Source: Alphaproteobacteria bacterium
Lineage (GTDB): Bacteria; Pseudomonadota; Alphaproteobacteria; ATCC43930; CGMCC-115725
Direction: 5' to 3'
Assembly: GCA_019238055.1 (NCBI GenBank)
Contig: JAFAOB010000218.1
Location: forward strand, 1 to 49,488
Length of the DNA stretch: 49,488 nucleotides
Shown here: positions 1 through 49,488 of the stretch, piece by piece
How the letters are laid out: each line of letters begins with the position of its first letter
Numbering within the stretch: the first letter of the stretch is position 1
The notes under the pieces: model-generated
Told to the model about the DNA's origin: nothing
The model's database searches: none
What the model saw: only the letters and a program-made list of their open reading frames with translations
Made by a program: the position numbers and the translations under genes

Positions 1-166
1 GGGAATTATGGCGCGCATGGGCTTTGATGCGCAGGCCCGCAACGTTTCCTGGGAGATGTTCACCCGGCGCCACCGCGATGCGGCGATGATTGCAATCACC
101 GGGCTGGCGCTGGTTGGGCTGGCCGGTCTCTTTCGGAGGCGGGGCGGCGACAATTCAGCGACGAAA

Positions 167-469
167 TCAGAACTGGGGCAGGCCTCCCCGGCGGGTGGCA
201 TAGTCGGTCCAGGTCAGACCGTAGAGAAATAACAGCCAGAAAAACCCGCTGCCGGCGAAAATCCATTTGAGGCGCGGCGGGCCCTTCAATCGCATAAATA
301 GAATAAACAAGATCGAGGCTTGGGTCGCGGCGATGCCGTATTGAATGACAGGTGCATAAAGGCCGAGGCCGAGAAATGCGATCCAAATGCTGATCGCGGT
401 GAGCAGGATCATTACCAGCCAAGCGATAATATAGAGCAAGTTCGAGTCATGCTCGCTGGTGTTCTTCAT
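167..469 (-). CDS. small membrane subunit IV-like protein of caa3-type cytochrome c oxidase
   Basis: Internal Met (MKNTSEHDS..) of ORF 167..598. Its ATG overlaps the subunit III stop as ATGA at 466-469. About 100 aa with 3 hydrophobic helices, last gene of the oxidase operon. Confidence 0.6.
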   Translation of the reverse strand: MKNTSEHDSNLLYIIAWLVMILLTAISIWIAFLGLGLYAPVIQYGIAATQASILFILFMRLKGPPRLKWIFAGSGFFWLLFLYGLTWTDYATRRGGLPQF

Positions 470-1119
470 GACCGACCCACCAGATAAATCGACGGAAACA
501 AAAACAGCCACACCGTGTCGACAAAGCTCCAGTAGAGGCCGACCACCTCGAGTGGGGCATAATAGTCGGGAGTGATTTCGCCGCGCCGGATCCGCCACAG
601 CAGCATGTAAAGGACGAGTCCAACGCCGATCGTCAAATGAATGGCATGCAGGCCGGTACCGACCCAGTAAAACACCCAGAACAACTCGCCGGCCGGCGCC
701 TCTCCGGGCTTCATCTCAAAATTCGCGACCGGCACGACCTTATCGTTATAATCAAGGTTGTATTCATAACCTTTGATTCCGAGAAAACACATGCCGAGCG
801 CCGCGGTCGCAATTAGCCACCAGATCATCGCGCGGCGGCGTCCATCGGCCGCGGCATTGATTGCCAGCACCATTGTCAAGCTGCTGGTGATCAGGATTCC
901 GATATTGGCACTGCCGCACCACAAGACCGCGTCTCTTGCCGCGACATCGAATTCGTGTGAATAAAGAATCCGATAGATATAATACGTAAAAATCAACGTT
1001 CCGAAGAACAGCGTCTCGGTCGTGATGAAAACCCACATTCCGAGCTGGGCGGTATCACCCTGCTGCGACAGATCGGCATACTGAATCTCCGGCGAGATTG
1101 TGCGGCTAGACATAGGCAT
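466..1119 (-). CDS. cytochrome c oxidase subunit III
   Basis: 217-aa polytopic membrane protein (..WVFITTETLFFGTLIFTY.., ..GLHAIHLTIG..) directly downstream of subunit I. An alternative start lies at 1113. Confidence 0.88.
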   Translation of the reverse strand: MPMSSRTISPEIQYADLSQQGDTAQLGMWVFITTETLFFGTLIFTYYIYRILYSHEFDVAARDAVLWCGSANIGILITSSLTMVLAINAAADGRRRAMIWWLIATAALGMCFLGIKGYEYNLDYNDKVVPVANFEMKPGEAPAGELFWVFYWVGTGLHAIHLTIGVGLVLYMLLWRIRRGEITPDYYAPLEVVGLYWSFVDTVWLFLFPSIYLVGRS

Positions 1120-2749
1120 GTTTGACGCCGTCCTGGGTGATATAGCTGCCGTCTTCCGGGTTGTAAGAATAGGGGCCGAGCTTGACGGTTGGGGTCAGTT
1201 CCCAATTATGGGTCGGTGGCGGGGATGGCGTGGTCCATTCGAGGCCGGTTGCACCCCAAGGGTTGGGGCCGGCCCGCCTGCCGTAGAGCAAGGACCAGCC
1301 GAGATAAAACAGCGGCAACGCATAGGCGACCGCAAGGATCGAAGCCCCGGCGGAGGACAAAAGGTTCCAAGATTCCCACGCTGGCACATAAGTATAATAG
1401 CGCCGCGGCATCCCGAGATAACCAAGAATAAATTGCGGAAAAAAGGTTAAGTTGAACCCGACAAAAGTCAGCGTTGCAGCAAACCGCGCCCACGATTCCG
1501 GATAAAAGCGGCCGGTCATCTTTGGCCACCAGTAATGCAATCCACCGAAAAATGCGCTGACCGTGCCGCCGACCATGATATAATGAAAATGGGCGATGAC
1601 GAAATAAGTGTCATGCACGTGCACGTCGACGGCCAAGGTCGCGACGATCAACCCGGTCAGGCCGCCAATCGTAAACAGCAGGACGAAGCCGAGCGCGTAG
1701 AGCATCGGCGCGTCGAAGACGATCGAGCCTTTATGCAGGCTGACAGTCCAGTTGAAGACCTTGATCGCCGATGGCACTGCAACAAAAAAGCTCAATAACG
1801 AGAATACAACCGCCGAATATATCGAAATCCCAGCGACAAACATGTGATGTGCCCAAACAAAAAAGCTGATGATGGCGATTGCCATCAAGGCCATGACCAT
1901 CCCCAAATAGCCGAAGATCGGCCGCCGTGCGTAACAAGAGATCAGTTCACTGACAACACCCATTGCCGGCAGGATCATGATGTAAACCGCAGGATGAGAG
2001 TAGAACCAGAACATGTGTTGCCACAGTATTGGATCGCCGCCGCGCGACGGGTCGAACATGCCGACGCCGATGAATCGCTCGACACATAGCAAAAACATGT
2101 CCATGGCTAGGACCGGTGTCGCGGTTAGCATCACGATACTGACCGAGTACATCGCCCAGACGAACAGCGGTAACCGCAGCCAAGTCATCCCCGGCGCACG
2201 CAGCCGGTGGGTGGTCACGACGAAGTTCAGCGATGTCATGATCGACGAGAAGCCATTGATGAACACGGCCAGCGCCGCAGCGAATACATATCCACTTGCG
2301 TATTGCGTCGAATAGGGAGGATAGAAGGTCCAGCCGGTATCGATGCCACCCATAACGAGTGCATAGAGCAGAACGAGACCGGACAAGTTGAACACATACC
2401 AACTAAGCAGATTGACCCGAGGAAAGGCGAGGTCGTGCGCTCCGATCATCATCGGCAAGAAGAAATTGCCAAACGTGTTCGGAATTGACGGAATCAGAAA
2501 AAACCACACCATCATCACGCCATGTACTGTAAACATGCGGTTGTAAACCGAGGGCTGCAGCAGCCCCCCTGGCGTGGCCAAATGCAGGCGGATCATGGTC
2601 GCGGCAAAACCACCGATAAAAAAGAAAAACGTGATCGACGCGAAAAAAAGTAGGGCGATGCGCTTATGGTCTTTGGTGAACAACCAAGAGACGATCGTGT
2701 TTTCCTCGGTCGCATAATTGCGCGGCAGATCGATCGCGATCGTCGTCAT
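1106..2749 (-). CDS. ctaD: cytochrome c oxidase subunit I (heme-copper oxidase catalytic subunit)
   Basis: 547 aa with 12-TM architecture and hallmark motifs: FWFYSHPAVYIMILP, VWAHHMF, IAHFHYIMVGG. Confidence 0.97.
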   Translation of the reverse strand: MTTIAIDLPRNYATEENTIVSWLFTKDHKRIALLFFASITFFFFIGGFAATMIRLHLATPGGLLQPSVYNRMFTVHGVMMVWFFLIPSIPNTFGNFFLPMMIGAHDLAFPRVNLLSWYVFNLSGLVLLYALVMGGIDTGWTFYPPYSTQYASGYVFAAALAVFINGFSSIMTSLNFVVTTHRLRAPGMTWLRLPLFVWAMYSVSIVMLTATPVLAMDMFLLCVERFIGVGMFDPSRGGDPILWQHMFWFYSHPAVYIMILPAMGVVSELISCYARRPIFGYLGMVMALMAIAIISFFVWAHHMFVAGISIYSAVVFSLLSFFVAVPSAIKVFNWTVSLHKGSIVFDAPMLYALGFVLLFTIGGLTGLIVATLAVDVHVHDTYFVIAHFHYIMVGGTVSAFFGGLHYWWPKMTGRFYPESWARFAATLTFVGFNLTFFPQFILGYLGMPRRYYTYVPAWESWNLLSSAGASILAVAYALPLFYLGWSLLYGRRAGPNPWGATGLEWTTPSPPPTHNWELTPTVKLGPYSYNPEDGSYITQDGVKHAYV

Positions 2750-3699
2750 CGTGAGAACTCCTGGCTGCCGATCGATTGGATGTAGGCGACGAGCTTTAAG
2801 ATATTGTCTTCGCTGATCTGGCCGGCAAAACTCGGCATGACATTGGACGGATAACCGGCGGGAATTTGTTCATTCGGCATCAGGATCTTGTCGTGGATGT
2901 AGCGCTCATCTGCCCTGACGGCCCCCCCGTTCTGCAGGTGAACAATACTGCCGTAAAGACCGACCAGGGTCGGCGCATGCACGGTACTATTGGCGCCGTG
3001 GCAACCGCTGCAGCCGTACTGGCGGAATAGCGCTTCTCCCTGTAGCGCAAGCGATTCACGAATTCCGTGGGAGGTCAGCCACGCGGCATAGTCCGCTGGT
3101 GTCATAACGACGACGTAGCCCTTCATCGTCGCGTGCTGTACGCCGCAAAATTGGCTGCACTCGATCTGATAGGTGCCAGTTTTTGTGGCCTTGAACCAAA
3201 TCGTCTCATATGTGCCGCTCACCACATCGCGTTTGACGCGGAAAGCAGGCACAAAGAAACTGTGGATCACGTCCTGCGAGGCCATCACCAAGCGAATGGT
3301 TTTGTCGACCGGGACGTGCAATGTATCAATCTCGCGCTGGCCGCCCGGATGCTGGAACTTCCACATCCATTGCTTGGCGACGACATAGATTTCGATGTCG
3401 CCAGGCGGCGTTTTGAACAGCCAAATGTAGATCGAGGCTCCCCAGCAGAACAGCACGAGAAAGGCGACGAGCGTCGCGGTGGTCCAGGTGATTTCCCAAT
3501 GCCAGGTCTTTTTGACGCGGTCGGCGCGCGAGACGGTGCTGCCCTGGCGATAGCGGACGCAAAACGTCATCATCATGCCGACGACCATCGCTATGATCAG
3601 ACCGCAGAGACCCAGTTCGGCAATGTAGAGATTGTTGACGACGACCGCATTCAGGGCAGCGGTGCGCGGCCAAAACGGAACCCAATGATACTGATCCAT
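2746..3699 (-). CDS. coxB: cytochrome c oxidase subunit II with C-terminal cytochrome c domain (caa3-type)
   Basis: CuA site HSFFVPAF...CSQFCGVQHATM and a heme c CSGCHG motif near the C-terminus. Start taken at internal Met MDQYHW (3699), 6 nt after the SCO stop. The track's N-terminal extension overlaps the SCO gene. Confidence 0.92.
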   Translation of the reverse strand: MDQYHWVPFWPRTAALNAVVVNNLYIAELGLCGLIIAMVVGMMMTFCVRYRQGSTVSRADRVKKTWHWEITWTTATLVAFLVLFCWGASIYIWLFKTPPGDIEIYVVAKQWMWKFQHPGGQREIDTLHVPVDKTIRLVMASQDVIHSFFVPAFRVKRDVVSGTYETIWFKATKTGTYQIECSQFCGVQHATMKGYVVVMTPADYAAWLTSHGIRESLALQGEALFRQYGCSGCHGANSTVHAPTLVGLYGSIVHLQNGGAVRADERYIHDKILMPNEQIPAGYPSNVMPSFAGQISEDNILKLVAYIQSIGSQEFSR

Positions 3700-3704
3700 C
3701 GCTT

Positions 3705-4490
3705 TCAGCCGTGACGCCGCCGCATGATTGCCCCGAAGATGAAAATCAGCGCTGTCCCTGCGGCGATATTGCCAATCATCAGCGCCGCCACGACCGGGAC
3801 GGTATAGCGGCCGAGCGGCGTGCCTTCGATGTGACACAGCAACACCAGCCGCTCGAGCGGGCTCAGCGTTTGTCCGCGCGCTGCGTCGGCGAGCCCGGTG
3901 CTGAGATCGGACGCTGTAGGCCCGACCCCGAATATGTAGCGGCTGATCCGGCCGTCGCGACCGGCGAGGATAAAGCCGGCGGGATGGATATATTGGCCGG
4001 TGTCGGGATCGAACCGATAAGGAAAGCCGATCGTGTCAGCGATCTGCCGCGCCGCTTCGACCGAACCTCCCAGAAAGTGGACGCCGGCGGCGGTCCCGGG
4101 ATGGTGATAGAGGGCGAGATATTTCGCCTTCGCACGCGCCAAATCGGCAGGCTTATCGCGTGGATCGATGCTGATCGCCAGCATCTGAAAATCGCGTCCG
4201 GCATCGAGCGGCAGCGCGTCGAGCGCCGCGATGGTATTTTCCAGGGTCAGGCCGCACAGGGATTTGCAGCGCAGATATTCGAGAACCACCACGACCGGCT
4301 CTTTGCCGAAGAACTCTCCGAGCGTCATGGCGCCACCGTCCTCGGCATAAAGTGGCTCGGCGAGCGGCAGCCGTGCACCCGGATGCGGCCGAAAGGCGAA
4401 GGCTGCTGGGTCGACTGGCGAAGAAGCCTCCGCCATGCCGGCAGCGAACAGCGAAAGGCCAAATGAAAGCACGGCGACCATGCGCTTCAC
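3705..4490 (-). CDS. SCO/SenC family copper chaperone (thioredoxin fold) with signal peptide and C-terminal TM
   Basis: N-terminal signal MKRMVAVLSFGLSLFAAGMAEA, a CxxxC motif (RCKSLCG), and a position between ACIII and the oxidase genes. Confidence 0.82.
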   Translation of the reverse strand: MKRMVAVLSFGLSLFAAGMAEASSPVDPAAFAFRPHPGARLPLAEPLYAEDGGAMTLGEFFGKEPVVVVLEYLRCKSLCGLTLENTIAALDALPLDAGRDFQMLAISIDPRDKPADLARAKAKYLALYHHPGTAAGVHFLGGSVEAARQIADTIGFPYRFDPDTGQYIHPAGFILAGRDGRISRYIFGVGPTASDLSTGLADAARGQTLSPLERLVLLCHIEGTPLGRYTVPVVAALMIGNIAAGTALIFIFGAIMRRRHG

Positions 4491-4861
4491 GGCTGCCCCT
4501 TTGGAAAACCGTCAATGCCCGACTGAGCGAGTTTTTTCATCGCCTGTTCGATCGGGATGTGCACGATTCCTTTCGCTTTATCGATCCAGTAATAAGTGTT
4601 GAGACGCTGATCCTCATGCAGGCGAAAGCTTTTCAGGTCCAGCTGTGGATCGATTTGCAACTCTGGGGACGGCGGTTTGATAAGCAGCTTGCGGCTGACA
4701 TCCGTTACCGAGTTTGGATAAGCCGCCCATAAAACGAAGGGGATAATGACTAAAAAGACAAAAATCCCAATGTAAACAAAGCTGACTTTGTCAAGCGGCC
4801 AATCCTCCTGTTCATAGGCGGCCTGAGGATTGTCGTGCTTTACGTCCGCCACATCAGCCAT
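4487..4861 (-). CDS. uncharacterised single-TM membrane protein of the ACIII-oxidase operon (positional ActG-like)
   Basis: ORF 4487..4891 with start chosen at MADVADV (4861), giving an 8-nt overlap with the actF stop and a 4-nt overlap with the SCO start. One TM helix (VSFVYIGIFVFLVIIPFVLWAAY). I recognise no motif. Confidence 0.55.
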   Translation of the reverse strand: MADVADVKHDNPQAAYEQEDWPLDKVSFVYIGIFVFLVIIPFVLWAAYPNSVTDVSRKLLIKPPSPELQIDPQLDLKSFRLHEDQRLNTYYWIDKAKGIVHIPIEQAMKKLAQSGIDGFPKGQP

Positions 4862-5966
4862 GGCTCGCTGCCTTCCAGACCGGCCAGACACCCGGGCTCA
4901 GCAGGTGTCGGTAGCGCATCGCCCACACGAAGATCAGGATCATTGGGCCGCCCAGCGCCGCGATCGCGGCCACATCGAGCCAGAAGGGACCTGCATTGGG
5001 GAATTCCGGGATCACAAGCCACCACTTTTCGGCCACGCGGCTCAGTACGATCAAACAGCATATCGCCGCCACGACGCCGCGGCTGCGCTTGCTCGGCCGC
5101 CACAGCAGCACAAAAAACGGGATGACGAATCCGAACGCGATCCAGATATAGAGTGCTGCTCTCCATACTCCGGTGATGCGGGTCAAATAATACGGGATCT
5201 CGGTCCTCAGGTTTGATTCCCAGATGATCAAATACTGGCTGTACTCGACATAGGCCCAAAAAATTGTCGTACCGAGCAGGATCGCCGCCAAATCGGCCAT
5301 ATGGTCGCGGCGGCTGCCGGCAAAGTGCCCGCTGATTGCCACCACCAACAGCACGATGGCGAGCCCGGTATTGAACCAGCCGGCCTCGACGATGTAGGGG
5401 AAAACCGAAGACCAGAATTTCGGCTCGAGTGACAAGATCCAATCGATCGAGGCAAAGCCAGCCGAGAATGCCAGGACGACGAGCCCGACGCCGCTAATCC
5501 AGGAAAATCCGGGTAGGATCGGGGCCATCTCTCCGCGCGGCGCCCATAAGGCGAAGGCGGCGAGCAAGTTCCACAGCACGACATAGATCCCATACCTCAA
5601 CCAAAACATCGCGGGGTTGAGGTAAAACGTATTGCTGAGGCTGGTGGCCGGATGGACCCAGCTATAGAGCGCACCGAGCCCGACAAAGGCCGGGATCCCG
5701 GCAAGCGTCGCGAGCGGCATTGTTACGATCGCCGCATGAAGTGTCGGGCGGGCGCTCGCCATCCAATTGCCGCCGGTCAAGTCATGCACCATCACCAGCG
5801 TCACCCCGGCCAGCGGCAGACCGAGCCAAAACAGATAAGTGCAGAGCCAAGCCCGATAAAAATCCGTGACATCGATTACCGCCCCGACGACGCAGCCGGC
5901 AACGCCAATGACCAGCGCGGCAACAGAGCCGATATTGGCATTGCGGAAGATGCGGTCGTCGTTCAT
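4854..5966 (-). CDS. actF: alternative complex III subunit ActF (polytopic membrane protein)
   Basis: 370-aa multi-TM protein following actE with a 4-nt overlap. Order matches actABCDEF. Confidence 0.8.
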   Translation of the reverse strand: MNDDRIFRNANIGSVAALVIGVAGCVVGAVIDVTDFYRAWLCTYLFWLGLPLAGVTLVMVHDLTGGNWMASARPTLHAAIVTMPLATLAGIPAFVGLGALYSWVHPATSLSNTFYLNPAMFWLRYGIYVVLWNLLAAFALWAPRGEMAPILPGFSWISGVGLVVLAFSAGFASIDWILSLEPKFWSSVFPYIVEAGWFNTGLAIVLLVVAISGHFAGSRRDHMADLAAILLGTTIFWAYVEYSQYLIIWESNLRTEIPYYLTRITGVWRAALYIWIAFGFVIPFFVLLWRPSKRSRGVVAAICCLIVLSRVAEKWWLVIPEFPNAGPFWLDVAAIAALGGPMILIFVWAMRYRHLLSPGVWPVWKAASHG

Positions 5967-6478
5967 TGAAGGAGCGACCGCTGCGCGGGCGGCACTTCGG
6001 CGAGCCGGGCATTCTCGCTCGCCTGCAAGGCCCGGATATAGGTGATGATTGCCCAGCGGTCGGGTGGTGCGACGCGCACAGCGTATGGGTACATCACGCC
6101 ATGCCCGTGCGTGATCACATCGTAATAATGTTGGTTCGAGGCTTTGATCAGATTGGCGCTGAAGTAGGACGGTGGCCGCGGAAAGCCGCGCTGAACGATC
6201 ATGCCATTGCCGTCGCCGACCCGGTTATGACACGGGGAGCAGTAAATATCGTAGCGTTGCTGGCCGCGTGCGAGCAATGCTATGGTGACCGGCGGCGGTG
6301 GGGGCGGCCCAAACGGCTCGTCATTGGCGACGATGCCTGCGGGCGGCAGCGCCGGCCAATTCGCCTCGGCGCCATAAGGCAGCTGAAACGGCAAGCGCTT
6401 TGGCTGATTCGCCATATTGTCGCAGCCGGCCATGGCCAGGGCGAGCCCCGCAACTGCTATGATTGGCAATCGTCTCAT
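5963..6478 (-). CDS. actE: alternative complex III subunit ActE (monoheme cytochrome c lipoprotein)
   Basis: Start at internal Met MRRLPIIAVAGLALAMAGC (lipobox) overlapping the actD stop (6475-6478). Single heme motif CSPCHN. Confidence 0.85.
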   Translation of the reverse strand: MRRLPIIAVAGLALAMAGCDNMANQPKRLPFQLPYGAEANWPALPPAGIVANDEPFGPPPPPPVTIALLARGQQRYDIYCSPCHNRVGDGNGMIVQRGFPRPPSYFSANLIKASNQHYYDVITHGHGVMYPYAVRVAPPDRWAIITYIRALQASENARLAEVPPAQRSLLQ

Positions 6479-7026
6479 GTGCCCGGCACCTCGGCCACAT
6501 GCTCGGCGCCATGGTTCTCGAAGATGCAGCGCAGGTATTCCGGATCGAAGCCCTGATCGCGCGCCTCGATACATAGCACGAAGCGGTCCACCGAGGCTCG
6601 CCCAAATGCGTCGGCATTAAAGATTGGATGGTAAAGACGTGGCAATCGGCATCCCAAAAGCAAAACAAAAGTGCAGGCCGCGATCGTTACCAGCAGCGTG
6701 AACTGGACTGTACCGACGATGAATGCCGGCCAGCTATTGAGAGGGCGGCCGCCGACATTGATCGGGTAATTGAGCGCCTCGTCCCACCACTGGATGAAAT
6801 AGCCCCAACATGCGGCGAGCACGGCAGCGCCAAAGATCACTAGCGGCAAAAGCCGCCAGCGCCACTCCGGTGCTGGATGCAGGATCTCGTCGAGGCCTTC
6901 GACCGGGTACGGGGAATAGGCTTCGACCGCGCGAAATCCGGAGCGGCGCAGATGTCGTGCTGCGGCCTTCAGCGCTTCAGGATTGTCGAACACGCCTATC
7001 AGCCCGTATTCGTGAAGTTCGCTCAT
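6475..7026 (-). CDS. actD: alternative complex III subunit ActD (DUF3341-type)
   Basis: Start at MSELHEYGLIGVFDNPEALKAAARHL.. overlapping the actC stop as ATGA (7023-7026). Soluble N-domain plus 2 TM helices. Confidence 0.8.
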   Translation of the reverse strand: MSELHEYGLIGVFDNPEALKAAARHLRRSGFRAVEAYSPYPVEGLDEILHPAPEWRWRLLPLVIFGAAVLAACWGYFIQWWDEALNYPINVGGRPLNSWPAFIVGTVQFTLLVTIAACTFVLLLGCRLPRLYHPIFNADAFGRASVDRFVLCIEARDQGFDPEYLRCIFENHGAEHVAEVPGT

Positions 7027-8387
7027 GGGGCGCCGGCGCTCTTTACGATCCGCCGTAACTGCGCGATCGAAACGATCGGCAGCAGTCGCAGCATCAATAG
7101 GAACAGGGTCAAAGCGAGCCCGATCGAGCCGGCGAAGAGCGCCCAGTCCCAAAAGGTCGGATAGTAATTACCCCACTCCGACGGCATGTAGTTGCGGTGC
7201 AGACTCTGCACGATGACGACATAGGGATCGAGCCAGGATCCGACGGCGATGCCGAGCGAGATTGCGAACAGCAGAAGCTGACTGCGGCGAAACCCCGGAA
7301 ACCACAACAGCTGCGGGATGATCACGTTAAGCGCGATTTTCGCCCAATAACACGAGGCATAAAGACCGGAGATGCGATTGAGGAACATTGTGCGCTCGGC
7401 GATGTCGCTGCCGTAGATCGCCCCAAACCCTTCCCACAGATAGGCGTAGGCGAGCAGTAGGCTGGCGACCAGCACCACCTTGGCCATCGCATTCAGGTGA
7501 TATTCGGTCAGGATGTCATCGAGCCCGTAGGCGGCGCGGATCAGTATCGTCAGCATTATGACGAGTGCAAACCCGAACAGAAGCGCGCCAAAGAAGAAGT
7601 ACGGGGGAAATTGTGTCGAGTGCCAGCCGGGTGTCAAACCGCCGGCGAAATCGAGGCCGACAACACCATGGACGACAACCACCATCGGCGCCATGACGGC
7701 GGCCATAATCAAATAGACGAATCGAAAATAAGCCCAATCCTGCGACGAACCGCGCCAACCGAGCGCCAGAACGCCATAAAAAAGCTGTTGGCGCCGGTCT
7801 CGGGCGAGATCGCGCATTGTCGCCAGATCGGGCAGCAGCCCGACGTAAAAATAAAATGTCGCAGCAATAATGTAACAGAGCAGTGAAATGAAGTCCCACC
7901 ACAGCGGACTGCGTACTTGCGGCCAAACCCCCATCACATTCGAATAGGGGAACAGCCAATAAAACAAACCCTGCCGCCCAAGATGCATGATCGGCATGAT
8001 GCCGGCCGATGCTGAGCAGGCGATCGCCACCGCGTCTGCAATCCGGTGGGTTGCTGTGCGCCACGGCGAGCGGGTCAGATAAAACATCGAAGAGAGGAAG
8101 GTGGCGCCGCTCGCGGCTGCGATCCACCACACATAGTCGACGATCGCCAGGCCCCAGGCGACTGGAATATTAATGCCCCAGGCGCCGACCGATTTGTCTA
8201 GGGTCCAGATGACCGCGACGACAAGCACAAGCAGCAGCGATAGGGAAAAACCAAAGCTGATCCACCACCATAGCGGGGTCTTTGGCCGTAGGTTGGGCTC
8301 GCCGACCTCCTCGCTAAGCGAGCGCATGGTGACGCCGGGTGCGACCACCGGCACCGGCGCTTCGCTCGGCAGATCTAGGACCGTCAT
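7023..8387 (-). CDS. actC: alternative complex III subunit ActC (NrfD/PsrC-like quinol-interacting membrane subunit)
   Basis: 454-aa polytopic membrane protein with a 4-nt overlap with actB. Position and architecture are typical of NrfD-family subunits. Confidence 0.9.
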   Translation of the reverse strand: MTVLDLPSEAPVPVVAPGVTMRSLSEEVGEPNLRPKTPLWWWISFGFSLSLLLVLVVAVIWTLDKSVGAWGINIPVAWGLAIVDYVWWIAAASGATFLSSMFYLTRSPWRTATHRIADAVAIACSASAGIMPIMHLGRQGLFYWLFPYSNVMGVWPQVRSPLWWDFISLLCYIIAATFYFYVGLLPDLATMRDLARDRRQQLFYGVLALGWRGSSQDWAYFRFVYLIMAAVMAPMVVVVHGVVGLDFAGGLTPGWHSTQFPPYFFFGALLFGFALVIMLTILIRAAYGLDDILTEYHLNAMAKVVLVASLLLAYAYLWEGFGAIYGSDIAERTMFLNRISGLYASCYWAKIALNVIIPQLLWFPGFRRSQLLLFAISLGIAVGSWLDPYVVIVQSLHRNYMPSEWGNYYPTFWDWALFAGSIGLALTLFLLMLRLLPIVSIAQLRRIVKSAGAP

Positions 8388-11314
8388 GTTTTGGCGCCCT
8401 CAATCTGCGGGTTAGGGTTGCGGATCAAGGCGGTATAGCTGGTGCGCGGGCGGGTGTTCAGCTCATCGAGCAGCACGTAATCAAGCGGGCTCGATTTGCG
8501 ACGCACGACTGCGCTCTCGGGGTCATTGCGGTTACCAAAGATGATTGCCTGCGTCGGGCAGCTCTGCTGGCAAGCGGTCATGACCGCTCCGTCCGGCACG
8601 AGAATGTTTTGTTTATCGGCCTCGATTTGCGCGGTGCGGACGCGCTGGATGCAATAGGTGCACTTTTCCATGACGCCGCGATTGCGGACAGTCACCTGCG
8701 GGTTCCACGATTCCGCTGGCCGGTCCTCCTGATAGGCAAAGCCGTAGAAATTAAAGCGGCGTACCTTGTATGGGCAGTTATTCGAACAGAACCGGGTACC
8801 GACGCACCGGTTGTAGACCATCAGATTGATGCCTTCGTGATCGTGCACAGTGGCATGCACCGGGCAAACGACCTCGCATGGCGCGTCCTCGCAATGCATG
8901 CAAGGGACCGGTTCGAACGCTATACCCGGGTTCTCGGCGGGTCCCGAGTAATACCGATCGATGCGCAGCCAGTGCATCTCGCGGTTTTGCAGCACCATGT
9001 CTTTGCCAACGACCGGTACGTTGTTCTCCGCCTGGCAGGCCACGGCGCAAGCCTGGCAGCCGATGCAGGAGTTCAGATCGATCGCCATCGCCCACGCGTA
9101 GCGCGGGTATTTGTAAGGCGGGTAAAGCGACTCGTCCGGTTGATGATGCTGCAGAAAACCAGGGTTCTCGCGAAATTCCGTCAGGGTTCCCTCGCGGATC
9201 AGGTCACGCCCGGCGACGCGGTCATGCCCTTGCGTCGTAGCGAGGCTGAAAGTTTCGCCGGTCCGCGACAGAGTGGCCCCAGCGGCGGTCCACATCTCCT
9301 CCGAAATGCGCAAATGGTAAGCGTCAAACCCAATGCCGGCGCCAAGGGCTCCGGCCTGATGACCAAAACCCAGTGGTAAGGTGATGCACTCTGGGGCTTG
9401 GCCGGGCAGCACAAAGACCGGTGCGCGCACCTGGCGTCCGCGATAGGTGATCTCGAGTACGTCCCCGGTGTCGAGGTTGAGCCGCTTGGCGGTTGCCGGG
9501 GCGATCAGCGCCGCATTGTCCCAAGTCAATCGGGTGAATGGGCGCGGCATCTCCAACAACCAAGGATTATTGGTGTAGCGACCATCCCAGACCAGCAAGT
9601 CTGGCCGAAAAATGAGCGGGATACCCGGCTGGGGCAGTTCCACCCGGGCCGGCAAGCTCGTCAATACACCAGCCGCGGGCGTCGCCGCGGCTGGTGGCGC
9701 GGCACTGCTTTCGACAATTCCGATACGCAGCGATTCATGCCAGAAGCGTTCGAAATCGCCGATGCCGCGCTGGTGCGCTTCACCCTGCCAGAAAGTGCGC
9801 ACCAGTTCATAATCGATCGGGAGCGTGTTCCCTTGCAATACAGCCAAGAGTTCGTGCGGCGAATGACCTTCATAGAGTCGCCGTACCTGCGGCTGCTGAA
9901 TTGTGATCGTGCCGTCAAAGGCGCGCGCATCGCCCCATGCCTCGTATTCCTGGGCCGCGGGCACCATCCAGGTGCTGGCGACAGCGGTCTCGTCGGCGTA
10001 AAGCGAGAGACTGACCGACATCGGCACCCGCTTTAGCGCGGTCGCAAAGTCGAGATTGGCCGGCGCGTTGTAGACGGGATTGGTGTCGAGCATCATCAGG
10101 GTGTCGACCCTGCCAGCGGCCATGTCGCTGACCAACTCTTCTAATGACTGACGCATCAAGACTGGGGAAGCAGCGACCGGTTCGATCGTCCGGATCGTCG
10201 TTCCAAATGCCCCAAGCGCACCATTGATCGCATCGGCAATAAGATGGATTTCGACCGGCTGCTCCCGGCCGGCATGAACGAGCACGCGGCCATGGTGCTG
10301 GAGCAGGTCCTGAGCCGCCGCATCGAGCCAAGCCGCTTCCCTGACTTGAACCTGCTTCCAGTCACTGGGGCCAGCGCCGGTCGCCGCGGCCAGATAGCGC
10401 ATTGTCGCGACCAGCTCCGTCGGGCTTAGCGGTAAGCGGTGATCCGCCTTGGCCCCGATCAGGGTCGGCGTGCTCTCGATCGCGTAAATCCGGCTCATCT
10501 TGCCGCCGGTCTCGTCGGGGCGGCGATGGGCGGCAAACTGGCGAGCGTAGGCGAGCCACCCCGGCACGCTCGAGATCAGATCGCTCTCGACGGCAAAGAC
10601 GATGTCAGCATTATCAAGATTGTAAATCTTGTCGAGCGGCCGGCCGAACGATCGCTGGATCGCGATATGTTCGTTGTCGCGATTGATCGGCTCCCATTGA
10701 TGCCAGCGCATCTCCGGAAATTGCTGCTGCAATGCCTTGATCTGAGCGCTGAGCGAGGGCGAAGTCACGGTCCCGGTCAGCAGGCGCAGGCCGGCACCGC
10801 GATGCGGCAACAGCTGCTCCCGTCGCTCGAACAGCGCGGTAATCAGGTGCTCCCACGAGTCGATCTGTCCCTGGCCGAGGATGGTCTGGGTGCGGCGCGG
10901 GTCGTAAAGTTCGAGAATGCTCGCCTGCATGATTGCGCTGGCGGCGCCAAGACTGGCCGGATGAGCCGGGTTGCCTTCGACCTTGACCGGCCGTGCCATC
11001 AGATGCGCGACCAGAACGCCAGTCGCATAACCCTCTCTGGTTGTCGCGGTCGCATAAAAATTGGCATGGCCGGGCACGATCCCGGGCGGCTGCTGGATAT
11101 AAGGGAGAAGCTGGCGCGGGTCCGGTTCGGGCCCACAGTCGGATAGACCACTGAGCGCCATTGCCGCCGCCATTAACCGCATAAAATTGCGGCGATCAAG
11201 CGGGCCGAGCATGCCGCGAAATCGCGGTGCCTCGCGCTCGACGATCTCGGCAAATCCCGGGCTCTCCGCCAGCTCTTCGAGGCTGCGCCAATAATCGCGG
11301 TGTGCGGCGCTCAT
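8384..11314 (-). CDS. actB: alternative complex III subunit ActB (fused molybdopterin-oxidoreductase-like + 4Fe-4S ferredoxin domains, Tat signal)
   Basis: N-terminus is MSAAHRDYWRSLEELAESPGF.. with Tat motif DRRNFMRLMAAAMA. C-terminal Fe-S cysteine clusters: CIGCQACAVAC, CMHCEDAPCEVVCP, CVGTRFCSNNCPYKVRRFN. The ATG at 11314 overlaps the actA stop (an alternative ATG is at 11323). The track ORF extends to 11410. Confidence 0.93.
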   Translation of the reverse strand: MSAAHRDYWRSLEELAESPGFAEIVEREAPRFRGMLGPLDRRNFMRLMAAAMALSGLSDCGPEPDPRQLLPYIQQPPGIVPGHANFYATATTREGYATGVLVAHLMARPVKVEGNPAHPASLGAASAIMQASILELYDPRRTQTILGQGQIDSWEHLITALFERREQLLPHRGAGLRLLTGTVTSPSLSAQIKALQQQFPEMRWHQWEPINRDNEHIAIQRSFGRPLDKIYNLDNADIVFAVESDLISSVPGWLAYARQFAAHRRPDETGGKMSRIYAIESTPTLIGAKADHRLPLSPTELVATMRYLAAATGAGPSDWKQVQVREAAWLDAAAQDLLQHHGRVLVHAGREQPVEIHLIADAINGALGAFGTTIRTIEPVAASPVLMRQSLEELVSDMAAGRVDTLMMLDTNPVYNAPANLDFATALKRVPMSVSLSLYADETAVASTWMVPAAQEYEAWGDARAFDGTITIQQPQVRRLYEGHSPHELLAVLQGNTLPIDYELVRTFWQGEAHQRGIGDFERFWHESLRIGIVESSAAPPAAATPAAGVLTSLPARVELPQPGIPLIFRPDLLVWDGRYTNNPWLLEMPRPFTRLTWDNAALIAPATAKRLNLDTGDVLEITYRGRQVRAPVFVLPGQAPECITLPLGFGHQAGALGAGIGFDAYHLRISEEMWTAAGATLSRTGETFSLATTQGHDRVAGRDLIREGTLTEFRENPGFLQHHQPDESLYPPYKYPRYAWAMAIDLNSCIGCQACAVACQAENNVPVVGKDMVLQNREMHWLRIDRYYSGPAENPGIAFEPVPCMHCEDAPCEVVCPVHATVHDHEGINLMVYNRCVGTRFCSNNCPYKVRRFNFYGFAYQEDRPAESWNPQVTVRNRGVMEKCTYCIQRVRTAQIEADKQNILVPDGAVMTACQQSCPTQAIIFGNRNDPESAVVRRKSSPLDYVLLDELNTRPRTSYTALIRNPNPQIEGAKT

Positions 11315-11961
11315 CGGTGGCATACCCCGCAGTCCGACAGCGTTTCGGGATGAATGTGATAGGCCGTCATCAACGCCGTACCGGACGGCGTATTGGCGGT
11401 CCGCTTCCAAGACGGGTTGAAGACCTGGTCAAGCGGCCGCAAATGTGGCGCCGGATTGCGGTGGCAATCGAGGCACCAACTCATGTAAAGCGTTGTCGTT
11501 TTACGGGTCAGCGCTTCATCGCCGATCGAGACGTGACACTCGGTGCAGCCGACGCCCTTGGCGATGTGAATGCTGTGATCGAAATAAACGTAATCTGGCA
11601 GCCGATAAACCCAATTCCAGCGCAACGAGATGTTCTCGGCAAAACTCTGCCGCACCGGCTCCAGGACACCGGCATGTGTCCAGATCTGGGAGTGGCAGGT
11701 CATACAGGTCTCGGTTGGCGGCATGCCCGCGTATTGACCGGTTTCGACAGTCATGTGGCAATAACGACAATCGAGGCCGAGCCCGGTAACATGGTGGCGA
11801 TGGCTGAACGGGACCGGCTGTTCGGGCGCGTATCGTTCCTGTGTATTGTATCCCATGACCGGCACGACCCAGATCGAGAGCAACGCTCCCAGGAATAGAA
11901 CCACGACCGAAACGAGCGCCGTATTCATCCACAAATTGGCTCTCGGTCCGAAGATCGCCAC
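11311..11961 (-). CDS. actA: alternative complex III subunit ActA (pentaheme cytochrome c, N-terminal TM anchor)
   Basis: Five CxxCH motifs (CRYCH, CMTCH, CTECH, CLDCH, CGVCH) and an N-terminal TM helix. First gene of the cluster. Confidence 0.9.
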   Translation of the reverse strand: MAIFGPRANLWMNTALVSVVVLFLGALLSIWVVPVMGYNTQERYAPEQPVPFSHRHHVTGLGLDCRYCHMTVETGQYAGMPPTETCMTCHSQIWTHAGVLEPVRQSFAENISLRWNWVYRLPDYVYFDHSIHIAKGVGCTECHVSIGDEALTRKTTTLYMSWCLDCHRNPAPHLRPLDQVFNPSWKRTANTPSGTALMTAYHIHPETLSDCGVCHR

Positions 11962-12043
11962 CGACTACTCCGTTCAGGCGACCCCCGGATCGCGAAGGCT
12001 TCAACGGACTATTTTCGGATTCGGTTCCGCAGAGTTTCCGATT

Positions 12044-13057
12044 CTAACGGCTGGAATTTTGCTGCGCGGCTGGCTTTACGCCGATCACCATCGCGGCGAT
12101 CAGCGCCGCCAGCGGCAGCCCCAAGGTGAGCAATGTGCCGCGATGCTCATTTGCCCAGAGCTGCGGGCTCACAGTCGTGGCCTCGTCGTCGAACCGGCCA
12201 TGCGTCTGCGGATCTCCCGGAACCGGGTCGAAGAGATTGTCTGGTTGACCGGCTTCAGCGGCCTCCTGCGTCAGTTGGCCGCTATAGCCGGTTTTGGCGA
12301 GATAGCGGTCGAGCAAACCCGGAAAGAATTTGTTCCCGACAATCGCCTTGACGCTGGAGCGCGCTACCCATACTTCCCGACGCCGCGAATGTGCCGCATA
12401 GACGATCGCGTCGGCGGCGACCTCGGGCTGGAAGATCGGCGCAATCGGCCGGGGCCGACGGCTCATCTTGTTTCGCGCCCAGTTGAATTGCGGCGTGTTG
12501 AGCGCCGGCATCTGAACCATTACGAGATTGACACTGACCCCGTCATGGATCAGCTCAGTGCGCAGGCTGTCGGTAAATCCGCGGATCGCGAACTTAGAGC
12601 CGCAATAAACCGATTGCAGCGGTACCGCACGATAGCTCAGAGCTGACCCGACCTGGACGATGGTGCCGCGATTGCGTGCCCGCATGCGCTTCAATGCCGC
12701 CATCGTGCCATAGACAAAGCCCAAATAGGTCACCTCGGTAGCACGGCGATACTCTTCGGGCGAAATGCGGTGAAACGGGGCGAAGATCGTTGCCATCGCG
12801 CAATTGACCCAGATGTCGATTGGGCCGAAATGGTTCTCGACCCGCTCGGCCGCCGCTTCGACCGCATCAGGATCAGCCATATCGAGCGGCAATGTCAGTG
12901 CTTTGCCGCCTTGCTGTTCGACCTCCGCCGCAGCTGCCTGCAACCCTTGGGTGCCACGTGCGACTAGTCCGATCCGCGCCTCTCGCCGAGCAAAGGCGTG
13001 GGCGGTGGCGCGCCCGACGCCGGCAGAGGCCCCGGTTACGACGACCGTCTCTGACAT
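12044..13057 (-). CDS. SDR family oxidoreductase with C-terminal membrane anchor
   Basis: Rossmann motif VVVTGASAGVGRA, catalytic YCGSKFAIRG (YxxxK), and a hydrophobic C-terminus LLTLGLPLAALIAAMVIGV. Confidence 0.88.
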   Translation of the reverse strand: MSETVVVTGASAGVGRATAHAFARREARIGLVARGTQGLQAAAAEVEQQGGKALTLPLDMADPDAVEAAAERVENHFGPIDIWVNCAMATIFAPFHRISPEEYRRATEVTYLGFVYGTMAALKRMRARNRGTIVQVGSALSYRAVPLQSVYCGSKFAIRGFTDSLRTELIHDGVSVNLVMVQMPALNTPQFNWARNKMSRRPRPIAPIFQPEVAADAIVYAAHSRRREVWVARSSVKAIVGNKFFPGLLDRYLAKTGYSGQLTQEAAEAGQPDNLFDPVPGDPQTHGRFDDEATTVSPQLWANEHRGTLLTLGLPLAALIAAMVIGVKPAAQQNSSR

Positions 13058-13090
13058 TCCTACCTCCCAAAAAGCGTGTGACGTGCTTTG

Positions 13091-14965
13091 TCAGATGTCG
13101 GTCGGCCAGTGATGGTCGAGTTGCAGGATCGCTCGGGCATATTCAGCGTGCGAAAAGATCATTGGGATATTCCCGAGCAATTCGCCCGAGCGGCTGTCGA
13201 CCTCCTCCGAAAACAGCCCGCTCCCGCCGATCAATCCCTCAATGCGCCGCAGCATCGCATCCGCATCCTTGTCCCGGTCCATCAGCGCATAGACTGCGGC
13301 GAGCCAGAAGCAGCAGGGCAGGAAAGCACCTTCAAACTCGACCATGGAAAGGTCGCTGCGCTCGGGTCGGAAGCGGTGCACCAAGCCATCGACCATCAGG
13401 TCCTGCTCGATCCGCTGCACGGTCGCGACGACCCGTGGATGGTTCGGCTCGAGAAAACCCATCAGCGGAATCAGCAGGGTCGAGGCATCGAGCGTATCGG
13501 CGCCATAGTGCTGGCGGAACGATTGTAGCTCGTCGCTCCATCCCCGCTCCATGACATCGTCATGGATTTCGGCCATTGCTGCTCGCCACCGCCGCAGATT
13601 GCCGTTGTCGCCGCTGCGGTCGGCGAAGTCGAGCGCGCGTTTGAGCGTCGTCCAGCTCATGACCTTGCTGCTGACGTAATGGCGCTGCTCGTCTCTTTCC
13701 CAGATGCCGCTGCTCGGCTTGCGCCAGCTCTTGGCGGTATAATCGGCAATCCGCGAGATCAGCCGCCAATACTCGGGTGCCCAGCGCCCGCCCTTGATCA
13801 AATAGATAACGGCACAATCCGCCAGATATCCCAAACAATCAAGCTGACGTTGCCGAAAAGCGTGATTGCCAAATCGCACCGGCCGGGATCCGCGATAGCC
13901 GGCGAGGTCATCACGATTGCGTTGTTTAATATCGGTACCACCGTCGATGCGGTAGAGAACTTGCACGGGCATCTCGGTCGATGAGCCCAGCTGCGAGATC
14001 CAGCTCAGATAGCGCTCGGCGCTCTCGACATCGCCCAGGACCGACAGTGTCGCCATTGCCATCGACGCGTCGCGGATCCAGGCATAGCGGTAATCATAGT
14101 TGCGATTGCCGCCGATGCGCTCAGGCAGCGAGCTGGTCGCTGCGGCGGCAAGTGCCCCGGTCGGAGCGAAGGACAACAGCTCGGTCGCCAGCGCGGCGCG
14201 CAGGATCGATTGCCGTCGCGGTCCTTGATAATCATAGCGACCGGTCCAGTTGCGCCAGTATCCGATCGTCTCGGTCAGCGCCCTCTCCGCCGCCTCGACA
14301 CTCCAGGTCCCGGGCATTTTGCCGGTCGCCAGAATTGCCCAGAATTCCTCACCGGCGGCGAGCCGAAAGTTGGCGCGCGCCGGATCGTCGATCGGCTCGC
14401 CGCGACTCGTCCATAAGCTCAAGGCGAGCCCCGCGACCCGCAGCTCGCAGCCCCCTCCAACGGGAGACAGGATCGGTGTCGCACCGAACTGATCTCGCGG
14501 CTGCAGTTCGAGCACACAATCGACTGAACCGCTGCGACAGCGGAGCCGGCGCAGCAAAGCGCGATGATCCTGCTCGTCCGCCCGACGGTCCCCTTGTGGC
14601 AGCAACATCGCGTCAGTCAGCTCGAGCTCGCCACCATCAGCATCCCATCGTGTCGCCGCCGCGTTTGTTTCTTCGAGATATTTCTGGCGGCCTTCTCGGC
14701 CGCTGGCCGGCCCGAGACGCCAATACCCGCCGCGCCCTGCATCGAGCAATCGGCCAAAGATTGGAAGTCCGTCGAAATTGGGTAGGCAAAGCCATTGCGC
14801 GCACCCGTCCGCAGTAATCACCGCGGCGGTTCGGCGATCGCCAATGACTGCAAGCCGAGAGATTGGCGGGTACACAGAGGGAGCTTCGCCATGATTGGAG
14901 GCCACCGCGTGCAGTGCCGCCGAACCAGCGAAATCATCACCTTTTGAGTTGTTTGTGTCGTCCAT
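13091..14965 (-). CDS. glycoside hydrolase family 15 protein (glucoamylase/trehalase-like)
   Basis: The N-terminal YPPISRLAVIGDRRTAAVITADGCAQWLCLPNFDGLPIFGRLLD and C-terminal LFSEEVDSRSGELLGNIPMIFSHAEY are GH15 hallmarks. Start placed at MDDTNNSK (14965). The track ORF (to 15529) would overlap the upstream transporter gene. Confidence 0.85.
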   Translation of the reverse strand: MDDTNNSKGDDFAGSAALHAVASNHGEAPSVYPPISRLAVIGDRRTAAVITADGCAQWLCLPNFDGLPIFGRLLDAGRGGYWRLGPASGREGRQKYLEETNAAATRWDADGGELELTDAMLLPQGDRRADEQDHRALLRRLRCRSGSVDCVLELQPRDQFGATPILSPVGGGCELRVAGLALSLWTSRGEPIDDPARANFRLAAGEEFWAILATGKMPGTWSVEAAERALTETIGYWRNWTGRYDYQGPRRQSILRAALATELLSFAPTGALAAAATSSLPERIGGNRNYDYRYAWIRDASMAMATLSVLGDVESAERYLSWISQLGSSTEMPVQVLYRIDGGTDIKQRNRDDLAGYRGSRPVRFGNHAFRQRQLDCLGYLADCAVIYLIKGGRWAPEYWRLISRIADYTAKSWRKPSSGIWERDEQRHYVSSKVMSWTTLKRALDFADRSGDNGNLRRWRAAMAEIHDDVMERGWSDELQSFRQHYGADTLDASTLLIPLMGFLEPNHPRVVATVQRIEQDLMVDGLVHRFRPERSDLSMVEFEGAFLPCCFWLAAVYALMDRDKDADAMLRRIEGLIGGSGLFSEEVDSRSGELLGNIPMIFSHAEYARAILQLDHHWPTDI

Positions 14966-15066
14966 CGCCACCAAGGCTGGTTCGCTGCCCTGGTCTGGGC
15001 TGCGTGTGCCAACGCTTGTCGCTAAAGAATGTTCCGGCACCCTGGTCGCGAGTTCACCCCTCAGCA

Positions 15067-16221
15067 TCAACCCTGTTTTGGATCGGCCGCGGCTTCGGTG
15101 CTGGCGTCCAACATTCCCTCGACATACACCATCCGGGTCAATACCACTGCCGCAGCCGTGATCGGAGTTGCCAAGGCAAGGCCGGCGATGCCGACGATCA
15201 CACTGAGGATCGCTTGTGCCGACAAGGTCAATGCCGGCGGCAGATGGGCCGCTCGCTTCTGTACCAGCGGCACCAGAATGTAGCCCTCGAGCGTGTGTGC
15301 GCCGACATAGAGCAGGACCGTGTAGAGGGCGAGCTCGGAGCCGATTGTAAACGCGAGAAGTGCGGCTGGTATTGCTGAAATTACGGTCCCGGCGTACGGA
15401 ACGAAGGTCAGGATGCCGGCCAACAGTCCGAGCGCGCCGGGAACCGGCACCCCCAACAACCATAGGCCAATGCCGGTGACGACCCCGATCACTGTCATCG
15501 AGAACAGACGGCCCATCTCCCAATACCATAGGGTATTCGCGGTTTGCTCAAGGATATAACGGGCGCGCGGGCGCTTTGTCGGTGGAACGAGACTGATAGC
15601 GCCCCGTGCATAAAGGTCCGGCTCAATAGCGCCGTAAAGACCGATGAAAAAAAAGATGACGAGGGCGGCGGCAATCTCGACCGTGACATGGGCTACGCCA
15701 AAGACCGTGCTCGCCACAGTTCCCGCAATATTCCCGGCATTGGTAGTATTCGCGATCTTCGCCGGACTGATCTCGTTAAGGATCAGACGGCCCCAATAAA
15801 ACTGTCTGATTTTGTCTTCGAAATTATGGAATGCGCGCGGCAAATCTTGGGATAGCTGAGCGATTTGGCTGTCGATCTGATCGTTGAAAAACCAGGAGAT
15901 TGCCGCCAAGATTATAAGGATACCAACGATGGCGATCAGCAGCGCCCAGCCGATCGGCAGGTGGAGCCCGAATTTGTGCGACAATCGCTGGACCACATCC
16001 GCAAGACCGCGCAGGAAAATCGCGAGCAGGATGCCGGCGAAAATCACCAGGAGTACATTGATCGCGAGCCAAGCCAGCACCAGCCCCAGTGCTATGAGGA
16101 CGCTGTTGCGGATGGTGCGGGCAATACTCTGGACCGCAGCTGCGGGGATGTTGATCTGACCGAGACGCCATCCGGCGGCAGTCAGTCCCGCGGGCGCGGA
16201 TTTGGCGACGGTTTCGTCCAT
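15067..16221 (-). CDS. AI-2E family transporter (PerM/YhhT-like permease)
   Basis: About 8-TM permease with the typical C-terminal ..GLLAGILTFVPYAGTVISAIPAALLAF.. Start placed at MDETVAKS (16221). Confidence 0.85.
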   Translation of the reverse strand: MDETVAKSAPAGLTAAGWRLGQINIPAAAVQSIARTIRNSVLIALGLVLAWLAINVLLVIFAGILLAIFLRGLADVVQRLSHKFGLHLPIGWALLIAIVGILIILAAISWFFNDQIDSQIAQLSQDLPRAFHNFEDKIRQFYWGRLILNEISPAKIANTTNAGNIAGTVASTVFGVAHVTVEIAAALVIFFFIGLYGAIEPDLYARGAISLVPPTKRPRARYILEQTANTLWYWEMGRLFSMTVIGVVTGIGLWLLGVPVPGALGLLAGILTFVPYAGTVISAIPAALLAFTIGSELALYTVLLYVGAHTLEGYILVPLVQKRAAHLPPALTLSAQAILSVIVGIAGLALATPITAAAVVLTRMVYVEGMLDASTEAAADPKQG

Positions 16222-16607
16222 TTGAGGCTCCACGCGGCAGCAATAAGACGCGCGGCTTTCTTTCAGCCGCCCCGGCGTGGCCTCCGGAGACTCCTCTCGC
16301 CGTTGCCCTGGCCACGTATCATCAAACGAAGGATTCTGTTGGGTGTTCCGCTGTAGATAAATGGCGCCATGGCGGGTCGCCAAACGCGGCGCAAAGGACG
16401 CGGCACCAGGCATAACCCTGGCGGGTGAGTTCCCCCTTTCGGGAACGGTGGTAGGATCAGGTATGTTCGTTCACGAAACCAAGTGCAGAGGTTGGATATG
16501 TCGCGCTATCCGCCGCTTGACGCGAGAAGGCCAGACCGGCTGCGGGACGATCGAGAGAAAGCCATCTCGCCCGGCCTTTGGCTTGACCAAAGCGCAGTGA
16601 TCTTACG

Positions 16608-17288
16608 ATGACGGCCGATCCTGCCGCCTCGGCGGTCGAGTTTGTGACCGTTCTGGGGAGTACCTCGGCGGCTTGGCCGGATGAGTTATGGGCCGGATCG
16701 GTAGCCTGGGTGGACGCAAGACTCCGCTCATACTATGGCATCTACGAATTCACCGACGACCCCGCCTGCGTTTTGCGGGTAGCGCTTAGCCCAGCACGAA
16801 TGGCGGCCTCGCTATCAGACGGAACAGAGGTCGAGGTCGGCGAACTCGTCGGCATCCTGCATTTTTGGAACGAGCACCTGCCGCGCTATTCGGAGAAAGG
16901 CCCAGATCTCGGGTGGGCCTGTTCAATGCGCGATCGCGTCATCTACTCGCTTCGGGCATTCTCGGCGTACATTGAGCATGATCCCGCTTGGCGTCAGGTC
17001 CGCGCCATTCGGGCCGAGACCGCCTTGCCGGCGCGGCTCGGCGCTCCCCAGATCGCCCGCGTGTTCCAGCGCTATGGCTTTGAGCGGATTCCAACCGAGC
17101 CGTCATTCCTCGCGCGTCTGCATGGGCTCGGCGAATGCTGCATTCTATGGGGTATTACCCGAGCGCTCAACCCGGCCGCAATGCCGCGACAACGTTTTCT
17201 CAGGGATCGCTGTGAATTGTGGATTTCGCGGGCGGCGCTGCTGGCCCGCTATGCCAATCGCGGCAATGCGGGACGCGCCGAGGCCTGA
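16608..17288 (+). CDS. conserved hypothetical protein (possibly YkoP-like) coupled to the downstream glycosyltransferase
   Basis: 226-aa ORF with coding-like composition. Its stop abuts the GT2 start (TGAATG at 17286-17291). The family assignment is only a vague recollection. Confidence 0.55.
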   Translation: MTADPAASAVEFVTVLGSTSAAWPDELWAGSVAWVDARLRSYYGIYEFTDDPACVLRVALSPARMAASLSDGTEVEVGELVGILHFWNEHLPRYSEKGPDLGWACSMRDRVIYSLRAFSAYIEHDPAWRQVRAIRAETALPARLGAPQIARVFQRYGFERIPTEPSFLARLHGLGECCILWGITRALNPAAMPRQRFLRDRCELWISRAALLARYANRGNAGRAEA

Positions 17289-18455
17289 ATGCTCGCTTTG
17301 ATTTGCGGCGCAATATGGGCCAGCCTGGTGATTTATCTGCTTTGCCGCGCACTACGGCAGTTCCGCAATTACCAGCGAGCGACACTCCTAGCCACCTCAA
17401 CAACGAATGATTTACCGAGCGTCTCGACCATCGTCCCGGTCAGGAACGAAATCGCCAATATCGGCCTTTGTTTGAAAGGGCTGACGGAGCAAACTGGTCC
17501 GGCGAGCGGGTCGCATATCATCGTCGTCGATGACGGCTCGCAAGATGGCACCCGGGCAGTTGTGGGACAATATATCAAGATCAATCCCAGGATTTCCCTA
17601 CATGATGCCGGGCCATTGCCGGCTGGATGGACCGGCAAGCCACATGCCTGCTGGCGCGGGGCGTTGCTGGCGGATAGCGACTGGCTGTGCTTCATCGATG
17701 CCGATGTGCGTGCTGCCCCGGAGCTGATTGGCACCGCGGTGACCACTGCCGCCGAGCAGGGGATCGACATGCTTTCGCTGCATCCGCGGCAGGATCTTGG
17801 CAGCTTTTGGGAACGGGTGGTGATACCGGCCGGTCTTTTGGTACTCGCTTGCGCCAAGCGTTTCGAGCCAACCTCACAGGACATCGTAAACGGGCAGTTT
17901 CTTTTGATCCGGCGCGAGGCGTATTTCGCGGTCGGCGGCCATTCCCAGGTGTGTGCCGAGATTTGCGAAGACAAGGCGCTTGCCACTCGGCTCAGATCTC
18001 AAGGCTTGCGGCTGCAAGTGCTCGCCGCCCCGCAGCTCGCCGCAACGCGGATGTACCGCGACCTGCATTCGTTGTGGGAAGGATTTGCTAAAAATTCTGC
18101 CGAGGCTCTGGGGAGTGTCCCCGCCACGCTGACCGCCGCGCTGACCACCTTTGTGTTTGCCTGGACGGCGCTGCTGCTGCCGGTCGCCACCCTATCCGTG
18201 GCATTCGCCGCGCCTTCTCTCGCCGCGGTGACCGGCGCGATTTTGGCCATGATCGGTACCGTCATCGTTGCCGGCGTTCACTTTGGCACGGCGCGCCATT
18301 TTCGTATCCCAGTCGTTTTCGGTTTGACGTTCACGCTGGGCTACACCGCAGTCGCGTGTCTCGCCTGCCATGGCGTCATCACTCAGCTCACGGGGCGGGT
18401 CACGTGGAAGGGACGGACATATCAATTGACCAAGACATCGCCGGGCCGCGCGTAG
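17289..18455 (+). CDS. family 2 glycosyltransferase, membrane-embedded (HpnB/CrtQ-like architecture)
   Basis: N-terminal TM, then VSTIVPVRNE...IIVVDDGSQDGT, GWTGKPHACW and FIDADV (DxD) motifs, with C-terminal TM helices. Confidence 0.85.
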   Translation: MLALICGAIWASLVIYLLCRALRQFRNYQRATLLATSTTNDLPSVSTIVPVRNEIANIGLCLKGLTEQTGPASGSHIIVVDDGSQDGTRAVVGQYIKINPRISLHDAGPLPAGWTGKPHACWRGALLADSDWLCFIDADVRAAPELIGTAVTTAAEQGIDMLSLHPRQDLGSFWERVVIPAGLLVLACAKRFEPTSQDIVNGQFLLIRREAYFAVGGHSQVCAEICEDKALATRLRSQGLRLQVLAAPQLAATRMYRDLHSLWEGFAKNSAEALGSVPATLTAALTTFVFAWTALLLPVATLSVAFAAPSLAAVTGAILAMIGTVIVAGVHFGTARHFRIPVVFGLTFTLGYTAVACLACHGVITQLTGRVTWKGRTYQLTKTSPGRA

Positions 18456-19555
18456 CGCCGGACCAGCGCTCTCCACGGCGGCGGCGATCATTCGTTGGCG
18501 GATGGGCGATCGCGGCCGTTCTGGCCGTGCTCGCGGTCCTTCTCTATGAGATCCGCATCGCGCTATTGCCCTTCGTGTTTGCAATCGCAGTTGCTTTTGT
18601 CCTAGACCCAGTGATCAGGATCGTGCAGCGGCGCCTCGGGAGCCCCCGCTGGCCAATCGCAGCAGCCCTGTATTTGCTGCTGCTGATGCTGCTTGCCACC
18701 GCCGGGTATTGGGTCTTTACGAGCGCGGTGCCTGCCGTCATGCACATTGTCGCACGCGCGCCCGAAATTTTGCGCCATTTTCTCGGCGAAATCATGGGCA
18801 ACAAAGGCACAACGATCTTCGGCCAGACCTATACGGCCGATAAGGTCGTCGCCGCACTTGGCGGGATTTTGGCCGGAATGGCGGGGGTTACGGCCCTTGA
18901 GCGCGCTGTGGGTTTGGTCGCGTCGGTGATCTTCGGTACCTTCCTGACATTGGTCCTGATGCCGTATTTCATGATTTCGGCGCCGCGACTTGCGGACGGC
19001 GCAATCTGGCTCCTGCCGCCCGAGCGCCGCCGCCCGGTCCAAGATCTGCTGCCCAAAATCATTCCGGTGTTGCGCCGCTATCTGATCGGGTTGGGTCTCG
19101 TCGTGACCTATACCGCCGTGGTCGGTTGGATCGGGTTTGGCCCGATATTCCATCTGCCGCATGCGGTCCTGCTCGCGATCGTGATCGGGTTCTTGGAGCT
19201 CATCCCGGTTGTCGGGCCGTTTCTGTCGGCAACGATTGTCGGAGTCATCGCCATCCAGCAGCAAGGGATTGTCGCGGCAGCGCTGTTGTTCGGGTTCGCG
19301 ATCGGGTTACGGCTGTCGATCGACAACCTCGTCGGTCCGATCGTGCTCGGAGAGGCTGCGCGCATCCACCCGGTCATCATCATTATTTCATTTGTTTGCG
19401 GTGCCATCCTGTTTGGAATCGTCGGACTCTTGATCGCTGTCCCGATTGCAGTTTGTATCAAGATTACGCTGCAGCACTATTATGCCGAGCCGGTCGCCCA
19501 CGAGACGCGACCGAGCCATGCCATTGAGGCAGCAGCGAAATCGCCGATCCGATAA
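18404..19555 (+). CDS. AI-2E family transporter (second paralogue)
   Basis: Polytopic permease with ..GFLELIPVVGPFLSATIVGVIA.. The start is uncertain: there is no in-frame ATG before the first TM, and the GTG candidates at 18404 and 18356 both overlap the GT2 3' end. Confidence 0.8.
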   Translation: MEGTDISIDQDIAGPRVAPDQRSPRRRRSFVGGWAIAAVLAVLAVLLYEIRIALLPFVFAIAVAFVLDPVIRIVQRRLGSPRWPIAAALYLLLLMLLATAGYWVFTSAVPAVMHIVARAPEILRHFLGEIMGNKGTTIFGQTYTADKVVAALGGILAGMAGVTALERAVGLVASVIFGTFLTLVLMPYFMISAPRLADGAIWLLPPERRRPVQDLLPKIIPVLRRYLIGLGLVVTYTAVVGWIGFGPIFHLPHAVLLAIVIGFLELIPVVGPFLSATIVGVIAIQQQGIVAAALLFGFAIGLRLSIDNLVGPIVLGEAARIHPVIIIISFVCGAILFGIVGLLIAVPIAVCIKITLQHYYAEPVAHETRPSHAIEAAAKSPIR

Positions 19556-19663
19556 CGGCGCAGGCGATCGTGAGTGGAAACACGCTGCTGGGCCGGATTA
19601 CCGGGGTCCGATTGCGGCGCGGCGAGTCGGGTATGGCCTCCTCACCCACTGACAGTAATATCG

Positions 19664-20332
19664 TTAAACCGGCGGGGCGCGCAGCGGGCGCAGATCAGGT
19701 GCCGCTCGCAGGCTCGCTTCCGTCTTGGCCTGCAAACCCGCGAAGTCTAGGTCTTCGGCAATCTCGCGGACAACGAGCCCCTCGCCGGTGACATCGATGA
19801 CCGCGAGGTCGGTATAAATGCGGCGCACCGCCCCGGCTGCGGTCAGCGGATATTCGCAGCGCTTGCGGATGCGCGGCGCCCCGGATTTTGTCGTGTGTTC
19901 GACCAGAACGCGGATTTCTTTGGCGCCAACCGCGAGATCCATCGCCCCGCCGACACCAGGCGGGAAACTCGGATCATCGGTTGTCCAATTGGCGAGGTCG
20001 CCATTTTCGGCGACTTCGAACGCCCCGAGCAAGGCAAGATCGAGATGACCGCCGCGGATCATCAGAAACGAGTCGGTATGATGCACGTAGCTGCCGCCGG
20101 TCACCAATGTAATCGGTTGCTTGCCGGCATTGATCAGGTCGGGATCGACCTCATTGGCGCCGGGTGCGGGGCCGACGCCCAAAATGCCGTTCTCGCTGTG
20201 CAACACGATTTCCCGATCGGCCGGGATGAAGTCGGAAACCAGGGTCGGCAGTCCGATCCCCAGGTTCACATAGGCTCCATCGGCGAGATCCTGGGCGGCT
20301 CGCCAAGCGATTTGGCGACGTTTCAGCGGCAT
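19664..20332 (-). CDS. 3-oxoacid CoA-transferase subunit B
   Basis: MPLKRRQIAWRAAQDLADGAYVNLGIGLPTLV...LHSENGILG (catalytic Glu motif). Strong SD (AAAGGAGAG) upstream of the ATG at 20332. Confidence 0.88.
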   Translation of the reverse strand: MPLKRRQIAWRAAQDLADGAYVNLGIGLPTLVSDFIPADREIVLHSENGILGVGPAPGANEVDPDLINAGKQPITLVTGGSYVHHTDSFLMIRGGHLDLALLGAFEVAENGDLANWTTDDPSFPPGVGGAMDLAVGAKEIRVLVEHTTKSGAPRIRKRCEYPLTAAGAVRRIYTDLAVIDVTGEGLVVREIAEDLDFAGLQAKTEASLRAAPDLRPLRAPPV

Positions 20333-20345
20333 CGGTTCTCTCCTT

Positions 20346-21449
20346 TCAGCTTTTCGGGACGGACTCGTCACTCGGCGGTGGAACGGCGGGCGAGCGCGAC
20401 GCGGCAAATCGCGGCATCACCTCCTCGCATAGGAGCCGCATCGCATTGACGACCTTGTCGTGCGGGATCAGGCCGCCGCAATTCAACTCGGCGAGGATGC
20501 CGCTGCATCCGATCTCCGCTTGCAACGCTTGCAACCTTTGCGTGATGGTCTCGGGTGTACCAACCAGCAGATTGGTTTCCAGCGCCTGTTCATAGGTGCG
20601 GCGGCGCAGTTCATGAACCCGTCGCATGCGCCGTTCGGCGGTCACCGGATCAACCAATCGCGCCGCTCCTTCCAGCAGATTTGCCTGCTCGTGGTAGAAA
20701 TGCATGATGCTGGATTTGGGCTCGGCGCGGGCGCGTTCCTCGGTTTCGGCAATATAGGTCGGGGCAGAGACATAAACCTCACCGCGCCCGGGATGACCAG
20801 CCGCTTCCCAGGCATCGTGATAAGTGCGGATCTGGCCTGCGAGATCTGTCCAGCTCGTGTGTCGCACGGAAGCAAACACCGGCACACCACGCCGGCCGAT
20901 CAGCGGAAAGGTGTCGGGGGTGCTGGCGGCGATGCGGATCGGCGGTGTCGGCTTCTGATACGGCTTTGGCACGAGGCTTACGTCTTGGAACCGGTAGTAG
21001 GTCCCTTCGTAGGAAAAAGTCGGTTCGGTCCAAGCGCGCTGGATCACGTCGAGGATCTCGCGGAAGCGGGCCTGGCTCTCGGCATACGACACGCCATAGG
21101 CGGCATAGGTCTGCGCCACACCGCTGCGCCCGACTCCGAAGATCAGCCTGCCATGGCTTAGTTGGTCCACGGTTGCGGCCTCCTCGGCCAACCGCAGCGG
21201 ATGACATAGCGGCAACACCTGAACCGCGATGCCGATCTCGATCCGCTTGGTGCGCGCGGCAATCGCGCTCGCGATGCTGAGCGGTGCCGACAGCAACGAG
21301 CGCCGCGGCTCGAAATGGAGTTCGGCCAGCCACATCACATCGAGCCCGAGGCGTTCGGCAGCGTCGACCTGTTCCATGGCTTCGTCAAAGGCTTCGCCCT
21401 CGGAGCGACCCGGAAGTGACGGAAACTCGTGGAACATCCCGAATTCCAT
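20346..21449 (-). CDS. LLM-class flavin-dependent oxidoreductase (luciferase-like monooxygenase)
   Basis: MEFGMFHEF...AERLGLDVMWLAELHF...GRLIFGVGRSG is the typical LLM N-terminal half. Confidence 0.85.
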   Translation of the reverse strand: MEFGMFHEFPSLPGRSEGEAFDEAMEQVDAAERLGLDVMWLAELHFEPRRSLLSAPLSIASAIAARTKRIEIGIAVQVLPLCHPLRLAEEAATVDQLSHGRLIFGVGRSGVAQTYAAYGVSYAESQARFREILDVIQRAWTEPTFSYEGTYYRFQDVSLVPKPYQKPTPPIRIAASTPDTFPLIGRRGVPVFASVRHTSWTDLAGQIRTYHDAWEAAGHPGRGEVYVSAPTYIAETEERARAEPKSSIMHFYHEQANLLEGAARLVDPVTAERRMRRVHELRRRTYEQALETNLLVGTPETITQRLQALQAEIGCSGILAELNCGGLIPHDKVVNAMRLLCEEVMPRFAASRSPAVPPPSDESVPKS

Positions 21450-21789
21450 GACTTGACCCCACTCGCTGGCCGTTTCCTCAACAGCCTAGCGAAGCATCCC
21501 CGCCAAAGCCAAGCGACATCACGCGCGGCTAGGCCGAGCGCCTGGACGATGTGAGGTTGCAGTCGTCTCTTCCGCCTCCTCTGTGGCAAGAATGCTCAAT
21601 GGGAGAGCTCTTCGACGATCCACATGTGATTTGCGTTGTCACTTCGATCGAGCGCCCGGACCACTTTCGCGGGGTGCCCGGTTGGATTGGGACACAGAGG
21701 CACAGTTGCAACATAAGCTTGCCCGCTTGCTTCGGGCAGTCTTGTCTTAAAGGGCGCGCCATACCACTTAACCGGCAGCGAAAACTAGA

Positions 21790-22683
21790 TTGCCCGTTAT
21801 TATGTTTGGATCATTTTTAATTGTAATCAGCATCGGCATAGCGTTTTGGCGAGTCATGACACAGGAGAAGGGAAGAACAGCAGTTATATCAATATGCAGC
21901 CTAGCTGTTTTCGCCGGCGTAGTGCTAATAATCAAGGATCGTATTACAGAACTCACCGTGCCAGGCATCGGCACTATTAGAGCGGCCACAGCCCAAGTGA
22001 TCACTGATGCAAAGACCATCGCCGATCTGAGGGATCGAGTAGAGAACCAGAGCGCAACTGTAGATCTGGTTGCCAAACAAGCTTCATCGGCAAAAGCGTT
22101 GTCCGAAGCGGTCGAAGAGCAGAACAGTCGAGCCAGACAAAAACTTGACACGCTCGATAAAGCGATCGAGGATGCGGCTGCAACCTTGGCACACGTCAAA
22201 TCCGAAGCTGACTTTATACAGACCGTCGAGGCTGCACAAAATGATGACCGGAATGCGTTCGATAAGTTAGAGAAGCTAGCCGAGGATAAGAATAACCAAT
22301 ATTCATCGAGCGCTGTCCGCGCTTTGTACATAATCCTAAAATCACACTCAGGTAATATATATGACTCCGGCTTTACGATACCATGGAAAGACGGCCTTGA
22401 TCCGTCGAGATTGTCTCTCTTAGATTTGACCAAGGTTTATAAGTCGGCCCCAATATTTATTAAGCCGGGATTGCTCGAATACATCTGGAAGCGTACAGAC
22501 ACCCCAAAAATGAGTCGCCTCGATTTCATGGTAGACGTATTGAAAAACGATGGTAGTTTGACTGCGGTAGAGTATGCGGGGATTTATTTTAAACAGGGGA
22601 CCGGTCTTAACGTTAACCCGCTACAGGTTGAATATATCGCCGACTGGTGGGGTCATCATCGGCAGGAGTTCGCTAGTCGGTAA
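21790..22683 (+). CDS. orphan hypothetical protein: 2 N-terminal TM helices, coiled-coil middle, unknown C-terminal domain (low-GC)
   Basis: 297-aa ORF (TTG at 21790, first ATG at 21802) in AT-richer DNA (27 G+C in 22261-22320). The coiled-coil-like segment is TIADLRDRVENQSATVDLVAKQASSAKALSEAVEEQNSRARQKLDTLDKAIEDAAATL. I recognise no family. Confidence 0.6.
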   Translation: MPVIMFGSFLIVISIGIAFWRVMTQEKGRTAVISICSLAVFAGVVLIIKDRITELTVPGIGTIRAATAQVITDAKTIADLRDRVENQSATVDLVAKQASSAKALSEAVEEQNSRARQKLDTLDKAIEDAAATLAHVKSEADFIQTVEAAQNDDRNAFDKLEKLAEDKNNQYSSSAVRALYIILKSHSGNIYDSGFTIPWKDGLDPSRLSLLDLTKVYKSAPIFIKPGLLEYIWKRTDTPKMSRLDFMVDVLKNDGSLTAVEYAGIYFKQGTGLNVNPLQVEYIADWWGHHRQEFASR

Positions 22684-22864
22684 AAGCCGGACCGGGAAAT
22701 TTAGTCGTCAGTTTAGCCCGGCGAGCTAGTGAGTTCCAAAGCGCGGCGGGTGTCGGCCGTGAAAGCCGCGGGCGACGGGGCAAGAGTGGCTGGACGGGCA
22801 CGAACTGGTTCGTGAACAAAATTCGCTATTGGAACGAACCGCGCTTCTCGGATCGCCTCGCAAT

Positions 22865-22896
22865 TTGTCAGAATGGCGCGTTGTCAGAATGGAGCG
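22865..22896. promoter_or_regulatory. tandem 16-bp direct repeat, candidate operator upstream of the SDR gene
   Basis: TTGTCAGAATGGCGCG (22865-22880) is immediately followed by TTGTCAGAATGGAGCG (22881-22896), 15/16 identical and about 20 nt upstream of the ATG at 22917. Confidence 0.35.
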
Positions 22897-22916
22897 CCAA
22901 ATCAGGGGAGGAAACG

Positions 22917-23681
22917 ATGCGCTTTACTGATCGGGTCGCGATCATCACCGCGGCGGCGAGCGGAATCGGGCGAGCCACCGCCGAGATCATGGCGCGCGAA
23001 GGAGGCATTGTGATCGCCGTCGACATCGACGCAGCTCGGCTCGACGACACCGTTGCAACGCTGCGCGCCGGCGGCGGGCGGGCGCACGCCAAGCACGCCG
23101 ATGTGCTCGACCCCGCGCAAGTCGAGGCTATGATTGCATCTGTGGTTCAGGAATTCGGCGCTATCGACATCCTGGTCAATGCCGTTGGCGGCAGCACGAT
23201 CATCCCGCATCCCGGTGCCGAGATGGATCAGCTGACCTTCGCCGAATGGCAGCGGCTCATTGCATTCAACCTCGACGGCACTTTTCTTTGCTGCCATGCG
23301 GTGGCGCCGATCATGAAGCGACAGCGCCGTGGCAAGATCGTCAACCTGTCCTCGATCGCGGGCCGCGGCTTAAGCGCATCAAGCAGTGCAGCTTACGCCG
23401 CCGCCAAGGGCGGGATTATCGCGTTTACCCGCAAAATCGCATTCGAGCTCGGACCCTATGGCATCAATGTCAACGCGATCGCGCCGAGCCGCACCCTGAC
23501 CGAACGCATCCGCCCGCGCTGGGAGCAGCAGAGTCCGGAAGACCAATCCGCCGAGATCGCGCGCACGCCGTTGCGGCGCATCGCCGAAGCGCCCGATCAG
23601 GCAAAGGTGATCTGCTTCCTGGCATCGAGCGACGCCGATTTTGTCACCGGCGTCACGATCGACGTGACCGGCGGCAACTGA
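22917..23681 (+). CDS. SDR family oxidoreductase (FabG-like 3-oxoacyl reductase type)
   Basis: Start at MRFTDRVAIITAAASGIGRA with SD GGGGAGGAAACG-ATG. YAAAKGG (YxxxK) and the C-terminal FVTGVTIDVTGG are present. Confidence 0.9.
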   Translation: MRFTDRVAIITAAASGIGRATAEIMAREGGIVIAVDIDAARLDDTVATLRAGGGRAHAKHADVLDPAQVEAMIASVVQEFGAIDILVNAVGGSTIIPHPGAEMDQLTFAEWQRLIAFNLDGTFLCCHAVAPIMKRQRRGKIVNLSSIAGRGLSASSSAAYAAAKGGIIAFTRKIAFELGPYGINVNAIAPSRTLTERIRPRWEQQSPEDQSAEIARTPLRRIAEAPDQAKVICFLASSDADFVTGVTIDVTGGN

Positions 23682-23779
23682 CATTGCGCTTTGGCGCCGA
23701 ACTTTCGATCGGCACGATAGGGATGCGGCCGAAGCATGCCGACGCTACATAAGGAACGATACCGAGGAGGAGGTTTCGG

Positions 23780-24076
23780 ATGGACGACCAAACCCGCACC
23801 GAACTCGAAGCCGCGGCGTTCCGCCGCCTGGTGGAACATCTGCGCGAGCACACCGATGTGCAGAATATCGATCTGATGAACCTGGCGGGGTTCTGCCGCA
23901 ATTGCCTGTCGCGCTGGTACCGCGAGGCCGCCGAGGAGCGCAGCGTGCCGCTCTCCGATCCACAGGCGCGCGAGATCGTCTATGGCATGCCCTATGACGA
24001 ATGGCGCAAGAAATATCAGAAAGAAGCCAGCCCCGAGCAGAAGGCCGCCTTCGCCGCCTCGCAGCCCCAGCACTGA
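23780..24076 (+). CDS. DUF1244 domain-containing protein
   Basis: 98 aa. The segment AFRRLVEHLREHTDVQNIDLMNLAGFCRNCLSRWY is as I remember the DUF1244 core. Confidence 0.8.
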   Translation: MDDQTRTELEAAAFRRLVEHLREHTDVQNIDLMNLAGFCRNCLSRWYREAAEERSVPLSDPQAREIVYGMPYDEWRKKYQKEASPEQKAAFAASQPQH

Positions 24077-24180
24077 CGCGTGACGACGCAGCGGCCGGGC
24101 TTGCCTTACGCGGGAACAAGTCGGCCGCTATCGTCGCCATTGCCGCGGGGGGCGCGGCATCATAGGGGAAAGAGAGGACC

Positions 24181-24459
24181 ATGCCTGATGTCGGGGGGAT
24201 TGCCGGCGATCGGCTCAAATCCTTTATCGAGCGCATCGAGCGGCTCGAGGAGGAAAAACGGGTGCTCGCCGAGGACATCAAAGAAGTCTACGCCGAAGCC
24301 AAGGGCACCGGCTTCGACACCAAAATCATCCGCCAGATCATCCGGATTCGCAAACGCGACCAGGACGAACTCGACGAAGAGGAAAGCTTGCTCAAGGTCT
24401 ACATGCGCGCGCTCGGCATGCTGCCCGAAGCCGGCCCACAAGCTGCGGCCGCCGAGTAG
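24181..24459 (+). CDS. gapR: GapR-like nucleoid-associated protein (DUF2312)
   Basis: 92 aa. [47 protein letters not shown] matches the DUF2312/GapR consensus. Confidence 0.82.
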
Positions 24460-24487
24460 GAGACGCGCCGGGTTGCGGGACCCGAGA

Positions 24488-25540
24488 CTATCCTGCGGCG
24501 CGAGCGGAGGCGGGGCTTAGATGCCGGCGCAATGCTCCAACGAGGGCGTCGGCTTCGGCCTCGGTCGCGTCAAAGCGGCAGACAAAGCGCGCCAACGTCT
24601 TGCTGCGGCGGTAGAAGCCGAAACCATCGGCTTCGAGCGCATCCATTACATGATTCGGCAGTTCGAGAAAAATCTCGTTGGCCTCGACCGGGGCCAATAA
24701 ACGGGCCGCTGGGAGCTCGGCAAGGCCTGCAGCGATCTGCGCCGCAATGGCATTCGATGCCCGCGCCATTTGCAGCCACAGCCCGTTTTCGACATAGGCC
24801 AGCAATTGGGCCGAGGCGAAACGCATCTTCGACCAGACCTGTCCGGCGCGCCGCAACTGCACTGCCAATCCGTCGACCAATTCGGGCTTGAAGACGACGA
24901 TTGCATCGCACAATAAGCCACCGTTCTTGGTCGCTCCAAAAGACATGATGTCGATGCCACAGCGCCAGGTCGCCTCGGCAGGGCTGCAGCCGAGTCGGGC
25001 CACCGCATTGGCAAATCGTGCCCCGTCCATATGCGCCCTGAGGCCACGGCTTTTTGCGATTTCGGCGATCGCCTGGAGTTCGGCGAGCGAGTAGATCGTG
25101 CCGAGATCGCTCGCCTGGGTCAGATTGATCGCCGCAGGTTGACCGCGATGAATTTGCCCGGGCGCGATTGCCGCTACCGCGTCGCAGAGCGCTGCGGCGC
25201 TGATCCGGCCGTATTCGCCGGCGACCGGGGCGAGCTTGAGACCGCCGCCAAAAAATCCGGCGGCGTTCGCCTCGGACGTGTTGATGTGCGCCGCCTCGCT
25301 GCAATAGATGATGCCCCAGGAAGGGCTCACCGCCGCGAGGCTTAAAGCGTTCGCCGCGGTGCCGGTCGCCACCGGGAAGACCCGCACGGCGGTTTCGAAC
25401 AGGTCGGAGAACCGCCGTTGCAACGACGCCGTCCAGTCATCAGCACCGTAACCGAGCGCCGTATCGCGGTTGGCGCGGATCAGCGCTTCAAGGATTTCCG
25501 GCGCTGCCCGGCCGGTATTGTCGCTGCGATAATCGATCAT
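24488..25540 (-). CDS. ltaE: low-specificity L-threonine aldolase (beta-eliminating lyase family, PLP)
   Basis: MIDYRSDNTGRAAPEILEALIRAN...GTAANALSLA...SFGATKNG (PLP-Lys region). Confidence 0.83.
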   Translation of the reverse strand: MIDYRSDNTGRAAPEILEALIRANRDTALGYGADDWTASLQRRFSDLFETAVRVFPVATGTAANALSLAAVSPSWGIIYCSEAAHINTSEANAAGFFGGGLKLAPVAGEYGRISAAALCDAVAAIAPGQIHRGQPAAINLTQASDLGTIYSLAELQAIAEIAKSRGLRAHMDGARFANAVARLGCSPAEATWRCGIDIMSFGATKNGGLLCDAIVVFKPELVDGLAVQLRRAGQVWSKMRFASAQLLAYVENGLWLQMARASNAIAAQIAAGLAELPAARLLAPVEANEIFLELPNHVMDALEADGFGFYRRSKTLARFVCRFDATEAEADALVGALRRHLSPASARAAG

Positions 25541-27189
25541 CGTCGGAGCATCCTCTTATGCATCTCGAAAATAACCCCGGCATGATCGGCGCGGGCGACG
25601 CGGAGGACAATCGTGTGGCGCAATCGGGTGTTTTCGGCGGAAGAGAGCCCGCGCAAATGTACAAAGTGTAGCCGGGCTGTTTCTTGGAAGTGACGCGAGC
25701 GGATCTCGGCGGCACGAACGATGCCGTCCCAAGAGACCGTCTTGCCCGGCTTGATGGGAGCCGGCGCAGCCGGCGGATGCTCGCGTATAATCGCAGCCCC
25801 GGCCACGCGAACCGGTGCAAGCGATGGCGGGCCGATGTCAGGCGCGCCCATGATCGCCGGGGCGTCAAGCAGACGCTCGCCGGGGATCGTCAGCAGCGCA
25901 GCGGCGATCGGCTCGCCGGAAACAAAAACCGGCCGGGGAACCGCACTCGCAAAAGCGCGATTGGCGAAATGCGCGTTGCTGATCTCGGCCGGAGGCTCAC
26001 CATCCGCCGCGATGCGAATCACATTCAGATCCGCGACATTGCCGCGGTTGATGGCTCGGATGTAATCGAGGTCGTGGGTATAGCTGGGCCAATAGACCTC
26101 GCCCGGCGCCAGCGAAAACCAGGCAATTGCCGGGCCGGGTCCATCGGCATAGCTGAGACCAACGCCGCGAGTTCCGAGAAAGGCGACGACTGCTGGCGCC
26201 CAGACCGGATGCACCATCAATTTGCCGGGCGACCACGACCACTGACCATCAGCTTGGATCCAGCGGCCGTAATGCGTCGTCGCAAAACCCCAAGGTTCGT
26301 TGTCGACCCAGCTCCACCCCCAGGACGAAAGCCATCGCCAATGTCCATTGCGATAAGGTGCCCAACCGGCGGGCAACGCCTTCGGCACCCACACTTCACC
26401 GTATTTGTCGCTCGCCTGCCAGTCACCGGCATCATCAAGCGCCGCATAGCCGGTGATCTCGCGCGACATGAAATAAGGTGCCGCCAACCGCGCATCGTCA
26501 ACGGCGCGTCCTTTGCACCATTTGACGAAGTCGTCATCGGAAGCCGACTCGATCTGCGCCGCCATCGCTCCGGCGGGGTTCAGCAGCAGCCGGTAGCCGG
26601 ATGCAACCGGCAGATCGGCGCCGTTGGCTGCAAACCGAGCGTTCCCGGCGAACGCCGCAATGCGCAGCGGATGATCGCCGCCGCCGATATCGATGTCGTA
26701 GCGGCCGCGTTCCAGCGGCCATACCCTGCCATGCGGCATGTCAATCTCAACAGTCTCACCGGACTCGAACCCGCGAATATCGAGCTCGATCCGGCCCTCT
26801 TTGACCGCGATTTCGGTGATCAGCGGATCGAGCTTGACGATCGCGATTTCGCTGCCCCCGGCGAGGTCGATCGCGTCGGGGCCGATACGGATCTCGCCGC
26901 GGGTCTGCGGATCCGTGTGCAGCGACATTCCCGTCGCGACCGGATCGTTGATCACGGCAGCCGACCATTGCGCTTCACCCGGACCGCGAAACTCGAGCTT
27001 TCCCGCAATCAGGCTGATCCGCCCGACCCGTGCCGAAGGCGCCGGGAGAGAGGCGACGGCGAGCGTCGAAGGCTCCGCCCTTTGCGCCGTTACGGCGGAC
27101 ATTTGCAGCGCATTGCTGGCGTGCGGCGATGTCAAGCCGAGCATGACCAGGGCGGCGGCCACGATGCCGCGTTTAAAAGAGAATCGCAT
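25537..27189 (-). CDS. secreted FecR-domain / DUF6600-like protein
   Basis: Signal peptide MRFSFKRGIVAAALVMLGLTSPHASNA, a FecR-like beta region, and the Trp-rich WAPYRNGHWRWLSSWGWSWVDNEPWGFATTHYGRW. It overlaps the ltaE start by 4 nt. Confidence 0.65.
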   Translation of the reverse strand: MRFSFKRGIVAAALVMLGLTSPHASNALQMSAVTAQRAEPSTLAVASLPAPSARVGRISLIAGKLEFRGPGEAQWSAAVINDPVATGMSLHTDPQTRGEIRIGPDAIDLAGGSEIAIVKLDPLITEIAVKEGRIELDIRGFESGETVEIDMPHGRVWPLERGRYDIDIGGGDHPLRIAAFAGNARFAANGADLPVASGYRLLLNPAGAMAAQIESASDDDFVKWCKGRAVDDARLAAPYFMSREITGYAALDDAGDWQASDKYGEVWVPKALPAGWAPYRNGHWRWLSSWGWSWVDNEPWGFATTHYGRWIQADGQWSWSPGKLMVHPVWAPAVVAFLGTRGVGLSYADGPGPAIAWFSLAPGEVYWPSYTHDLDYIRAINRGNVADLNVIRIAADGEPPAEISNAHFANRAFASAVPRPVFVSGEPIAAALLTIPGERLLDAPAIMGAPDIGPPSLAPVRVAGAAIIREHPPAAPAPIKPGKTVSWDGIVRAAEIRSRHFQETARLHFVHLRGLSSAENTRLRHTIVLRVARADHAGVIFEMHKRMLRR

Positions 27190-27356
27190 GGCTTCCCCTA
27201 TGCCGATGCCGACACGCCGAAATCTAACACATCAGGCGCGCTCGCAAGAAATATCGTCCCTTACTGCTCTTCACGCTTTGAGTTATCAAACGATAAAAAT
27301 ACTCGCGATTCAGGATCAAATTTGGATTATCTCGTGATGAGTGCAAACTGCTGATC

Positions 27357-29174
27357 ATGAAACGTGGACTGCCTAACGGTATCGCAATCGTGGTTCTCGG
27401 CCCCTCTGGAGAAGCGCTCGGTCGTCATCTGCAAGCAATATTGCCCGAAGCCGAATTGCACGGTCCCCGCGCCCGATCAGGCGATTGGGACATCGCGTAT
27501 GATCAAGCTGCTGCACACATAGCCAGCCTCTTCGCCTCGAGCCGGCCGATTGTCGGGATCTGCGCCAGCGGCATCCTGATCCGCTCGGTGGCGCCGCTCC
27601 TCGCGGCAAAAGAACACGAGCCGCCGGTCGTCGCCGTTGCCGAAGATGGCTCGGTTGCGGTGCCGTTGGTCGGCGGGCATCACGGCGCAAACGCGATCGC
27701 CCGCGCAGTCGCCGACGCGACAGGCGGAACCGCCGCGATCACCACGGCCGGTGATCTGCGGCTCGGCTTGGCGCTCGACGAACCGCCACCCGGCTGGCGC
27801 ATCGCCAATCCGCAGTGGGTCAAGCAGGTTGCCGCCGCGCTGCTCGCCGGCGAGCCTGTCGCGCTAATCGAGGAGGCCGGCGGCGGCGAATGGCTGCGCC
27901 AGGCGGAGATTGTCTGGGCAGAGGACGCTCCGACCCGGATCGTCGTGACCGACCGAACGCCAGCTTCGGGTGCCACGGCGCTCTTCTATCACCCGCCGGT
28001 ACTGGCGCTTGGCATCGGCTGCGAGCGCGGCTGTCCGGCCGAGGAGATCACCCTCCTTGCACGGATGTGCCTAGCCGAAGCCGGGATCGCCGAAGGCGCT
28101 GTCGCCGCGATCGTCTCGATCGATTTGAAGCTCGGCGAACCTGGAATCCACGCACTGGCCCATGCTCTCGACGTGCCGGCGCGGTTTTTTCCGGCAGCGC
28201 GCCTGCTCAGCGAGACGGAACGTCTTACCGAGCGCTCGGCAGCGGTGTTGCGCGCCACCGGCTGCTGGGGTGTCGCCGAAGGTGCCGCACTCGCGGCCGT
28301 CGGAGCCGACGGAACCCTGGTCGTGCCAAAGCGCAAATCGCAGCATGCAACCTGCGCCATCGCCCGCGCCGCGCAGCCAATCGACGTCACTGCGATCGGG
28401 CGGCGCGGCCGGCTGGCGATCGTCGGCATCGGTCCCGGCGACCCGGCTTGGCGCACCCCGGAGGCGAGTTCGGCCCTCGCCTCGTCGCAGGACGTAGTGG
28501 GATATCGCCTCTATCTCGATCTGCTCGGATCGGCAATCGCCGGCAAACGGCGACACGAAACGGCACTTGGTGAGGAAGAAGCACGGGTGCGCCGGGCGCT
28601 CGATCTCGCCGCCGAGGGCCGCGACGTCGCCCTTGTGTCATCGGGCGATGCCGGCATTTACGGTCTGGCGGCGCTGGTTTTCGAATTGCTCGACCGCGCC
28701 GCACGCCCGGAATGGCAGTCTGTCGAAATCGCCGTGTGCCCCGGTGTTTCGGCATTGCAGGCCGCAGCGGCGCGGGCGGGAGCGCCGCTCGGCCACGATT
28801 TCTGCGCGATCTCGCTGTCCGACCTGTTGACCCCGTGGGCCACGATCCGGGCGCGACTCGAGCTTGCGGCGGCAGCCGATTTCGTCGTGGCACTTTTCAA
28901 TCCATGCTCGGCGCGACGGTCCGAGCGGTTTGCCGAAGCAGTACAAATCCTGGAGCGCCACCGTTTGCCGGAAATACCTGTCTTTATTGGGCGTAATCTC
29001 GGGCGCCCCGGAGAGGAAACCCGCATCATCCCGCTTCGCGACCTCGCCGCTGCTGCTGCCGGGATCGACATGCTGACCATAGTATTGGTCGGAAATAGCA
29101 CGACGCGGATCGGTGGCGGCAATCCGCCCCGGCTTTACACGCCGCGCGGTTATTGTGTCGACGCAGCCCGGTGA
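27357..29174 (+). CDS. cobJ: bifunctional CbiG-like (cobalt-precorrin-5A hydrolase / CobE) + precorrin-3B C17-methyltransferase (CobJ/CbiH)
   Basis: The N-terminal half carries CbiG_N/C-like motifs ([25 protein letters not shown]; [10 protein letters not shown]). The C-terminal half is a tetrapyrrole methylase ([22 protein letters not shown]). Confidence 0.85.
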
Positions 29175-29938
29175 CCGTGCATTTTATCGGTGCCGGACCC
29201 GGCGCCGCCGATTTGATCACCGTGCGCGGCTTGCGGCTCATCGAGCGCTGCCCAGTCTGCCTTTATGCCGGTTCATTGGTGCCTTCAGAAATTCTCGCCG
29301 CGGCGCCACCCGGTGCCCGCATCATCGACACCGCACCCTTAACCCTCGACGAGATTATCGCGCACATCGCGGCGGCGCATGAGCAGAACCTTGACGTCGC
29401 CCGGCTGCATTCCGGTGACCCATCGCTTTATGGGGCGATTGCCGAGCAAATGCGTCGCCTCGACGCACTCGGCATTCCCTATGATGTGACTCCGGGCGTA
29501 CCGGCCTTCGCCGCCACTGCCGCGGCGATCGGCTGCGAGCTGACCCTGACGGAAATCGTGCAGACCGTGATCCTGACGCGCACCGCTACACGTTCGTCAC
29601 CAATGCCGAAGCGCGAAGCGCTCGAGCGGCTGGCGGTGAGTGGCGCCACCTTGGCAATCCACCTCTCGGTGACCAATCTGGCCCGGATCGTTCGCGCGCT
29701 GACGCCTTATTACGGCGCCGATTGCCCGGCGGTCGTTGCCTATCGCGTCAGCTGGCCCGACCAGAAACTGATCCGCGGCACCCTCGGCGACATCCGCGAG
29801 CGGGTGAAAGCGGCGCACCTCACTCGTACCGCGCTGGTTCTGGTTGGCGCGGCGCTTGGCGGCGCTTACACCACGGCCAGCGAAAGCCGGCTCTACGCCG
29901 CCGACCACCATCACCTGCTGCGCCCGCGCCGCGCTTGA
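29171..29938 (+). CDS. cobM: precorrin-4 C11-methyltransferase
   Basis: [37 protein letters not shown]. The GTG start overlaps the upstream stop as GTGA (29171-29174). Confidence 0.88.
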
Positions 29939-30020
29939 GCGCCGCTTTTCGCCGCACTTGCCGAGGCCCGTCTCCACGCTCAATTTGCGATCCAGTGTGA
30001 TTTGTTTGGAGCCGGCCCGC

Positions 30021-31226
30021 GTGTCTCTATCGACAACGGCTCAGCCATCGACTGCACTAGACAAGCTGGCGGAAGACAAGCTGGCGGACGAAACTCCGCG
30101 AAGAGCGGTCGCCGCGTGGCTTTTTGGATGCTGTGGGCTGATCTTTTTGATGATCGTCGTCGGCGGGGTTACGCGGCTCACTTTGTCGGGGCTGTCGATC
30201 ACCGAGTGGCACCCGATTATCGGTATCATCCCGCCGCTAACCGAGGCGCAGTGGGCGGACGCATTCGCCCATTATCAGCAAGTTCCGGAATATCGTGCGC
30301 TCCACTACGGGATGAGCCTAGCCGATTTCAAAACGATCTTCTTCTGGGAATACACGCATCGCTTACTTGGCCGCCTGATCGGTGTTGCGTTTGCCGTGCC
30401 ACTGGTGTGGTTCTGGCTGCGCGGGGCACTGCCGCGCCGGTTGGCGCCGGCGCTGCTCGGCATTCTGGCGCTCGGCTTCGCCCAGGGTCTGCTCGGCTGG
30501 TACATGGTTGAAAGCGGGCTCGCCGACCGGATCGAGGTCAGCCAATACCGCCTCGTGGCCCATCTGGCACTGGCGCTGGCGATCTATAGTTTAATCCTGT
30601 GGACCGCATTGGGGCTGTCATATCCCTTTTCACCCGCCAGAGGGGAGAGGGAACGGCTCGACCCCCACCCTCCCCTCCCCCGCCAGCGGGGGAGGGTCAG
30701 GGAGGGGGGCTGCCCGCGGGGTTTAGTCGGACAAGGGGCGGGCTGGCGGCGCACAGCCGAGGCGCTGGTCGGCTTTGTCGGGTTAACGATCGCTGCCGGC
30801 GGATTTGTCGCCGGCACCCGCGCCGGCCTCATTTACAACACCTTCCCGCTGATGGATGGGCATTTGATCCCGGCTGGATATGCCCAGCTGCATCCTTTCA
30901 TGCGCAACTGGTTCGAGAACATCCCGGCGATCCAGTTCGATCACCGCCTGCTGGCTGAGACCACCTTTCTTTTTATACTGGTGCTGTGGGCGGTTGGCCT
31001 GCGTCACCCCCTCCCCCACCCTGCCCGCGCCGCCCTCTGGGCACTGTTCGGCGCCGCCCTCGTGCAGGTGACGCTCGGCATCTCGACCTTGCTTTTGGTT
31101 GTGCCAATCCCGCTCGCCGCGGCCCACCAAGCCGGCGCGGTTCTGCTGCTGACCACCGCGATCGCCTTTCGCCATACTTTGCGCCCGGCGGCACTGATAG
31201 ACGCGAAAGGGGCCGCGCCCATATAG
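30021..31226 (+). CDS. ctaA: COX15/CtaA family heme A synthase
   Basis: [22 protein letters not shown]..., [20 protein letters not shown] and HRLLAETT motifs. Start tentatively placed at GTG 30021 (alternative GTG at 29997). The track ORF start (29844) overlaps cobM. Confidence 0.85.
30661..30709. repeat. G/C-rich imperfect inverted repeat (REP-like hairpin) lying in frame inside ctaA
   Basis: ACCCCCACCCTCCCCTCCCCCGC-CA-GCGGGGGAGGGTCAGGGAGGGGGG. The 11 bp next to the loop pair perfectly, then pairing resumes after a small bulge. Confidence 0.6.
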
Positions 31227-31251
31227 TTCCCGTAATGCGCGGGAGGAAATC

Positions 31252-33423
31252 ATGGCCGAGGATGGCGCCTTTGCGAAAAAGACCATCGATGACTGGACGG
31301 CACTGGCGCAGAAGGAGCTAAGGGGCAAGCCGCTCGACAGCCTCGACTGGACCACGCCCGAGGGCATCCGCGTCAAGCCGCTCTACACCGCCGCCGATCT
31401 CGCAGCGATCGAGGCGGCCGGCTTTCCGCTTGGTTCGATGCCCGGTTTCCCGCCTTATCCGCGCGGACCGCGAGCCACGATGTACGCCAACCGGCCGTGG
31501 ACGATCCGGCAATATTCAGGCTTTTCGACCGCCAAGGAGTCGAACCGTTTTTATCGCGAAAATTTGAAGGCGGGGCAGATGGGTCTGTCGATCGCTTTCG
31601 ATCTCGCGACCCATCGCGGCTACGACAGCGACCATCCGCGCGTCATCGGCGATGTCGGCAAGGCCGGGGTGGCGATCGACAGCGTCGAGGACATGAAGAT
31701 TTTGTTCGACGGCATCCCGCTCGACCGGATGAGCGTGTCGATGACCATGAACGGCGCGGTTTTGCCCGTGCTTGCCGGCTATATCGTCGCCGCCGAAGAA
31801 CAGGGCGTGCCCCAAGACAAGCTGCAAGGCACGATCCAGAACGACATTTTAAAAGAGTTCATGGTCCGCAACACCTACATCTACCCGCCCGGGCCATCGA
31901 TGCGGATCGTCGCTGACATTATCGAATACACGGCGCGCCATATGCTGCGCTTCAATTCGATTTCGATCTCCGGCTATCACATGGAGGAAGCCGGTGCCAC
32001 CTCGGTTCAGGAGCTGGGCTTCACCTTGGCCGACGGGCTCGAATACGTCCGCGCGGCCTTGTCGCGCGGGCTAAAGATTGACGAATTCGCGCCACGGCTG
32101 TCATTCTTTTTCGGGATCGGCATGAATTTCTTTATGGAGATCGCGAAACTGCGCGCCGCGCGGATATTGTGGGCGCGGCTGATGCAGCAATTCGGGCCAG
32201 GGGACCCGGTGAGTCTCGCGTTGCGCACCCATTGCCAGACTTCGGGGGTCAGCCTGACCGAGCAGGACCCGCACAACAACATCATCCGCACGACAATCGA
32301 GGCCTTGGCCGCGGTGCTCGGCGGCACCCAGTCTTTGCACACGAATTCGTATGATGAGGCGATGGCGCTGCCGACTCCGGCCTCGATGCGCATTGCCCGC
32401 AATACCCAGCTGATCCTCGCCGAAGAGACCGGCATCCCTCATGTCGTCGATCCGTTGGGCGGCAGCTATTATGTGGAAAATCTGACCCACTCGCTGTGCG
32501 AGGCGGCGAGTGCCTTGATCAAAGAGGTCGAGGCGCTGGGCGGCATGACCAAGGCGGTCGAGGCTGGCATGCCAAAATTACGCATCGAGGAGGCCGCGGC
32601 ACGGCGTCAGGCGGCGATCGACCGTAGCGAAGAGACGATCGTCGGCGTCAATAAATACCAATCGGGCGAGGCGACCGCGATTGAACTGCTCGATGTCGAC
32701 AATTCGGCGGTCCGCAACGCGCAGGTGGCCCGGCTCGCCCAACTCCGCCGCAACCGGGATCCCGAGCGCTGCCGGCGGGCGCTGGCGGCGCTGACCAAAG
32801 CGGCGCAAAGCGGCCGCGGCAACCTCTTGGAATTGTCGATCGAGGCGACGCGGGCGCGCGCCACGGTCGGCGAAATCTCCGATGCGCTGGAACAGGTGTT
32901 CACCCGGCATCGCGCTCAGATCCGTGCTGTTTCCGGCGTCTATGGCGGCCGCTACGATGGTGACGAAGGGTTTCGCCGCATTCAGCGTGAGATCGACGCC
33001 TTTGCCCATGACGAGGGTCGGCGGCCGCGCATGCTGGTCGTCAAGCTCGGCCAGGATGGCCATGACCGCGGCGCCAAGGTCATCGTCACCGCCTTTGCCG
33101 ATATCGGCTTTGATGTCGATATCGGTCCGTTGTTCCAGACGCCGGAAGAAGCGGCGCGCGAGGCCGTCGAAAACGATGTCCATGTCATTGGCGTATCGAG
33201 CCAGGCGGCCGGCCACAAGACACTGGTCCCGGCGCTGATCGAGGCGCTTAAGCACGAGGGGGCCGACGACATCCTGGTCGTCTGCGGCGGCGTAATCCCC
33301 GCCAAGGACTATGATTTTCTGAAGAAGGCCGGTGTCAGCGCGATCTTTGGCCCCGGCACCAACATCCCCGCCGCCGCCGCCGAAATCCTGTCGCTGATCC
33401 GGACCCACCGCCTAGCGGTGTGA
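31252..33423 (+). CDS. scpA: methylmalonyl-CoA mutase, large (alpha) subunit with C-terminal B12-binding domain
   Basis: 723 aa. N-terminus has [14 protein letters not shown] and [18 protein letters not shown]. The B12 domain has [16 protein letters not shown]. Confidence 0.95.
33379..33423 (+). repeat. direct repeat copy 1 (authentic 3' end of the mutase gene)
   Basis: GCCGAAATCCTGTCGCTGATCCGGACCCACCGCCTAGCGGTGTGA. Compare 34150-34195. Confidence 0.75.
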
Positions 33424-33435
33424 TGCTGTCTCGGG

Positions 33436-33675
33436 TCACTTTGCCGCCGCGATGTGCAATTCGGCCTCGACGGGCACCTCGAAGATTTCTCCGCGCAACA
33501 GCCGGGTGGAGAAGAATAGCACCTCCAGATTTTCGATCTCTCCAGTTTTCGGGTTAAGGCGCGCGATGACGTCATCGCCCAGTTCTTCCGACTCTTGTTC
33601 GCGATATGGCGGACATTTGTCAATGTGAAGGATGTCGGCATCGCGATCATATTTGAAGCTCAATTTCGCGCCCAT
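33436..33675 (-). CDS. DUF2283 domain-containing protein (antitoxin-like partner)
   Basis: 79 aa from the internal Met MGAKLSFKYDRDADILHIDKCPPY..ARLNPKTGEIENLEVLFFS, with SD GGGAGAGG before the ATG at 33675. The longer track ORF (to 33798) has an Arg/Gly-rich N-terminal extension that does not look like coding sequence. Confidence 0.7.
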   Translation of the reverse strand: MGAKLSFKYDRDADILHIDKCPPYREQESEELGDDVIARLNPKTGEIENLEVLFFSTRLLRGEIFEVPVEAELHIAAAK

Positions 33676-33722
33676 TCCACCTCTCCCGCCCCCAGTTTCC
33701 GTGCAATATACGCGGTAATAAT

Positions 33723-34043
33723 CTAATAAAGGCTTTTGTCGCTGAGACCCACCACTACTACGACCACGTGCTTGCCCTCTTTCAGATCGGAATGCCATCG
33801 TGAAAACAGCCTGGCTGCAGCAAAGCGCCTGCTGCGCCGTATCTCATCAGGCGCGGCAAGGGTAGTGGCAATCCGATCCCGATGTTCCGGCAACAGGTCA
33901 GGATGACGCTCGGCAATGTGACGCTCGCGCTCGCGGCTGAGTTCGACCCCCCGACCGAGATAGGGACAGGCAAATGCAGTCTCGATAACGACCTTCTTTT
34001 CTATGCGATCCAGGTGACAGAGGACCGCCTCAAAGAATGCCTC
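33723..34043 (-). pseudogene. start-less ORF resembling a small toxin-like partner gene upstream of DUF2283
   Basis: My own translation gives a 106-codon open frame: ..SRERERHIAERHPDLLPEHRDRIATTLAAPDEIRRSRRFAAARLFSRWHSDLKEGKHVVVVVVGLSDKSLY*. It has no in-frame ATG/GTG/TTG. The nearest ATG (34047-34045) is one base out of frame and stops after 5 codons. Not in the ORF track. Confidence 0.4.
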
Positions 34044-34149
34044 TCATACGCTTGTTATGGCGGAGATCCTGATCGTAAGAGCGCGATCAGCTAAAGTTAA
34101 AAGTCGGGTTCAGCGCAACCCACAACCCCAGGACCAAGCTGCCGCTCTC

Positions 34150-34195
34150 GCCGAAATCCTCTCGCTGATTCAAACCCATCGCCTCGCCGCGTTGA
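34150..34195 (+). repeat. direct repeat copy 2 (orphan remnant of a mutase 3' end)
   Basis: GCCGAAATCCTCTCGCTGATTCAAACCCATCGCCTCGCCGCGTTGA reads ..AEILSLIQTHRLAA.., against ..[14 protein letters not shown] at the real gene end. Confidence 0.75.
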
Positions 34196-34472
34196 GAGAG
34201 CCGAGGCTACGATATATGTCGACAAAAAACAGCAGACCGTGTGGAAACACTGTTTGCGGTGGCGCGCACCATATCCACCCTAATTTATCCGACGGCGCGG
34301 GCGAACTCAGGTTGAGCCCTGCTCACGATGTCAGCAATCAGCGGCACAAGCAGAATAATAACCATAATTGTCGGAGCGCCGCATTGACGGTGCAGGCAGT
34401 CATTCATAAGTTTCGGCGCGAAAGCCGGCTCACCTAAGGGTCGTGTTTTTTTTGAGAGCGAGGATTGGCGCA

Positions 34473-35630
34473 ATGAAGCCGACGCGGCGTCCGCATAACC
34501 CGTGTTTCTCATCCGGGCCATGCGCCAAGCGCCCGGGCTGGTCGCCCGCGGCACTGGAAGCGGCCCTGGTCGGGCGCTCGCATCGCTCCGGTGTCGGCAA
34601 GACGCGCATCGTCGAGGTCGTCGATCGCTCGCGGGCGATTCTCGGTATCCCGGCCGACTGGCAGGTCGGCATTGTCGCCGGCTCCGACACCGGTGCAATC
34701 GAGATCGCGATGTGGTCGCTGCTCGGCGCCCGCGGCATTGACATGCTCGCCTGGGAGAATTTTGGCGAAGGCTGGGTCGAGGACGTAAAGCAACTGAACT
34801 TGCCGGATGTCCGGGTGTTGCATGCGCCCTATGGCCGGCTGCCGAATTTGCGTGAGGTCGACCCGGCACGCGACGTCGTCTTCCCGTGGAACGGCACAAC
34901 GGCGGGGGTGCGCATCCCAAATGGCGACTGGATCGCCGCTGATCGCAAGGGCCTCGCCATCTGCGACGCCACCTCGGCCGTATTTGCGATGCGGCTCCCC
35001 TGGGACAAGCTCGATGTCGTCACCTGGTCATGGCAAAAGGCGCTCGGCGGCGAGGCGGCGCACGGCATGCTGGCATTGTCGCCACGGGCTGTCGAGCGCC
35101 TCGAAAGCTATACCCCGCCTTGGCCGCTGCCCAAGCTCTTCCGGCTGACCTCAAAGGGCAAATTGATCAAGGGCGTATTCCAAGGCGAGACGATCAACAC
35201 TCCGTCGATGCTGTGCGTTGAAGACGCGCTTGACTCGCTGTTATGGGCCGAGTCGGTCGGCGGGCTCGACGGGTTGACCGCCCGTTCGGAGAAGAACCTC
35301 GCGATCGTCGCCGCGTGGACTGCGCAAACGCCGTGGATCGAGTTCCTCGCTGAAGACCCGGCGACGATCTCATGCACCTCGCCGCAGCTGAAGATCATCG
35401 AGCCGTGGTTTACGGCATTATCGCCTGATGAGCGGTTTCAAACCGTTCGTACGATGACAGCCCGGCTCGAAAAAGAGGGAGCGGCGTATGACATCGCCAG
35501 CCACCGAGCCTCGCCGCCCGGGATCCGAATCTGGACCGGTGCCACGGTCGAAGCCAGCGATGTCGAGGCGTTGATGCCATGGCTCGATTGGGCCTGGGAC
35601 GAGCAATGTCGGCTCGCAAAGGCGGCCTGA
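34473..35630 (+). CDS. serC: phosphoserine aminotransferase (alphaproteobacterial long form)
   Basis: [23 protein letters not shown]... and genomic linkage with serA. Confidence 0.9.
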
Positions 35631-35725
35631 TCCACAGCGAGGCAGCCGGACCAAAGTTTAGGCAGACAGATTTGAACTTCCTGAATGTTTCTGCCTCTGA
35701 GGCAATTGTATTTGGAGCATCGTAG

Positions 35726-37318
35726 ATGCCGAAAGTTCTGATTTCCGACGATTTGAGCCCGCGCGCGGCGCAGATTTTGGCGGCGCGGGGCATCGAAGTC
35801 GACATGCTACCGGGCATCACTGCCGGCGAGCTTAAATCCCGTATTGTCGATTACGATGGCTTGGCCGTGCGCTCGGCGACCAAGGCCACCTCCGAACTCT
35901 TGGCTCACGCACCAAAGCTGAAAATCATCGGTCGCGCCGGCATCGGCGTCGACAATATCGATGTCGCTGCCGCAACCGAGCGCGGCATCGTGGTCATGAA
36001 CACGCCCTACGGCAATTCGACGACCGCCGCCGAGCACGCGATCGCGATGCTGTTTGCGCTGTGTCGCGAAATCCCGGCCGCCGACCGTTCGACCCAGGCC
36101 GGCAAATGGGAGAAATCCCGGTTTATGGGTGTCGAGCTAACCGGGAAGACGCTGGGCGTCGTCGGCTGCGGCAATGTCGGCGCCAGTGTTGCGGTGCGCG
36201 CCCTTGGGCTGCGCATGAAGGTGCTCGCCTATGATCCGTTCCTGTCTTCCGAACGGGCAATTGATCTCGGCGTCGAAAAGGTCAGCTTTGACGAACTCCT
36301 GGCCCGCGCCGATTTCGTCACGCTGCACACGCCCCTAACCGAGGCGACGAAAAACATGATCGACGCTGCCGCGATCGCCCAAATGAAGCGCGGCGTTCGG
36401 CTCGTCAATTGCGCTCGGGGCGGGCTCGTCATCGAGAAAGACCTCGCGGCGGCACTCGACAGCGGCCATGTCGCCGGTGCGGCAATCGATGTCTTTGTCG
36501 AGGAACCGGCGCGCAAGAACCCGCTGTTTGGCCGCGACAATGTCGTCGCGACCCCGCACCTCGGTGCTGCGACGACCGAAGCCCAGGAAAACGTTGCGGT
36601 GCAGATCGCCGAGCAAATGGCGGATTTTCTGCTGACGGGAGCGGTTGCCAATGCCGTCAACGTTCCGTCACTGACGGCGGAAGAAGCCAAGCGCATCCGG
36701 CCTTACATCAGGCTGGCCGAGCAGCTTGGCAGCTTTGCCGGCCAGCTGACCGAGGAGGGCATCACCGCAATCTCGGTCGAGTACGAAGGGGCGATCGCCG
36801 AACTCAACGTCAAGCCGCTGACTGCAATCATGTTGGCCGCGCTGTTGGCGCCCCAGCTCGCCAGCGTCAATATGGTCAACGCACCGGTCATCTGCCGCGA
36901 ACGCGACATCCGCGTTAGCGAGACGCGCCGGGCCGAGGCGGTCGACTATCAGACCTTGATCCGCGTCGTCGTGACCCCGAACGGCCCGGTTGCCGAACGC
37001 CGTCCGCGCGAGGTCGCCGGAACCCTGTTTGGCGGCGACAAGCCACGCATCGTCTCGGTCGAGGGCATTCCACTCGAAGCGGAACTCGGCGGCAACATGC
37101 TGTTCGTGCGCAATCTCGACAAGCCGGGGTTTATCGGCGCGCTCGGTCAGACCCTGGGTGCGGCATCGATCAACATCGCGACATTTCATCTCGGCCGGAC
37201 CGCGCCGGGGCAGGATGCGATCTGCCTTGTCGAAGTCGATCAGCCGCTTTCTTCCGCACTCCTCGATACAGTTTGCGGTTTGCCAAATGTGATCCAGGTC
37301 AAGTCGCTACGCTTTTGA
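35726..37318 (+). CDS. serA: D-3-phosphoglycerate dehydrogenase (long form with ASB/ACT domains)
   Basis: 530 aa. MPKVLISDDLSP..., GKTLGVVGCGNVG (NAD site), and C-terminal ACT-like domain. Confidence 0.94.
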   Translation: MPKVLISDDLSPRAAQILAARGIEVDMLPGITAGELKSRIVDYDGLAVRSATKATSELLAHAPKLKIIGRAGIGVDNIDVAAATERGIVVMNTPYGNSTTAAEHAIAMLFALCREIPAADRSTQAGKWEKSRFMGVELTGKTLGVVGCGNVGASVAVRALGLRMKVLAYDPFLSSERAIDLGVEKVSFDELLARADFVTLHTPLTEATKNMIDAAAIAQMKRGVRLVNCARGGLVIEKDLAAALDSGHVAGAAIDVFVEEPARKNPLFGRDNVVATPHLGAATTEAQENVAVQIAEQMADFLLTGAVANAVNVPSLTAEEAKRIRPYIRLAEQLGSFAGQLTEEGITAISVEYEGAIAELNVKPLTAIMLAALLAPQLASVNMVNAPVICRERDIRVSETRRAEAVDYQTLIRVVVTPNGPVAERRPREVAGTLFGGDKPRIVSVEGIPLEAELGGNMLFVRNLDKPGFIGALGQTLGAASINIATFHLGRTAPGQDAICLVEVDQPLSSALLDTVCGLPNVIQVKSLRF

Positions 37319-37406
37319 GCCCGCCGCTCCGATAATAGACTTCGAGCACTGCGAGCGGCGTTGCTTTCACAGTGCGTTGCGCTCCGGGGTGGTGCAAACT
37401 GAAGAA

Positions 37407-38570
37407 ATGAACGACGCCCCCCATCCAGCCTTGCTGCCGACCGGGATGCGCGACCTGCTCCCGCCCGAAGCGGAGGTCGAGGCGCAAGTCGTTGCCCGAC
37501 TGATGGCGACGCTTGCCGCACATGGCTACGAACGGGTCAAACCGCCGCTCGTCGAATTCGAGGAGACCCTGTTTTCCGGTGTAGGCGCAGCGATGGCGCC
37601 CGCCACCTTTCGCATGATGGATCCGGGCTCGCACCGCATGATCGGTGTGCGCGCCGATATGACACCGCAGATTGCCCGGATCGCCGCCACCCGCCTCGGC
37701 AATGTCGCGCGCCCGCTGCGCTTGAGCTATGCCGGCCAAGTCTTGCGGGTCAGAGGCTCGGAGATCAGACCGGAGCGCCAGATCGGCCAGGTCGGCGCCG
37801 AGCTGATCGGCGCCGGAGGGCCGGCGGCCGATGTCGAGGCGATTGCGGTTGCGGGCGAGGCATTGTCGTCGCTCGGGGTGCCGCATTTGTCGGTCGATAT
37901 CACCCTGCCGACGCTCGTTCCCGCGGTGGTCGAGGCTTACTGCATTTGTGGGGACCGCGCCGCCGCGTTGCGCGCGGCACTCGACCATAAGGACGCCGCA
38001 GCCGTGGCGGCGACTGCCGGCGAGGCCGGCGAATTGCTGGAACGCTTGTTAGCTGCTGCGGGACCCGCCGAGGCGGCGCTAGCCGCGCTTGACCAGCTCG
38101 ACTTGCCGCCGCAGGCGCGCGCCGAGCGCCTGCGGCTTGGCGCCGTGCTCGACGGTCTTAAAGACGCTGCACCCGGTCTTAAGGTCACCGCTGATCCGGT
38201 CGAAAACCGCGGCTTCGAATACCATACCGGAATCAGCTTTACGTTTTTTGCTGGGGGTGCAGCACTCCGTCAGTCCAGCGGGGAGTTGGGGCGGGGCGGA
38301 CGCTATCAAGCGGGCGACCCCGCCGCTCCCGAGCCGGCGACCGGTTTTACCCTTGATACCGACACGATATTGCGAACCCTGCCCGAGGTGATGCCCCAGC
38401 CCAGGTTGTTGCTGCCACCGGGTACCGGGCGCGCTCGTTCTGCTGCGCTCCGAGAGAAGGGTTGGATCACGGTTGCTGCACTCGACCCTGCCGCCGACTG
38501 GCGAGCGGAGGCCCGGCGGCTCGGCTGCTCGCATGTCCTGGAGGACGGTGCGCCGCGCCCGCTTGACTAA
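37407..38570 (+). CDS. hisZ: ATP phosphoribosyltransferase regulatory subunit (HisRS paralogue)
   Basis: LLPTGMRDLLPPEAE... and FRMMDPGSHRMIGVRADMTPQIARI. Start placed at MNDAPH (37407). Confidence 0.85.
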   Translation: MNDAPHPALLPTGMRDLLPPEAEVEAQVVARLMATLAAHGYERVKPPLVEFEETLFSGVGAAMAPATFRMMDPGSHRMIGVRADMTPQIARIAATRLGNVARPLRLSYAGQVLRVRGSEIRPERQIGQVGAELIGAGGPAADVEAIAVAGEALSSLGVPHLSVDITLPTLVPAVVEAYCICGDRAAALRAALDHKDAAAVAATAGEAGELLERLLAAAGPAEAALAALDQLDLPPQARAERLRLGAVLDGLKDAAPGLKVTADPVENRGFEYHTGISFTFFAGGAALRQSSGELGRGGRYQAGDPAAPEPATGFTLDTDTILRTLPEVMPQPRLLLPPGTGRARSAALREKGWITVAALDPAADWRAEARRLGCSHVLEDGAPRPLD

Positions 38571-38582
38571 AGGAGACCCGGA

Positions 38583-39875
38583 ATGGCCAATGTCGCCGTC
38601 GTCGGCGCTCAATGGGGTGACGAGGGCAAAGGCAAGATCGTCGACTGGCTATCGGAGCGAGCCGATGTCGTGGTGCGCTTTCAGGGCGGCGCCAATGCCG
38701 GACACACGATCGTCATCGGCAATGTCGAATACAAGCTCAGCCTGCTGCCGTCCGGAGTCGTGCGGCCTGGCAAAGTATCGATTATCGGCAATGGCGTTGT
38801 CGTCGATCCTTGGGCCCTGATCGACGAGATCGAAGCGATCCGCGAAAAGGGGGTTGAGGTTACCCCGGAAAATCTGAAGCTCGCCGACAACGCCGCGCTG
38901 ATCCTGCCGTCGCACGGCGCGCTCGACCGGGCGCGCGACGCGCGCAGCGGCGCCCTGCGGATCGGCACCACCGGCCGCGGCATCGGTCCGGCCTACGAGG
39001 ACAAAGTCGGCCGCCGGGCAATCCGGGTGTGCGATCTCGCCGACCCGGCAGCGCTGGAGTCGCGGCTCGAGCTGCTGTTATTACACCACAATGCGTTGTT
39101 GCGTGGGCTCGACCAGCCGGAAATCGATCGCAGCGAACTGGCCGCCAAGCTGCGCGCTGTGGCGCCACGCATTTTACCTTATGCGGCGCCCGTATGGCGG
39201 GTGCTCGACGAGGCGCGCCGCGGCGGTCGCCGCATCCTGTTCGAGGGCGCGCAAGGGGCGATGCTCGATGTCGACCACGGAACCTACCCGTTCGTGACCT
39301 CGTCAAATGCGCTGGCCGGTCAGGCCGCAGCCGGATCGGGCATCGCGCCGAGTGCCATCGGCTATGTCCTCGGCATCACCAAGGCCTATACCACCCGCGT
39401 CGGAGCGGGGCCGTTCCGGACGGAACTTAGCGACGCAATCGGCGAGACGCTGGGTGAGCGCGGGCGCGAGTTTGGTGTTGTTACCGGCCGCAAGCGGCGC
39501 TGCGGCTGGTTTGACGCGGTGATGGTGCGCCAAGCGGTCAAGACCGGCGGGGTCGACGGTATCGCCCTGACCAAGCTCGACGTGCTCGACGGGTTTGAGG
39601 AGGTCAAGATCTGCACCGCCTATCGACACGGCGCGACGATCTACGACTATCTCCCGAGCGGAACTTCCGCCCAGGCCGAGATCGAGCCGATCTATGAAAC
39701 CGCGGAAGGCTGGCGCGAGAGCACGCGCGGTGCACGATCCTGGGCCGATCTGCCGGCAACCGCGATCAAATACATCCGCCGGCTGGAAGAGCTGATCGGC
39801 GCGCCGGTGGCCTTGTTATCGACCAGTCCCGAGCGTGACGACACGGTGTTGGTCCGCGACCCCTTCGCCGACTAG
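38583..39875 (+). CDS. purA: adenylosuccinate synthase
   Basis: [35 protein letters not shown], 430 aa. Confidence 0.97.
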
Positions 39876-39905
39876 TGCCGATACATACATCTTCCGCCTC
39901 TGCGG

Positions 39906-40769
39906 CTAGCCGGGGCGGCGGGCGCTAACGAGAAAGATCGTTCCCGGTAGCCGGACCTCTCTCGAAGCGGCTTCGGCAGCGAACGCCGCCTCGATGTCGC
40001 GCGCGATCGCCCCGCGGGTCACCTCATCGGGTTGCTTCTCATCGAGCAACCGCGCGGTCGGGCCCATTGCCAGCGATTGGCGTGCCTCCTCTGCCGGGCT
40101 GCCGCCGATGATCGTCGGGTGAGCCCGTTCGACGCTGATTTCGGCGAAGCCGGCCGCGTTGAGAAAATTATGGATATAGTCGGGGTCGGCAAAGGCGAGC
40201 GGGCCCGGCTCGCGCGCCGATCGCGGCGCCGGCGGCCCCAAATGGCGGACCGCCACGTCATAGGCGACCAGCCAATGCCGGTTCTCGGCGAGCGGCCCCC
40301 AGCAGGCGAAGACGAGCCGGCCGCCCCGCTTTAGCGCAGTCCCGATATTGCGGAACGCGACCGTCGGATCGGCGAAAAACATGACCCCCATACGCGAGGT
40401 CGCAACGTCGAAGGCGGCTGGCTCGAATGCAAACACCTGTGCATCGCCAAGATGCAATGTGACATTGCGCAATCCGCGCTCATTGGCCCGTTGCCGCGCC
40501 ACTGCGAGCATCGGCTCGGAGATGTCGACGGCGACGAGGCGACCATGCGCGCCGATCGCCTCGGCGAGCGGCAAGGTCAGCGCCCCGGTGCCGCAGCCGA
40601 TTTCGAGCACATTCTCGCCGCCCTCAAGCTCTAGCCGTGCCAGCAATAGGGCAAGGCTTTCGCGGTTGCGGCGCTCTCGCGATCCCGGCGCCGCAGCCCA
40701 GCGCGGGCCCGCGACCGTATTCCAATATCGGCGCATCGCCGCATTCGCGTCGACAGCTTGCTCAGGCAT
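39906..40769 (-). CDS. class I SAM-dependent methyltransferase
   Basis: Motif I is VLEIGCGTGALTL. Start placed at MPEQAVDAN (40769) with SD GGAGG 7 nt upstream. The track ORF extension overlaps the neighbouring SDR gene. Confidence 0.85.
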   Translation of the reverse strand: MPEQAVDANAAMRRYWNTVAGPRWAAAPGSRERRNRESLALLLARLELEGGENVLEIGCGTGALTLPLAEAIGAHGRLVAVDISEPMLAVARQRANERGLRNVTLHLGDAQVFAFEPAAFDVATSRMGVMFFADPTVAFRNIGTALKRGGRLVFACWGPLAENRHWLVAYDVAVRHLGPPAPRSAREPGPLAFADPDYIHNFLNAAGFAEISVERAHPTIIGGSPAEEARQSLAMGPTARLLDEKQPDEVTRGAIARDIEAAFAAEAASREVRLPGTIFLVSARRPG

Positions 40770-40804
40770 CTGCAGACCTCCGATTTTAGCCCGATACGAC
40801 AAGA

Positions 40805-41599
40805 CTACAGTGACATGCCGCCATCGAGCAGGATCGTTTGTCCGGTCATGTAATCGGAGGCGGGTGCGGCGAGATAGAGCGCCAAAAAGCCGACCTCGCG
40901 CAATTTTCCGGGTCGCTTCAATGGCACGATCTGTTCTGCGCGGGCCATTGTCTGGCGGACGCGTTCTTCGCCGGAGGTCACGACATCGGGGAAAATGCCC
41001 GGGGCAATGGCGTTGACGTTGATCCCATAAGGCGCCCATTCAAGCGCCTGGGCTCGCGTAAAGCCGGCGAGGGCGGTCTTGGCGGTTGTATACAGCACCA
41101 TGTCGCGGCCGCCCTGATGCGCGGTCCACGAGGCGATATTGATGATCTTGCCTGAACGCCGTGCCAACATGTGCGGTCCGACCGCGCGCGTGCATAACAG
41201 CGCCTCGGTCAGATTGATGTCGATAATGAAGCGCATCTCATCATCGGAGATGCCGACCGCGGTCTCCGCTCGCTCAGGCAAGGTCACCAAGGGTTTGCGG
41301 ATCGAATCGCCGAGCGCGTTGACCAGCACGTCAATTCGTCCAAACTCCGCCAGGACCCGGTCCACCGCGTGCCGGACATCGTCGGATCTTGTCACGTCGG
41401 CGATGATCGGGACGACGCGCCGACGAGAAGCGATCGCGATTTCGGTCGCCGCAGCTTCGACATATCGTGACGTCAAGGCGTTGAGAGCGATATCGGCGCC
41501 GGCTTCGGCGAGCACCTGGGCAATCCCTTTGCCGATGCCGCGCCCCGCTCCGGTGATGAAAACGACTTTCCCGGTAATATCGAATTCGGCCGGCATCAT
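40805..41599 (-). CDS. SDR family oxidoreductase
   Basis: KVVFITGAGRGIGKG and YTTAKTALAG (YxxxK). Start placed at MMPAEF (41599) behind GAGGA. An alternative ATG lies at 41611. Confidence 0.88.
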   Translation of the reverse strand: MMPAEFDITGKVVFITGAGRGIGKGIAQVLAEAGADIALNALTSRYVEAAATEIAIASRRRVVPIIADVTRSDDVRHAVDRVLAEFGRIDVLVNALGDSIRKPLVTLPERAETAVGISDDEMRFIIDINLTEALLCTRAVGPHMLARRSGKIINIASWTAHQGGRDMVLYTTAKTALAGFTRAQALEWAPYGINVNAIAPGIFPDVVTSGEERVRQTMARAEQIVPLKRPGKLREVGFLALYLAAPASDYMTGQTILLDGGMSL

Positions 41600-41781
41600 C
41601 TGCGTCCTCATCCTGAACCTGCAGTGCGGATTACCGATTATCGATCGGGTGCCGCCGCCGTACAAGCGAACTGCCGTCAATCGCAGCGCGGTGGGCGCCA
41701 AGACAGACCGAGACGAGCCCTTCAAAAAGCTCTCTTCAGCCGAGCAATTTACGTTAAAAGAGTCCTGAAGGAGAAGTCCTG

Positions 41782-41901
41782 GTGAATAATTCGTTGATTT
41801 TTTGCATCTTGCAACCGAGCCGTGGAGCGCGCGAAACTAGATCGCCTCGGCAGCGGATGAATGGATTGAGGGATGGGACGCCAACCAGTCTCGTTACGTA
41901 A
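41782..41901 (+). CDS. candidate 39-aa leader/precursor ORF overlapping the nucleotidyltransferase start
   Basis: My own read: strong SD AAGGAGA (41768-41774), 7 nt before a GTG at 41782. It encodes MNNSLIFCILQPSRGARETRSPRQRMNGLRDGTPTSLVT* and overlaps the ATG at 41873 by 29 nt. Not in the ORF track because it is under 60 aa. Confidence 0.25.
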   Translation: MNNSLIFCILQPSRGARETRSPRQRMNGLRDGTPTSLVT

Positions 41902-43144
41902 ATACGGGATCGACCCCTCCCCAGAATTCTTGCTGGTCCTTTATTGCGCCCGAACTGCTCCAGACTCCGAGATCCAGGCCAGCCTAGCCGGGTTGGCGAA
42001 GCAAATCACCGACTGGGATTACGTGTTCCATTTCGCGGAAGAGCAAGGAGTTTTATTATTTCTATTACATAATCTTTATCGGACTGTTTGCGCGCCGTTG
42101 CCGCAGACTTTGCTAACCAGTGTCAGACGACGTTATGCTTCACGAAGCCAATCACTGCTGGTTCAACTTCGCGAGGTTACTTCACTCCTTGCTGTGCATG
42201 GCATAAGGGCGATCTCCTATAAAGGGCCGACATTGGCGACAATTGTTTACCCGCACTGCAACTTGCGTGTCTCAAGCGACTTGGATCTTTTAGTGCACGC
42301 GAGTGATTACCGGAATGCTTCAAAGGTCCTTTTAGACCAGGGCTATTTAGCAGCCGAGGATTGTGGCTATAAGTGCCACTTATGGCATCCTATCAAGCGG
42401 ACCGACGTCGATCTTCATAGAGCCCTGGCTCCGAGATGGTATCAATTCAGATTCAATTTCGATCGCGCATGGGAACGAGCAGTTCGGCTCACAATACCCA
42501 ATGGAGGTGTGACCGTTACATTTGGCTTAGAGGATTTACTGATCGTGCTGTGCGTCGATCTCGTTAAAGATATCGCACAACCATGGAATTTTCGGCTCGT
42601 GAAATTAACCGATATTGCTGAACTCATCGACAATATCGAGCACATTAACGTGTCTGCGCTGATCGACCGCGCGAAGTCCATTGGTCTCAGTCGGATAACG
42701 CTTTTTGGGCTCCTCCTTACAGATCGCATACATTCGGTAAGCCTGCCTGCTGTAATCCAAGAACAGATTCAGCTGTATTCTCCTCGTTTGCACAAACTTG
42801 TCGACCTAACGATGCGTCTGATGCTTGATGAGAAATCATCAAAGCGACAACCAACGCCAAAATTTCCACATGAAGTAAGGACAATCCTTAATTTACAGGA
42901 TAACCTCTGGCAGAAATTGTGTGTTATTGCCCTTTATATGGTCAGGCCAGTGATGCTTATTAGTAAATACGGGTTCGCAAGGGTCACAAAGTTCTTTCAG
43001 GCATTCTGGTGGATCAAAGAACGGGCACGGCTCTGCGAAGCGGGCCGATTTGCAAAACCGATCAGACGCAAACCTGAAGCGCGGTCGTCGGCAGAAGTTA
43101 AACTTAATACCGATATAGGGCTCCGGTCAAAAAATACGTCTTGA
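41873..43144 (+). CDS. nucleotidyltransferase family protein (NTP_transf_5 / PF14907-like)
   Basis: 423 aa. PEFLLVLYCART.., ..YKGPTLA..., NLRVSSDLDLLVHASDYRNASKVLLDQGY matches the DxD nucleotidyltransferase signature of this family. An in-frame TGA at 41867-41869 fixes the 5' limit. Confidence 0.75.
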   Translation: MGRQPVSLRKYGIDPSPEFLLVLYCARTAPDSEIQASLAGLAKQITDWDYVFHFAEEQGVLLFLLHNLYRTVCAPLPQTLLTSVRRRYASRSQSLLVQLREVTSLLAVHGIRAISYKGPTLATIVYPHCNLRVSSDLDLLVHASDYRNASKVLLDQGYLAAEDCGYKCHLWHPIKRTDVDLHRALAPRWYQFRFNFDRAWERAVRLTIPNGGVTVTFGLEDLLIVLCVDLVKDIAQPWNFRLVKLTDIAELIDNIEHINVSALIDRAKSIGLSRITLFGLLLTDRIHSVSLPAVIQEQIQLYSPRLHKLVDLTMRLMLDEKSSKRQPTPKFPHEVRTILNLQDNLWQKLCVIALYMVRPVMLISKYGFARVTKFFQAFWWIKERARLCEAGRFAKPIRRKPEARSSAEVKLNTDIGLRSKNTS

Positions 43145-43248
43145 AAAGTTGAAAAATCCCGTCAATATCATCTTCGCTGAGATGTACGGGGGCATTTTTC
43201 TTGAACGCCGGAGAACTTTACAACAAAGTTAATACGGGTCGGAGAGAG

Positions 43249-44163
43249 ATGCCGGACGTGATTGGACTGCAGAGCCCAACAATGGCGGCCTTTGTCCTAG
43301 CATTTGAATGTTACGGCGCCCGCGTCGGCGTCAGTACCAATGAAGCCAGCATCTTTGATCTTCTGCCGAAGTATCTGCCAGTCAAATCTGACCTGATCAG
43401 CCTCTCAGCCGTCGAGAACAAGTTTACACTCTTGAAGGGTGACCCGGCCAGCAGCTCGGGCCGAGATGGCGCGTACTGTCTTTATGACAGTGAATGTTTG
43501 GTGTTAAGTACATCGGATCTCCATGTCGCTTTGGAACAACTGGCGAGCGAACTGGATGCGGTGGTCGCACTCGAAGCATCACCCTCGCTCTTTGTCCATG
43601 CCGGTGTTGTAGGCTGGCGCGGTGGTGCCATCGTCATTCCTGGGCGCAGTATGACCGGGAAGACCTCGCTGGTCATGGAATTAGTAAGGACTGGGGCGAC
43701 CTATTACTCGGACGAATACGCGGTATTCGATAGGCAAGGTCAGATACACCCGTTTCCGAGGCCGATGCATCTTCGCACGGGTGAGCTGGGAAGATGGCAG
43801 AAAATCACCGCCGAGAGTCTCGGCAGTCATGTTGGGACCGGTGCCCTTCCGGTGGCTTTGGTTGTCGCTACTCAGTACGACCCGCGGGCGCGTTGGAGCC
43901 CAAAGCTCCTCGAGCCGGGGCAGACCGTACTTCGACTCTTCGACAATACAGTTGACGCCTTGCGACGCCCAGAGGACGCGATCGATATTTTCGCCAGAGT
44001 GGCAGCCGGTTGCGTTGCGATTACCGGCGCACGGCCTTCATCAGAGCAAGTCGCGCCGTTCCTATTAGCACTTTGTGCCCAAACAACTCAAAGTAGGGCT
44101 TTCGCGGAACCTTCGGAATGCTATTCCGATTTTAATCTCGACCCCCTCCCCACTAACCCCTAA
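43249..44163 (+). CDS. HPr kinase/phosphorylase-related P-loop kinase (HprK-related kinase type)
   Basis: VHAGVVGWRGGAIVIPGRSMTGKTSLVMELVRTGATYYSDEYAVFD parallels the HprK Walker-A region (G.SG.GKS...L...G..L..DD). ATG 43249 lies behind GGAGAGAG. The track start is a TTG at 43201. Confidence 0.75.
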   Translation: MPDVIGLQSPTMAAFVLAFECYGARVGVSTNEASIFDLLPKYLPVKSDLISLSAVENKFTLLKGDPASSSGRDGAYCLYDSECLVLSTSDLHVALEQLASELDAVVALEASPSLFVHAGVVGWRGGAIVIPGRSMTGKTSLVMELVRTGATYYSDEYAVFDRQGQIHPFPRPMHLRTGELGRWQKITAESLGSHVGTGALPVALVVATQYDPRARWSPKLLEPGQTVLRLFDNTVDALRRPEDAIDIFARVAAGCVAITGARPSSEQVAPFLLALCAQTTQSRAFAEPSECYSDFNLDPLPTNP

Positions 44164-44179
44164 CGACGGAAAGGCAGAG

Positions 44180-44650
44180 ATGCCATACAAACCAGAAGTG
44201 CGGCGAGACGAATTGACGATAAGGGAAGTCCAAGACGAGTTGGTTGTGTACGATGGCCGTGAAAAACGCGCCCATCGTCTCAATAAGACGGCCGCGCCAA
44301 TCTTGCAGGCCAGCGATGGCTCGCGAACCGTCGATCAGATCGCAGCTTTGTTGTCCGATGATATGGATATTAAGGATAGAACAGAGTTGGTCTGGTTGAC
44401 ACTACAGGATCTGTCTAAGGTGGGTCTTTTAACCGCCGCGATCCCGTCGGGACATGTGGATCGATCGCGCCGCAATCTACTACAAAGGGCAGCAGTTATC
44501 GGCCTCACTCTGCCAGTTGTTGAGTCGATCGTTGCCCAGTCTGCAACAGCCCATGCCTCGGATCCGAGGCGATATGAGCATCGGGAACATCATTCTCATC
44601 GAGATTTCGATCATCATCGAGATTTCAATCGAGACAGGGATCGGGATTAA
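44180..44650 (+). CDS. PqqD/RRE-family peptide-binding domain fused to a Tat-signal-like segment and a His/Asp/Arg-rich repeat tail
   Basis: 156 aa from MPYKPEV. Residues 8-90 are PqqD-like (LVVYDGREKRAHRLNKTAAPILQASDGSRTVDQIAALL...LQDLSKVGLL). Residues 96-126 are SRRNLLQRAAVIGLTLPVVESIVAQSATAHA. Residues 127-156 are SDPRRYEHREHHSHRDFDHHRDFNRDRDRD. Confidence 0.75.
   Translation: MPYKPEVRRDELTIREVQDELVVYDGREKRAHRLNKTAAPILQASDGSRTVDQIAALLSDDMDIKDRTELVWLTLQDLSKVGLLTAAIPSGHVDRSRRNLLQRAAVIGLTLPVVESIVAQSATAHASDPRRYEHREHHSHRDFDHHRDFNRDRDRD
44597..44632 (+). repeat. tandem 18-nt coding repeat in the tail of the PqqD-fusion gene
   Basis: CATCGAGATTTCGATCAT / CATCGAGATTTCAATCGA encode HRDFDH / HRDFNR. 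Confidence 0.8.
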
Positions 44651-44822
44651 GAAATTGGCGCGAGCCCAGTAATGTGGAACAAGAACAGGGACTCCATCAG
44701 GGATAGCGCCATCACAGGTATCCCAGGGTAACTCTCAAGCATCGACAGCTTAACTCGTTCGCGCGCAAATAGGCGCGCAATCGTCGAGCTGGTCGCAGTC
44801 GAGTGCTGTTACGACACTGCCG

Positions 44823-45337
44823 TCACCGACTGCGGCGCTCAGAGTTGCCACCCGGTTGGGCAATGTTGCCGCTGAGCGCCAAATGCAGCAGCGGCACGGC
44901 GGGATCGATTACCAGCGGCAGCGGCCGGTACGAAACCTGGAGGCGTTCGCGCGCATCCAACGCGGTGAAGCTATAGCCGCCGCACGCCAAAACCGCTGCG
45001 GCCGGCTCGCCGACATAGCGCACGCGATCGACCGCGAGGCAATAATGCTCGATCGACGCTTGACTGCGGCCGTGAGAGGCTGCGTCCAGCGCCGGCATCT
45101 TCGGGATAATGGCCATGACCCTTGAGAGAACCGATGCCGCTACAATGTTGCTGGAAAGCAACTTGGCAAGCAGATGCGGCGAGCGCAGGATCCCCCATGG
45201 AAGGCCCCCGCTTTGAGCGGCAAGTCGTCGCCGAAGCGGCCGCAGCCGCACAGGAGGCCGGGATCCTTGATGCGCGCGAGCGGCCGCCCAAGATAAGACC
45301 GGGACAAAGCGATGGCGGGTCGGATCGAGATCGTCAT
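44823..45337 (-). pseudogene. 5' fragment of a xanthine dehydrogenase/aldehyde oxidase family molybdopterin-binding subunit gene, frameshifted and truncated
   Basis: Two track ORFs in different frames join into one N-terminus: MTISIRP..LGRPLARIKDPGLLCGCGRFGDDLPLKAG | GILRSPHLLAKLLS...LAVDRVRYVGEPAAAVLA...DARERLQVSYRPLPLVIDP. This matches the G.P..R.ED.RLL.G.G.Y.DD / RSPHAHA / VRYVGEP pattern of the family. About 170 of roughly 750 expected residues remain. Confidence 0.7.
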
Positions 45338-45547
45338 GCAGTGATTAGGCCCAAGCAACAGGATCCGGTCTCTGCAAAATCTACCTGCGGCTGATTTGTG
45401 ATCCGCCCTTCCCGGCCTTCAGTCGAGTCCGATCCAAGATGATCACCGCAGAACGGGAAGACCACAAGAAATCAGTGGCGGCTAGGCTCGTCCGGGTGCT
45501 GAATTCGCCCGGATTGACCCGGGATTTCGCGAGTGGGGTCCAGCGAA

Positions 45548-46816
45548 ATGGGCTCGCGCGCTGACGTTATCGTCCTCGGAGCGGGAATGGTCGGCGTGAG
45601 TGTAGCGCTGCACCTGCAAAAGCGCGGGCGCGACGTGGTTCTGATCGACCGGAGGGCGGCAGGAGAAGAAACCAGCTACGGCAATGCCGGCTTGATCCAG
45701 CGCGAAGCCGTCATCCCCTACACCTTTCCCCGCGAACTCGGCGCGATCCTGGGTTACGCGATGAATAACCGGCGCGACGCGGTCTACCATTTGTCGGCCC
45801 TGCCGCGTATCGCTCCGTGGCTCTTCAAATATTGGCGGAACGCAGCCCCCGAACGTGTCGAGCGTTCAATGCGGGCGCTTGCGCCATTGATGGCAAGATG
45901 CGTTGATGAGCATGACGCGCTGATCACCGAGACTGGCGATGCGGCGCAAAGCCTTGTGCACCATAAAGGCTGGCTCAATTGTTTGCGCACAGAGGAGAGC
46001 CTGCAGGCAGCGATTGCGCATGCCCGTCGGCTCGACAAATACGGCGTCGACTATGCGGTGCTCACGGGCGCGCAATTGCGCGAGCTCGAACCGCATTTGT
46101 CGGACGCAATCGTCGGTGCGATCCACATCCGCGGCTCGCCGACTTCATCCGACCCCGGTCTGCTGACAAAGGCTTATGCCGACCTCTTTATCCGCAACGG
46201 CGGACGCTTTCGACAGGGCGATGCACGTCGGCTCGCGGCGAAGCCCTCAGGTTGGAGTATCGCTAGTGATACTGGCGTGATCGAGGCTCGTGACATGGTG
46301 GTAGCGCTCGGTCCCTGGTCCGACGAGATCTTCCGGCCGCTTGGGTATGACATCCCATTGGCGGTGAAGCGCGGCTACCACATGCATTACGGTGTGCGGG
46401 GCAATGCGATGCTGACGCATCCGGTGCGTGATGCCGATGGCGGCTTCTCGCTGGCACCGATGAGCAAAGGAATACGCCTGACAACCGGGGTCGAGTTTGC
46501 GGATCGTGACGCTCCACCGAGCCCAGTCCAGCTTGCGCGCGATGAGCCGCTGGCCCGCGAGTTGTTTCCACTCGCCGAACGCCTGGAGCCCGAACCTTGG
46601 ATGGGGCGGCGTCCGTGCCTTCCCGATATGGTTCCGGTGATCGGCAGAGGTGAGCGGCATCAAGGGTTGTGGTTCGCCTTTGGTCATGCCCATCACGGCT
46701 TCACACTCGGACCCGTTACCGGACGGCTGCTCGCCGAGATCATGACCGGCGAGGAGCCCTTCACCGAGCCGTCGCGCTACGCCGCCAGCCGGTTTCACAA
46801 CCCAGCCACAAGATAA
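45548..46816 (+). CDS. FAD-dependent oxidoreductase (DadA / D-amino-acid dehydrogenase-like)
   Basis: ADVIVLGAGMVGVSVALHLQKRGRDVVLIDR (GxGxxG, beta-alpha-beta) and the C-terminal GHAHHGFTLGPVTGRLLAE. Confidence 0.85.
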   Translation: MGSRADVIVLGAGMVGVSVALHLQKRGRDVVLIDRRAAGEETSYGNAGLIQREAVIPYTFPRELGAILGYAMNNRRDAVYHLSALPRIAPWLFKYWRNAAPERVERSMRALAPLMARCVDEHDALITETGDAAQSLVHHKGWLNCLRTEESLQAAIAHARRLDKYGVDYAVLTGAQLRELEPHLSDAIVGAIHIRGSPTSSDPGLLTKAYADLFIRNGGRFRQGDARRLAAKPSGWSIASDTGVIEARDMVVALGPWSDEIFRPLGYDIPLAVKRGYHMHYGVRGNAMLTHPVRDADGGFSLAPMSKGIRLTTGVEFADRDAPPSPVQLARDEPLARELFPLAERLEPEPWMGRRPCLPDMVPVIGRGERHQGLWFAFGHAHHGFTLGPVTGRLLAEIMTGEEPFTEPSRYAASRFHNPATR

Positions 46817-46980
46817 CCCAGCCGCTTACTGCTGCTTATCCTGACTTTGGCTTTTGCAGCCGGGCGCGGGGAAATCTCATAGTAGAGCGGCTCCAACCCG
46901 GCATCCTGGCGGGCGGCAAGAGAGCAGAGCACGGGAGGGTAAGTTTAGGTCGCGCACCTTATACAACCGAGTCGGGTTAC

Positions 46981-47538
46981 TCAGCGCGCCATCCCGGTTG
47001 CGCCCGCTGGCACGTCATAAAATGCGAGGGTCATCGAGACGCTGGTGTAGAAGCCCATCAAGCAGATGACGTCGGTGATGCCGATATCGCCGAGCGCTTC
47101 GACCGCGCGATCGTATAGCCCCTTCGCGACCCACCGCGAATTGGCGAGGCATGTCGCCATCTCGTAGACGACCTGCTCGCGCGTATCGGAGAACGAGGTC
47201 GGCAGACCGGACAACAGCGCCTCGACCTTATCGGCCGGCAACCCGGCAGCTTTGCCGGCGCGCTCATGCGCGTTGGTCGGAAAGGTCGAACGCCATTTGC
47301 TATTGATGATACATACGGCTATCTCACGCTCGCGCTCAGAGAGCGAATAACCGGTGCGGAAATAAGCGCCCAACGGCCCCATCACCTTCGCCAGCTTGGG
47401 GTTGTGCACCCAGATCTTGTTCGGCCCGCCGAGCGCGCCGCGGGTCTCGATCAACGAGCGATATCCCTCCTGTTGCTCTGGCGTCATCTGGTCATAGGGT
47501 ATTTCGGCATAGCGACCGAAGGTTGGTGTCTCAGGCAT
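46981..47538 (-). CDS. carboxymuconolactone decarboxylase (CMD/AhpD-like) family protein
   Basis: 185 aa from MPETPTFGRY with SD GGAAGGAAA. The assignment rests on an all-helical composition and the ..LSEREREIAVCIINSKWRSTFPTNAHERAG.. pattern. Confidence 0.6.
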   Translation of the reverse strand: MPETPTFGRYAEIPYDQMTPEQQEGYRSLIETRGALGGPNKIWVHNPKLAKVMGPLGAYFRTGYSLSEREREIAVCIINSKWRSTFPTNAHERAGKAAGLPADKVEALLSGLPTSFSDTREQVVYEMATCLANSRWVAKGLYDRAVEALGDIGITDVICLMGFYTSVSMTLAFYDVPAGATGMAR

Positions 47539-47733
47539 TTCGGGTTTCCTTCCCTGGATTGGACTGGCGGCGCATCCTGCAACGGGCCCCAAGTTCGCGA
47601 TATCTGCTTCAGCTTTTTGCCGTCACGCTGGAGGCGCAGGACCCGCGCCGGTGCCAGACCGCGATGGATGGAGGAGTATCGGGTACGACCGCTCGTGATG
47701 CGCAAATCAGGAATGTCGATGACATTTTCCGAC

Positions 47734-47750
47734 AATAGCGCTACGCTATT
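47734..47750. promoter_or_regulatory. 17-bp perfect palindrome in a divergent promoter region (LysR-type T-N11-A compatible)
   Basis: AATAGCG-CTA-CGCTATT lies between the CMD gene (-) and the deacylase gene (+), about 67 nt upstream of the ATG at 47817. Confidence 0.25.
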
Positions 47751-47816
47751 ATAAGTAAGCAAGCATTTCGTGCTGCGCATCGCCGACCCGTAACCGTCGA
47801 GTGAGGAGGACACAAG

Positions 47817-49488
47817 ATGGCCGAGTACGACTTGATCATTCGGAACGGCACGATTGTGGATGGAACGGGAGGGATACCGGCCTATCGGGGCGATGTGGCG
47901 GTCAAGGACGGAAAGATCGCCATGATTAGCGGACGCATCAAGGCGACCGCGACAAAGGAGGTGGACGCCACCGGATGTATCGTCGCTCCGGGGGCGATCG
48001 ACCTGCACAACCATTACGATTTGCAGTTGAACTGGGATCCGTATGCAACGATGTCGGGCTGGCACGGGGTGACCTCGGTCGCGATCGGCCAGTGCGGCTT
48101 TGGCTTTGCGCCGTGCAAGCCGAAGGATCGAGAGGCCGCGATGCGTCTTCTGACGCGCATCGAGGCTATTCCCCTAAGTACAATGGAAAAAGGTCTGCCC
48201 TGGGACTGGGAAAGCTTCCCTCAATGGATGGACAGCTTGGCCAAGCGCCCGTTGGGCGTCAATGTCGGTGCGCTGGTACCCTTCAACCCGCTGCGGCTCT
48301 ATGTGATGGGCATCGAAGAGTCGCGGGAGCGGGTCTATGCGACCGAGGCAGAAACCCGCCAGATGCAGGCGCTCGTCCATGAGGCGATGAAGGCCGGCGC
48401 CTTTGGCTGGTCGTCGATGAAGACGCTGATCAACCGCCCCGATGACGGTCGCTTCATTCCGAGCCAGGTGGCCTCCAACGAGGAATACCTCGCGCTGGCG
48501 CAGGTGCTGGCCGATTTCGGCGTCGGCAGCATCGGCTGGACACGCGGCGCGGCCGAGCGGCCTTTGCCGCCGGGCGAACCCGATCTGCTTGGCGGCGCAA
48601 CGCCGACCGGCTCGGGCATTCAGATGGATCCGGTCGAGGGCGATGCCCCGGGCAAAGGCCGCGAGGACTTCCTGATCGAGATGTGCCTGGCGAGCGGACG
48701 GCCGTTGCAATGGGGCGCGGTCAGCCAAAGCGAGGCGGCGCCGGGCCGCTACAAGGAGCAGCTCGCCTTTCTCGAGCGCGCCCACAGAGAAGGCGCTTGG
48801 ATGTACGCGCAAACCGCGTCGAACCCGCCCTCGCCGGTTTTCGAGCTCGCCGAGTATAACGGCTTCGATGCGATTCCAAACTGGATCGATCCGTTTGTCG
48901 GCACGCCCGAAGAACGCATCGCCAAACTGAAACAGCCCGGGGTGCGCGATCGCATGCGCCGGGACGTTGGCGCGTGGACCGGCACGGGCGGCCAAGCCGA
49001 TGTCGTGTCGAACTGGGCAAAGATGCGAGTCGTCGAAGTGCGGCACCCGCGGAATTACCAATATGAGGGGATGACCATCGCTGAATTGGCCGAGGCGACC
49101 GGCAAGCACCCGATGGACGCGATGCTCGATCTCGCGATCGACGAAGACCTGCGGACCGAATTCTCGACCGATCCGACCAACGGCACGGACCCGCAGGCGG
49201 TCGCGGAAATCCTCAATCACCCCTATATCCACCCTTGCGTCTCGGATGGCGGCGCGCATGTCCGCTACCTGACGCTGGGCACTTGGCCGGTTAATCTCCT
49301 CGCGACTTGGACACGGGATCGCCAGGTCATGAGCCTGGAGAAGGCCCACTATAAGATCAGTGGCCTGCCGGCGTGGATCGCCGGGTTCACCGATCGCGGC
49401 ATCCTGCGCGAGGGCTTCGCCGCCGACATCATCGTCTACGAACAGGAGAAGCTGGGGTTTCTCTATGACAGCCCAGTTTACGCCACAG
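47817..49488 (+). CDS. N-acyl-D-amino-acid deacylase (D-aminoacylase) family amidohydrolase, 3'-partial (runs off the window)
   Basis: My own translation: SD GAGGAGGA, then MAEYDLIIRNGTIVDGTGGIPAYRGDVAVKDGKIAMI..GCIVAPGAIDLHNHYD...VSDGGAHV.... The frame stays open for 557 codons to the window end. It is absent from the ORF track, presumably because it has no stop. Confidence 0.8.
   Translation, partial: MAEYDLIIRNGTIVDGTGGIPAYRGDVAVKDGKIAMISGRIKATATKEVDATGCIVAPGAIDLHNHYDLQLNWDPYATMSGWHGVTSVAIGQCGFGFAPCKPKDREAAMRLLTRIEAIPLSTMEKGLPWDWESFPQWMDSLAKRPLGVNVGALVPFNPLRLYVMGIEESRERVYATEAETRQMQALVHEAMKAGAFGWSSMKTLINRPDDGRFIPSQVASNEEYLALAQVLADFGVGSIGWTRGAAERPLPPGEPDLLGGATPTGSGIQMDPVEGDAPGKGREDFLIEMCLASGRPLQWGAVSQSEAAPGRYKEQLAFLERAHREGAWMYAQTASNPPSPVFELAEYNGFDAIPNWIDPFVGTPEERIAKLKQPGVRDRMRRDVGAWTGTGGQADVVSNWAKMRVVEVRHPRNYQYEGMTIAELAEATGKHPMDAMLDLAIDEDLRTEFSTDPTNGTDPQAVAEILNHPYIHPCVSDGGAHVRYLTLGTWPVNLLATWTRDRQVMSLEKAHYKISGLPAWIAGFTDRGILREGFAADIIVYEQEKLGFLYDSPVYAT

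Follow-up and report, generated by a model that had tools for sequence, protein, structure and literature searches.

Proposed accretion of small cassettes at the 3' end of a methylmalonyl-CoA mutase gene, with probable terminus replacement, in an alphaproteobacterial clade

Integration into gene 3' ends with supply of a replacement terminus is already known, and the islet at the end of a methylmalonyl-CoA mutase gene analyzed here is probably an added case. The closest described systems are the tandem accretions of CIMEs, ICEs, and IMEs at the 3' ends of housekeeping genes, exemplified by the ICESt1/CIME arrays at fda and by IMEs at guaA, trmE, rpsI, and rpmG (PMC5704250), and the ssrA-specific genomic island arrays of Dehalococcoides (PMC3146451). 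As in CIME/IME accretion, foreign DNA at the mutase locus is bracketed by a direct repeat of the 3' end of the target gene, decayed members lack integration genes, tandem elements are split by internal att-like copies, toxin-antitoxin (TA) modules are carried as cargo, and the target gene keeps its integrity through the terminus that the element provides. The outer repeat, 29 nt with 25 exact, is within the usual 8-60 bp range. In contrast to those systems, no lineage compared here has an integrase-bearing partner, the cassettes span a mere 0.7-1.5 kb, the internal copy is diverged and, at ~97 nt, unusually long, there is no sign of current mobility, and methylmalonyl-CoA mutase is absent from the published target lists compared. 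With respect to the traits that define a CIME, recombination genes are absent and bounding repeats, possible att sites, are present; the window itself lacks the outer repeat and retains the inner one in decayed form. The Dehalococcoides arrays likewise comprise several tandem islands that follow a single essential gene and are each bounded by a short repeat of its 3' end, in a high-plasticity zone of the genome; some of these islands have no genes for integration and were suggested to represent CIMEs or fixed relics. They differ in having an RNA gene as target and a uniform 20 bp repeat, whereas the repeats here are unequal, and most carry a conserved serine-recombinase module (DsiB) of a kind not seen here.

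The window, that is, the whole stretch of DNA that was analyzed (49,488 nt), contains the following features around the end of the mutase gene. Loci of relatives, drawn from genomes and metagenomes, are designated by L-numbers.

31252-33423, plus strand: methylmalonyl-CoA mutase, 723 aa, intact (NCBIfam NF006944 equivalog, 1238 bits; Pfam MM_CoA_mutase and B12-binding)
33325-33423, plus strand: copy 1, the working mutase 3' terminus (alignment to 34100-34192)
33424-33435, no strand: spacer of 12 nt from the mutase stop to the convergent DUF2283 stop, left edge of the cassette (sequence reading)
33436-33675, minus strand: DUF2283 (YuzE-like) antitoxin-like gene, 79 aa, intact (Pfam PF10049, E 6.9e-8)
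33660-34043, minus strand: toxin-like ORF, BECR-fold RNase-like (translation; Pfam matches below cut-off)
34044-34099, no strand: right end of cassette A, upstream of the toxin ORF (..CAGCTAAAG..)
34100-34197, plus strand: copy 2, putative displaced and decaying mutase terminus, reading ..QAAALAEILSLIQTHRLAA (repeat alignments)
34198-34232, no strand: 35 nt that follow copy 2 in the window and in L081, where they lead into a second cassette (blastn)
34233-34279, no strand: 47 nt of putative filler at a rearrangement junction (no match to L081 or to the serC loci L175 and L176)
34280-34472, plus strand: native serC upstream region (92.7-93.4% identical to L175 and L176)
34473-35630, plus strand: serC, phosphoserine transaminase (NCBIfam NF002841, 638 bits)

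The closest relatives of the mutase protein were 96-85% identical, and those with names belong to the Stellaceae; an exact look-up of the window's own protein returned no record. The original prediction held that the end of the mutase gene recurs 771 nt downstream. A repeat search recovered this direct repeat at the same spacing, with 41 of 52 nt identical (79%) between 33370-33421 and 34141-34192. The local alignment scored 24.5, far above 300 shuffles of the 2 kb downstream (mean 9.2, sd 1.1, maximum 14.5), and no other part of the 49-kb window scored above 13.5 in the same test. The weaker similarity suggested upstream of the repeat was recovered by a gapped alignment of 33325-33421 with 34100-34192, in which 67 of 93 aligned positions are identical with one 4-nt gap, for a total of ~97 nt. 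This alignment scored 35, whereas 500 shuffles averaged 8.8 ± 1.3 and never exceeded 14, and the similarity of the two copies is thus statistically significant. The identity first estimated by hand as ~35 of 41 positions was a near-match rather than an exact figure, since we counted 34 matches over the 42 positions of that hand alignment.

Four independent assemblies agree with the window at 99.8-99.9% identity over this region, which rules out an assembly artifact, and two of them (L165 and L166) also span the junction with serC.

Cassette A lies 12 nt past the mutase stop codon in five related lineages, and the same 12-nt geometry as in the window was seen in L081, L164, and L173. Where the contigs of relatives extend far enough, an outer mutase-end remnant adjoins native downstream DNA; its length is 29 nt in L081 and L173 and ~85 nt in L164 and L171. 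The closest relative, L081, shares 90% nucleotide identity with window positions 24301-34232. It carries the same cassette and a second one, and has three mutase termini, the outermost of which matches the gene end at 28 of 29 positions (28 of 29-30 when L173 is included), 25 of them unbroken. This near-identical second copy of the last 29 nt of copy 1 adjoins native downstream DNA in both L081 and L173. In L081, this copy and the DNA beyond it are colinear with the end of the mutase gene, the intergenic DNA, and PEMT in L092, an unoccupied site in which PEMT directly follows the mutase stop, and in L173 the same 29-nt copy adjoins PEMT. In L164 and L171, the cassette is followed by an in-frame remnant and then by a 2'-5' RNA ligase gene, which stands directly after the mutase gene in L084 and L085, a second form of unoccupied site. 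The RTH-type terminus pattern occurs in two copies in L081, L164, L171, and L173, compared to a single copy in window-type contigs. Behind cassette A, some lineages have additional modules, encoding either DUF4238 and a BrnT-remnant/HTH gene or a 329-aa HTH protein.

Synteny breaks at the mutase stop codon in every relative. L082, L083, and L013 (~90% amino-acid identity) share the upstream gene order, and their downstream DNA is unrelated and free of any duplicate over 6-10 kb. Of the 163 mutase loci compared across genomes and metagenomes, L081 alone had a duplicate of its own gene end downstream, indicating that the feature is confined to a narrow clade and is not general to the gene.

Comparison of occupied and unoccupied sites shows that foreign DNA entered the 3' end of the mutase gene, probably supplied the working terminus, and displaced the old end. 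The stretch called copy 1, and with it the C-terminus of the mutase, was probably brought in by the inserted DNA; the earlier suggestion that the present C-terminus may be element-derived is supported by the outer copy of L081, which is colinear with the unoccupied L092 site. The duplication had also been read as the footprint of site-specific integration. Insertion with a replacement terminus agrees with the alignments, and site-specific recombination is plausible only, with illegitimate recombination as its rival.

Copy 2 had been taken to mark the outer boundary of the insert, which the relatives contradict: by comparison with them it is a dead mutase gene end and evidently an internal relic of a composite islet, whose outer copy has been lost in the window lineage. 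A 4-nt deletion breaks its reading frame, and TTGA in place of the gene's TGA has removed the stop codon. The window and L081 versions are ~91% identical, i.e., ~9% different, and other sequence occupies this position in L173 and L164, so copy 2 is not conserved. Its first ~45 nt in the window and L081 are 57-68% identical to any known mutase allele, none of them a good fit. The remnants of L173 and L164 resemble each other as far as CTGAT and share no similarity past it, and the outer 29-nt copy starts exactly there. A module inserted into the dead copy carries a complete in-frame terminus mimic (SLIRKRQLAA*). Treatment of copy 2 and of the L164 and L173 remnants as simple orthologs was rejected, since their 3' parts and downstream DNA are unrelated.

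The opposite-strand DUF2283 gene that the original prediction placed in the cassette is confirmed by its profile match (33 bits compared to a PF10049 cut-off of 23). Its product is 94-100% identical in five related lineages, with dN/dS of 0-0.14. The toxin-like ORF said to precede it also exists, and its family assignment reached only values below the Pfam cut-offs: the intact L173 toxin matched PBECR2 at 20.7 bits (E 5e-4; cut-off 27.1) and DUF4258 at E 0.04. The last 16 nt of the toxin ORF, counting its stop codon, overlap the DUF2283 start, and the ORF is without a canonical start codon in the mutase-linked copies. In relatives it is open and overlaps the antitoxin start, with dN/dS of 0.1-0.3 among lineages. 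In the window lineage, an in-frame TAG at 33723-33725 replaces the TGG of relatives (a TGG-to-TAG nonsense change). The window toxin gene is therefore a predicted pseudogene and the antitoxin gene an apparent orphan, and the pair of intact, co-transcribed genes expected of a type II TA system is not present in the window. The cassette genes matched no PADLOC defense system, and the toxin had no PADLOC or NCBIfam match. Like known pairs of BECR toxins (DUF4258/PBECR/RelE-like) with DUF2283 proteins, the module is a toxin-first operon with overlapping frames and a DUF2283 partner, and the toxin shows the motifs ..WIITAY.. at its C-terminus and ERHxxERHP at its N-terminus, along with weak matches to PBECR2/DUF4258. 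Unlike them, the putative toxin falls below Pfam cut-offs, has no canonical start codon, and is a pseudogene in the window.

The AT-richness claimed for the cassette was exact for the segment counted (31 G+C in 33481-33540) and only modest across the cassette, with 55.0% GC compared to 60.9% for the window and a standard deviation of 4.4% among windows of the same size. Between lineages, cassette A has diverged to the same degree as the core genes on either side, and hence nothing points to recent mobility. It is not a recent arrival, and both of its genes are under purifying selection. Its right end is common to the window, L081, and L173, though the pseudo-terminus that follows differs. Other right-hand ends lie at ~34037 in L174, ~34015 in L164, and 33734 in L169. 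At least the L164 junction falls on a GCGCGAT(C/A) microhomology between cassette and mutase, and the L169 islet contains an IS1595 transposase, a secondary insertion that truncates the toxin gene. Elsewhere, a related copy (75% nucleotide identity) is present between pmbA and msbA in other Stellaceae. The idea that the TA cassette itself duplicates gene ends wherever it inserts was rejected because this copy has no flanking duplication.

The neighborhood of serC has a separate history. Homology of L081 to the window ends at 34232 by blastn, and homology of L175 and L176 runs from 34280 to about 41700-41750. In relatives with a 97% identical SerC, the upstream neighbor is a UDG-family gene, not the mutase. 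The predicted empty site, in which the serC leader would come straight after the mutase, does not exist: serC adjoins the mutase only in this lineage. Comparison of these loci shows the serC adjacency to be the product of a later rearrangement with its breakpoint at 34232-34280. The serC upstream region contains a terminator-like hairpin followed by T8 at 34426-34451. It had no Rfam match at gathering or permissive thresholds, no tRNA or tmRNA, and a fold z-score of -0.14.

Pfam scans of ORFs in the 49-kb window found no integrase, transposase, or excisionase, only housekeeping families, and Pfam annotations together with a crude tblastn search with XerC found no integrase in the islets of L081, L164, L169, L171, L173, and L174. 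The original statement that integrase is absent holds for the window and for these related loci. No integrase-bearing element on the same att site was found among the matches listed (180 loci, some of them short contigs; viral contigs; plasmids). A protein-based scan of viral contigs for a mutase-end mimic gave no relative, and two DNA patterns gave no true match there, with one chance match in a Gly/Ala-rich phage tail gene; in the plasmid collection, the only match was a Paracoccus mutase gene end. Candidate recombinase-site sequences noted at the locus are TGATCCGAACCCACCGCCTCGCCGC and GGTTCAGCGC-type arms.

Overall, we favor an integrase-less, CIME-like tandem accretion at the gene 3' end, with a probability of roughly 55%. 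The comparisons show that an ancestor of a narrow Stellaceae-like alphaproteobacterial clade received foreign DNA within the last ~100 nt of the mutase ORF, with a two-gene TA-like module as cargo, a BECR-like toxin gene followed by an overlapping DUF2283 antitoxin gene. Because the incoming DNA probably carried its own mutase terminus, the enzyme stayed intact, and the original terminus was pushed downstream to decay. In some lineages the resulting nested series comprises the gene end, cassette A, an internal pseudo-terminus, cassette B, an outer 29-nt pseudo-terminus, and the native neighbor. In the window lineage, a later rearrangement cut this series 35 nt past the internal pseudo-terminus, and the 47-nt filler links the cut end to the DNA upstream of serC, so that nothing but the gene end, cassette A, and the internal relic is left. 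A nonsense mutation in the toxin gene then orphaned the antitoxin gene. We infer that site-specific recombinases produced the insertions, either working in trans or specified by segments of the elements that have since disappeared, so that the cassettes would be decayed integrase-less (CIME-like) elements. They may have piled up in tandem at att-like sites in the gene end and its displaced copy, with crossovers close to -29 (CTGATCC) and close to -97 (TCAGCGC) relative to the stop codon. The shared right end of cassette A and the CTGAT switch point speak in favor of such fixed crossover positions. Against the accretion reading, two separate crossover positions must be assumed, no integrase was found, copies 1 and 2 are only 79% identical, cassette A has several right ends, the pmbA-msbA cassette lacks a duplication, and the viral and plasmid collections held no mimic-bearing element. 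Nor does a CIME-like reconstruction explain the poor fit of the first ~45 nt of copy 2 to mutase alleles. It seems improbable that the cassettes are minimal integrase-less modules, each with a mutase-terminus mimic, inserted repeatedly at two fixed positions by a distant recombinase. If they were, this would be an integron-like cassette array on the 3' end of a protein gene, without a linked integrase, and the C-terminus of a B12 enzyme would be a swappable, element-borne part.

The main rival, homology-facilitated illegitimate recombination without a recombinase, is a tentative possibility that we regard as rather unlikely. A mutase gene with a foreign module, on DNA arriving from relatives, would pair homologously on one side and be closed by a microhomology joint on the other; a joint inside the last 30-100 nt of the resident gene would then duplicate the terminus, and repeated events with deletions would leave nested remnants. 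The mechanism itself is established, and de Vries and Wackernagel reportedly described it in 2002. It would account for an integrase found nowhere, for the unequal remnant lengths (~97, ~85, and 29 nt), for the several right-hand truncation points of cassette A, and for the L164 junction on a GCGCGAT(C/A) microhomology shared by cassette and mutase. The 47-nt filler at the window's serC junction is typical of illegitimate joining, and the synteny break at the mutase stop in every relative also agrees with it. Homology-facilitated illegitimate recombination is mentioned in PMC6382021. However, independent joints would not be expected to give the identical cassette A right end of the window, L081, and L173 with differing pseudo-termini, or a remnant similarity between L173 and L164 that stops at CTGAT, the start of the outer 29-nt copy. 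The in-frame mimic SLIRKRQLAA* in the dead copy is more readily explained by an att site carried on the element than by a joint formed at random, and the 25-nt exact match within the outer repeat also argues against illegitimate joining.

The small insert with its TA module resembles many integron cassettes, and one relative, L169, has an IS1595 transposase in its islet, but a transposon or integron-type cassette, with the repeat as a target-site duplication or attC-like site, is highly improbable. Repeats of 29-97 nt of a coding gene end far exceed target-site duplications, the repeat search found no terminal inverted repeats at the cassette ends, the window has no transposase or IntI, and the L169 insertion sequence is a secondary insertion that cuts the toxin gene. 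Already contradicted, and with next to no credibility, is the reading of copy 2 as a functional conserved element, such as a regulatory site or leader of serC or of the cassette. Its position ~280 nt upstream of serC and a weak terminator-like minus-strand hairpin that overlaps it at 34105-34122 would suit such a role. Yet copy 2 lies outside the native serC upstream region, which starts at 34280 in relatives, has a frame-breaking deletion, is ~9% different from L081 and replaced in L173 and L164, and has neither an Rfam match nor a structural signal.

Under the preferred reading of CIME-like accretion, the locus is a clear, if fairly ordinary, example of small foreign modules accumulating at one gene end. 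The mutase 3' end is an insertion point for small TA and defense-type modules in an uncultured soil alphaproteobacterial clade, and purifying selection can maintain even a very small cassette well after the loss of any mobility genes. Since the later rearrangement hid the outer boundary of the islet, a single genome misleads about the nature of the duplicated copy. The 126-aa ORF at 34057-34437, which overlaps the gene-end remnant, was rejected as spurious, and stretches such as 34100-34197 are better labeled in annotation as gene-end remnants than as ORFs.

The end of the methylmalonyl-CoA mutase gene recurs 771 nt downstream, as the original prediction had proposed. A repeat search of the window returned a direct repeat of 52 nt (33370-33421 versus 34141-34192; 79% identity; start-to-start spacing, 771 nt). 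The last 63 nt of the gene aligned locally with the following 2 kb at a score of 24.5, compared with 9.2 ± 1.1 (maximum, 14.5) for 300 shuffles and at most 13.5 for the best other position across the 49-kb window. A gapped alignment of 33325-33421 with 34100-34192 contained 67/93 identical positions and a single 4-nt gap, and its score of 35 compared with 8.8 ± 1.3 (maximum, 14) for 500 shuffles. Since similarity spans these intervals, the downstream repeat (copy 2) is the counterpart of approximately the last 33 mutase codons. Its frame is lost through a 4-nt deletion, with TTGA in place of the gene's TGA, and it is a dead copy of the gene end. Four independent assemblies matched the window at 99.8-99.9% identity across the repeat and the DNA between its copies, and assemblies L165 and L166 cross the junction with serC, which rules out an assembly artifact. 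The window's mutase ends in ..RLAV*, the last residue (33418-33420) having undergone a lineage-specific GCG to GTG change; all 32 close relatives inspected end in ..AA*, mostly ..RLAA*.

Between the two copies lies cassette A, which comprises two features.
33436-33675, minus strand: DUF2283 gene (79 aa; Pfam E 6.9e-8), ending 12 nt past the mutase stop codon.
33660-34043, minus strand: toxin-like ORF upstream of the DUF2283 gene and overlapping its start codon (translation ..CPYLGRGVELSRERERHIAERHPDLLPEHRDRI..GKHVVVVVVGLSDKSLY*IITAYIARKL..EWARN*).

The Pfam match confirmed the DUF2283 gene expected on the opposite strand. The toxin-like ORF expected ahead of it is present but broken in the window by the TAG at 33723-33725; five related lineages have TGG at this codon, just before a conserved WIITAY motif, and a frame open to the end. 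PBECR2 and DUF4258 are families of the Barnase-EndoU-ColicinE5/D-RelE fold. Intact toxin versions matched both weakly (PBECR2, E 5e-4, 20.7 bits against a cut-off of 27.1; DUF4258, E 0.04), and because both matches lie under the curated cut-offs, we refer to the product as a putative BECR-like RNase toxin. No ATG, GTG, or TTG occurs at the toxin start position in any mutase-linked copy; related copies elsewhere have TTG (L179) or GTG (L172). The toxin ORF had dN/dS values of 0.1-0.3 and the DUF2283 gene values of 0-0.14, with dS of 0.16-0.4 between most lineages. Despite the missing canonical start, the toxin reading frame is under purifying selection, and the module is thus old and maintained. 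The toxin appears to have been lost only in the window's lineage, leaving an orphan antitoxin-like gene; the DUF2283 gene of the window has no defect and is 100% identical to its counterpart in the related locus L164. The insert was also described as AT-richer. The count of 31 G+C in 33481-33540 was exact and GC is indeed lower, but the contrast is mild (55.0% for the cassette versus 60.9% for the window; standard deviation of 4.4% for same-size windows).

A related toxin/DUF2283 cassette occupies the pmbA-msbA intergenic space of other Stellaceae (L172 4700-5240, L178, L179, and L180). It begins 4-20 nt past the pmbA stop codon, its toxin start is a canonical TTG or GTG, and it resembles the mutase-linked cassette at ~90% amino acid identity for DUF2283 and 75% nucleotide identity. 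No flanking duplication was found at these four loci.

The genome collection contained no close relative (best match, 89%); close relatives were found in the protein database, and the named hits are called Stellaceae. The JGI contig L081, whose mutase is 96% identical to the window's at the amino acid level, matches 24301-34232 at 90% nucleotide identity in one alignment and has cassette A, copy 2, and the next 35 nt as in the window. Beyond the shared part, L081 continues into a second module, cassette B, which consists of a DUF4238 gene and a BrnT-remnant/HTH gene; the mutase end then occurs for a third time, followed by a gene of the PEMT family. This third copy is 29 nt long, with 28/29 positions identical to L081's own gene end and 25 in an unbroken run; among 163 mutase loci, only in L081 was the locus's own gene end found duplicated downstream. 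The more distant relative L092 has the same upstream ctaA-mutase order and a PEMT gene that begins 29 nt past the mutase stop codon. Colinearity with the third copy of L081 and the DNA that follows sets in exactly at CTGATCC, 29 nt before the stop, and takes in the gene end of L092, its stop-codon context (GCTTGAGCAA), and its intergenic DNA. L092 is therefore an unoccupied site, and L081 has an insert of ~2.3 kb located 29 nt before the original stop codon.

Other relatives differ in what follows cassette A. L173 has an internal pseudo-terminus (a displaced mutase gene end) unlike the window's, a gene for a 329-aa HTH protein, and a 29-nt outer copy as in L081, adjoining PEMT and then GST, acetyltransferase, and lipase genes. 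In L164 and L171, an in-frame remnant (..GTNIPVATEILSLLRTHRLAA*, one codon missing) directly follows the cassette and precedes a convergent 2'-5' RNA ligase gene. This ligase gene directly follows the mutase in L084 and L085, which represent a second kind of unoccupied site. Cassette A is truncated at ~34037 in L174 and followed by a T5orf172-domain gene, and in L169 (74-1030) an IS1595-family transposase gene beside the DUF2283 gene replaces most of the toxin gene. An RTH-type terminus pattern was present in two copies in each of L081, L164, L171, and L173, and in a single copy in window-type contigs. Three further loci with ~90% identical mutases and the same upstream gene order each have different genes after the mutase stop codon: phage-tail-sheath/contractile-injection-like genes in L013 (8486-12117); histidine kinase, Npun_R2479, DUF5681, and reverse transcriptase genes in L083 (12199-18405); and DUF2726 and cupin genes in L082 (12315-13367). 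No gene-end duplicate was found within the sequence covered at these three.

The foreign modules lie within the final 29 to ~100 nt of the mutase reading frame, with the working terminus on the gene side, displaced termini on the far side, and relatives that have unoccupied sites. From this arrangement we infer that incoming DNA supplied the present mutase terminus, and the predicted foreign insertion with an element-supplied end agrees with the nested displaced termini and with L092, L084, and L085. The supplied part would be at least the last 29 nt in L081 and L173, and probably ~97 nt if cassette A entered separately. As for the predicted site-specific integration into the gene's 3' end, the insertion with a replacement terminus stands, and the site-specific step is the reading we favor (probability of about 0.55): site-specific recombination by a presumed enzyme, then decay, amounting to tandem accretion of CIME-like elements. 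Several observations argue for it. One is the short, almost perfect outer repeat; another is that cassette A has one and the same right end in the window, L081, and L173 despite the different pseudo-termini after it. The L173 and L164 remnants are alike up to CTGAT and unrelated past it, and the outer 29-nt copy begins at the same point, as expected if a second element recombined there within the displaced copy. That element also brought a complete in-frame terminus mimic into a dead copy. Cassette A would have entered first, near -97 (nt before the stop codon), followed by B-type elements that inserted at -29 of the displaced copy. Modules would later have been exchanged through ordinary recombination where they had parts in common, and deletions, for example, between two GCGCGAT repeats in L164, would have followed, together with the window's own rearrangement. 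An integrase-less cassette array at the end of a protein gene, mobilized in trans at two fixed points, seems quite improbable.

Against site-specific recombination, two crossover positions are required, and the first ~45 nt of copy 2 in the window and L081 match any mutase allele poorly (57-68%) and fall outside the proposed reconstruction. Between lineages, cassette A has diverged to the same degree as the core genes on either side (identity of 0.88-0.95 per 300 nt), and it looks vertically inherited rather than mobile. As predicted, no integrase was found in the window or in the islet variants of related loci, where the IS1595 transposase of L169 was noted; the 49-kb window has no transposase either, viral and plasmid collections yielded no partner element, and a transposon or integron origin is unsupported. 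The main rival is homology-facilitated illegitimate recombination, in which the conserved mutase gene anchors one end and a microhomology joins the other. It needs no recombinase and agrees with remnants of unequal length, with the L164 junction lying on a microhomology, and with the filler where the window itself was rejoined; we regard it as possible but less likely than site-specific recombination. The alternative raised with the original prediction, that copy 2 is a conserved regulatory element, was excluded, because this copy has decayed and other sequences replace it in relatives. Immediately to the left of the outer 29-nt copy, L081 (~11398-11437) and, at the same place, L173 have a 12-13-bp hairpin (GCAACCCGCCGTC ... 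GACACGG[T/C]GGGTTGC). The 10-mer at its foot, AGCGCAACCC, recurs at the start of the diverged part of copy 2 in the window and L081, which may reflect chance or a shared recombination arm.

The right side of the window has a different history. An empty site with the mutase followed directly by serC (start, 34473) had been anticipated, but no relative has this order. In relatives with 97% identical SerC, a UDG-family gene in divergent orientation lies upstream of serC, and their homology to the window runs from 34280 to ~41700 at ~93%. The window is therefore a join of two regions.
Up to 34232: mutase islet (end of homology to L081).
34233-34279: filler of 47 nt at the rearrangement breakpoint.
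From 34280: native serC upstream region, as in the serC-locus relatives.

Cassette B, the outer pseudo-terminus, and the native downstream genes have been lost or moved in the window's lineage. Copy 2 had been taken as the element's boundary; it is a gene-end duplicate beside foreign DNA, but it is an internal relic of a composite islet whose outer boundary is gone from the window. A 126-aa ORF at 34057-34437 (plus strand; MAEILIVRARS..AEILSLIQTHRLAALRE..) crosses copy 2 and the junction. Because this ORF matches no family and combines DNA from three different sources, it is almost certainly spurious.

Tandem accretion of CIME-like elements has been reviewed (PMC5704250) and was likewise seen at ssrA in Dehalococcoides (PMC3146451). 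The mutase locus, at a housekeeping gene's 3' end, works like an integrative islet that has decayed. It has the repeat and the empty site of integrative elements but no integrase, so we keep it apart from integrative elements proper and consider it at most a CIME-like relic. The principle is already well known; what sets the locus apart is the target, as the methylmalonyl-CoA mutase gene is not among the target lists of the review (PMC5704250), and the unusually small size of its cassettes.

Farther upstream of serC in relatives, beyond the UDG-family gene, lie Zincin_1, Pterin_4a, and PagL genes; the window lacks all four. In L175, two genes for IS-type transposases are located 2.5-5 kb ahead of serC. 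A hairpin followed by T8 (34426-34451, plus strand), 22 nt before the serC start codon, is conserved in L175. It is terminator-like, although the upstream neighbor in relatives points the other way, and it may be a leader or attenuator; the serC upstream region had no Rfam match and as a whole folded no better than shuffles. The lowest-GC stretch of the window lies elsewhere, at 41873-44650 (45-47%; minimum at ~42250-42800), and contains three ORFs.
41873-43144: ORF with an NTP_transf_5 domain.
43201-44163: ORF with no Pfam match.
44075-44650: ORF with a PqqD-like domain.
This stretch is possibly a small RiPP-type (peptide-modification) cluster that came from a foreign source.

What the first reader, a model, noticed from the sequence alone, without database searches (positions are those of the whole stretch)
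41720..44740. Low-GC three-gene peptide-modification islet (NTP_transf_5 nucleotidyltransferase + HprK-like kinase + PqqD/RRE) with no cyclase, protease, radical SAM enzyme or exporter
About 3 kb of visibly AT-richer DNA lies between the SDR gene (start 41599, -) and a broken xanthine-dehydrogenase-family gene (44823-45337, -). A 60-nt sample at 42061-42120 has 28 G+C, against 40/60 at 38641-38700. The segment carries three co-directional, tightly spaced genes. The first is a 423-aa protein with the 'uncharacterised nucleotidyltransferase' signature (..SSDLDLLVHASDY..). The second is a roughly 305-aa protein with an HPr-kinase-type P-loop (GRSMTGKTSLVMELVRTGATYYSDEYAVF). The third is a PqqD/RRE-type peptide-binding protein. 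Kinase, NTP_transf_5 and PqqD are known together as tailoring or recognition genes of some lasso-peptide clusters (paeninodin type, where the kinase phosphorylates the precursor C-terminal Ser). From memory, unverified, they also form the functionally uncharacterised 'HPr-rel-A' neighbourhood defined in TIGRFAMs. This locus has no Asn-synthetase-like lasso cyclase, transglutaminase-like leader protease, radical SAM enzyme, ABC exporter or annotated precursor. It therefore reads as a self-contained recognise / phosphorylate / nucleotidylate module whose substrate and product are unknown. It is the strongest candidate in this window for an undescribed system.
Basis: partly seen in the sequence, partly recalled or inferred. 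Interest (0 to 1): 0.8.

Follow-up and report, generated by a model that had tools for sequence, protein, structure and literature searches.

The report
Self-carrying exported-peptide module (kinase, nucleotidyltransferase, RRE-precursor)
A 3-kb foreign-looking DNA islet encodes a kinase, a nucleotidyltransferase and a protein that joins a peptide-recognition domain, an export signal and a short variable histidine-rich tail, so the unknown substrate of this widespread uncharacterised system is probably that third protein itself.

Summary
At about 41,760-44,800 a low-GC islet (GC 0.515 against 0.615) carries three co-directional genes under purifying selection. They are an NTP_transf_5 nucleotidyltransferase (41873-43144), an HPr-kinase-fold P-loop kinase (43249-44163) and a PqqD/RRE protein (44180-44650). 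No lasso cyclase, leader protease, radical SAM enzyme or exporter is nearby here, and none is consistently linked in 88 related loci.

The interpretation needs one major correction. The third gene is not a bare RRE. It is an RRE domain, then an internal twin-arginine (Tat-type) signal-like segment (S-R-R-N-L-L-Q, hydrophobic stretch, A-H-A), then a 29-residue His/Asp/Arg-rich tail. This fusion is conserved across phyla: at least 703 clusters at 50% identity. Its tails are hypervariable, mostly Cys-rich and knottin-like with even Cys counts, and sometimes (DH)n or poly-His. Tandem paralogues are 92-97% identical in the N-terminal part and 15-19% in the tail.

The islet therefore most likely encodes its own substrate: a precursor that carries its RRE in cis, is acted on by the kinase and the nucleotidyltransferase, and whose tail is exported. 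The chemistry is inferred only.

The closest curated relative is the uncharacterised HPr-rel-A system, but scores fall well below its cut-offs. I found no literature on this architecture.

The parts
41760..44800 (.). Low-GC islet holding the three genes. The left border is fixed to 41716-41760. The right border is only approximate, about 44750-44820.
   Evidence: GC is 0.515 against 0.615, and tetranucleotide distance is the highest in the window. The close relative L169 loses homology at about 41759, after an IS630-type insertion at a TA. L171 diverges at about 41715. L001, L170 and L172 carry the islet.
41873..43144 (+). NTP_transf_5 nucleotidyltransferase, 423 aa, with the G..SDLDLL (DxD) motif intact.
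   Evidence: PF14907 E 2e-44, covering 3-246 of 249 profile positions. dN/dS against L001 is 0.19. No NCBIfam, PDB-sequence or PADLOC match.
43249..44163 (+). HPr-kinase/PEPCK-fold P-loop kinase, 304 aa (Walker A GRSMTGKT; conserved YYSDEYAVFD).
   Evidence: TIGR04352 E 1e-9 but 37.8 bits against a cut-off of 200. AF2 pLDDT 87.1. Foldseek top hits are HprK/P 1ko7, 1kkl and 1jb1, E 1.5e-5 to 3e-5. More than 2184 homologous 90% clusters exist. dN/dS is 0.21.
44180..44650 (+). Fusion protein of 156 aa: RRE domain, internal Tat-type signal-like leader and variable tail. It is the probable precursor or substrate.
   Evidence: PF05402 E 8e-6. Alignments A2 and A3. A profile search finds 703 representative clusters at E<=1e-30 that cover both RRE and leader. 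dN/dS is 0.39.
44180..44434 (+). RRE (PqqD-like winged-helix) domain, residues 1-85.
   Evidence: AF2 pLDDT is 83-89 with strands 12-17, 20-25 and 30-34 plus three helices. The best PDB fold matches are lasso B1 RREs bound to leader peptides, 6jx3_B and 5v1u (TM 0.84, rmsd 1.9-2.0 A).
44459..44560 (+). Leader: DRSRRNLLQRAAVIGLTLPVVESIVAQSATAHAS (residues 94-127). It comprises a twin-arginine motif (R97-R98 at 44468-44473), a hydrophobic region with invariant P112 and S116, and A-H-A followed by S.
   Evidence: In 216 homologues R97 is 100% and R98 99% conserved, P112 99.5%, S/T96 96%, S/T116 98% and S/T127 87%. [ST]RRx-hydrophobic-hydrophobic matches 174 of 208, and 152 of 208 also have K/R/Q/H next. 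TIGR01409 TAT_signal_seq scores E 0.066 here (below cut-off) and hits 14 of 65 homologues. AF2 predicts a helix at 90-107 and a beta strand at 114-118.
44561..44647 (+). Variable tail DPRRYEHREHHSHRDFDHHRDFNRDRDRD (residues 128-156). It is His/Asp/Arg-rich, has no Cys, and is predicted disordered.
   Evidence: Clade relatives have tails of the same composition but different sequence and length, for example L085 DPREWDHHHHHHHHH and P0183 (DH)n. pLDDT is below 50.
44596..44630 (+). 18-nt tandem duplication inside the tail-coding region (HRDFDH / HRDFNR).
   Evidence: Tandem Repeats Finder: period 18, 1.9 copies, 94% matches.

Best explanation
The islet is a horizontally acquired, self-contained member of a large uncharacterised family of 'RRE-in-cis' exported-peptide modules.

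Gene 3 is the substrate. Its N-terminal RRE domain stays in the cytoplasm. An internal twin-arginine signal-like leader follows; its 'LPVVESIVA' segment probably docks as a beta strand on the protein's own RRE, as RiPP leaders do in trans. The short C-terminal tail is the cargo delivered outside the cytoplasm. In this window the cargo is a 29-residue His/Asp/Arg-rich, probably metal-binding, peptide. In most relatives it is a disulfide-rich, knottin-like mini-protein.

The HprK-fold kinase and the NTP_transf_5 enzyme act on the precursor in the cytoplasm. By analogy with the lasso tailoring pair, the kinase would phosphorylate a conserved Ser/Thr (candidates S96, S116, S127), and the nucleotidyltransferase would add a nucleotide or sugar to that phosphate. 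Either step could mature the peptide or gate its export. Export and cleavage after A-x-A would then release the tail.

Shown computationally:
- gene content
- conserved synteny
- the fusion architecture
- the conserved leader and hypervariable tail
- purifying selection
- absence of lasso genes

Inferred: export route, cleavage, acceptor residue and the chemistry of both enzymes.
For: 1. The fusion is universal in the family. The leader motif never occurs as a separate small ORF in 88 loci; it always lies at least 99 codons after the previous stop, that is, after an RRE.
2. RRE and leader are equally conserved (mean pairwise identity 0.46 and 0.45), while the tails cannot be aligned.
3. Tandem paralogues are 92-97% identical in RRE plus leader but 15-19% in the tail (L052, L063). 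This is the pattern of precursor cassettes.
4. Tails point to an extracytoplasmic fate. Cys counts are even in 51 of 52 and in 95 of 107 Cys-containing tails, often in the C-C-CC-C-C pattern. Membrane MauE plus thioredoxin fusion proteins sit beside the trio in two unrelated lineages, and in one case the kinase itself is fused to thioredoxin-like domains.
5. The twin arginines are invariant, 152 of 208 sequences match the Tat consensus S/T-R-R-x-hydrophobic-hydrophobic-K/R/Q/H, RR to A-x-A is a median 32 residues, and Tat-signal HMMs give hits.
6. The AF2 model has an RRE fold matching lasso B1-leader complexes, plus an extra strand at 114-118 that can only pair with the RRE sheet.
7. Kinase and NTP_transf_5 are linked in 60 of 62 evaluable loci, and both plus the fusion are present in 39.
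8. dN/dS is 0.19, 0.21 and 0.39 for the three genes.
9. HprK homologues and such nucleotidyltransferases are shown experimentally to phosphorylate, and then glycosylate, lasso precursors (PMC8498205).
Against: - There is no experimental evidence of any kind.
- The Tat-like signal is internal, a median 96 residues from the N-terminus, which is atypical. It could be a plain N-in/C-out membrane anchor.
- The window protein's TAT_signal_seq score is below the cut-off.
- 21 of 62 evaluable loci have kinase and nucleotidyltransferase but no fusion protein nearby, so the enzyme pair can work with something else.
- A few fusion proteins have almost no tail (L087, P0146, P0151, P0205).
- The cis-docking strand is predicted at only moderate confidence (pLDDT 62-69), and the coordinates could not be inspected.
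- The lasso precedent targets a C-terminal Ser, which is not conserved here.
Confidence: 0.5

Rival explanations
1. Gene 3 is a membrane-anchored adaptor, not a substrate. The RRE domain, tethered to the inner membrane by the hydrophobic segment, recruits an unidentified peptide or protein encoded elsewhere to the kinase and nucleotidyltransferase. The periplasmic tail is incidental or regulatory.
For: Tail-less or nearly tail-less members exist. 21 of 62 loci lack the fusion. In canonical RiPP systems RREs bind leaders in trans (established knowledge; 6jx3 and 5v1u).
Against: The tails diversify like cargo: even Cys counts, knottin-like frameworks, and tandem paralogues differing only in the tail. 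Disulfide-handling MauE-thioredoxin neighbours would have no role. No candidate trans substrate is conserved next to the trio, and no small ORFs occur in the window's intergenic regions.
Confidence: 0.2
2. The kinase and nucleotidyltransferase belong to cell-envelope or exopolysaccharide biogenesis, for example modifying a surface protein or glycan. The PqqD fusion is an accessory sensor or regulator.
For: In Pyrinomonadaceae, Capsulimonadaceae and others the pair lies beside Wzy_C, GT4 and WecA-like glycosyltransferases, epimerases, Wzz/tyrosine-kinase-like proteins and exosortase EpsH/EpsI. A PEP-CTERM-like protein sits between the kinase and the fusion in L004.
Against: The window islet and its clade (L001, L085, L087, L172) have no envelope genes around them and move as a bare trio. 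The EPS association follows lineage: the downstream neighbours in the same loci are housekeeping genes.
Confidence: 0.12
3. The trio is the residue of a lasso-peptide cluster that lost its A, B2 and C genes.
For: Kinase, NTP_transf_5 and a B1-like RRE all occur in Firmicute and proteobacterial lasso clusters. One relative (L002) has a Transglut_core3 gene about 10 kb away.
Against: No Asn-synthase-like or Transglut_core3 cluster recurs among 88 loci. Every gene cluster found on the kinase strand in at least 9 loci, plus ten of the rarer ones near the kinase, was annotated, and none is a lasso gene. The RRE is fused to a conserved leader and tail that lack lasso precursor features. The genes are under purifying selection.
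Confidence: 0.03
4. The islet is decaying, non-functional imported DNA.
For: It lies in a rearrangement-prone spot next to a broken XDH-family gene. IS elements sit at or inside the module in relatives L169, L085 and L087. The NTase C-terminus differs by a frameshift between the window and L001.
Against: All three ORFs are intact in the window, L001 and L172. dN/dS is 0.19-0.39, similar to the flanking housekeeping genes at 0.08-0.21. Catalytic motifs are intact.
Confidence: 0.03

Closest known systems
HPr-rel-A system (NCBIfam/TIGRFAMs TIGR04352 HprK-related kinase A plus TIGR04353 'HPr-rel-A system PqqD family peptide chaperone'). It is curated but functionally uncharacterised.
   Same: It has the same protein families in one neighbourhood, and these models are the best NCBIfam matches for the window kinase and PqqD domain.
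   Different: Scores are far below the equivalog cut-offs: 37.8 against 200 bits and 24.7 against 35 bits. The homologue in L005 reaches only 66.9 bits. The TIGR04353 model covers only a 74-residue PqqD domain. Whether true HPr-rel-A members carry the RR leader and tail was not tested. I found no paper on the system.
Lasso-peptide tailoring pair: HprK-homologue kinases (paeninodin type) and the nucleotidyltransferase of pseudomycoidin, working with the B1 RRE.
   Same: An HprK-fold kinase, an NTP_transf_5-type enzyme and a B1-like RRE occur together. The RRE fold here matches B1 proteins best (TM 0.84). The precedent chemistry is Ser phosphorylation, then hexose transfer to the phosphate (PMC8498205).
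   Different: There is no cyclase, B2 protease, exporter or lasso-type precursor. The RRE is fused to the putative substrate rather than acting in trans. No C-terminal Ser is conserved. A twin-arginine signal-like leader is present.
SynChlorMet cassette (ScmC, HprK-like, TIGR04249/PF27840; ScmD, PqqD-like, TIGR04248).
   Same: It is another cassette pairing an HprK-like protein with a PqqD-like protein. 56 of 65 fusion proteins give weak ScmD hits, and some kinase homologues carry precomputed PF27840 hits.
   Different: The cassette is defined (from my own knowledge of TIGRFAMs) by two radical SAM/SPASM enzymes, which are absent here. All scores are far below the cut-offs.
Tat (twin-arginine) signal peptides, their dedicated chaperones (TorD/DmsD), and the Tat-exported, disulfide-rich methylamine dehydrogenase small subunit that needs MauE/MauD (established knowledge).
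   Same: The S/T-R-R-x-hydrophobic-hydrophobic-K motif, a moderately hydrophobic region and an A-x-A site are all present. A signal-binding domain that could hold the signal until maturation is analogous to TorD. MauE-thioredoxin genes lie beside the Cys-rich variants.
   Different: The signal is internal, about 96 residues from the N-terminus, and far more position-specifically conserved (P112, S/T116) than ordinary signal peptides. The putative chaperone is fused in cis. Tat dependence is untested.
RiPP precursors with large conserved leader domains and hypervariable cores (NHLP/Nif11-type, prochlorosin-like), and signal-peptide-bearing RiPPs such as bufferins (own knowledge).
   Same: They share a long conserved N-terminal part, hypervariable C-terminal cores and multiple tandem paralogues per locus.
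   Different: Here the leader domain is itself an RRE. The accompanying enzymes are a kinase and a nucleotidyltransferase, not a lanthionine synthetase, cyclodehydratase or MNIO enzyme.

Membership tests
NTP_transf_5 (PF14907) | Score above the Pfam gathering threshold over most of the model. | tested here: met
   152.5 bits against 31.2, covering profile positions 3-246 of 249.
HPr kinase/phosphatase superfamily (fold level) | HprK/PEPCK-type P-loop fold with an intact Walker A motif. | tested here: met
   The AF2 model has pLDDT 87. Top Foldseek PDB hits are HprK/P (1ko7, 1kkl, 1jb1; E about 1e-5, prob 1.00), followed by PEPCK. GRSMTGKT is present.
HPr kinase C-terminal domain (PF07475), sequence family | Score above the Pfam gathering threshold. 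| tested here: not met
   13.1 bits against 33.3, E 0.069.
HPr-rel-A system | The kinase passes the TIGR04352 equivalog cut-off. | tested here: not met
   37.8 bits against 200, with only profile positions 84-160 of 280 matched.
HPr-rel-A system | The PqqD protein passes the TIGR04353 equivalog cut-off. | tested here: not met
   24.7 bits against 35.
HPr-rel-A system | An HprK-like kinase and a PqqD-like protein are co-located. | tested here: met
   The genes are adjacent, separated by 17 nt. The linkage is conserved across phyla.
Lasso peptide biosynthetic cluster | An Asn-synthetase-like lasso cyclase (C) is present. | tested here: not met
   None lies within 10 kb in the syntenic relative L001 with precomputed Pfam annotation. 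None is among the recurrent neighbour clusters in 88 loci.
Lasso peptide biosynthetic cluster | A transglutaminase-like leader protease (B2, PF13471) is present. | tested here: not met
   It is absent near the window islet and L001. It was seen once, about 10 kb away, in L002.
Lasso peptide biosynthetic cluster | A B1-type RRE is present. | tested here: met
   The fold matches 6jx3_B and 5v1u with TM 0.84.
RiPP precursor (generic) | A conserved leader is followed by a hypervariable core, often in several paralogous copies. | tested here: met
   Leader identity is 0.45 while tails cannot be aligned. Paralogues are 92-97% identical in the N-terminal part and 15-19% in the tail.
RiPP precursor (generic) | The core is demonstrably post-translationally modified. 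| not testable with these tools
   This needs mass spectrometry of the expressed product.
Tat signal peptide | The twin-arginine consensus S/T-R-R-x-F-L-K is followed by a hydrophobic region and an A-x-A site. | tested here: met
   The window has S-R-R-N-L-L-Q...A-H-A. RR is invariant in 216 sequences, and 152 of 208 match the extended consensus.
Tat signal peptide | TIGR01409 TAT_signal_seq scores above its cut-off. | tested here: not met
   13.6 bits against 16.7 in the window protein. 14 of 65 homologues hit at E<0.1, best 9e-4.
Tat signal peptide | The signal is at the N-terminus. | tested here: not met
   RR lies a median 96 residues from the N-terminus, after a folded RRE domain.
Tat signal peptide | Export depends on TatABC. 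| not testable with these tools
   This needs genetics (delta-tatC, RR to KK).
Knottin / inhibitor cystine knot mini-proteins | Six Cys in a C-C-CC-C-C framework. | tested here: not met
   The window tail has no Cys. Many relatives do have this framework, for example L005 CLGSGASCTSSAQCCSGACNVNVC. 25 of 65 tails have 6 Cys. Their fold was not modelled.
Known anti-phage defence systems (PADLOC-DB 2.0) | Any of the three proteins matches a model. | tested here: not met
   No hits at E<=0.01.

The most novel reading that the evidence does not exclude
This is a new class of ribosomal exported peptides whose precursors carry their own RRE in cis, fused to an internal Tat-type signal. The RRE holds the signal or leader (like a built-in TorD-type proofreading chaperone) until an HprK-like kinase and an NTP_transf_5 enzyme have phosphorylated and nucleotidylated or glycosylated a conserved Ser/Thr. 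Only then is the hypervariable cargo exported and cleaved off. The cargo is a bacterial knottin-like mini-protein in most lineages and a His-rich metal-binding peptide in this window's clade.
Probability: 0.25. Interest if true: 0.9.

Novelty: new variant of a known kind. Interest (0 to 1): 0.72.

Why it matters
If the reading is right, it would matter in five ways.

1. It would give a likely substrate to a widespread, cross-phylum gene trio of unknown function. The kinase has more than 2,000 clusters at 90% identity. The fusion protein has at least 700 clusters at 50% identity. Both are almost all annotated 'hypothetical'.
2. It would show a RiPP-like logic in which the recognition element is part of the substrate.
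3. It would link cytoplasmic phosphorylation or nucleotidylation to an internal twin-arginine export signal, a possible new form of export proofreading.
4. It would reveal a large, minable reservoir of bacterial disulfide-rich, knottin-like peptides and His/Asp-repeat peptides, each with a built-in genomic marker: RRE, then SRR, then LPVVxSIVAPTPAxA.
5. It would make the function of NTP_transf_5 and the non-lasso HprK-like kinases directly testable with a three-gene construct.

Tried and rejected
- **'ScmC' literature.** Some kinase homologues carry a precomputed PF27840 'ScmC' hit. Two full-text searches found nothing relevant. NCBIfam shows that ScmC is the SynChlorMet cassette protein. PF27840 is not in the local Pfam copy.
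- **Other literature.** Searches on PF14907, HprK-related kinase, HPr-rel-A, SynChlorMet, PqqD with twin-arginine, RRE with HPr kinase, and PqqD with knottin returned only lasso-peptide papers or nothing. The absence covers only the open-access library.
- **Empty-site test with DAO.** I used the downstream DAO gene in JGI metagenomes. Relatives at 75-85% identity are not syntenic upstream, so the test was uninformative. I replaced it with members of the PurA 90% cluster, which worked for the left border only.
- **Right border.** No comparison was available. It rests on the GC step only.
- **Mobile-element signatures.** No flanking direct or inverted repeats, tRNA genes or Rfam families mark the islet.
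- **Separate precursor.** No additional small ORF looks like a separate precursor, either in the islet's intergenic regions or, by leader-motif scan, in any of the 88 loci.
- **PDB sequence searches.** Searches with the kinase profile and the NTase found nothing.
- **Promoter and terminator scan.** Nothing exceeded chance.
- **PADLOC.** No hits.
- **Host taxon.** I did not determine it. The genome-collection scan returned only relatives at 45% identity or less, from other phyla.
- **Searches not run.** The third homologue search and the third fold search were left unused, because neither would have changed the verdict.

Full report
**1. What is in the sequence**

Three co-directional ORFs fill the interval:
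- 41873-43144, 423 aa
- 43249-44163, 304 aa from the ATG that follows GGAGAGAG; a TTG at 43201 would give 320 aa
- 44180-44650, 156 aa, preceded by GGAAAGG

The spacers are 104 nt (43145-43248) and 16 nt (44164-44179). A second public contig encodes an identical kinase and has the same 423/304/156-aa gene calls.

Its two 60-nt G+C counts are exact, 28/60 and 40/60.

Composition is clearly distinct:
- Islet GC is 0.515 against 0.615 for the rest of the window. Other 2.9-kb windows have mean 0.615, sd 0.026 and minimum 0.545.
- GC3 is 0.50-0.59 in the islet genes against 0.70-0.79 in PurA, the methyltransferase, the SDR and DAO.
- The islet windows have the largest tetranucleotide distance in the window.

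**2. Family assignments**

- Gene 1 is a solid NTP_transf_5 (PF14907, E 2e-44, nearly full length) with the DxD motif intact.
- Gene 3 has a PqqD domain above Pfam's gathering score (E 8e-6).
- Gene 2 is only faintly HprK-like by sequence. PF07475 gives E 0.069. TIGR04352 'HprK-related kinase A' gives E 1e-9 but 37.8 bits against a cut-off of 200. A PDB sequence search finds nothing.
- An AlphaFold model of gene 2 built on 18 homologues (pLDDT 87.1) has HPr kinase/phosphatase structures as its best PDB fold matches (1ko7, 1kkl, 1jb1; E 1.5e-5 to 3e-5, probability 1.00). PEP carboxykinases, which share that fold, follow.

The assignment 'HprK-fold P-loop kinase' therefore stands at fold level. 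None of the three proteins reaches any NCBIfam equivalog cut-off, and none matches PADLOC.

**3. Is it an islet, and is it alive?**

A 93%-identical relative (L001, 83-kb ENA soil contig) has the same trio in the same place between the SDR and the DAO gene.

Against that relative, dN/dS is 0.19 for the NTase, 0.21 for the kinase and 0.39 for the PqqD protein. The flanking genes give 0.08-0.21. The genes are maintained by selection.

Two other contigs with at least 90%-identical PurA share the PurA-methyltransferase-SDR block but lack the islet:
- In L169 an IS630-type element sits in a TA at window position about 41751. Seven bases after the element, homology ends at about 41759, and an MprF-like gene follows.
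- L171 diverges at about 41715.

This fixes the left border at 41716-41760, which coincides with the GC step. The right border, about 44750-44820, rests on GC alone. It abuts a genuine pseudogene fragment of a xanthine-dehydrogenase-family gene.

No tRNA gene, Rfam family or terminal repeats mark the islet. In more distant members of the same clade, transposase genes or fragments lie inside the module (L085, L087).

**4. Neighbourhood survey**

The kinase family is large. More than 2,184 clusters at 90% identity pass E<=1e-3, and nearly all are unnamed.

I collected 88 loci: 80 from a scan of GTDB species genomes and the rest from contig look-ups. They come from Acidobacteriota (mainly Pyrinomonadaceae and Blastocatellia), Cyanobacteria, Gemmatimonadota, Armatimonadota, Chloroflexota, Methylomirabilis, Entotheonella and others.

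I clustered all ORFs and annotated every cluster found on the kinase strand in at least 9 loci, plus ten of the rarer clusters near the kinase. HMM-based scoring followed.

- Of 62 loci with at least 3 kb on both sides, 60 have an NTP_transf_5 gene within 6 kb, 41 have the PqqD protein, and 39 have both.
- The usual order is kinase, PqqD, NTase. The window's clade has NTase, kinase, PqqD.
- No Asn-synthetase-like cyclase, Transglut_core3 protease, radical SAM enzyme or ABC exporter recurs. The single Transglut_core3 seen lies about 10 kb away in one cyanobacterial locus.
- The remaining recurrent neighbours are lineage-specific. They include TPR proteins, Wzy_C, glycosyltransferases, epimerases and exosortase in some loci, and housekeeping genes downstream.

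The 'remnant of a lasso cluster' refutation condition is therefore not met. The trio, or at least the kinase-NTase pair, is a unit in its own right.

**5. The key finding: gene 3 is a fusion**

The PqqD proteins of this family are typically 160-220 aa, not about 90. All share one plan:
- an RRE domain
- a short linker
- an invariant S/T-R-R followed by a hydrophobic stretch with a conserved L-P-V-V-x-S/T-I-V-A-P-T-P-A-x-A
- a C-terminal tail

In the window this reads ...GHVDRSRRNLLQRAAVIGLTLPVVESIVAQSATAHA | SDPRRYEHREHHSHRDFDHHRDFNRDRDRD.

Conservation in 216 aligned members:

| Position | Conservation |
|---|---|
| R97 | 100% |
| R98 | 99% |
| P112 | 99.5% |
| S/T96 | 96% |
| S/T116 | 98% |
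| S/T127 | 87% |

Match to a Tat signal:
- 174 of 208 match [ST]RRx-hydrophobic-hydrophobic, and 152 of 208 also have K/R/Q/H next. That is the Tat consensus S/T-R-R-x-F-L-K.
- RR to A-x-A is a median 32 residues.
- Tat-signal HMMs hit 14 of 65 members (TIGR01409) and 13 of 65 (formate_TAT). The window protein is just below the cut-off.
- The signal is internal, a median 96 residues from the N-terminus.

A profile of the window's clade, searched against 1.84 billion representative proteins, finds 703 clusters at E<=1e-30. All of the top 150 align across both RRE and leader, and 143 of 151 inspected carry the RR...P..S/T-I..P motif.

The leader motif never appears as a separate small ORF in any of the 88 loci. 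It is always fused behind an RRE.

**6. The tails behave like cargo**

RRE and leader are equally conserved (mean pairwise identity 0.46 and 0.45), but the tails cannot be aligned. About two thirds are Cys-rich.

- Cys counts are even in 51 of 52 Cys-containing tails in one set and in 95 of 107 in the other.
- The commonest type has six Cys in the C-x6-C-x5/6-CC-x3-C-x5-C arrangement typical of inhibitor cystine knots, for example CLGSGASCTSSAQCCSGACNVNVC. The fold itself was not modelled.
- Other tails are low-complexity: (DH)n in P0183, poly-His in L085, and Lys/His/Pro-rich, GK, GQGS or PKPP repeats.
- The window's clade consistently has His/Asp/Arg-rich tails of varying length and sequence. 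An 18-nt tandem duplication lies in the window's tail-coding region.
- Six loci have two fusion-protein genes (five in tandem; in L054 the second copy lies about 3 kb away on the opposite strand). In two cyanobacterial loci the tandem copies are 92-97% identical through RRE and leader but only 15-19% identical in the tail.
- Membrane MauE domains fused to thioredoxin/AhpC-TSA domains lie next to the trio in cyanobacteria and, independently, in Blastocatellia. In a Chloroflexota locus the kinase itself is fused to thioredoxin-like domains.

From established knowledge, MauE and MauD serve the Tat-exported, disulfide-rich small subunit of methylamine dehydrogenase. All of this argues that the tail ends up outside the cytoplasm and is the variable 'payload'.

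**7. Structure of the gene-3 protein**

The AF2 model (31-sequence alignment, pLDDT 72.6) shows:
- a confident RRE fold at residues 1-85 (pLDDT 83-89)
- a helix at 90-107 covering the RR motif and the start of the hydrophobic region
- a five-residue beta strand at 114-118 (ESIVA; pLDDT 62-69)
- a disordered tail

The best PDB fold matches of the model are lasso B1 RREs crystallised with their leader peptides (6jx3_B and 5v1u; target-normalised TM 0.84, rmsd about 2 Å). The only sheet available to the extra strand is that of the RRE. The model therefore suggests that the conserved leader segment docks on the protein's own RRE, as RiPP leaders do in trans. I could not inspect the coordinates, so this remains a moderate-confidence inference.

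**8. Mechanism proposed**

Shown computationally:
- a mobile three-gene unit under selection
- a kinase-NTase pair that is almost always linked
- a third protein that joins an RRE, a Tat-type signal-like leader conserved at specific positions, and a hypervariable tail with signs of an extracytoplasmic fate

Inferred:
- The RRE stays in the cytoplasm and binds its own leader and/or recruits the two enzymes.
- The HprK-fold kinase phosphorylates one of the conserved Ser/Thr residues (S96 next to RR, S116 in the docking strand, or S127 just after A-x-A).
- The NTP_transf_5 enzyme elaborates that phosphate. The precedent is the lasso pair: the kinase phosphorylates a Ser of the precursor before folding, and the nucleotidyltransferase adds hexose to the phosphate (PMC8498205).
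- The modified precursor is inserted or exported, by Tat or as an N-in/C-out anchor, and signal peptidase releases the tail.

For this window the released product would be a peptide of about 29-30 residues rich in His, Asp and Arg, plausibly a periplasmic or secreted metal-binding peptide. I put 0.5 on this overall picture, about 0.6 on 'gene 3 is the substrate and its tail is exported', and about 0.3 on the specific chemistry.

**9. Rivals**

- Membrane-anchored adaptor for a substrate encoded elsewhere: 0.2.
- Envelope or EPS-linked function of the enzyme pair: 0.12.
- Lasso remnant: 0.03.
- Decaying DNA: 0.03.

The main facts against the best explanation:
- 21 of 62 loci, chiefly a Pyrinomonadaceae type, have the kinase and NTase but no fusion protein.
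- A handful of fusion proteins are almost tail-less.
- The signal is in an atypical internal position.
- The lasso-type acceptor, a C-terminal Ser, is not conserved.

**10. Comparison with what is known**

The closest curated entity is the uncharacterised HPr-rel-A system (TIGR04352/TIGR04353). The window proteins resemble it but fail both cut-offs, so I do not file the islet as a member.

It works most like the lasso tailoring kinase and nucleotidyltransferase with a B1 RRE, but it lacks every defining lasso gene. The SynChlorMet cassette (ScmC/ScmD) is a further distant relative.

I found no paper in the searchable library that describes an RRE fused to a Tat-like leader and variable tail, or this trio outside lasso clusters. 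That library covers open-access papers and bioRxiv only, so prior description elsewhere cannot be excluded.

**11. Verdict**

Novelty is 'new variant of a known kind': an RRE-guided peptide system with known tailoring families, but with the RRE in cis, an internal twin-arginine leader and no class-defining cyclase or protease.

Interest is 0.72. The system is widespread and unstudied, it has a clear three-gene test, and it offers a large set of knottin-like and His-rich peptides to mine. All functional statements remain inference.

Noticed in passing
window 44823-45337 (-): This is a pseudogene remnant of a xanthine-dehydrogenase/aldehyde-oxidase-family gene. Only the Ald_Xan_dh_C hammerhead domain remains (E 5e-7), split over two frames, and its GC is native-like (0.62-0.66). 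It is also present, more degraded, in L001.
   Followed up: partly
L169 13170-14290; window about 41751-41759: In a close relative that lacks the islet, an IS630-type element (HTH_33 + DDE_3) sits in a TA exactly at the islet's left junction, and the SDR gene is frameshifted (196 + 68 aa). The junction appears to be a rearrangement hot spot.
   Followed up: partly
window 43060-43144 vs L001 9780-9887: The C-terminus of the NTP_transf_5 protein differs between the window (423 aa) and L001 (409 aa) because of a frameshift. The window's last residues ...AEVKLNTDIGLRSKNTS are encoded in another frame in L001.
   Followed up: no
L005-L084, 'kinase-NTase only' loci (e.g. L006, L007, L012): About 30 loci, mostly Pyrinomonadaceae, have the kinase and NTase without the PqqD fusion. 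A TPR plus carbohydrate-binding-domain protein of about 426 aa lies directly upstream. A secreted protein of about 215 aa lies further upstream; it has no Pfam or NCBIfam hit and ends in a Gly-run, a hydrophobic segment and 'NPSP'. This may be an alternative substrate.
   Followed up: partly
L002 11599-12570; L063 12151-13065; L065 8285-9844; L015 (P0098): MauE membrane domains fused to thioredoxin/AhpC-TSA/Redoxin domains lie next to the trio in cyanobacteria and Blastocatellia. One kinase (463 aa) is itself fused to thioredoxin-like domains.
   Followed up: partly
L004/L008 11059-11874 and 13523-15072: In a Capsulimonadaceae genome a 271-aa protein with a weak PEP-CTERM motif (E 0.021) lies between the kinase and the PqqD fusion. 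Exosortase EpsH/EpsI genes follow the NTase.
   Followed up: no
A3/A2 alignments, window residues 33 and 45: Most family members have Cys at 'HCLN' and 'CDG' in the RRE domain (C45 in 186 of 216). The window clade has R33 and S45 and also has Cys-free tails. The link is not strict: P0142-P0148 keep C45 with Cys-free tails.
   Followed up: partly
L087 6762-7667; L085 4553-4759: Transposase genes or fragments (ISAZ013-type DDE in L087; an IS4-like fragment in L085) lie between the NTase and kinase genes in more distant members of the window's clade. The L087 fusion protein ends exactly at the A-x-A site, with no tail.
   Followed up: no
window 1-4500: A cytochrome c oxidase gene set (COX3, COX1, COX2-cytochrome c fusion, SCO1/SenC) has moderately low GC (0.535-0.56) and the second-highest tetranucleotide distance in the window. 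This is probably a membrane-protein composition effect.
   Followed up: partly
OZ252291.1 (L061 and L066): One Gemmatimonadales chromosome carries two separate copies of the kinase / PqqD-fusion / NTase module, about 376 kb apart. In L061 the NTase is seen only as short fragments.
   Followed up: no

Follow-up and report, generated by a model that had tools for sequence, protein, structure and literature searches.

A PqqD-type RRE domain, a twin-arginine-type signal and a fast-evolving tail are united in one protein, encoded by a single open reading frame (ORF) at 44180-44650 of the 49,488-nucleotide alphaproteobacterial stretch analysed here (hereafter the window). This protein belongs to a large fusion family for which no description was found in the searchable literature, where nothing was found that pairs a PqqD/RRE domain with a twin-arginine signal, or with an HprK-type kinase outside lasso clusters. 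The domain architecture is conserved across the family, and linkage to two enzyme genes recurs in most loci. Together, the three genes may form a self-contained modification-and-export module, in which the 156-aa protein would be the substrate, its RRE docking in cis, the kinase modifying the junction, and the tail being exported and cleaved, a reading to which we give slightly less than even credence.

Architecture and distribution of the fusion gene

As originally predicted, the ORF continues in frame beyond its PqqD domain to give 156 residues, and ATG 44180 is assigned as its start codon because the N-terminal M-x-Y-K-P is conserved. Both enzyme genes lie upstream on the same strand. The features of the locus are as follows.

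41873-43144, + strand: NTP_transf_5 (PF14907) nucleotidyltransferase, first gene of the three-gene module (Pfam, E 2e-44)
43201-44163, + strand: HprK-like P-loop kinase (TIGR04352 HprK_rel_A, E 1e-9, 37.8 bits, under the cutoff of 200)
44180-44650, + strand: fusion gene (156 aa plus stop; ATG 44180, TAA 44650), comprising RRE, Tat-like signal and tail
44180-44449, + strand: PqqD/RRE domain, residues 1-90 (PF05402, AlphaFold2, Foldseek)
44456-44458, + strand: in-frame GTG, V93, four codons before the RR pair, judged not to be a start (start-site scan)
44465-44557, + strand: Tat-type signal-like segment, residues 96-126 (S-R-R-N-L-L-Q-R, h-region, P112-V-V-E-S116-I-V, A124-H-A126)
44513-44533, + strand: candidate RRE-binding motif P112-V-V-E-S116-I-V118 (hxxPxV), holding an invariant Ser/Thr (AlphaFold2, column statistics)
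44558-44560, + strand: Ser127 codon, the conserved junction Ser/Thr and candidate phosphorylation site (family conservation, BsfK precedent)
44558-44647, + strand: Cys-free, His/Asp/Arg-rich 30-aa tail, candidate exported cargo or core (sequence)
44596-44630, + strand: 18-nt tandem repeat, 1.9 copies, encoding HRDFDH / HRDFNR (Tandem Repeats Finder)

The single-ORF fusion is kept in 32 word-index matches, and the best 150 of 10,101 profile matches all cover both the PqqD domain and the RR segment. This one-ORF architecture occurs in at least 150 protein clusters from at least six phyla, all metagenomic; no fewer than 575 clusters built at 50% identity pass E<1e-30. The loci represent Alpha- and Gammaproteobacteria, Acidobacteriota, Armatimonadota, Abditibacteriota, Gemmatimonadota and Solirubrobacterales, every homologue deriving from a metagenome or MAG of uncultured soil and sediment lineages. 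Aligning the homologues, as had been suggested, found the extension present in every relative, with a tail that varies. Column statistics given below refer to 180 family proteins, and neighbourhood counts to 17 loci, with ORFs within 6 kb.

That a missed stop or frameshift has joined a PqqD gene to a separate secreted-peptide gene is scarcely credible. Nothing speaks in favour, although the gene appears split in one homologous locus (L018), and a sequencing or assembly artefact is excluded by the recurrence of the same single ORF in assemblies made independently from many samples and phyla, and by an orthologue (locus L005, 93.6% identical) that is colinear and in frame. A nested gene, in which the last 64 codons from GTG 44456 are translated alone as a Tat-leader peptide with the PqqD chaperone acting in trans, is very improbable. 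The GTG noted in the original prediction is present in both the window and L005, but its use as an internal start is not borne out: no Shine-Dalgarno-like sequence lies upstream of it in the window, in seven of the 17 loci the 15 codons leading up to the RR pair contain no in-frame ATG, GTG or TTG, and the linker is in frame and unbroken in 180 of 180 proteins. In the flanks of the island, searches for direct or inverted repeats, a promoter and a terminator returned nothing above chance.

The RRE domain and its link to the extension

The N-terminal part had been recognised as a canonical PqqD winged-helix domain, an assignment confirmed by PF05402, which matches residues 20-65 at 27.2 bits (Pfam gathering score 23.4) and is matched by all 32 relatives, and by a model that superposes on solved RREs. 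AlphaFold2 predicts residues 1-90 with a pLDDT of 83-91, as strands at 12-17, 20-25 and 30-34 followed by helices at 38-44, 51-57 and 64-80. The top Foldseek matches in the PDB are the lasso B1 RREs TbiB1 (5v1v, 5v1u) and 6jx3, followed by PqqD (5sxy), with TM-scores to target of 0.67-0.84 across the four (best matches 0.78-0.84). The modelled RRE fold is thus nearest to lasso B1 proteins, the best-matching structures of which were solved with leader peptides bound. Against TIGR04353 (PqqD_rel_X), a model of 74 positions that spans the PqqD domain alone, the RRE scores 24.7 bits, under the cutoff of 35.

Two AlphaFold2 models, of proteins ~35% identical, predict a beta strand V-x-[ST]-I-x within the extension (strand pLDDT 60-70), at residues 114-118 of the window protein and the equivalent 118-122 of P0030, for which the RRE sheet is the sole sheet available to pair with. 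Mutual-information/APC analysis between RRE and extension (Neff 163) placed the pairs 26-122, 30-106 and 81-110 among the top 20, and no pair that clearly sets the extension strand on beta3.

The twin-arginine segment

The Tat-type features that had been read from the sequence, S96-R97-R98-N-L-L, an h-region AAVIGLTLPVV and A124-H-A126, are all in place. Taken in isolation, the window segment reaches 16.8 bits with TIGR01409 (TAT_signal_seq), a marginal 0.1 bit above the cutoff of 16.7. Six homologue segments gave 20.4, 20.2, 15.9, 15.6 and 13.8 bits and, for one, no match, two of the six reaching or passing the cutoff, and Pfam TAT_signal matched neither whole fusion-family proteins nor isolated segments. 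Whereas Tat signal peptides are N-terminal on their precursors, the RR pair here stands at residues 97-98, behind a 95-aa folded domain, and is internal in every family member.

Across the 180 members the consensus is [ST]-R-R-x-h-h-[RQK]-[KR]-L-G ... A-P-T-P-A-x-A, with hydrophobic residues at +2 and +3 after the RR pair, then [RQK][KR]. Ser/Thr precedes the pair in 95%, the two arginines are conserved at 100% and 98%, P112 at 99%, S/T116 at 100%, P120 at 91% and S/T127 at 85%, and P112 and S/T127 are separated by 15 residues in 147 of the 148 sequences holding both. The conservation of P112, S/T116 and S/T127, and of their spacing, exceeds what a signal peptide needs.

The same segment could instead be an uncleaved signal-anchor, tethering an RRE scaffold to the membrane while the enzymes act on a substrate in trans (an envelope polymer, or a peptide from another locus) and a dispensable periplasmic tail drifts; this we consider unlikely. 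The conserved parts are indeed the RRE and a hydrophobic segment, and the family median of 22.5 uncharged residues is of membrane-spanning length, many relatives having the ~18 or more uncharged residues expected of a plain bitopic signal-anchor. The window protein, however, has a longest uncharged stretch of just 12 residues (AAVIGLTLPVV, then Glu115), below that length, and the highest Kyte-Doolittle mean over any 19 of its residues is 1.56. The invariant Pro and Ser, the prolines at -6 and -4 and the A-x-A are better suited to a cleaved signal, and the fixed P112-S127 spacing suggests that the protein itself is being measured. It had been proposed that a common plain membrane anchor lacking a conserved tail would speak against the original prediction. 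To the letter this is what the homologues show, the extension being common and the tail unconserved, but not in spirit, since the 12-residue stretch, Glu115, the family Tat motif, the invariant Pro/Ser and the fixed 15-residue spacing indicate that the segment is not a plain anchor.

As S/T116 is more conserved than S127, it could be the real target. In an alternative arrangement, the RRE would hold its own signal and thereby block export, and phosphorylation of S/T116 by the kinase, or its nucleotidylation by the nucleotidyltransferase, would free or block that signal, a cis form of Tat proofreading where the enzymes regulate secretion rather than decorate a product. We judge it improbable, to about the same degree as the anchor. 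S/T116 lies within the AlphaFold2-predicted strand, and its S-I context recalls Ser46-Ile47 of HPr, the target of HprK/P; the arrangement copes with very short or extremely diverse tails, and it is common for Tat substrates to have chaperones of their own that bind the signal, TorD and DmsD among them. Known HprK-like peptide kinases nevertheless decorate the core peptide, the arrangement does not account for what the nucleotidyltransferase does or why S/T127 is conserved, and we know of no precedent for phosphorylation within a signal peptide.

The hypervariable tail

The window tail, SDPRRYEHREHHSHRDFDHHRDFNRDRDRD, is free of Cys and highly charged, and ends in an 18-nt tandem repeat, all of which had been anticipated; Tandem Repeats Finder places the repeat at 44596-44630 (period 18, 1.9 copies, 94% matches), and the L005 orthologue differs by a 6-nt in-frame indel within it. 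Much of the tail has an AlphaFold2 pLDDT <50, and it is probably disordered. Its His/Asp/Arg composition is kept in 16 clade relatives while its sequence is not, and the tails of this clade possibly bind metal. Measured against the L005 orthologue, dN/dS is 0.06 in the signal-like segment, 0.36 in the RRE and ~1.9 in the tail, the last resting on seven nonsynonymous changes and one synonymous change; by this measure the signal-like extension is the most constrained part of the protein.

Throughout the family, residues 1-127 are conserved, and beyond residue 127 the sequence is hypervariable, with nothing conserved and tails of 0-404 aa (median 44.5). Cys-rich tails make up 61% of the total, and 103 of these 110 (94%) have an even Cys count (binomial estimate ~3e-23), which points to export of the family tails. 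The long tails of some relatives carry SH3_3, Laminin_G_3, TIG or Dicty_CTDC domains, and overall the tail behaves like a hypervariable core or cargo. Were it instead the drifting appendage of an anchored scaffold, tails that nearly vanish, the loss of all conserved sequence past residue 127, and the window value of ~1.9 would be accommodated, but drift leaves the even Cys counts and the folded extracytoplasmic tail domains unexplained. Some members are almost tailless (QSKKK, FSGS, GSG), which means that the release of cargo cannot by itself be what the system is for.

It had been suggested that the tail offers Ser and Tyr hydroxyls to the adjacent enzymes. The residues internal to the tail are not conserved, and the conserved hydroxyls are those of S/T127 and S/T116, in front of the tail or at its first position. 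A C-terminal Ser as kinase site, in the manner of paeninodin, was ruled out, as the C-terminal residues are not enriched in Ser. The broader suggestion, of an RRE covalently joined to something resembling its own leader and core, has been strengthened: the extension is universal and constrained, combines a Tat consensus with invariant residues and a predicted strand, and leads into a hypervariable tail.

Neighbouring genes

The fusion gene has a kinase homologue as its neighbour in 15 of the 17 loci, the other two having no clear kinase neighbour, and a nucleotidyltransferase homologue lies beside it in 11. The catalytic motifs of both enzymes are intact. Nine orthologues of the nucleotidyltransferase (dN/dS 0.21 against L005) keep the Pol-beta-type K117-G118, D136-x-D138 and D247. 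In the kinase, conservation across 16 sequences is 90% or higher at H133, G148, G153-K154-T155 and D171-E172, with a spacing identical to that of H148, G163, G168-K169-S170 and D186-D187 in BsfK (PMC10368454). A PDB sequence search with the two enzymes gave no match at E<=1.

When the ORFs lying within 6 kb in the 17 loci were clustered all against all, solely the fusion, kinase and nucleotidyltransferase families recurred; no protease, transporter or exporter, cyclase, Tat or radical SAM gene did so. No candidate gene for a trans substrate recurs nearby either, which counts against the anchored scaffold, and the intergenic regions of the island hold no separate small precursor ORF, including any with a YxxPxL-type leader. 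The further neighbours in the window encode a short-chain dehydrogenase, a methyltransferase and a DAO oxidoreductase. At locus L019, two fusion paralogues share one kinase and one nucleotidyltransferase, resembling multi-precursor RiPP clusters. Radical SAM/CofH and VitK2 genes close to L001 were rejected as parts of the module, being menaquinone (futalosine) genes, and a role in anti-phage defence was set aside, PADLOC giving no match for any of the three proteins.

Comparison with known systems

A close parallel is the lasso tailoring module (paeninodin, pseudomycoidin, bsf), which likewise brings together a B1 RRE, an HprK-like kinase and a nucleotidyltransferase. In the bsf cluster of Bradymonas sediminis, the HprK-like kinase BsfK phosphorylates Ser3 of the lasso core, accepts Thr at this position, and works much faster with the RRE BsfB1; the cluster also holds a nucleotidyltransferase, BsfN, and a leader with Y(-17)xxP(-14)xL(-12) (PMC10368454). 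In pseudomycoidin, the nucleotidyltransferase adds hexoses onto phosphoserine (PMC8498205). BsfK thus targets, in an RRE-dependent manner, a Ser/Thr near the leader/core junction, and the candidate S127 sits at the signal/tail junction. The lasso leader YxxPxL resembles the hxxPxV of the fusion, and the distance from Pro to Ser is 16 residues in bsf and 15 here. The window kinase also conforms to the H...G-x-x-G-x-G-K-S...D-D motif of the phosphorylated lasso subtype.

There are also differences. A lasso precursor is separate and short, with its YxxPxL, whereas hxxPxV lies in cis within the fusion protein; the lasso RRE is free or fused to an enzyme, and is here fused to the candidate substrate. 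Unlike lasso leaders, the presumptive leader of the fusion doubles as a Tat-type signal. The cores, of 0-404 aa and mostly disulfide-rich, do not have the lasso macrolactam acceptor pattern, and the cyclase (C), B2 protease and ABC exporter of lasso clusters are absent within 6 kb in the 17 fusion loci. The best curated models for the kinase and RRE belong to HPr-rel-A (TIGR04352 and TIGR04353), which likewise couples an HprK-like kinase with a PqqD protein, but the fusion module falls well short of both cutoffs (kinase 37.8 bits, cutoff 200; RRE 24.7 bits, cutoff 35).

Among Tat systems, known parallels are TorD/TorA, DmsD/DmsA, and the internal Tat signals of Sec/Tat dual-targeted Rieske proteins. 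The fusion shares with TorA- and DmsA-type signals the S-R-R-x-h-h-K pattern, a moderate h-region, A-x-A, and one dedicated peptide-binding domain; in contrast to TorD and DmsD, the domain presumed to bind is an RRE, joined to the N-terminal side of an internal signal that lies behind a 95-aa domain.

NHLP/Nif11 precursors, reportedly described by Haft et al. in 2010, are said to have a ~100-aa leader from a folded family, a hypervariable and often Cys-rich core, and paralogues that share enzymes. The fusion family has the same long leader and hypervariable core, but ends its leader in A-x-A and has no linked exporter, where NHLP/Nif11 have a Gly-Gly ending and a peptidase-containing ABC exporter. 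Bufferins and DUF2282/MNIO precursors are described as combining a general secretion signal with prior cytoplasmic modification, some being metal-binding (PMC11626156, PMC12710340). They have an N-terminal Sec signal, an RRE on a separate partner and MNIO enzymes, and the fusion differs in all three.

Proposed mechanism

We propose that the module is akin to the one that tailors phosphorylated lasso peptides, operating without lasso cyclase or protease; within this proposal, binding in cis, the site and chemistry of the modification, the Tat route and the cleavage are what we infer. The N-terminal RRE of the 156-aa substrate would remain in the cytoplasm and bind the protein's own h109-x-x-P112-x-V114-x-S116-I motif in cis. 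This docking would present the junction S127, 15 residues past P112, to the adjacent kinase for phosphorylation, after which the phosphate may be extended by the nucleotidyltransferase, by analogy with pseudomycoidin. Tat accepts cargo that is already modified; the C-terminal tail would cross the membrane by way of the twin-arginine segment, and signal peptidase I would cut at A-x-A and release the tail. In most members the product would be a disulfide-rich mini-protein, and in the window's clade a 30-aa His/Asp/Arg-rich peptide of repeat-variable length. For disulfide-rich cargo, Sec export is more typical than Tat, which counts against the Tat step.

Extended to the family, the proposal would define a widespread and unrecognised class of precursors for ribosomal peptides or small secreted proteins, whose leader is a fused RRE plus a twin-arginine signal, whose RRE binds that leader in cis, whose junction Ser/Thr is passed to the kinase, with or without the nucleotidyltransferase, and in which Tat and signal peptidase replace a dedicated protease and exporter. 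We regard this generalisation as possible, though rather doubtful.

Significance

The proposal yields simple predictions for mass spectrometry and reporter fusions. If true, this would be the first known case of an RRE being part of the substrate, and the first of a general export signal doubling as a leader peptide, with a lasso tailoring module reused in the absence of lasso machinery. To our knowledge, the chemistry of PF14907-family nucleotidyltransferases is uncharacterised in vitro, including those of lasso clusters, and the module would offer a concrete system for their role, as well as for the proofreading or gating of Tat signals by a domain in cis. It would constitute a minimal two- or three-gene system for modified secreted peptides, which would be N-terminally phospho-modified and possibly glycosylated, mostly disulfide-rich, and His/Asp-rich in the alphaproteobacterial clade. 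With hundreds of distinct knottin-like cores, the family represents a sizeable and unexplored reservoir of peptides.

The three-gene module and its neighbourhood

The fusion gene lies in a module of three genes on one strand:

41873-43144 (+), PF14907 nucleotidyltransferase
43201-44163 (+), HprK-like P-loop protein (the kinase)
44180-44650 (+), fusion ORF of 156 aa, named in the original prediction
44312-44314 (+), codon of fusion-protein S45, Ser where most of the family has Cys

The catalytic residues of the kinase (H133, G148, G153-K154-T155, D171-E172) and of the nucleotidyltransferase (K117-G118, D136-x-D138, D247) are intact. G+C across the module (41800-44700) is 0.44-0.57, against 0.61-0.70 in the flanks, and this lower value suggests a horizontally acquired island; beside it neither flanking repeats nor a tRNA or integrase gene turned up, and a search of its intergenic regions found no small precursor ORF. 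Directly downstream, at the right border, a 142-aa ORF (44826-45251, -) has as its sole match the a/b-hammerhead domain of aldehyde oxidase/xanthine dehydrogenase (PF01315, E 5e-7, just under the gathering score), and looks like a truncated gene remnant; apart from this ORF, the 880 bp at 44651-45532 hold no convincing gene. A 72-aa ATG ORF in another frame (44454-44672, +), overlapping the signal and tail region, is unsupported and seems to be a shadow ORF arising from the repeat-rich tail.

Across 17 distinct loci, the fusion gene is adjoined by a kinase homologue in 15, using a profile built from the kinase, and by the nucleotidyltransferase in 11, several contigs ending too early to tell; gene order differs among loci. 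The same three genes occur at the locus of P0029, a family protein with a Cys-rich tail. All-against-all clustering of ORFs within 6 kb gave no further recurring family, and no protease, exporter, cyclase, radical SAM enzyme or Tat gene recurs within that distance. The two loci lacking a clear kinase neighbour differ in their surroundings: L010 (4792-7199) has MacB/FtsX-type ABC permease genes upstream and an adjoining 235-aa ORF that matches the kinase profile weakly (E 1.4e-3), and L017 (6174-6995) a divergent upstream sigma-70 family gene. At the Acidobacteriota-type locus L001 (6472-8432), the module adjoins menaquinone (futalosine-pathway) genes, VitK2_biosynth and radical SAM CofH_C, and a BrnT/CopG toxin-antitoxin pair, neighbours that recur in no other locus. 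In L019, from a Solirubrobacterales MAG, two fusion paralogues (7965-8687 and 11767-12513), with Dicty_CTDC-type Cys-rich repeats in their tails, flank and share one kinase and one nucleotidyltransferase gene, an arrangement resembling a multi-precursor RiPP cluster.

A widespread fusion family

Comparative sequence data establish the fusion as real and as the hallmark of a large family. A word-index search returned 32 relatives (33-94% identity, 111-183 aa), all 32 running on in frame through an invariant RR. Searching 1.84 billion representative proteins with a profile gave 10,101 matches at E<=1e-3, of which 575 reach E<=1e-30; the best 150 of the 10,101, 125-538 aa long, all align over positions about 3-130, the RRE plus RR segment. 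Genome scanning found 15 loci, every one from MAGs, in Alphaproteobacteria, Gammaproteobacteria, Acidobacteriota, Abditibacteriota, Armatimonadota, Gemmatimonadota and Solirubrobacterales. One of these 15 loci, L005, is colinear with 36185-49488 at 93.6% nucleotide identity. Because the one-ORF fusion recurs family-wide and L005 is colinear, a missed stop or frameshift is excluded. In L018 (7878-8484, Candidatus Fredericiella danica), the fusion gene seems split into overlapping ORFs (7878-8225 and 8161-8484), with a frameshift, pseudogenisation or misassembly as possible causes.

The sequence features originally described are present: a PqqD domain scoring above the PF05402 gathering threshold; the Tat-like motifs S96-R-R-N-L-L, AAVIGLTLPVV (hydrophobic) and A124-H-A126; a Cys-free, His/Asp/Arg-rich tail; an 18-nt tandem repeat (44596-44630, 1.9 copies, 94% matches); and an in-frame GTG at 44456. 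The proposal that this GTG starts a nested precursor gene is not supported, as it has no Shine-Dalgarno sequence in the window and 7 of the 17 loci lack any in-frame ATG, GTG or TTG within 15 codons upstream of the RR. The confirmed observation is best read as a chaperone fused to its precursor.

Relative to L005, the nucleotidyltransferase has a dN/dS of 0.21, the kinase one of 0.27 and the fusion gene one of 0.36. Of the parts of the fusion gene, the RRE has 0.36, the signal-like segment 0.06 (1 nonsynonymous against 6 synonymous changes) and the tail about 1.9, on small counts (7 nonsynonymous, 1 synonymous).

The RRE and its putative leader

Modelling points to a genuine RRE at the N-terminus. 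In the AlphaFold2 model, made with the 32-sequence family alignment, residues 1-90 form three strands and three helices (pLDDT 83-91), and the best Foldseek PDB matches are lasso B1 proteins solved with leader peptides (TbiB1 5v1v, 5v1u; 6jx3), followed by PqqD itself (5sxy), with TM-scores to target of 0.67-0.84. At the position of S45 in the RRE, 81% of family members have Cys (W-R-H-C-D-G); the clade of the window has Ser (Q-A-S-D-G).

Beyond the domain, residues 96-107 are modelled as a helix and 114-118 (V-E-S-I-V) as a beta strand (pLDDT 62-69); a relative about 35% identical, P0030, has the same strand at the equivalent V-A-T-I-T (pLDDT 67-70). RREs bind leader peptides by strand-to-sheet pairing, and in the monomer model the RRE sheet is the sole one open to it, from which we infer that the RRE may pair in cis with its own 114-118 strand.

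The signal-like segment

The family consensus of the segment is SRRQVIRKLGLAGGLALLLPVVTSIVAPTPAMAQS.

Conservation of the signal-like segment in 180 family sequences (window numbering)
S/T96: 95%
R97: 100%
R98: 98%
100-101: hydrophobic
102-105: [RQK][KR]-L-G
P112: 99%
V/I114: 95%
S/T116: 100%
117: aliphatic in 98%
A119: 79%
P120: 91% (Gln in the window's clade)
A123: 67%
A125: 78%
S/T127: 85%

The segment has the look of a Tat signal, with prolines at -6/-4 that would break a helix and with an A-x-A site. Against TIGR01409, the curated Tat model, the window segment reaches 16.8 bits (cutoff 16.7); of six segments from homologues, five reach 13.8-20.4 bits and the sixth gives no match; Pfam's Tat model does not match. 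The conservation exceeds what a signal peptide needs, and P112 and S/T127 stand exactly 15 residues apart in all but one of 148 sequences (147 of 148). Gating of export by phosphorylation of the invariant S/T116 is a rival reading and seems improbable.

The tail as cargo

Conservation ceases after residue 127, and tails range from 0 to 404 aa (median 44.5, 180 sequences). At least four Cys occur in 110 of the 180, and 103 of these 110 have an even count (binomial estimate from these counts about 3e-23), the mark of mini-proteins that lie outside the cytoplasm with all their Cys in disulfides. The long tails contain SH3_3, Laminin_G_3, IPT/TIG and Dicty_CTDC Cys repeats, typical modules of secreted proteins. 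The tail evolves fast and is probably exported cargo. The window's clade belongs to a Cys-free, His/Asp-rich minority of 17 tails, which includes the HDHDHD-type tail of the unrelated P0043; among close relatives composition is kept, with in-frame indels in the repeat (6 nt in L005).

An uncleaved, membrane-anchored RRE scaffold serving a trans substrate is an unlikely rival. Members nearly devoid of a tail favour it; against it stand the evenness of the Cys counts, the presence of folded secreted domains and the short h-region of the window protein, whose uncharged stretch of only 12 residues, followed by Glu115, would make a poor membrane-spanning anchor.

Relation to known systems and proposed mechanism

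In lasso-peptide biosynthesis, HprK-like kinases and nucleotidyltransferases are already known to act in tailoring, the former phosphorylating a precursor Ser and the latter, for pseudomycoidin, placing hexoses on the phosphate (PMC8498205). The closest precedent is the bsf lasso-peptide cluster of Bradymonas sediminis, which includes a nucleotidyltransferase, BsfN, and in which BsfK phosphorylates core Ser3 (Thr being accepted there), is strongly accelerated by the RRE protein BsfB1, and requires H148, G163, K169, S170, D186 and D187 (PMC10368454). The window kinase motif is spaced identically to these required residues. The bsf leader carries Y(-17)xxP(-14)xL(-12), its Pro 16 residues ahead of the target Ser (PMC10368454), comparable to h109-x-x-P112-x-V114 here, with a conserved Ser/Thr 15 residues past the Pro. 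The departures from lasso clusters are large: neither a lasso cyclase nor a B2 protease nor an exporter is linked, the RRE and the presumed substrate are one protein, the leader also serves as a Tat-type signal, and most cores are disulfide-rich mini-proteins. Among curated families, those of the HPr-rel-A system (TIGR04352, TIGR04353) come nearest, with scores far under the cutoffs. A 2025 structure-based RRE survey mentions neither kinases nor the RRE-Tat-tail architecture, and a literature search found no paper combining PqqD/RRE with a twin-arginine signal.

In the mechanism judged likeliest, which follows the fused chaperone-precursor reading, the cytoplasmic RRE would bind its own hxxPxV-x-S-I motif, the kinase would phosphorylate the junction Ser/Thr127, a phosphate that the nucleotidyltransferase may extend, and the RR signal would take the modified tail across the membrane, with signal peptidase cleaving at A-x-A. 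This chain as a whole is tentative, falling a little short of an even chance. From this window, the chain would yield a His/Asp/Arg peptide of 30 aa, drifting in length through repeat slippage, for which metal binding is plausible.

The window's gene belongs to a large architecture that is, as far as could be established, uncharacterised. RRE-guided peptide kinase modules are already known, and this one is a variant of them; there is a real chance that the family represents a new precursor class.
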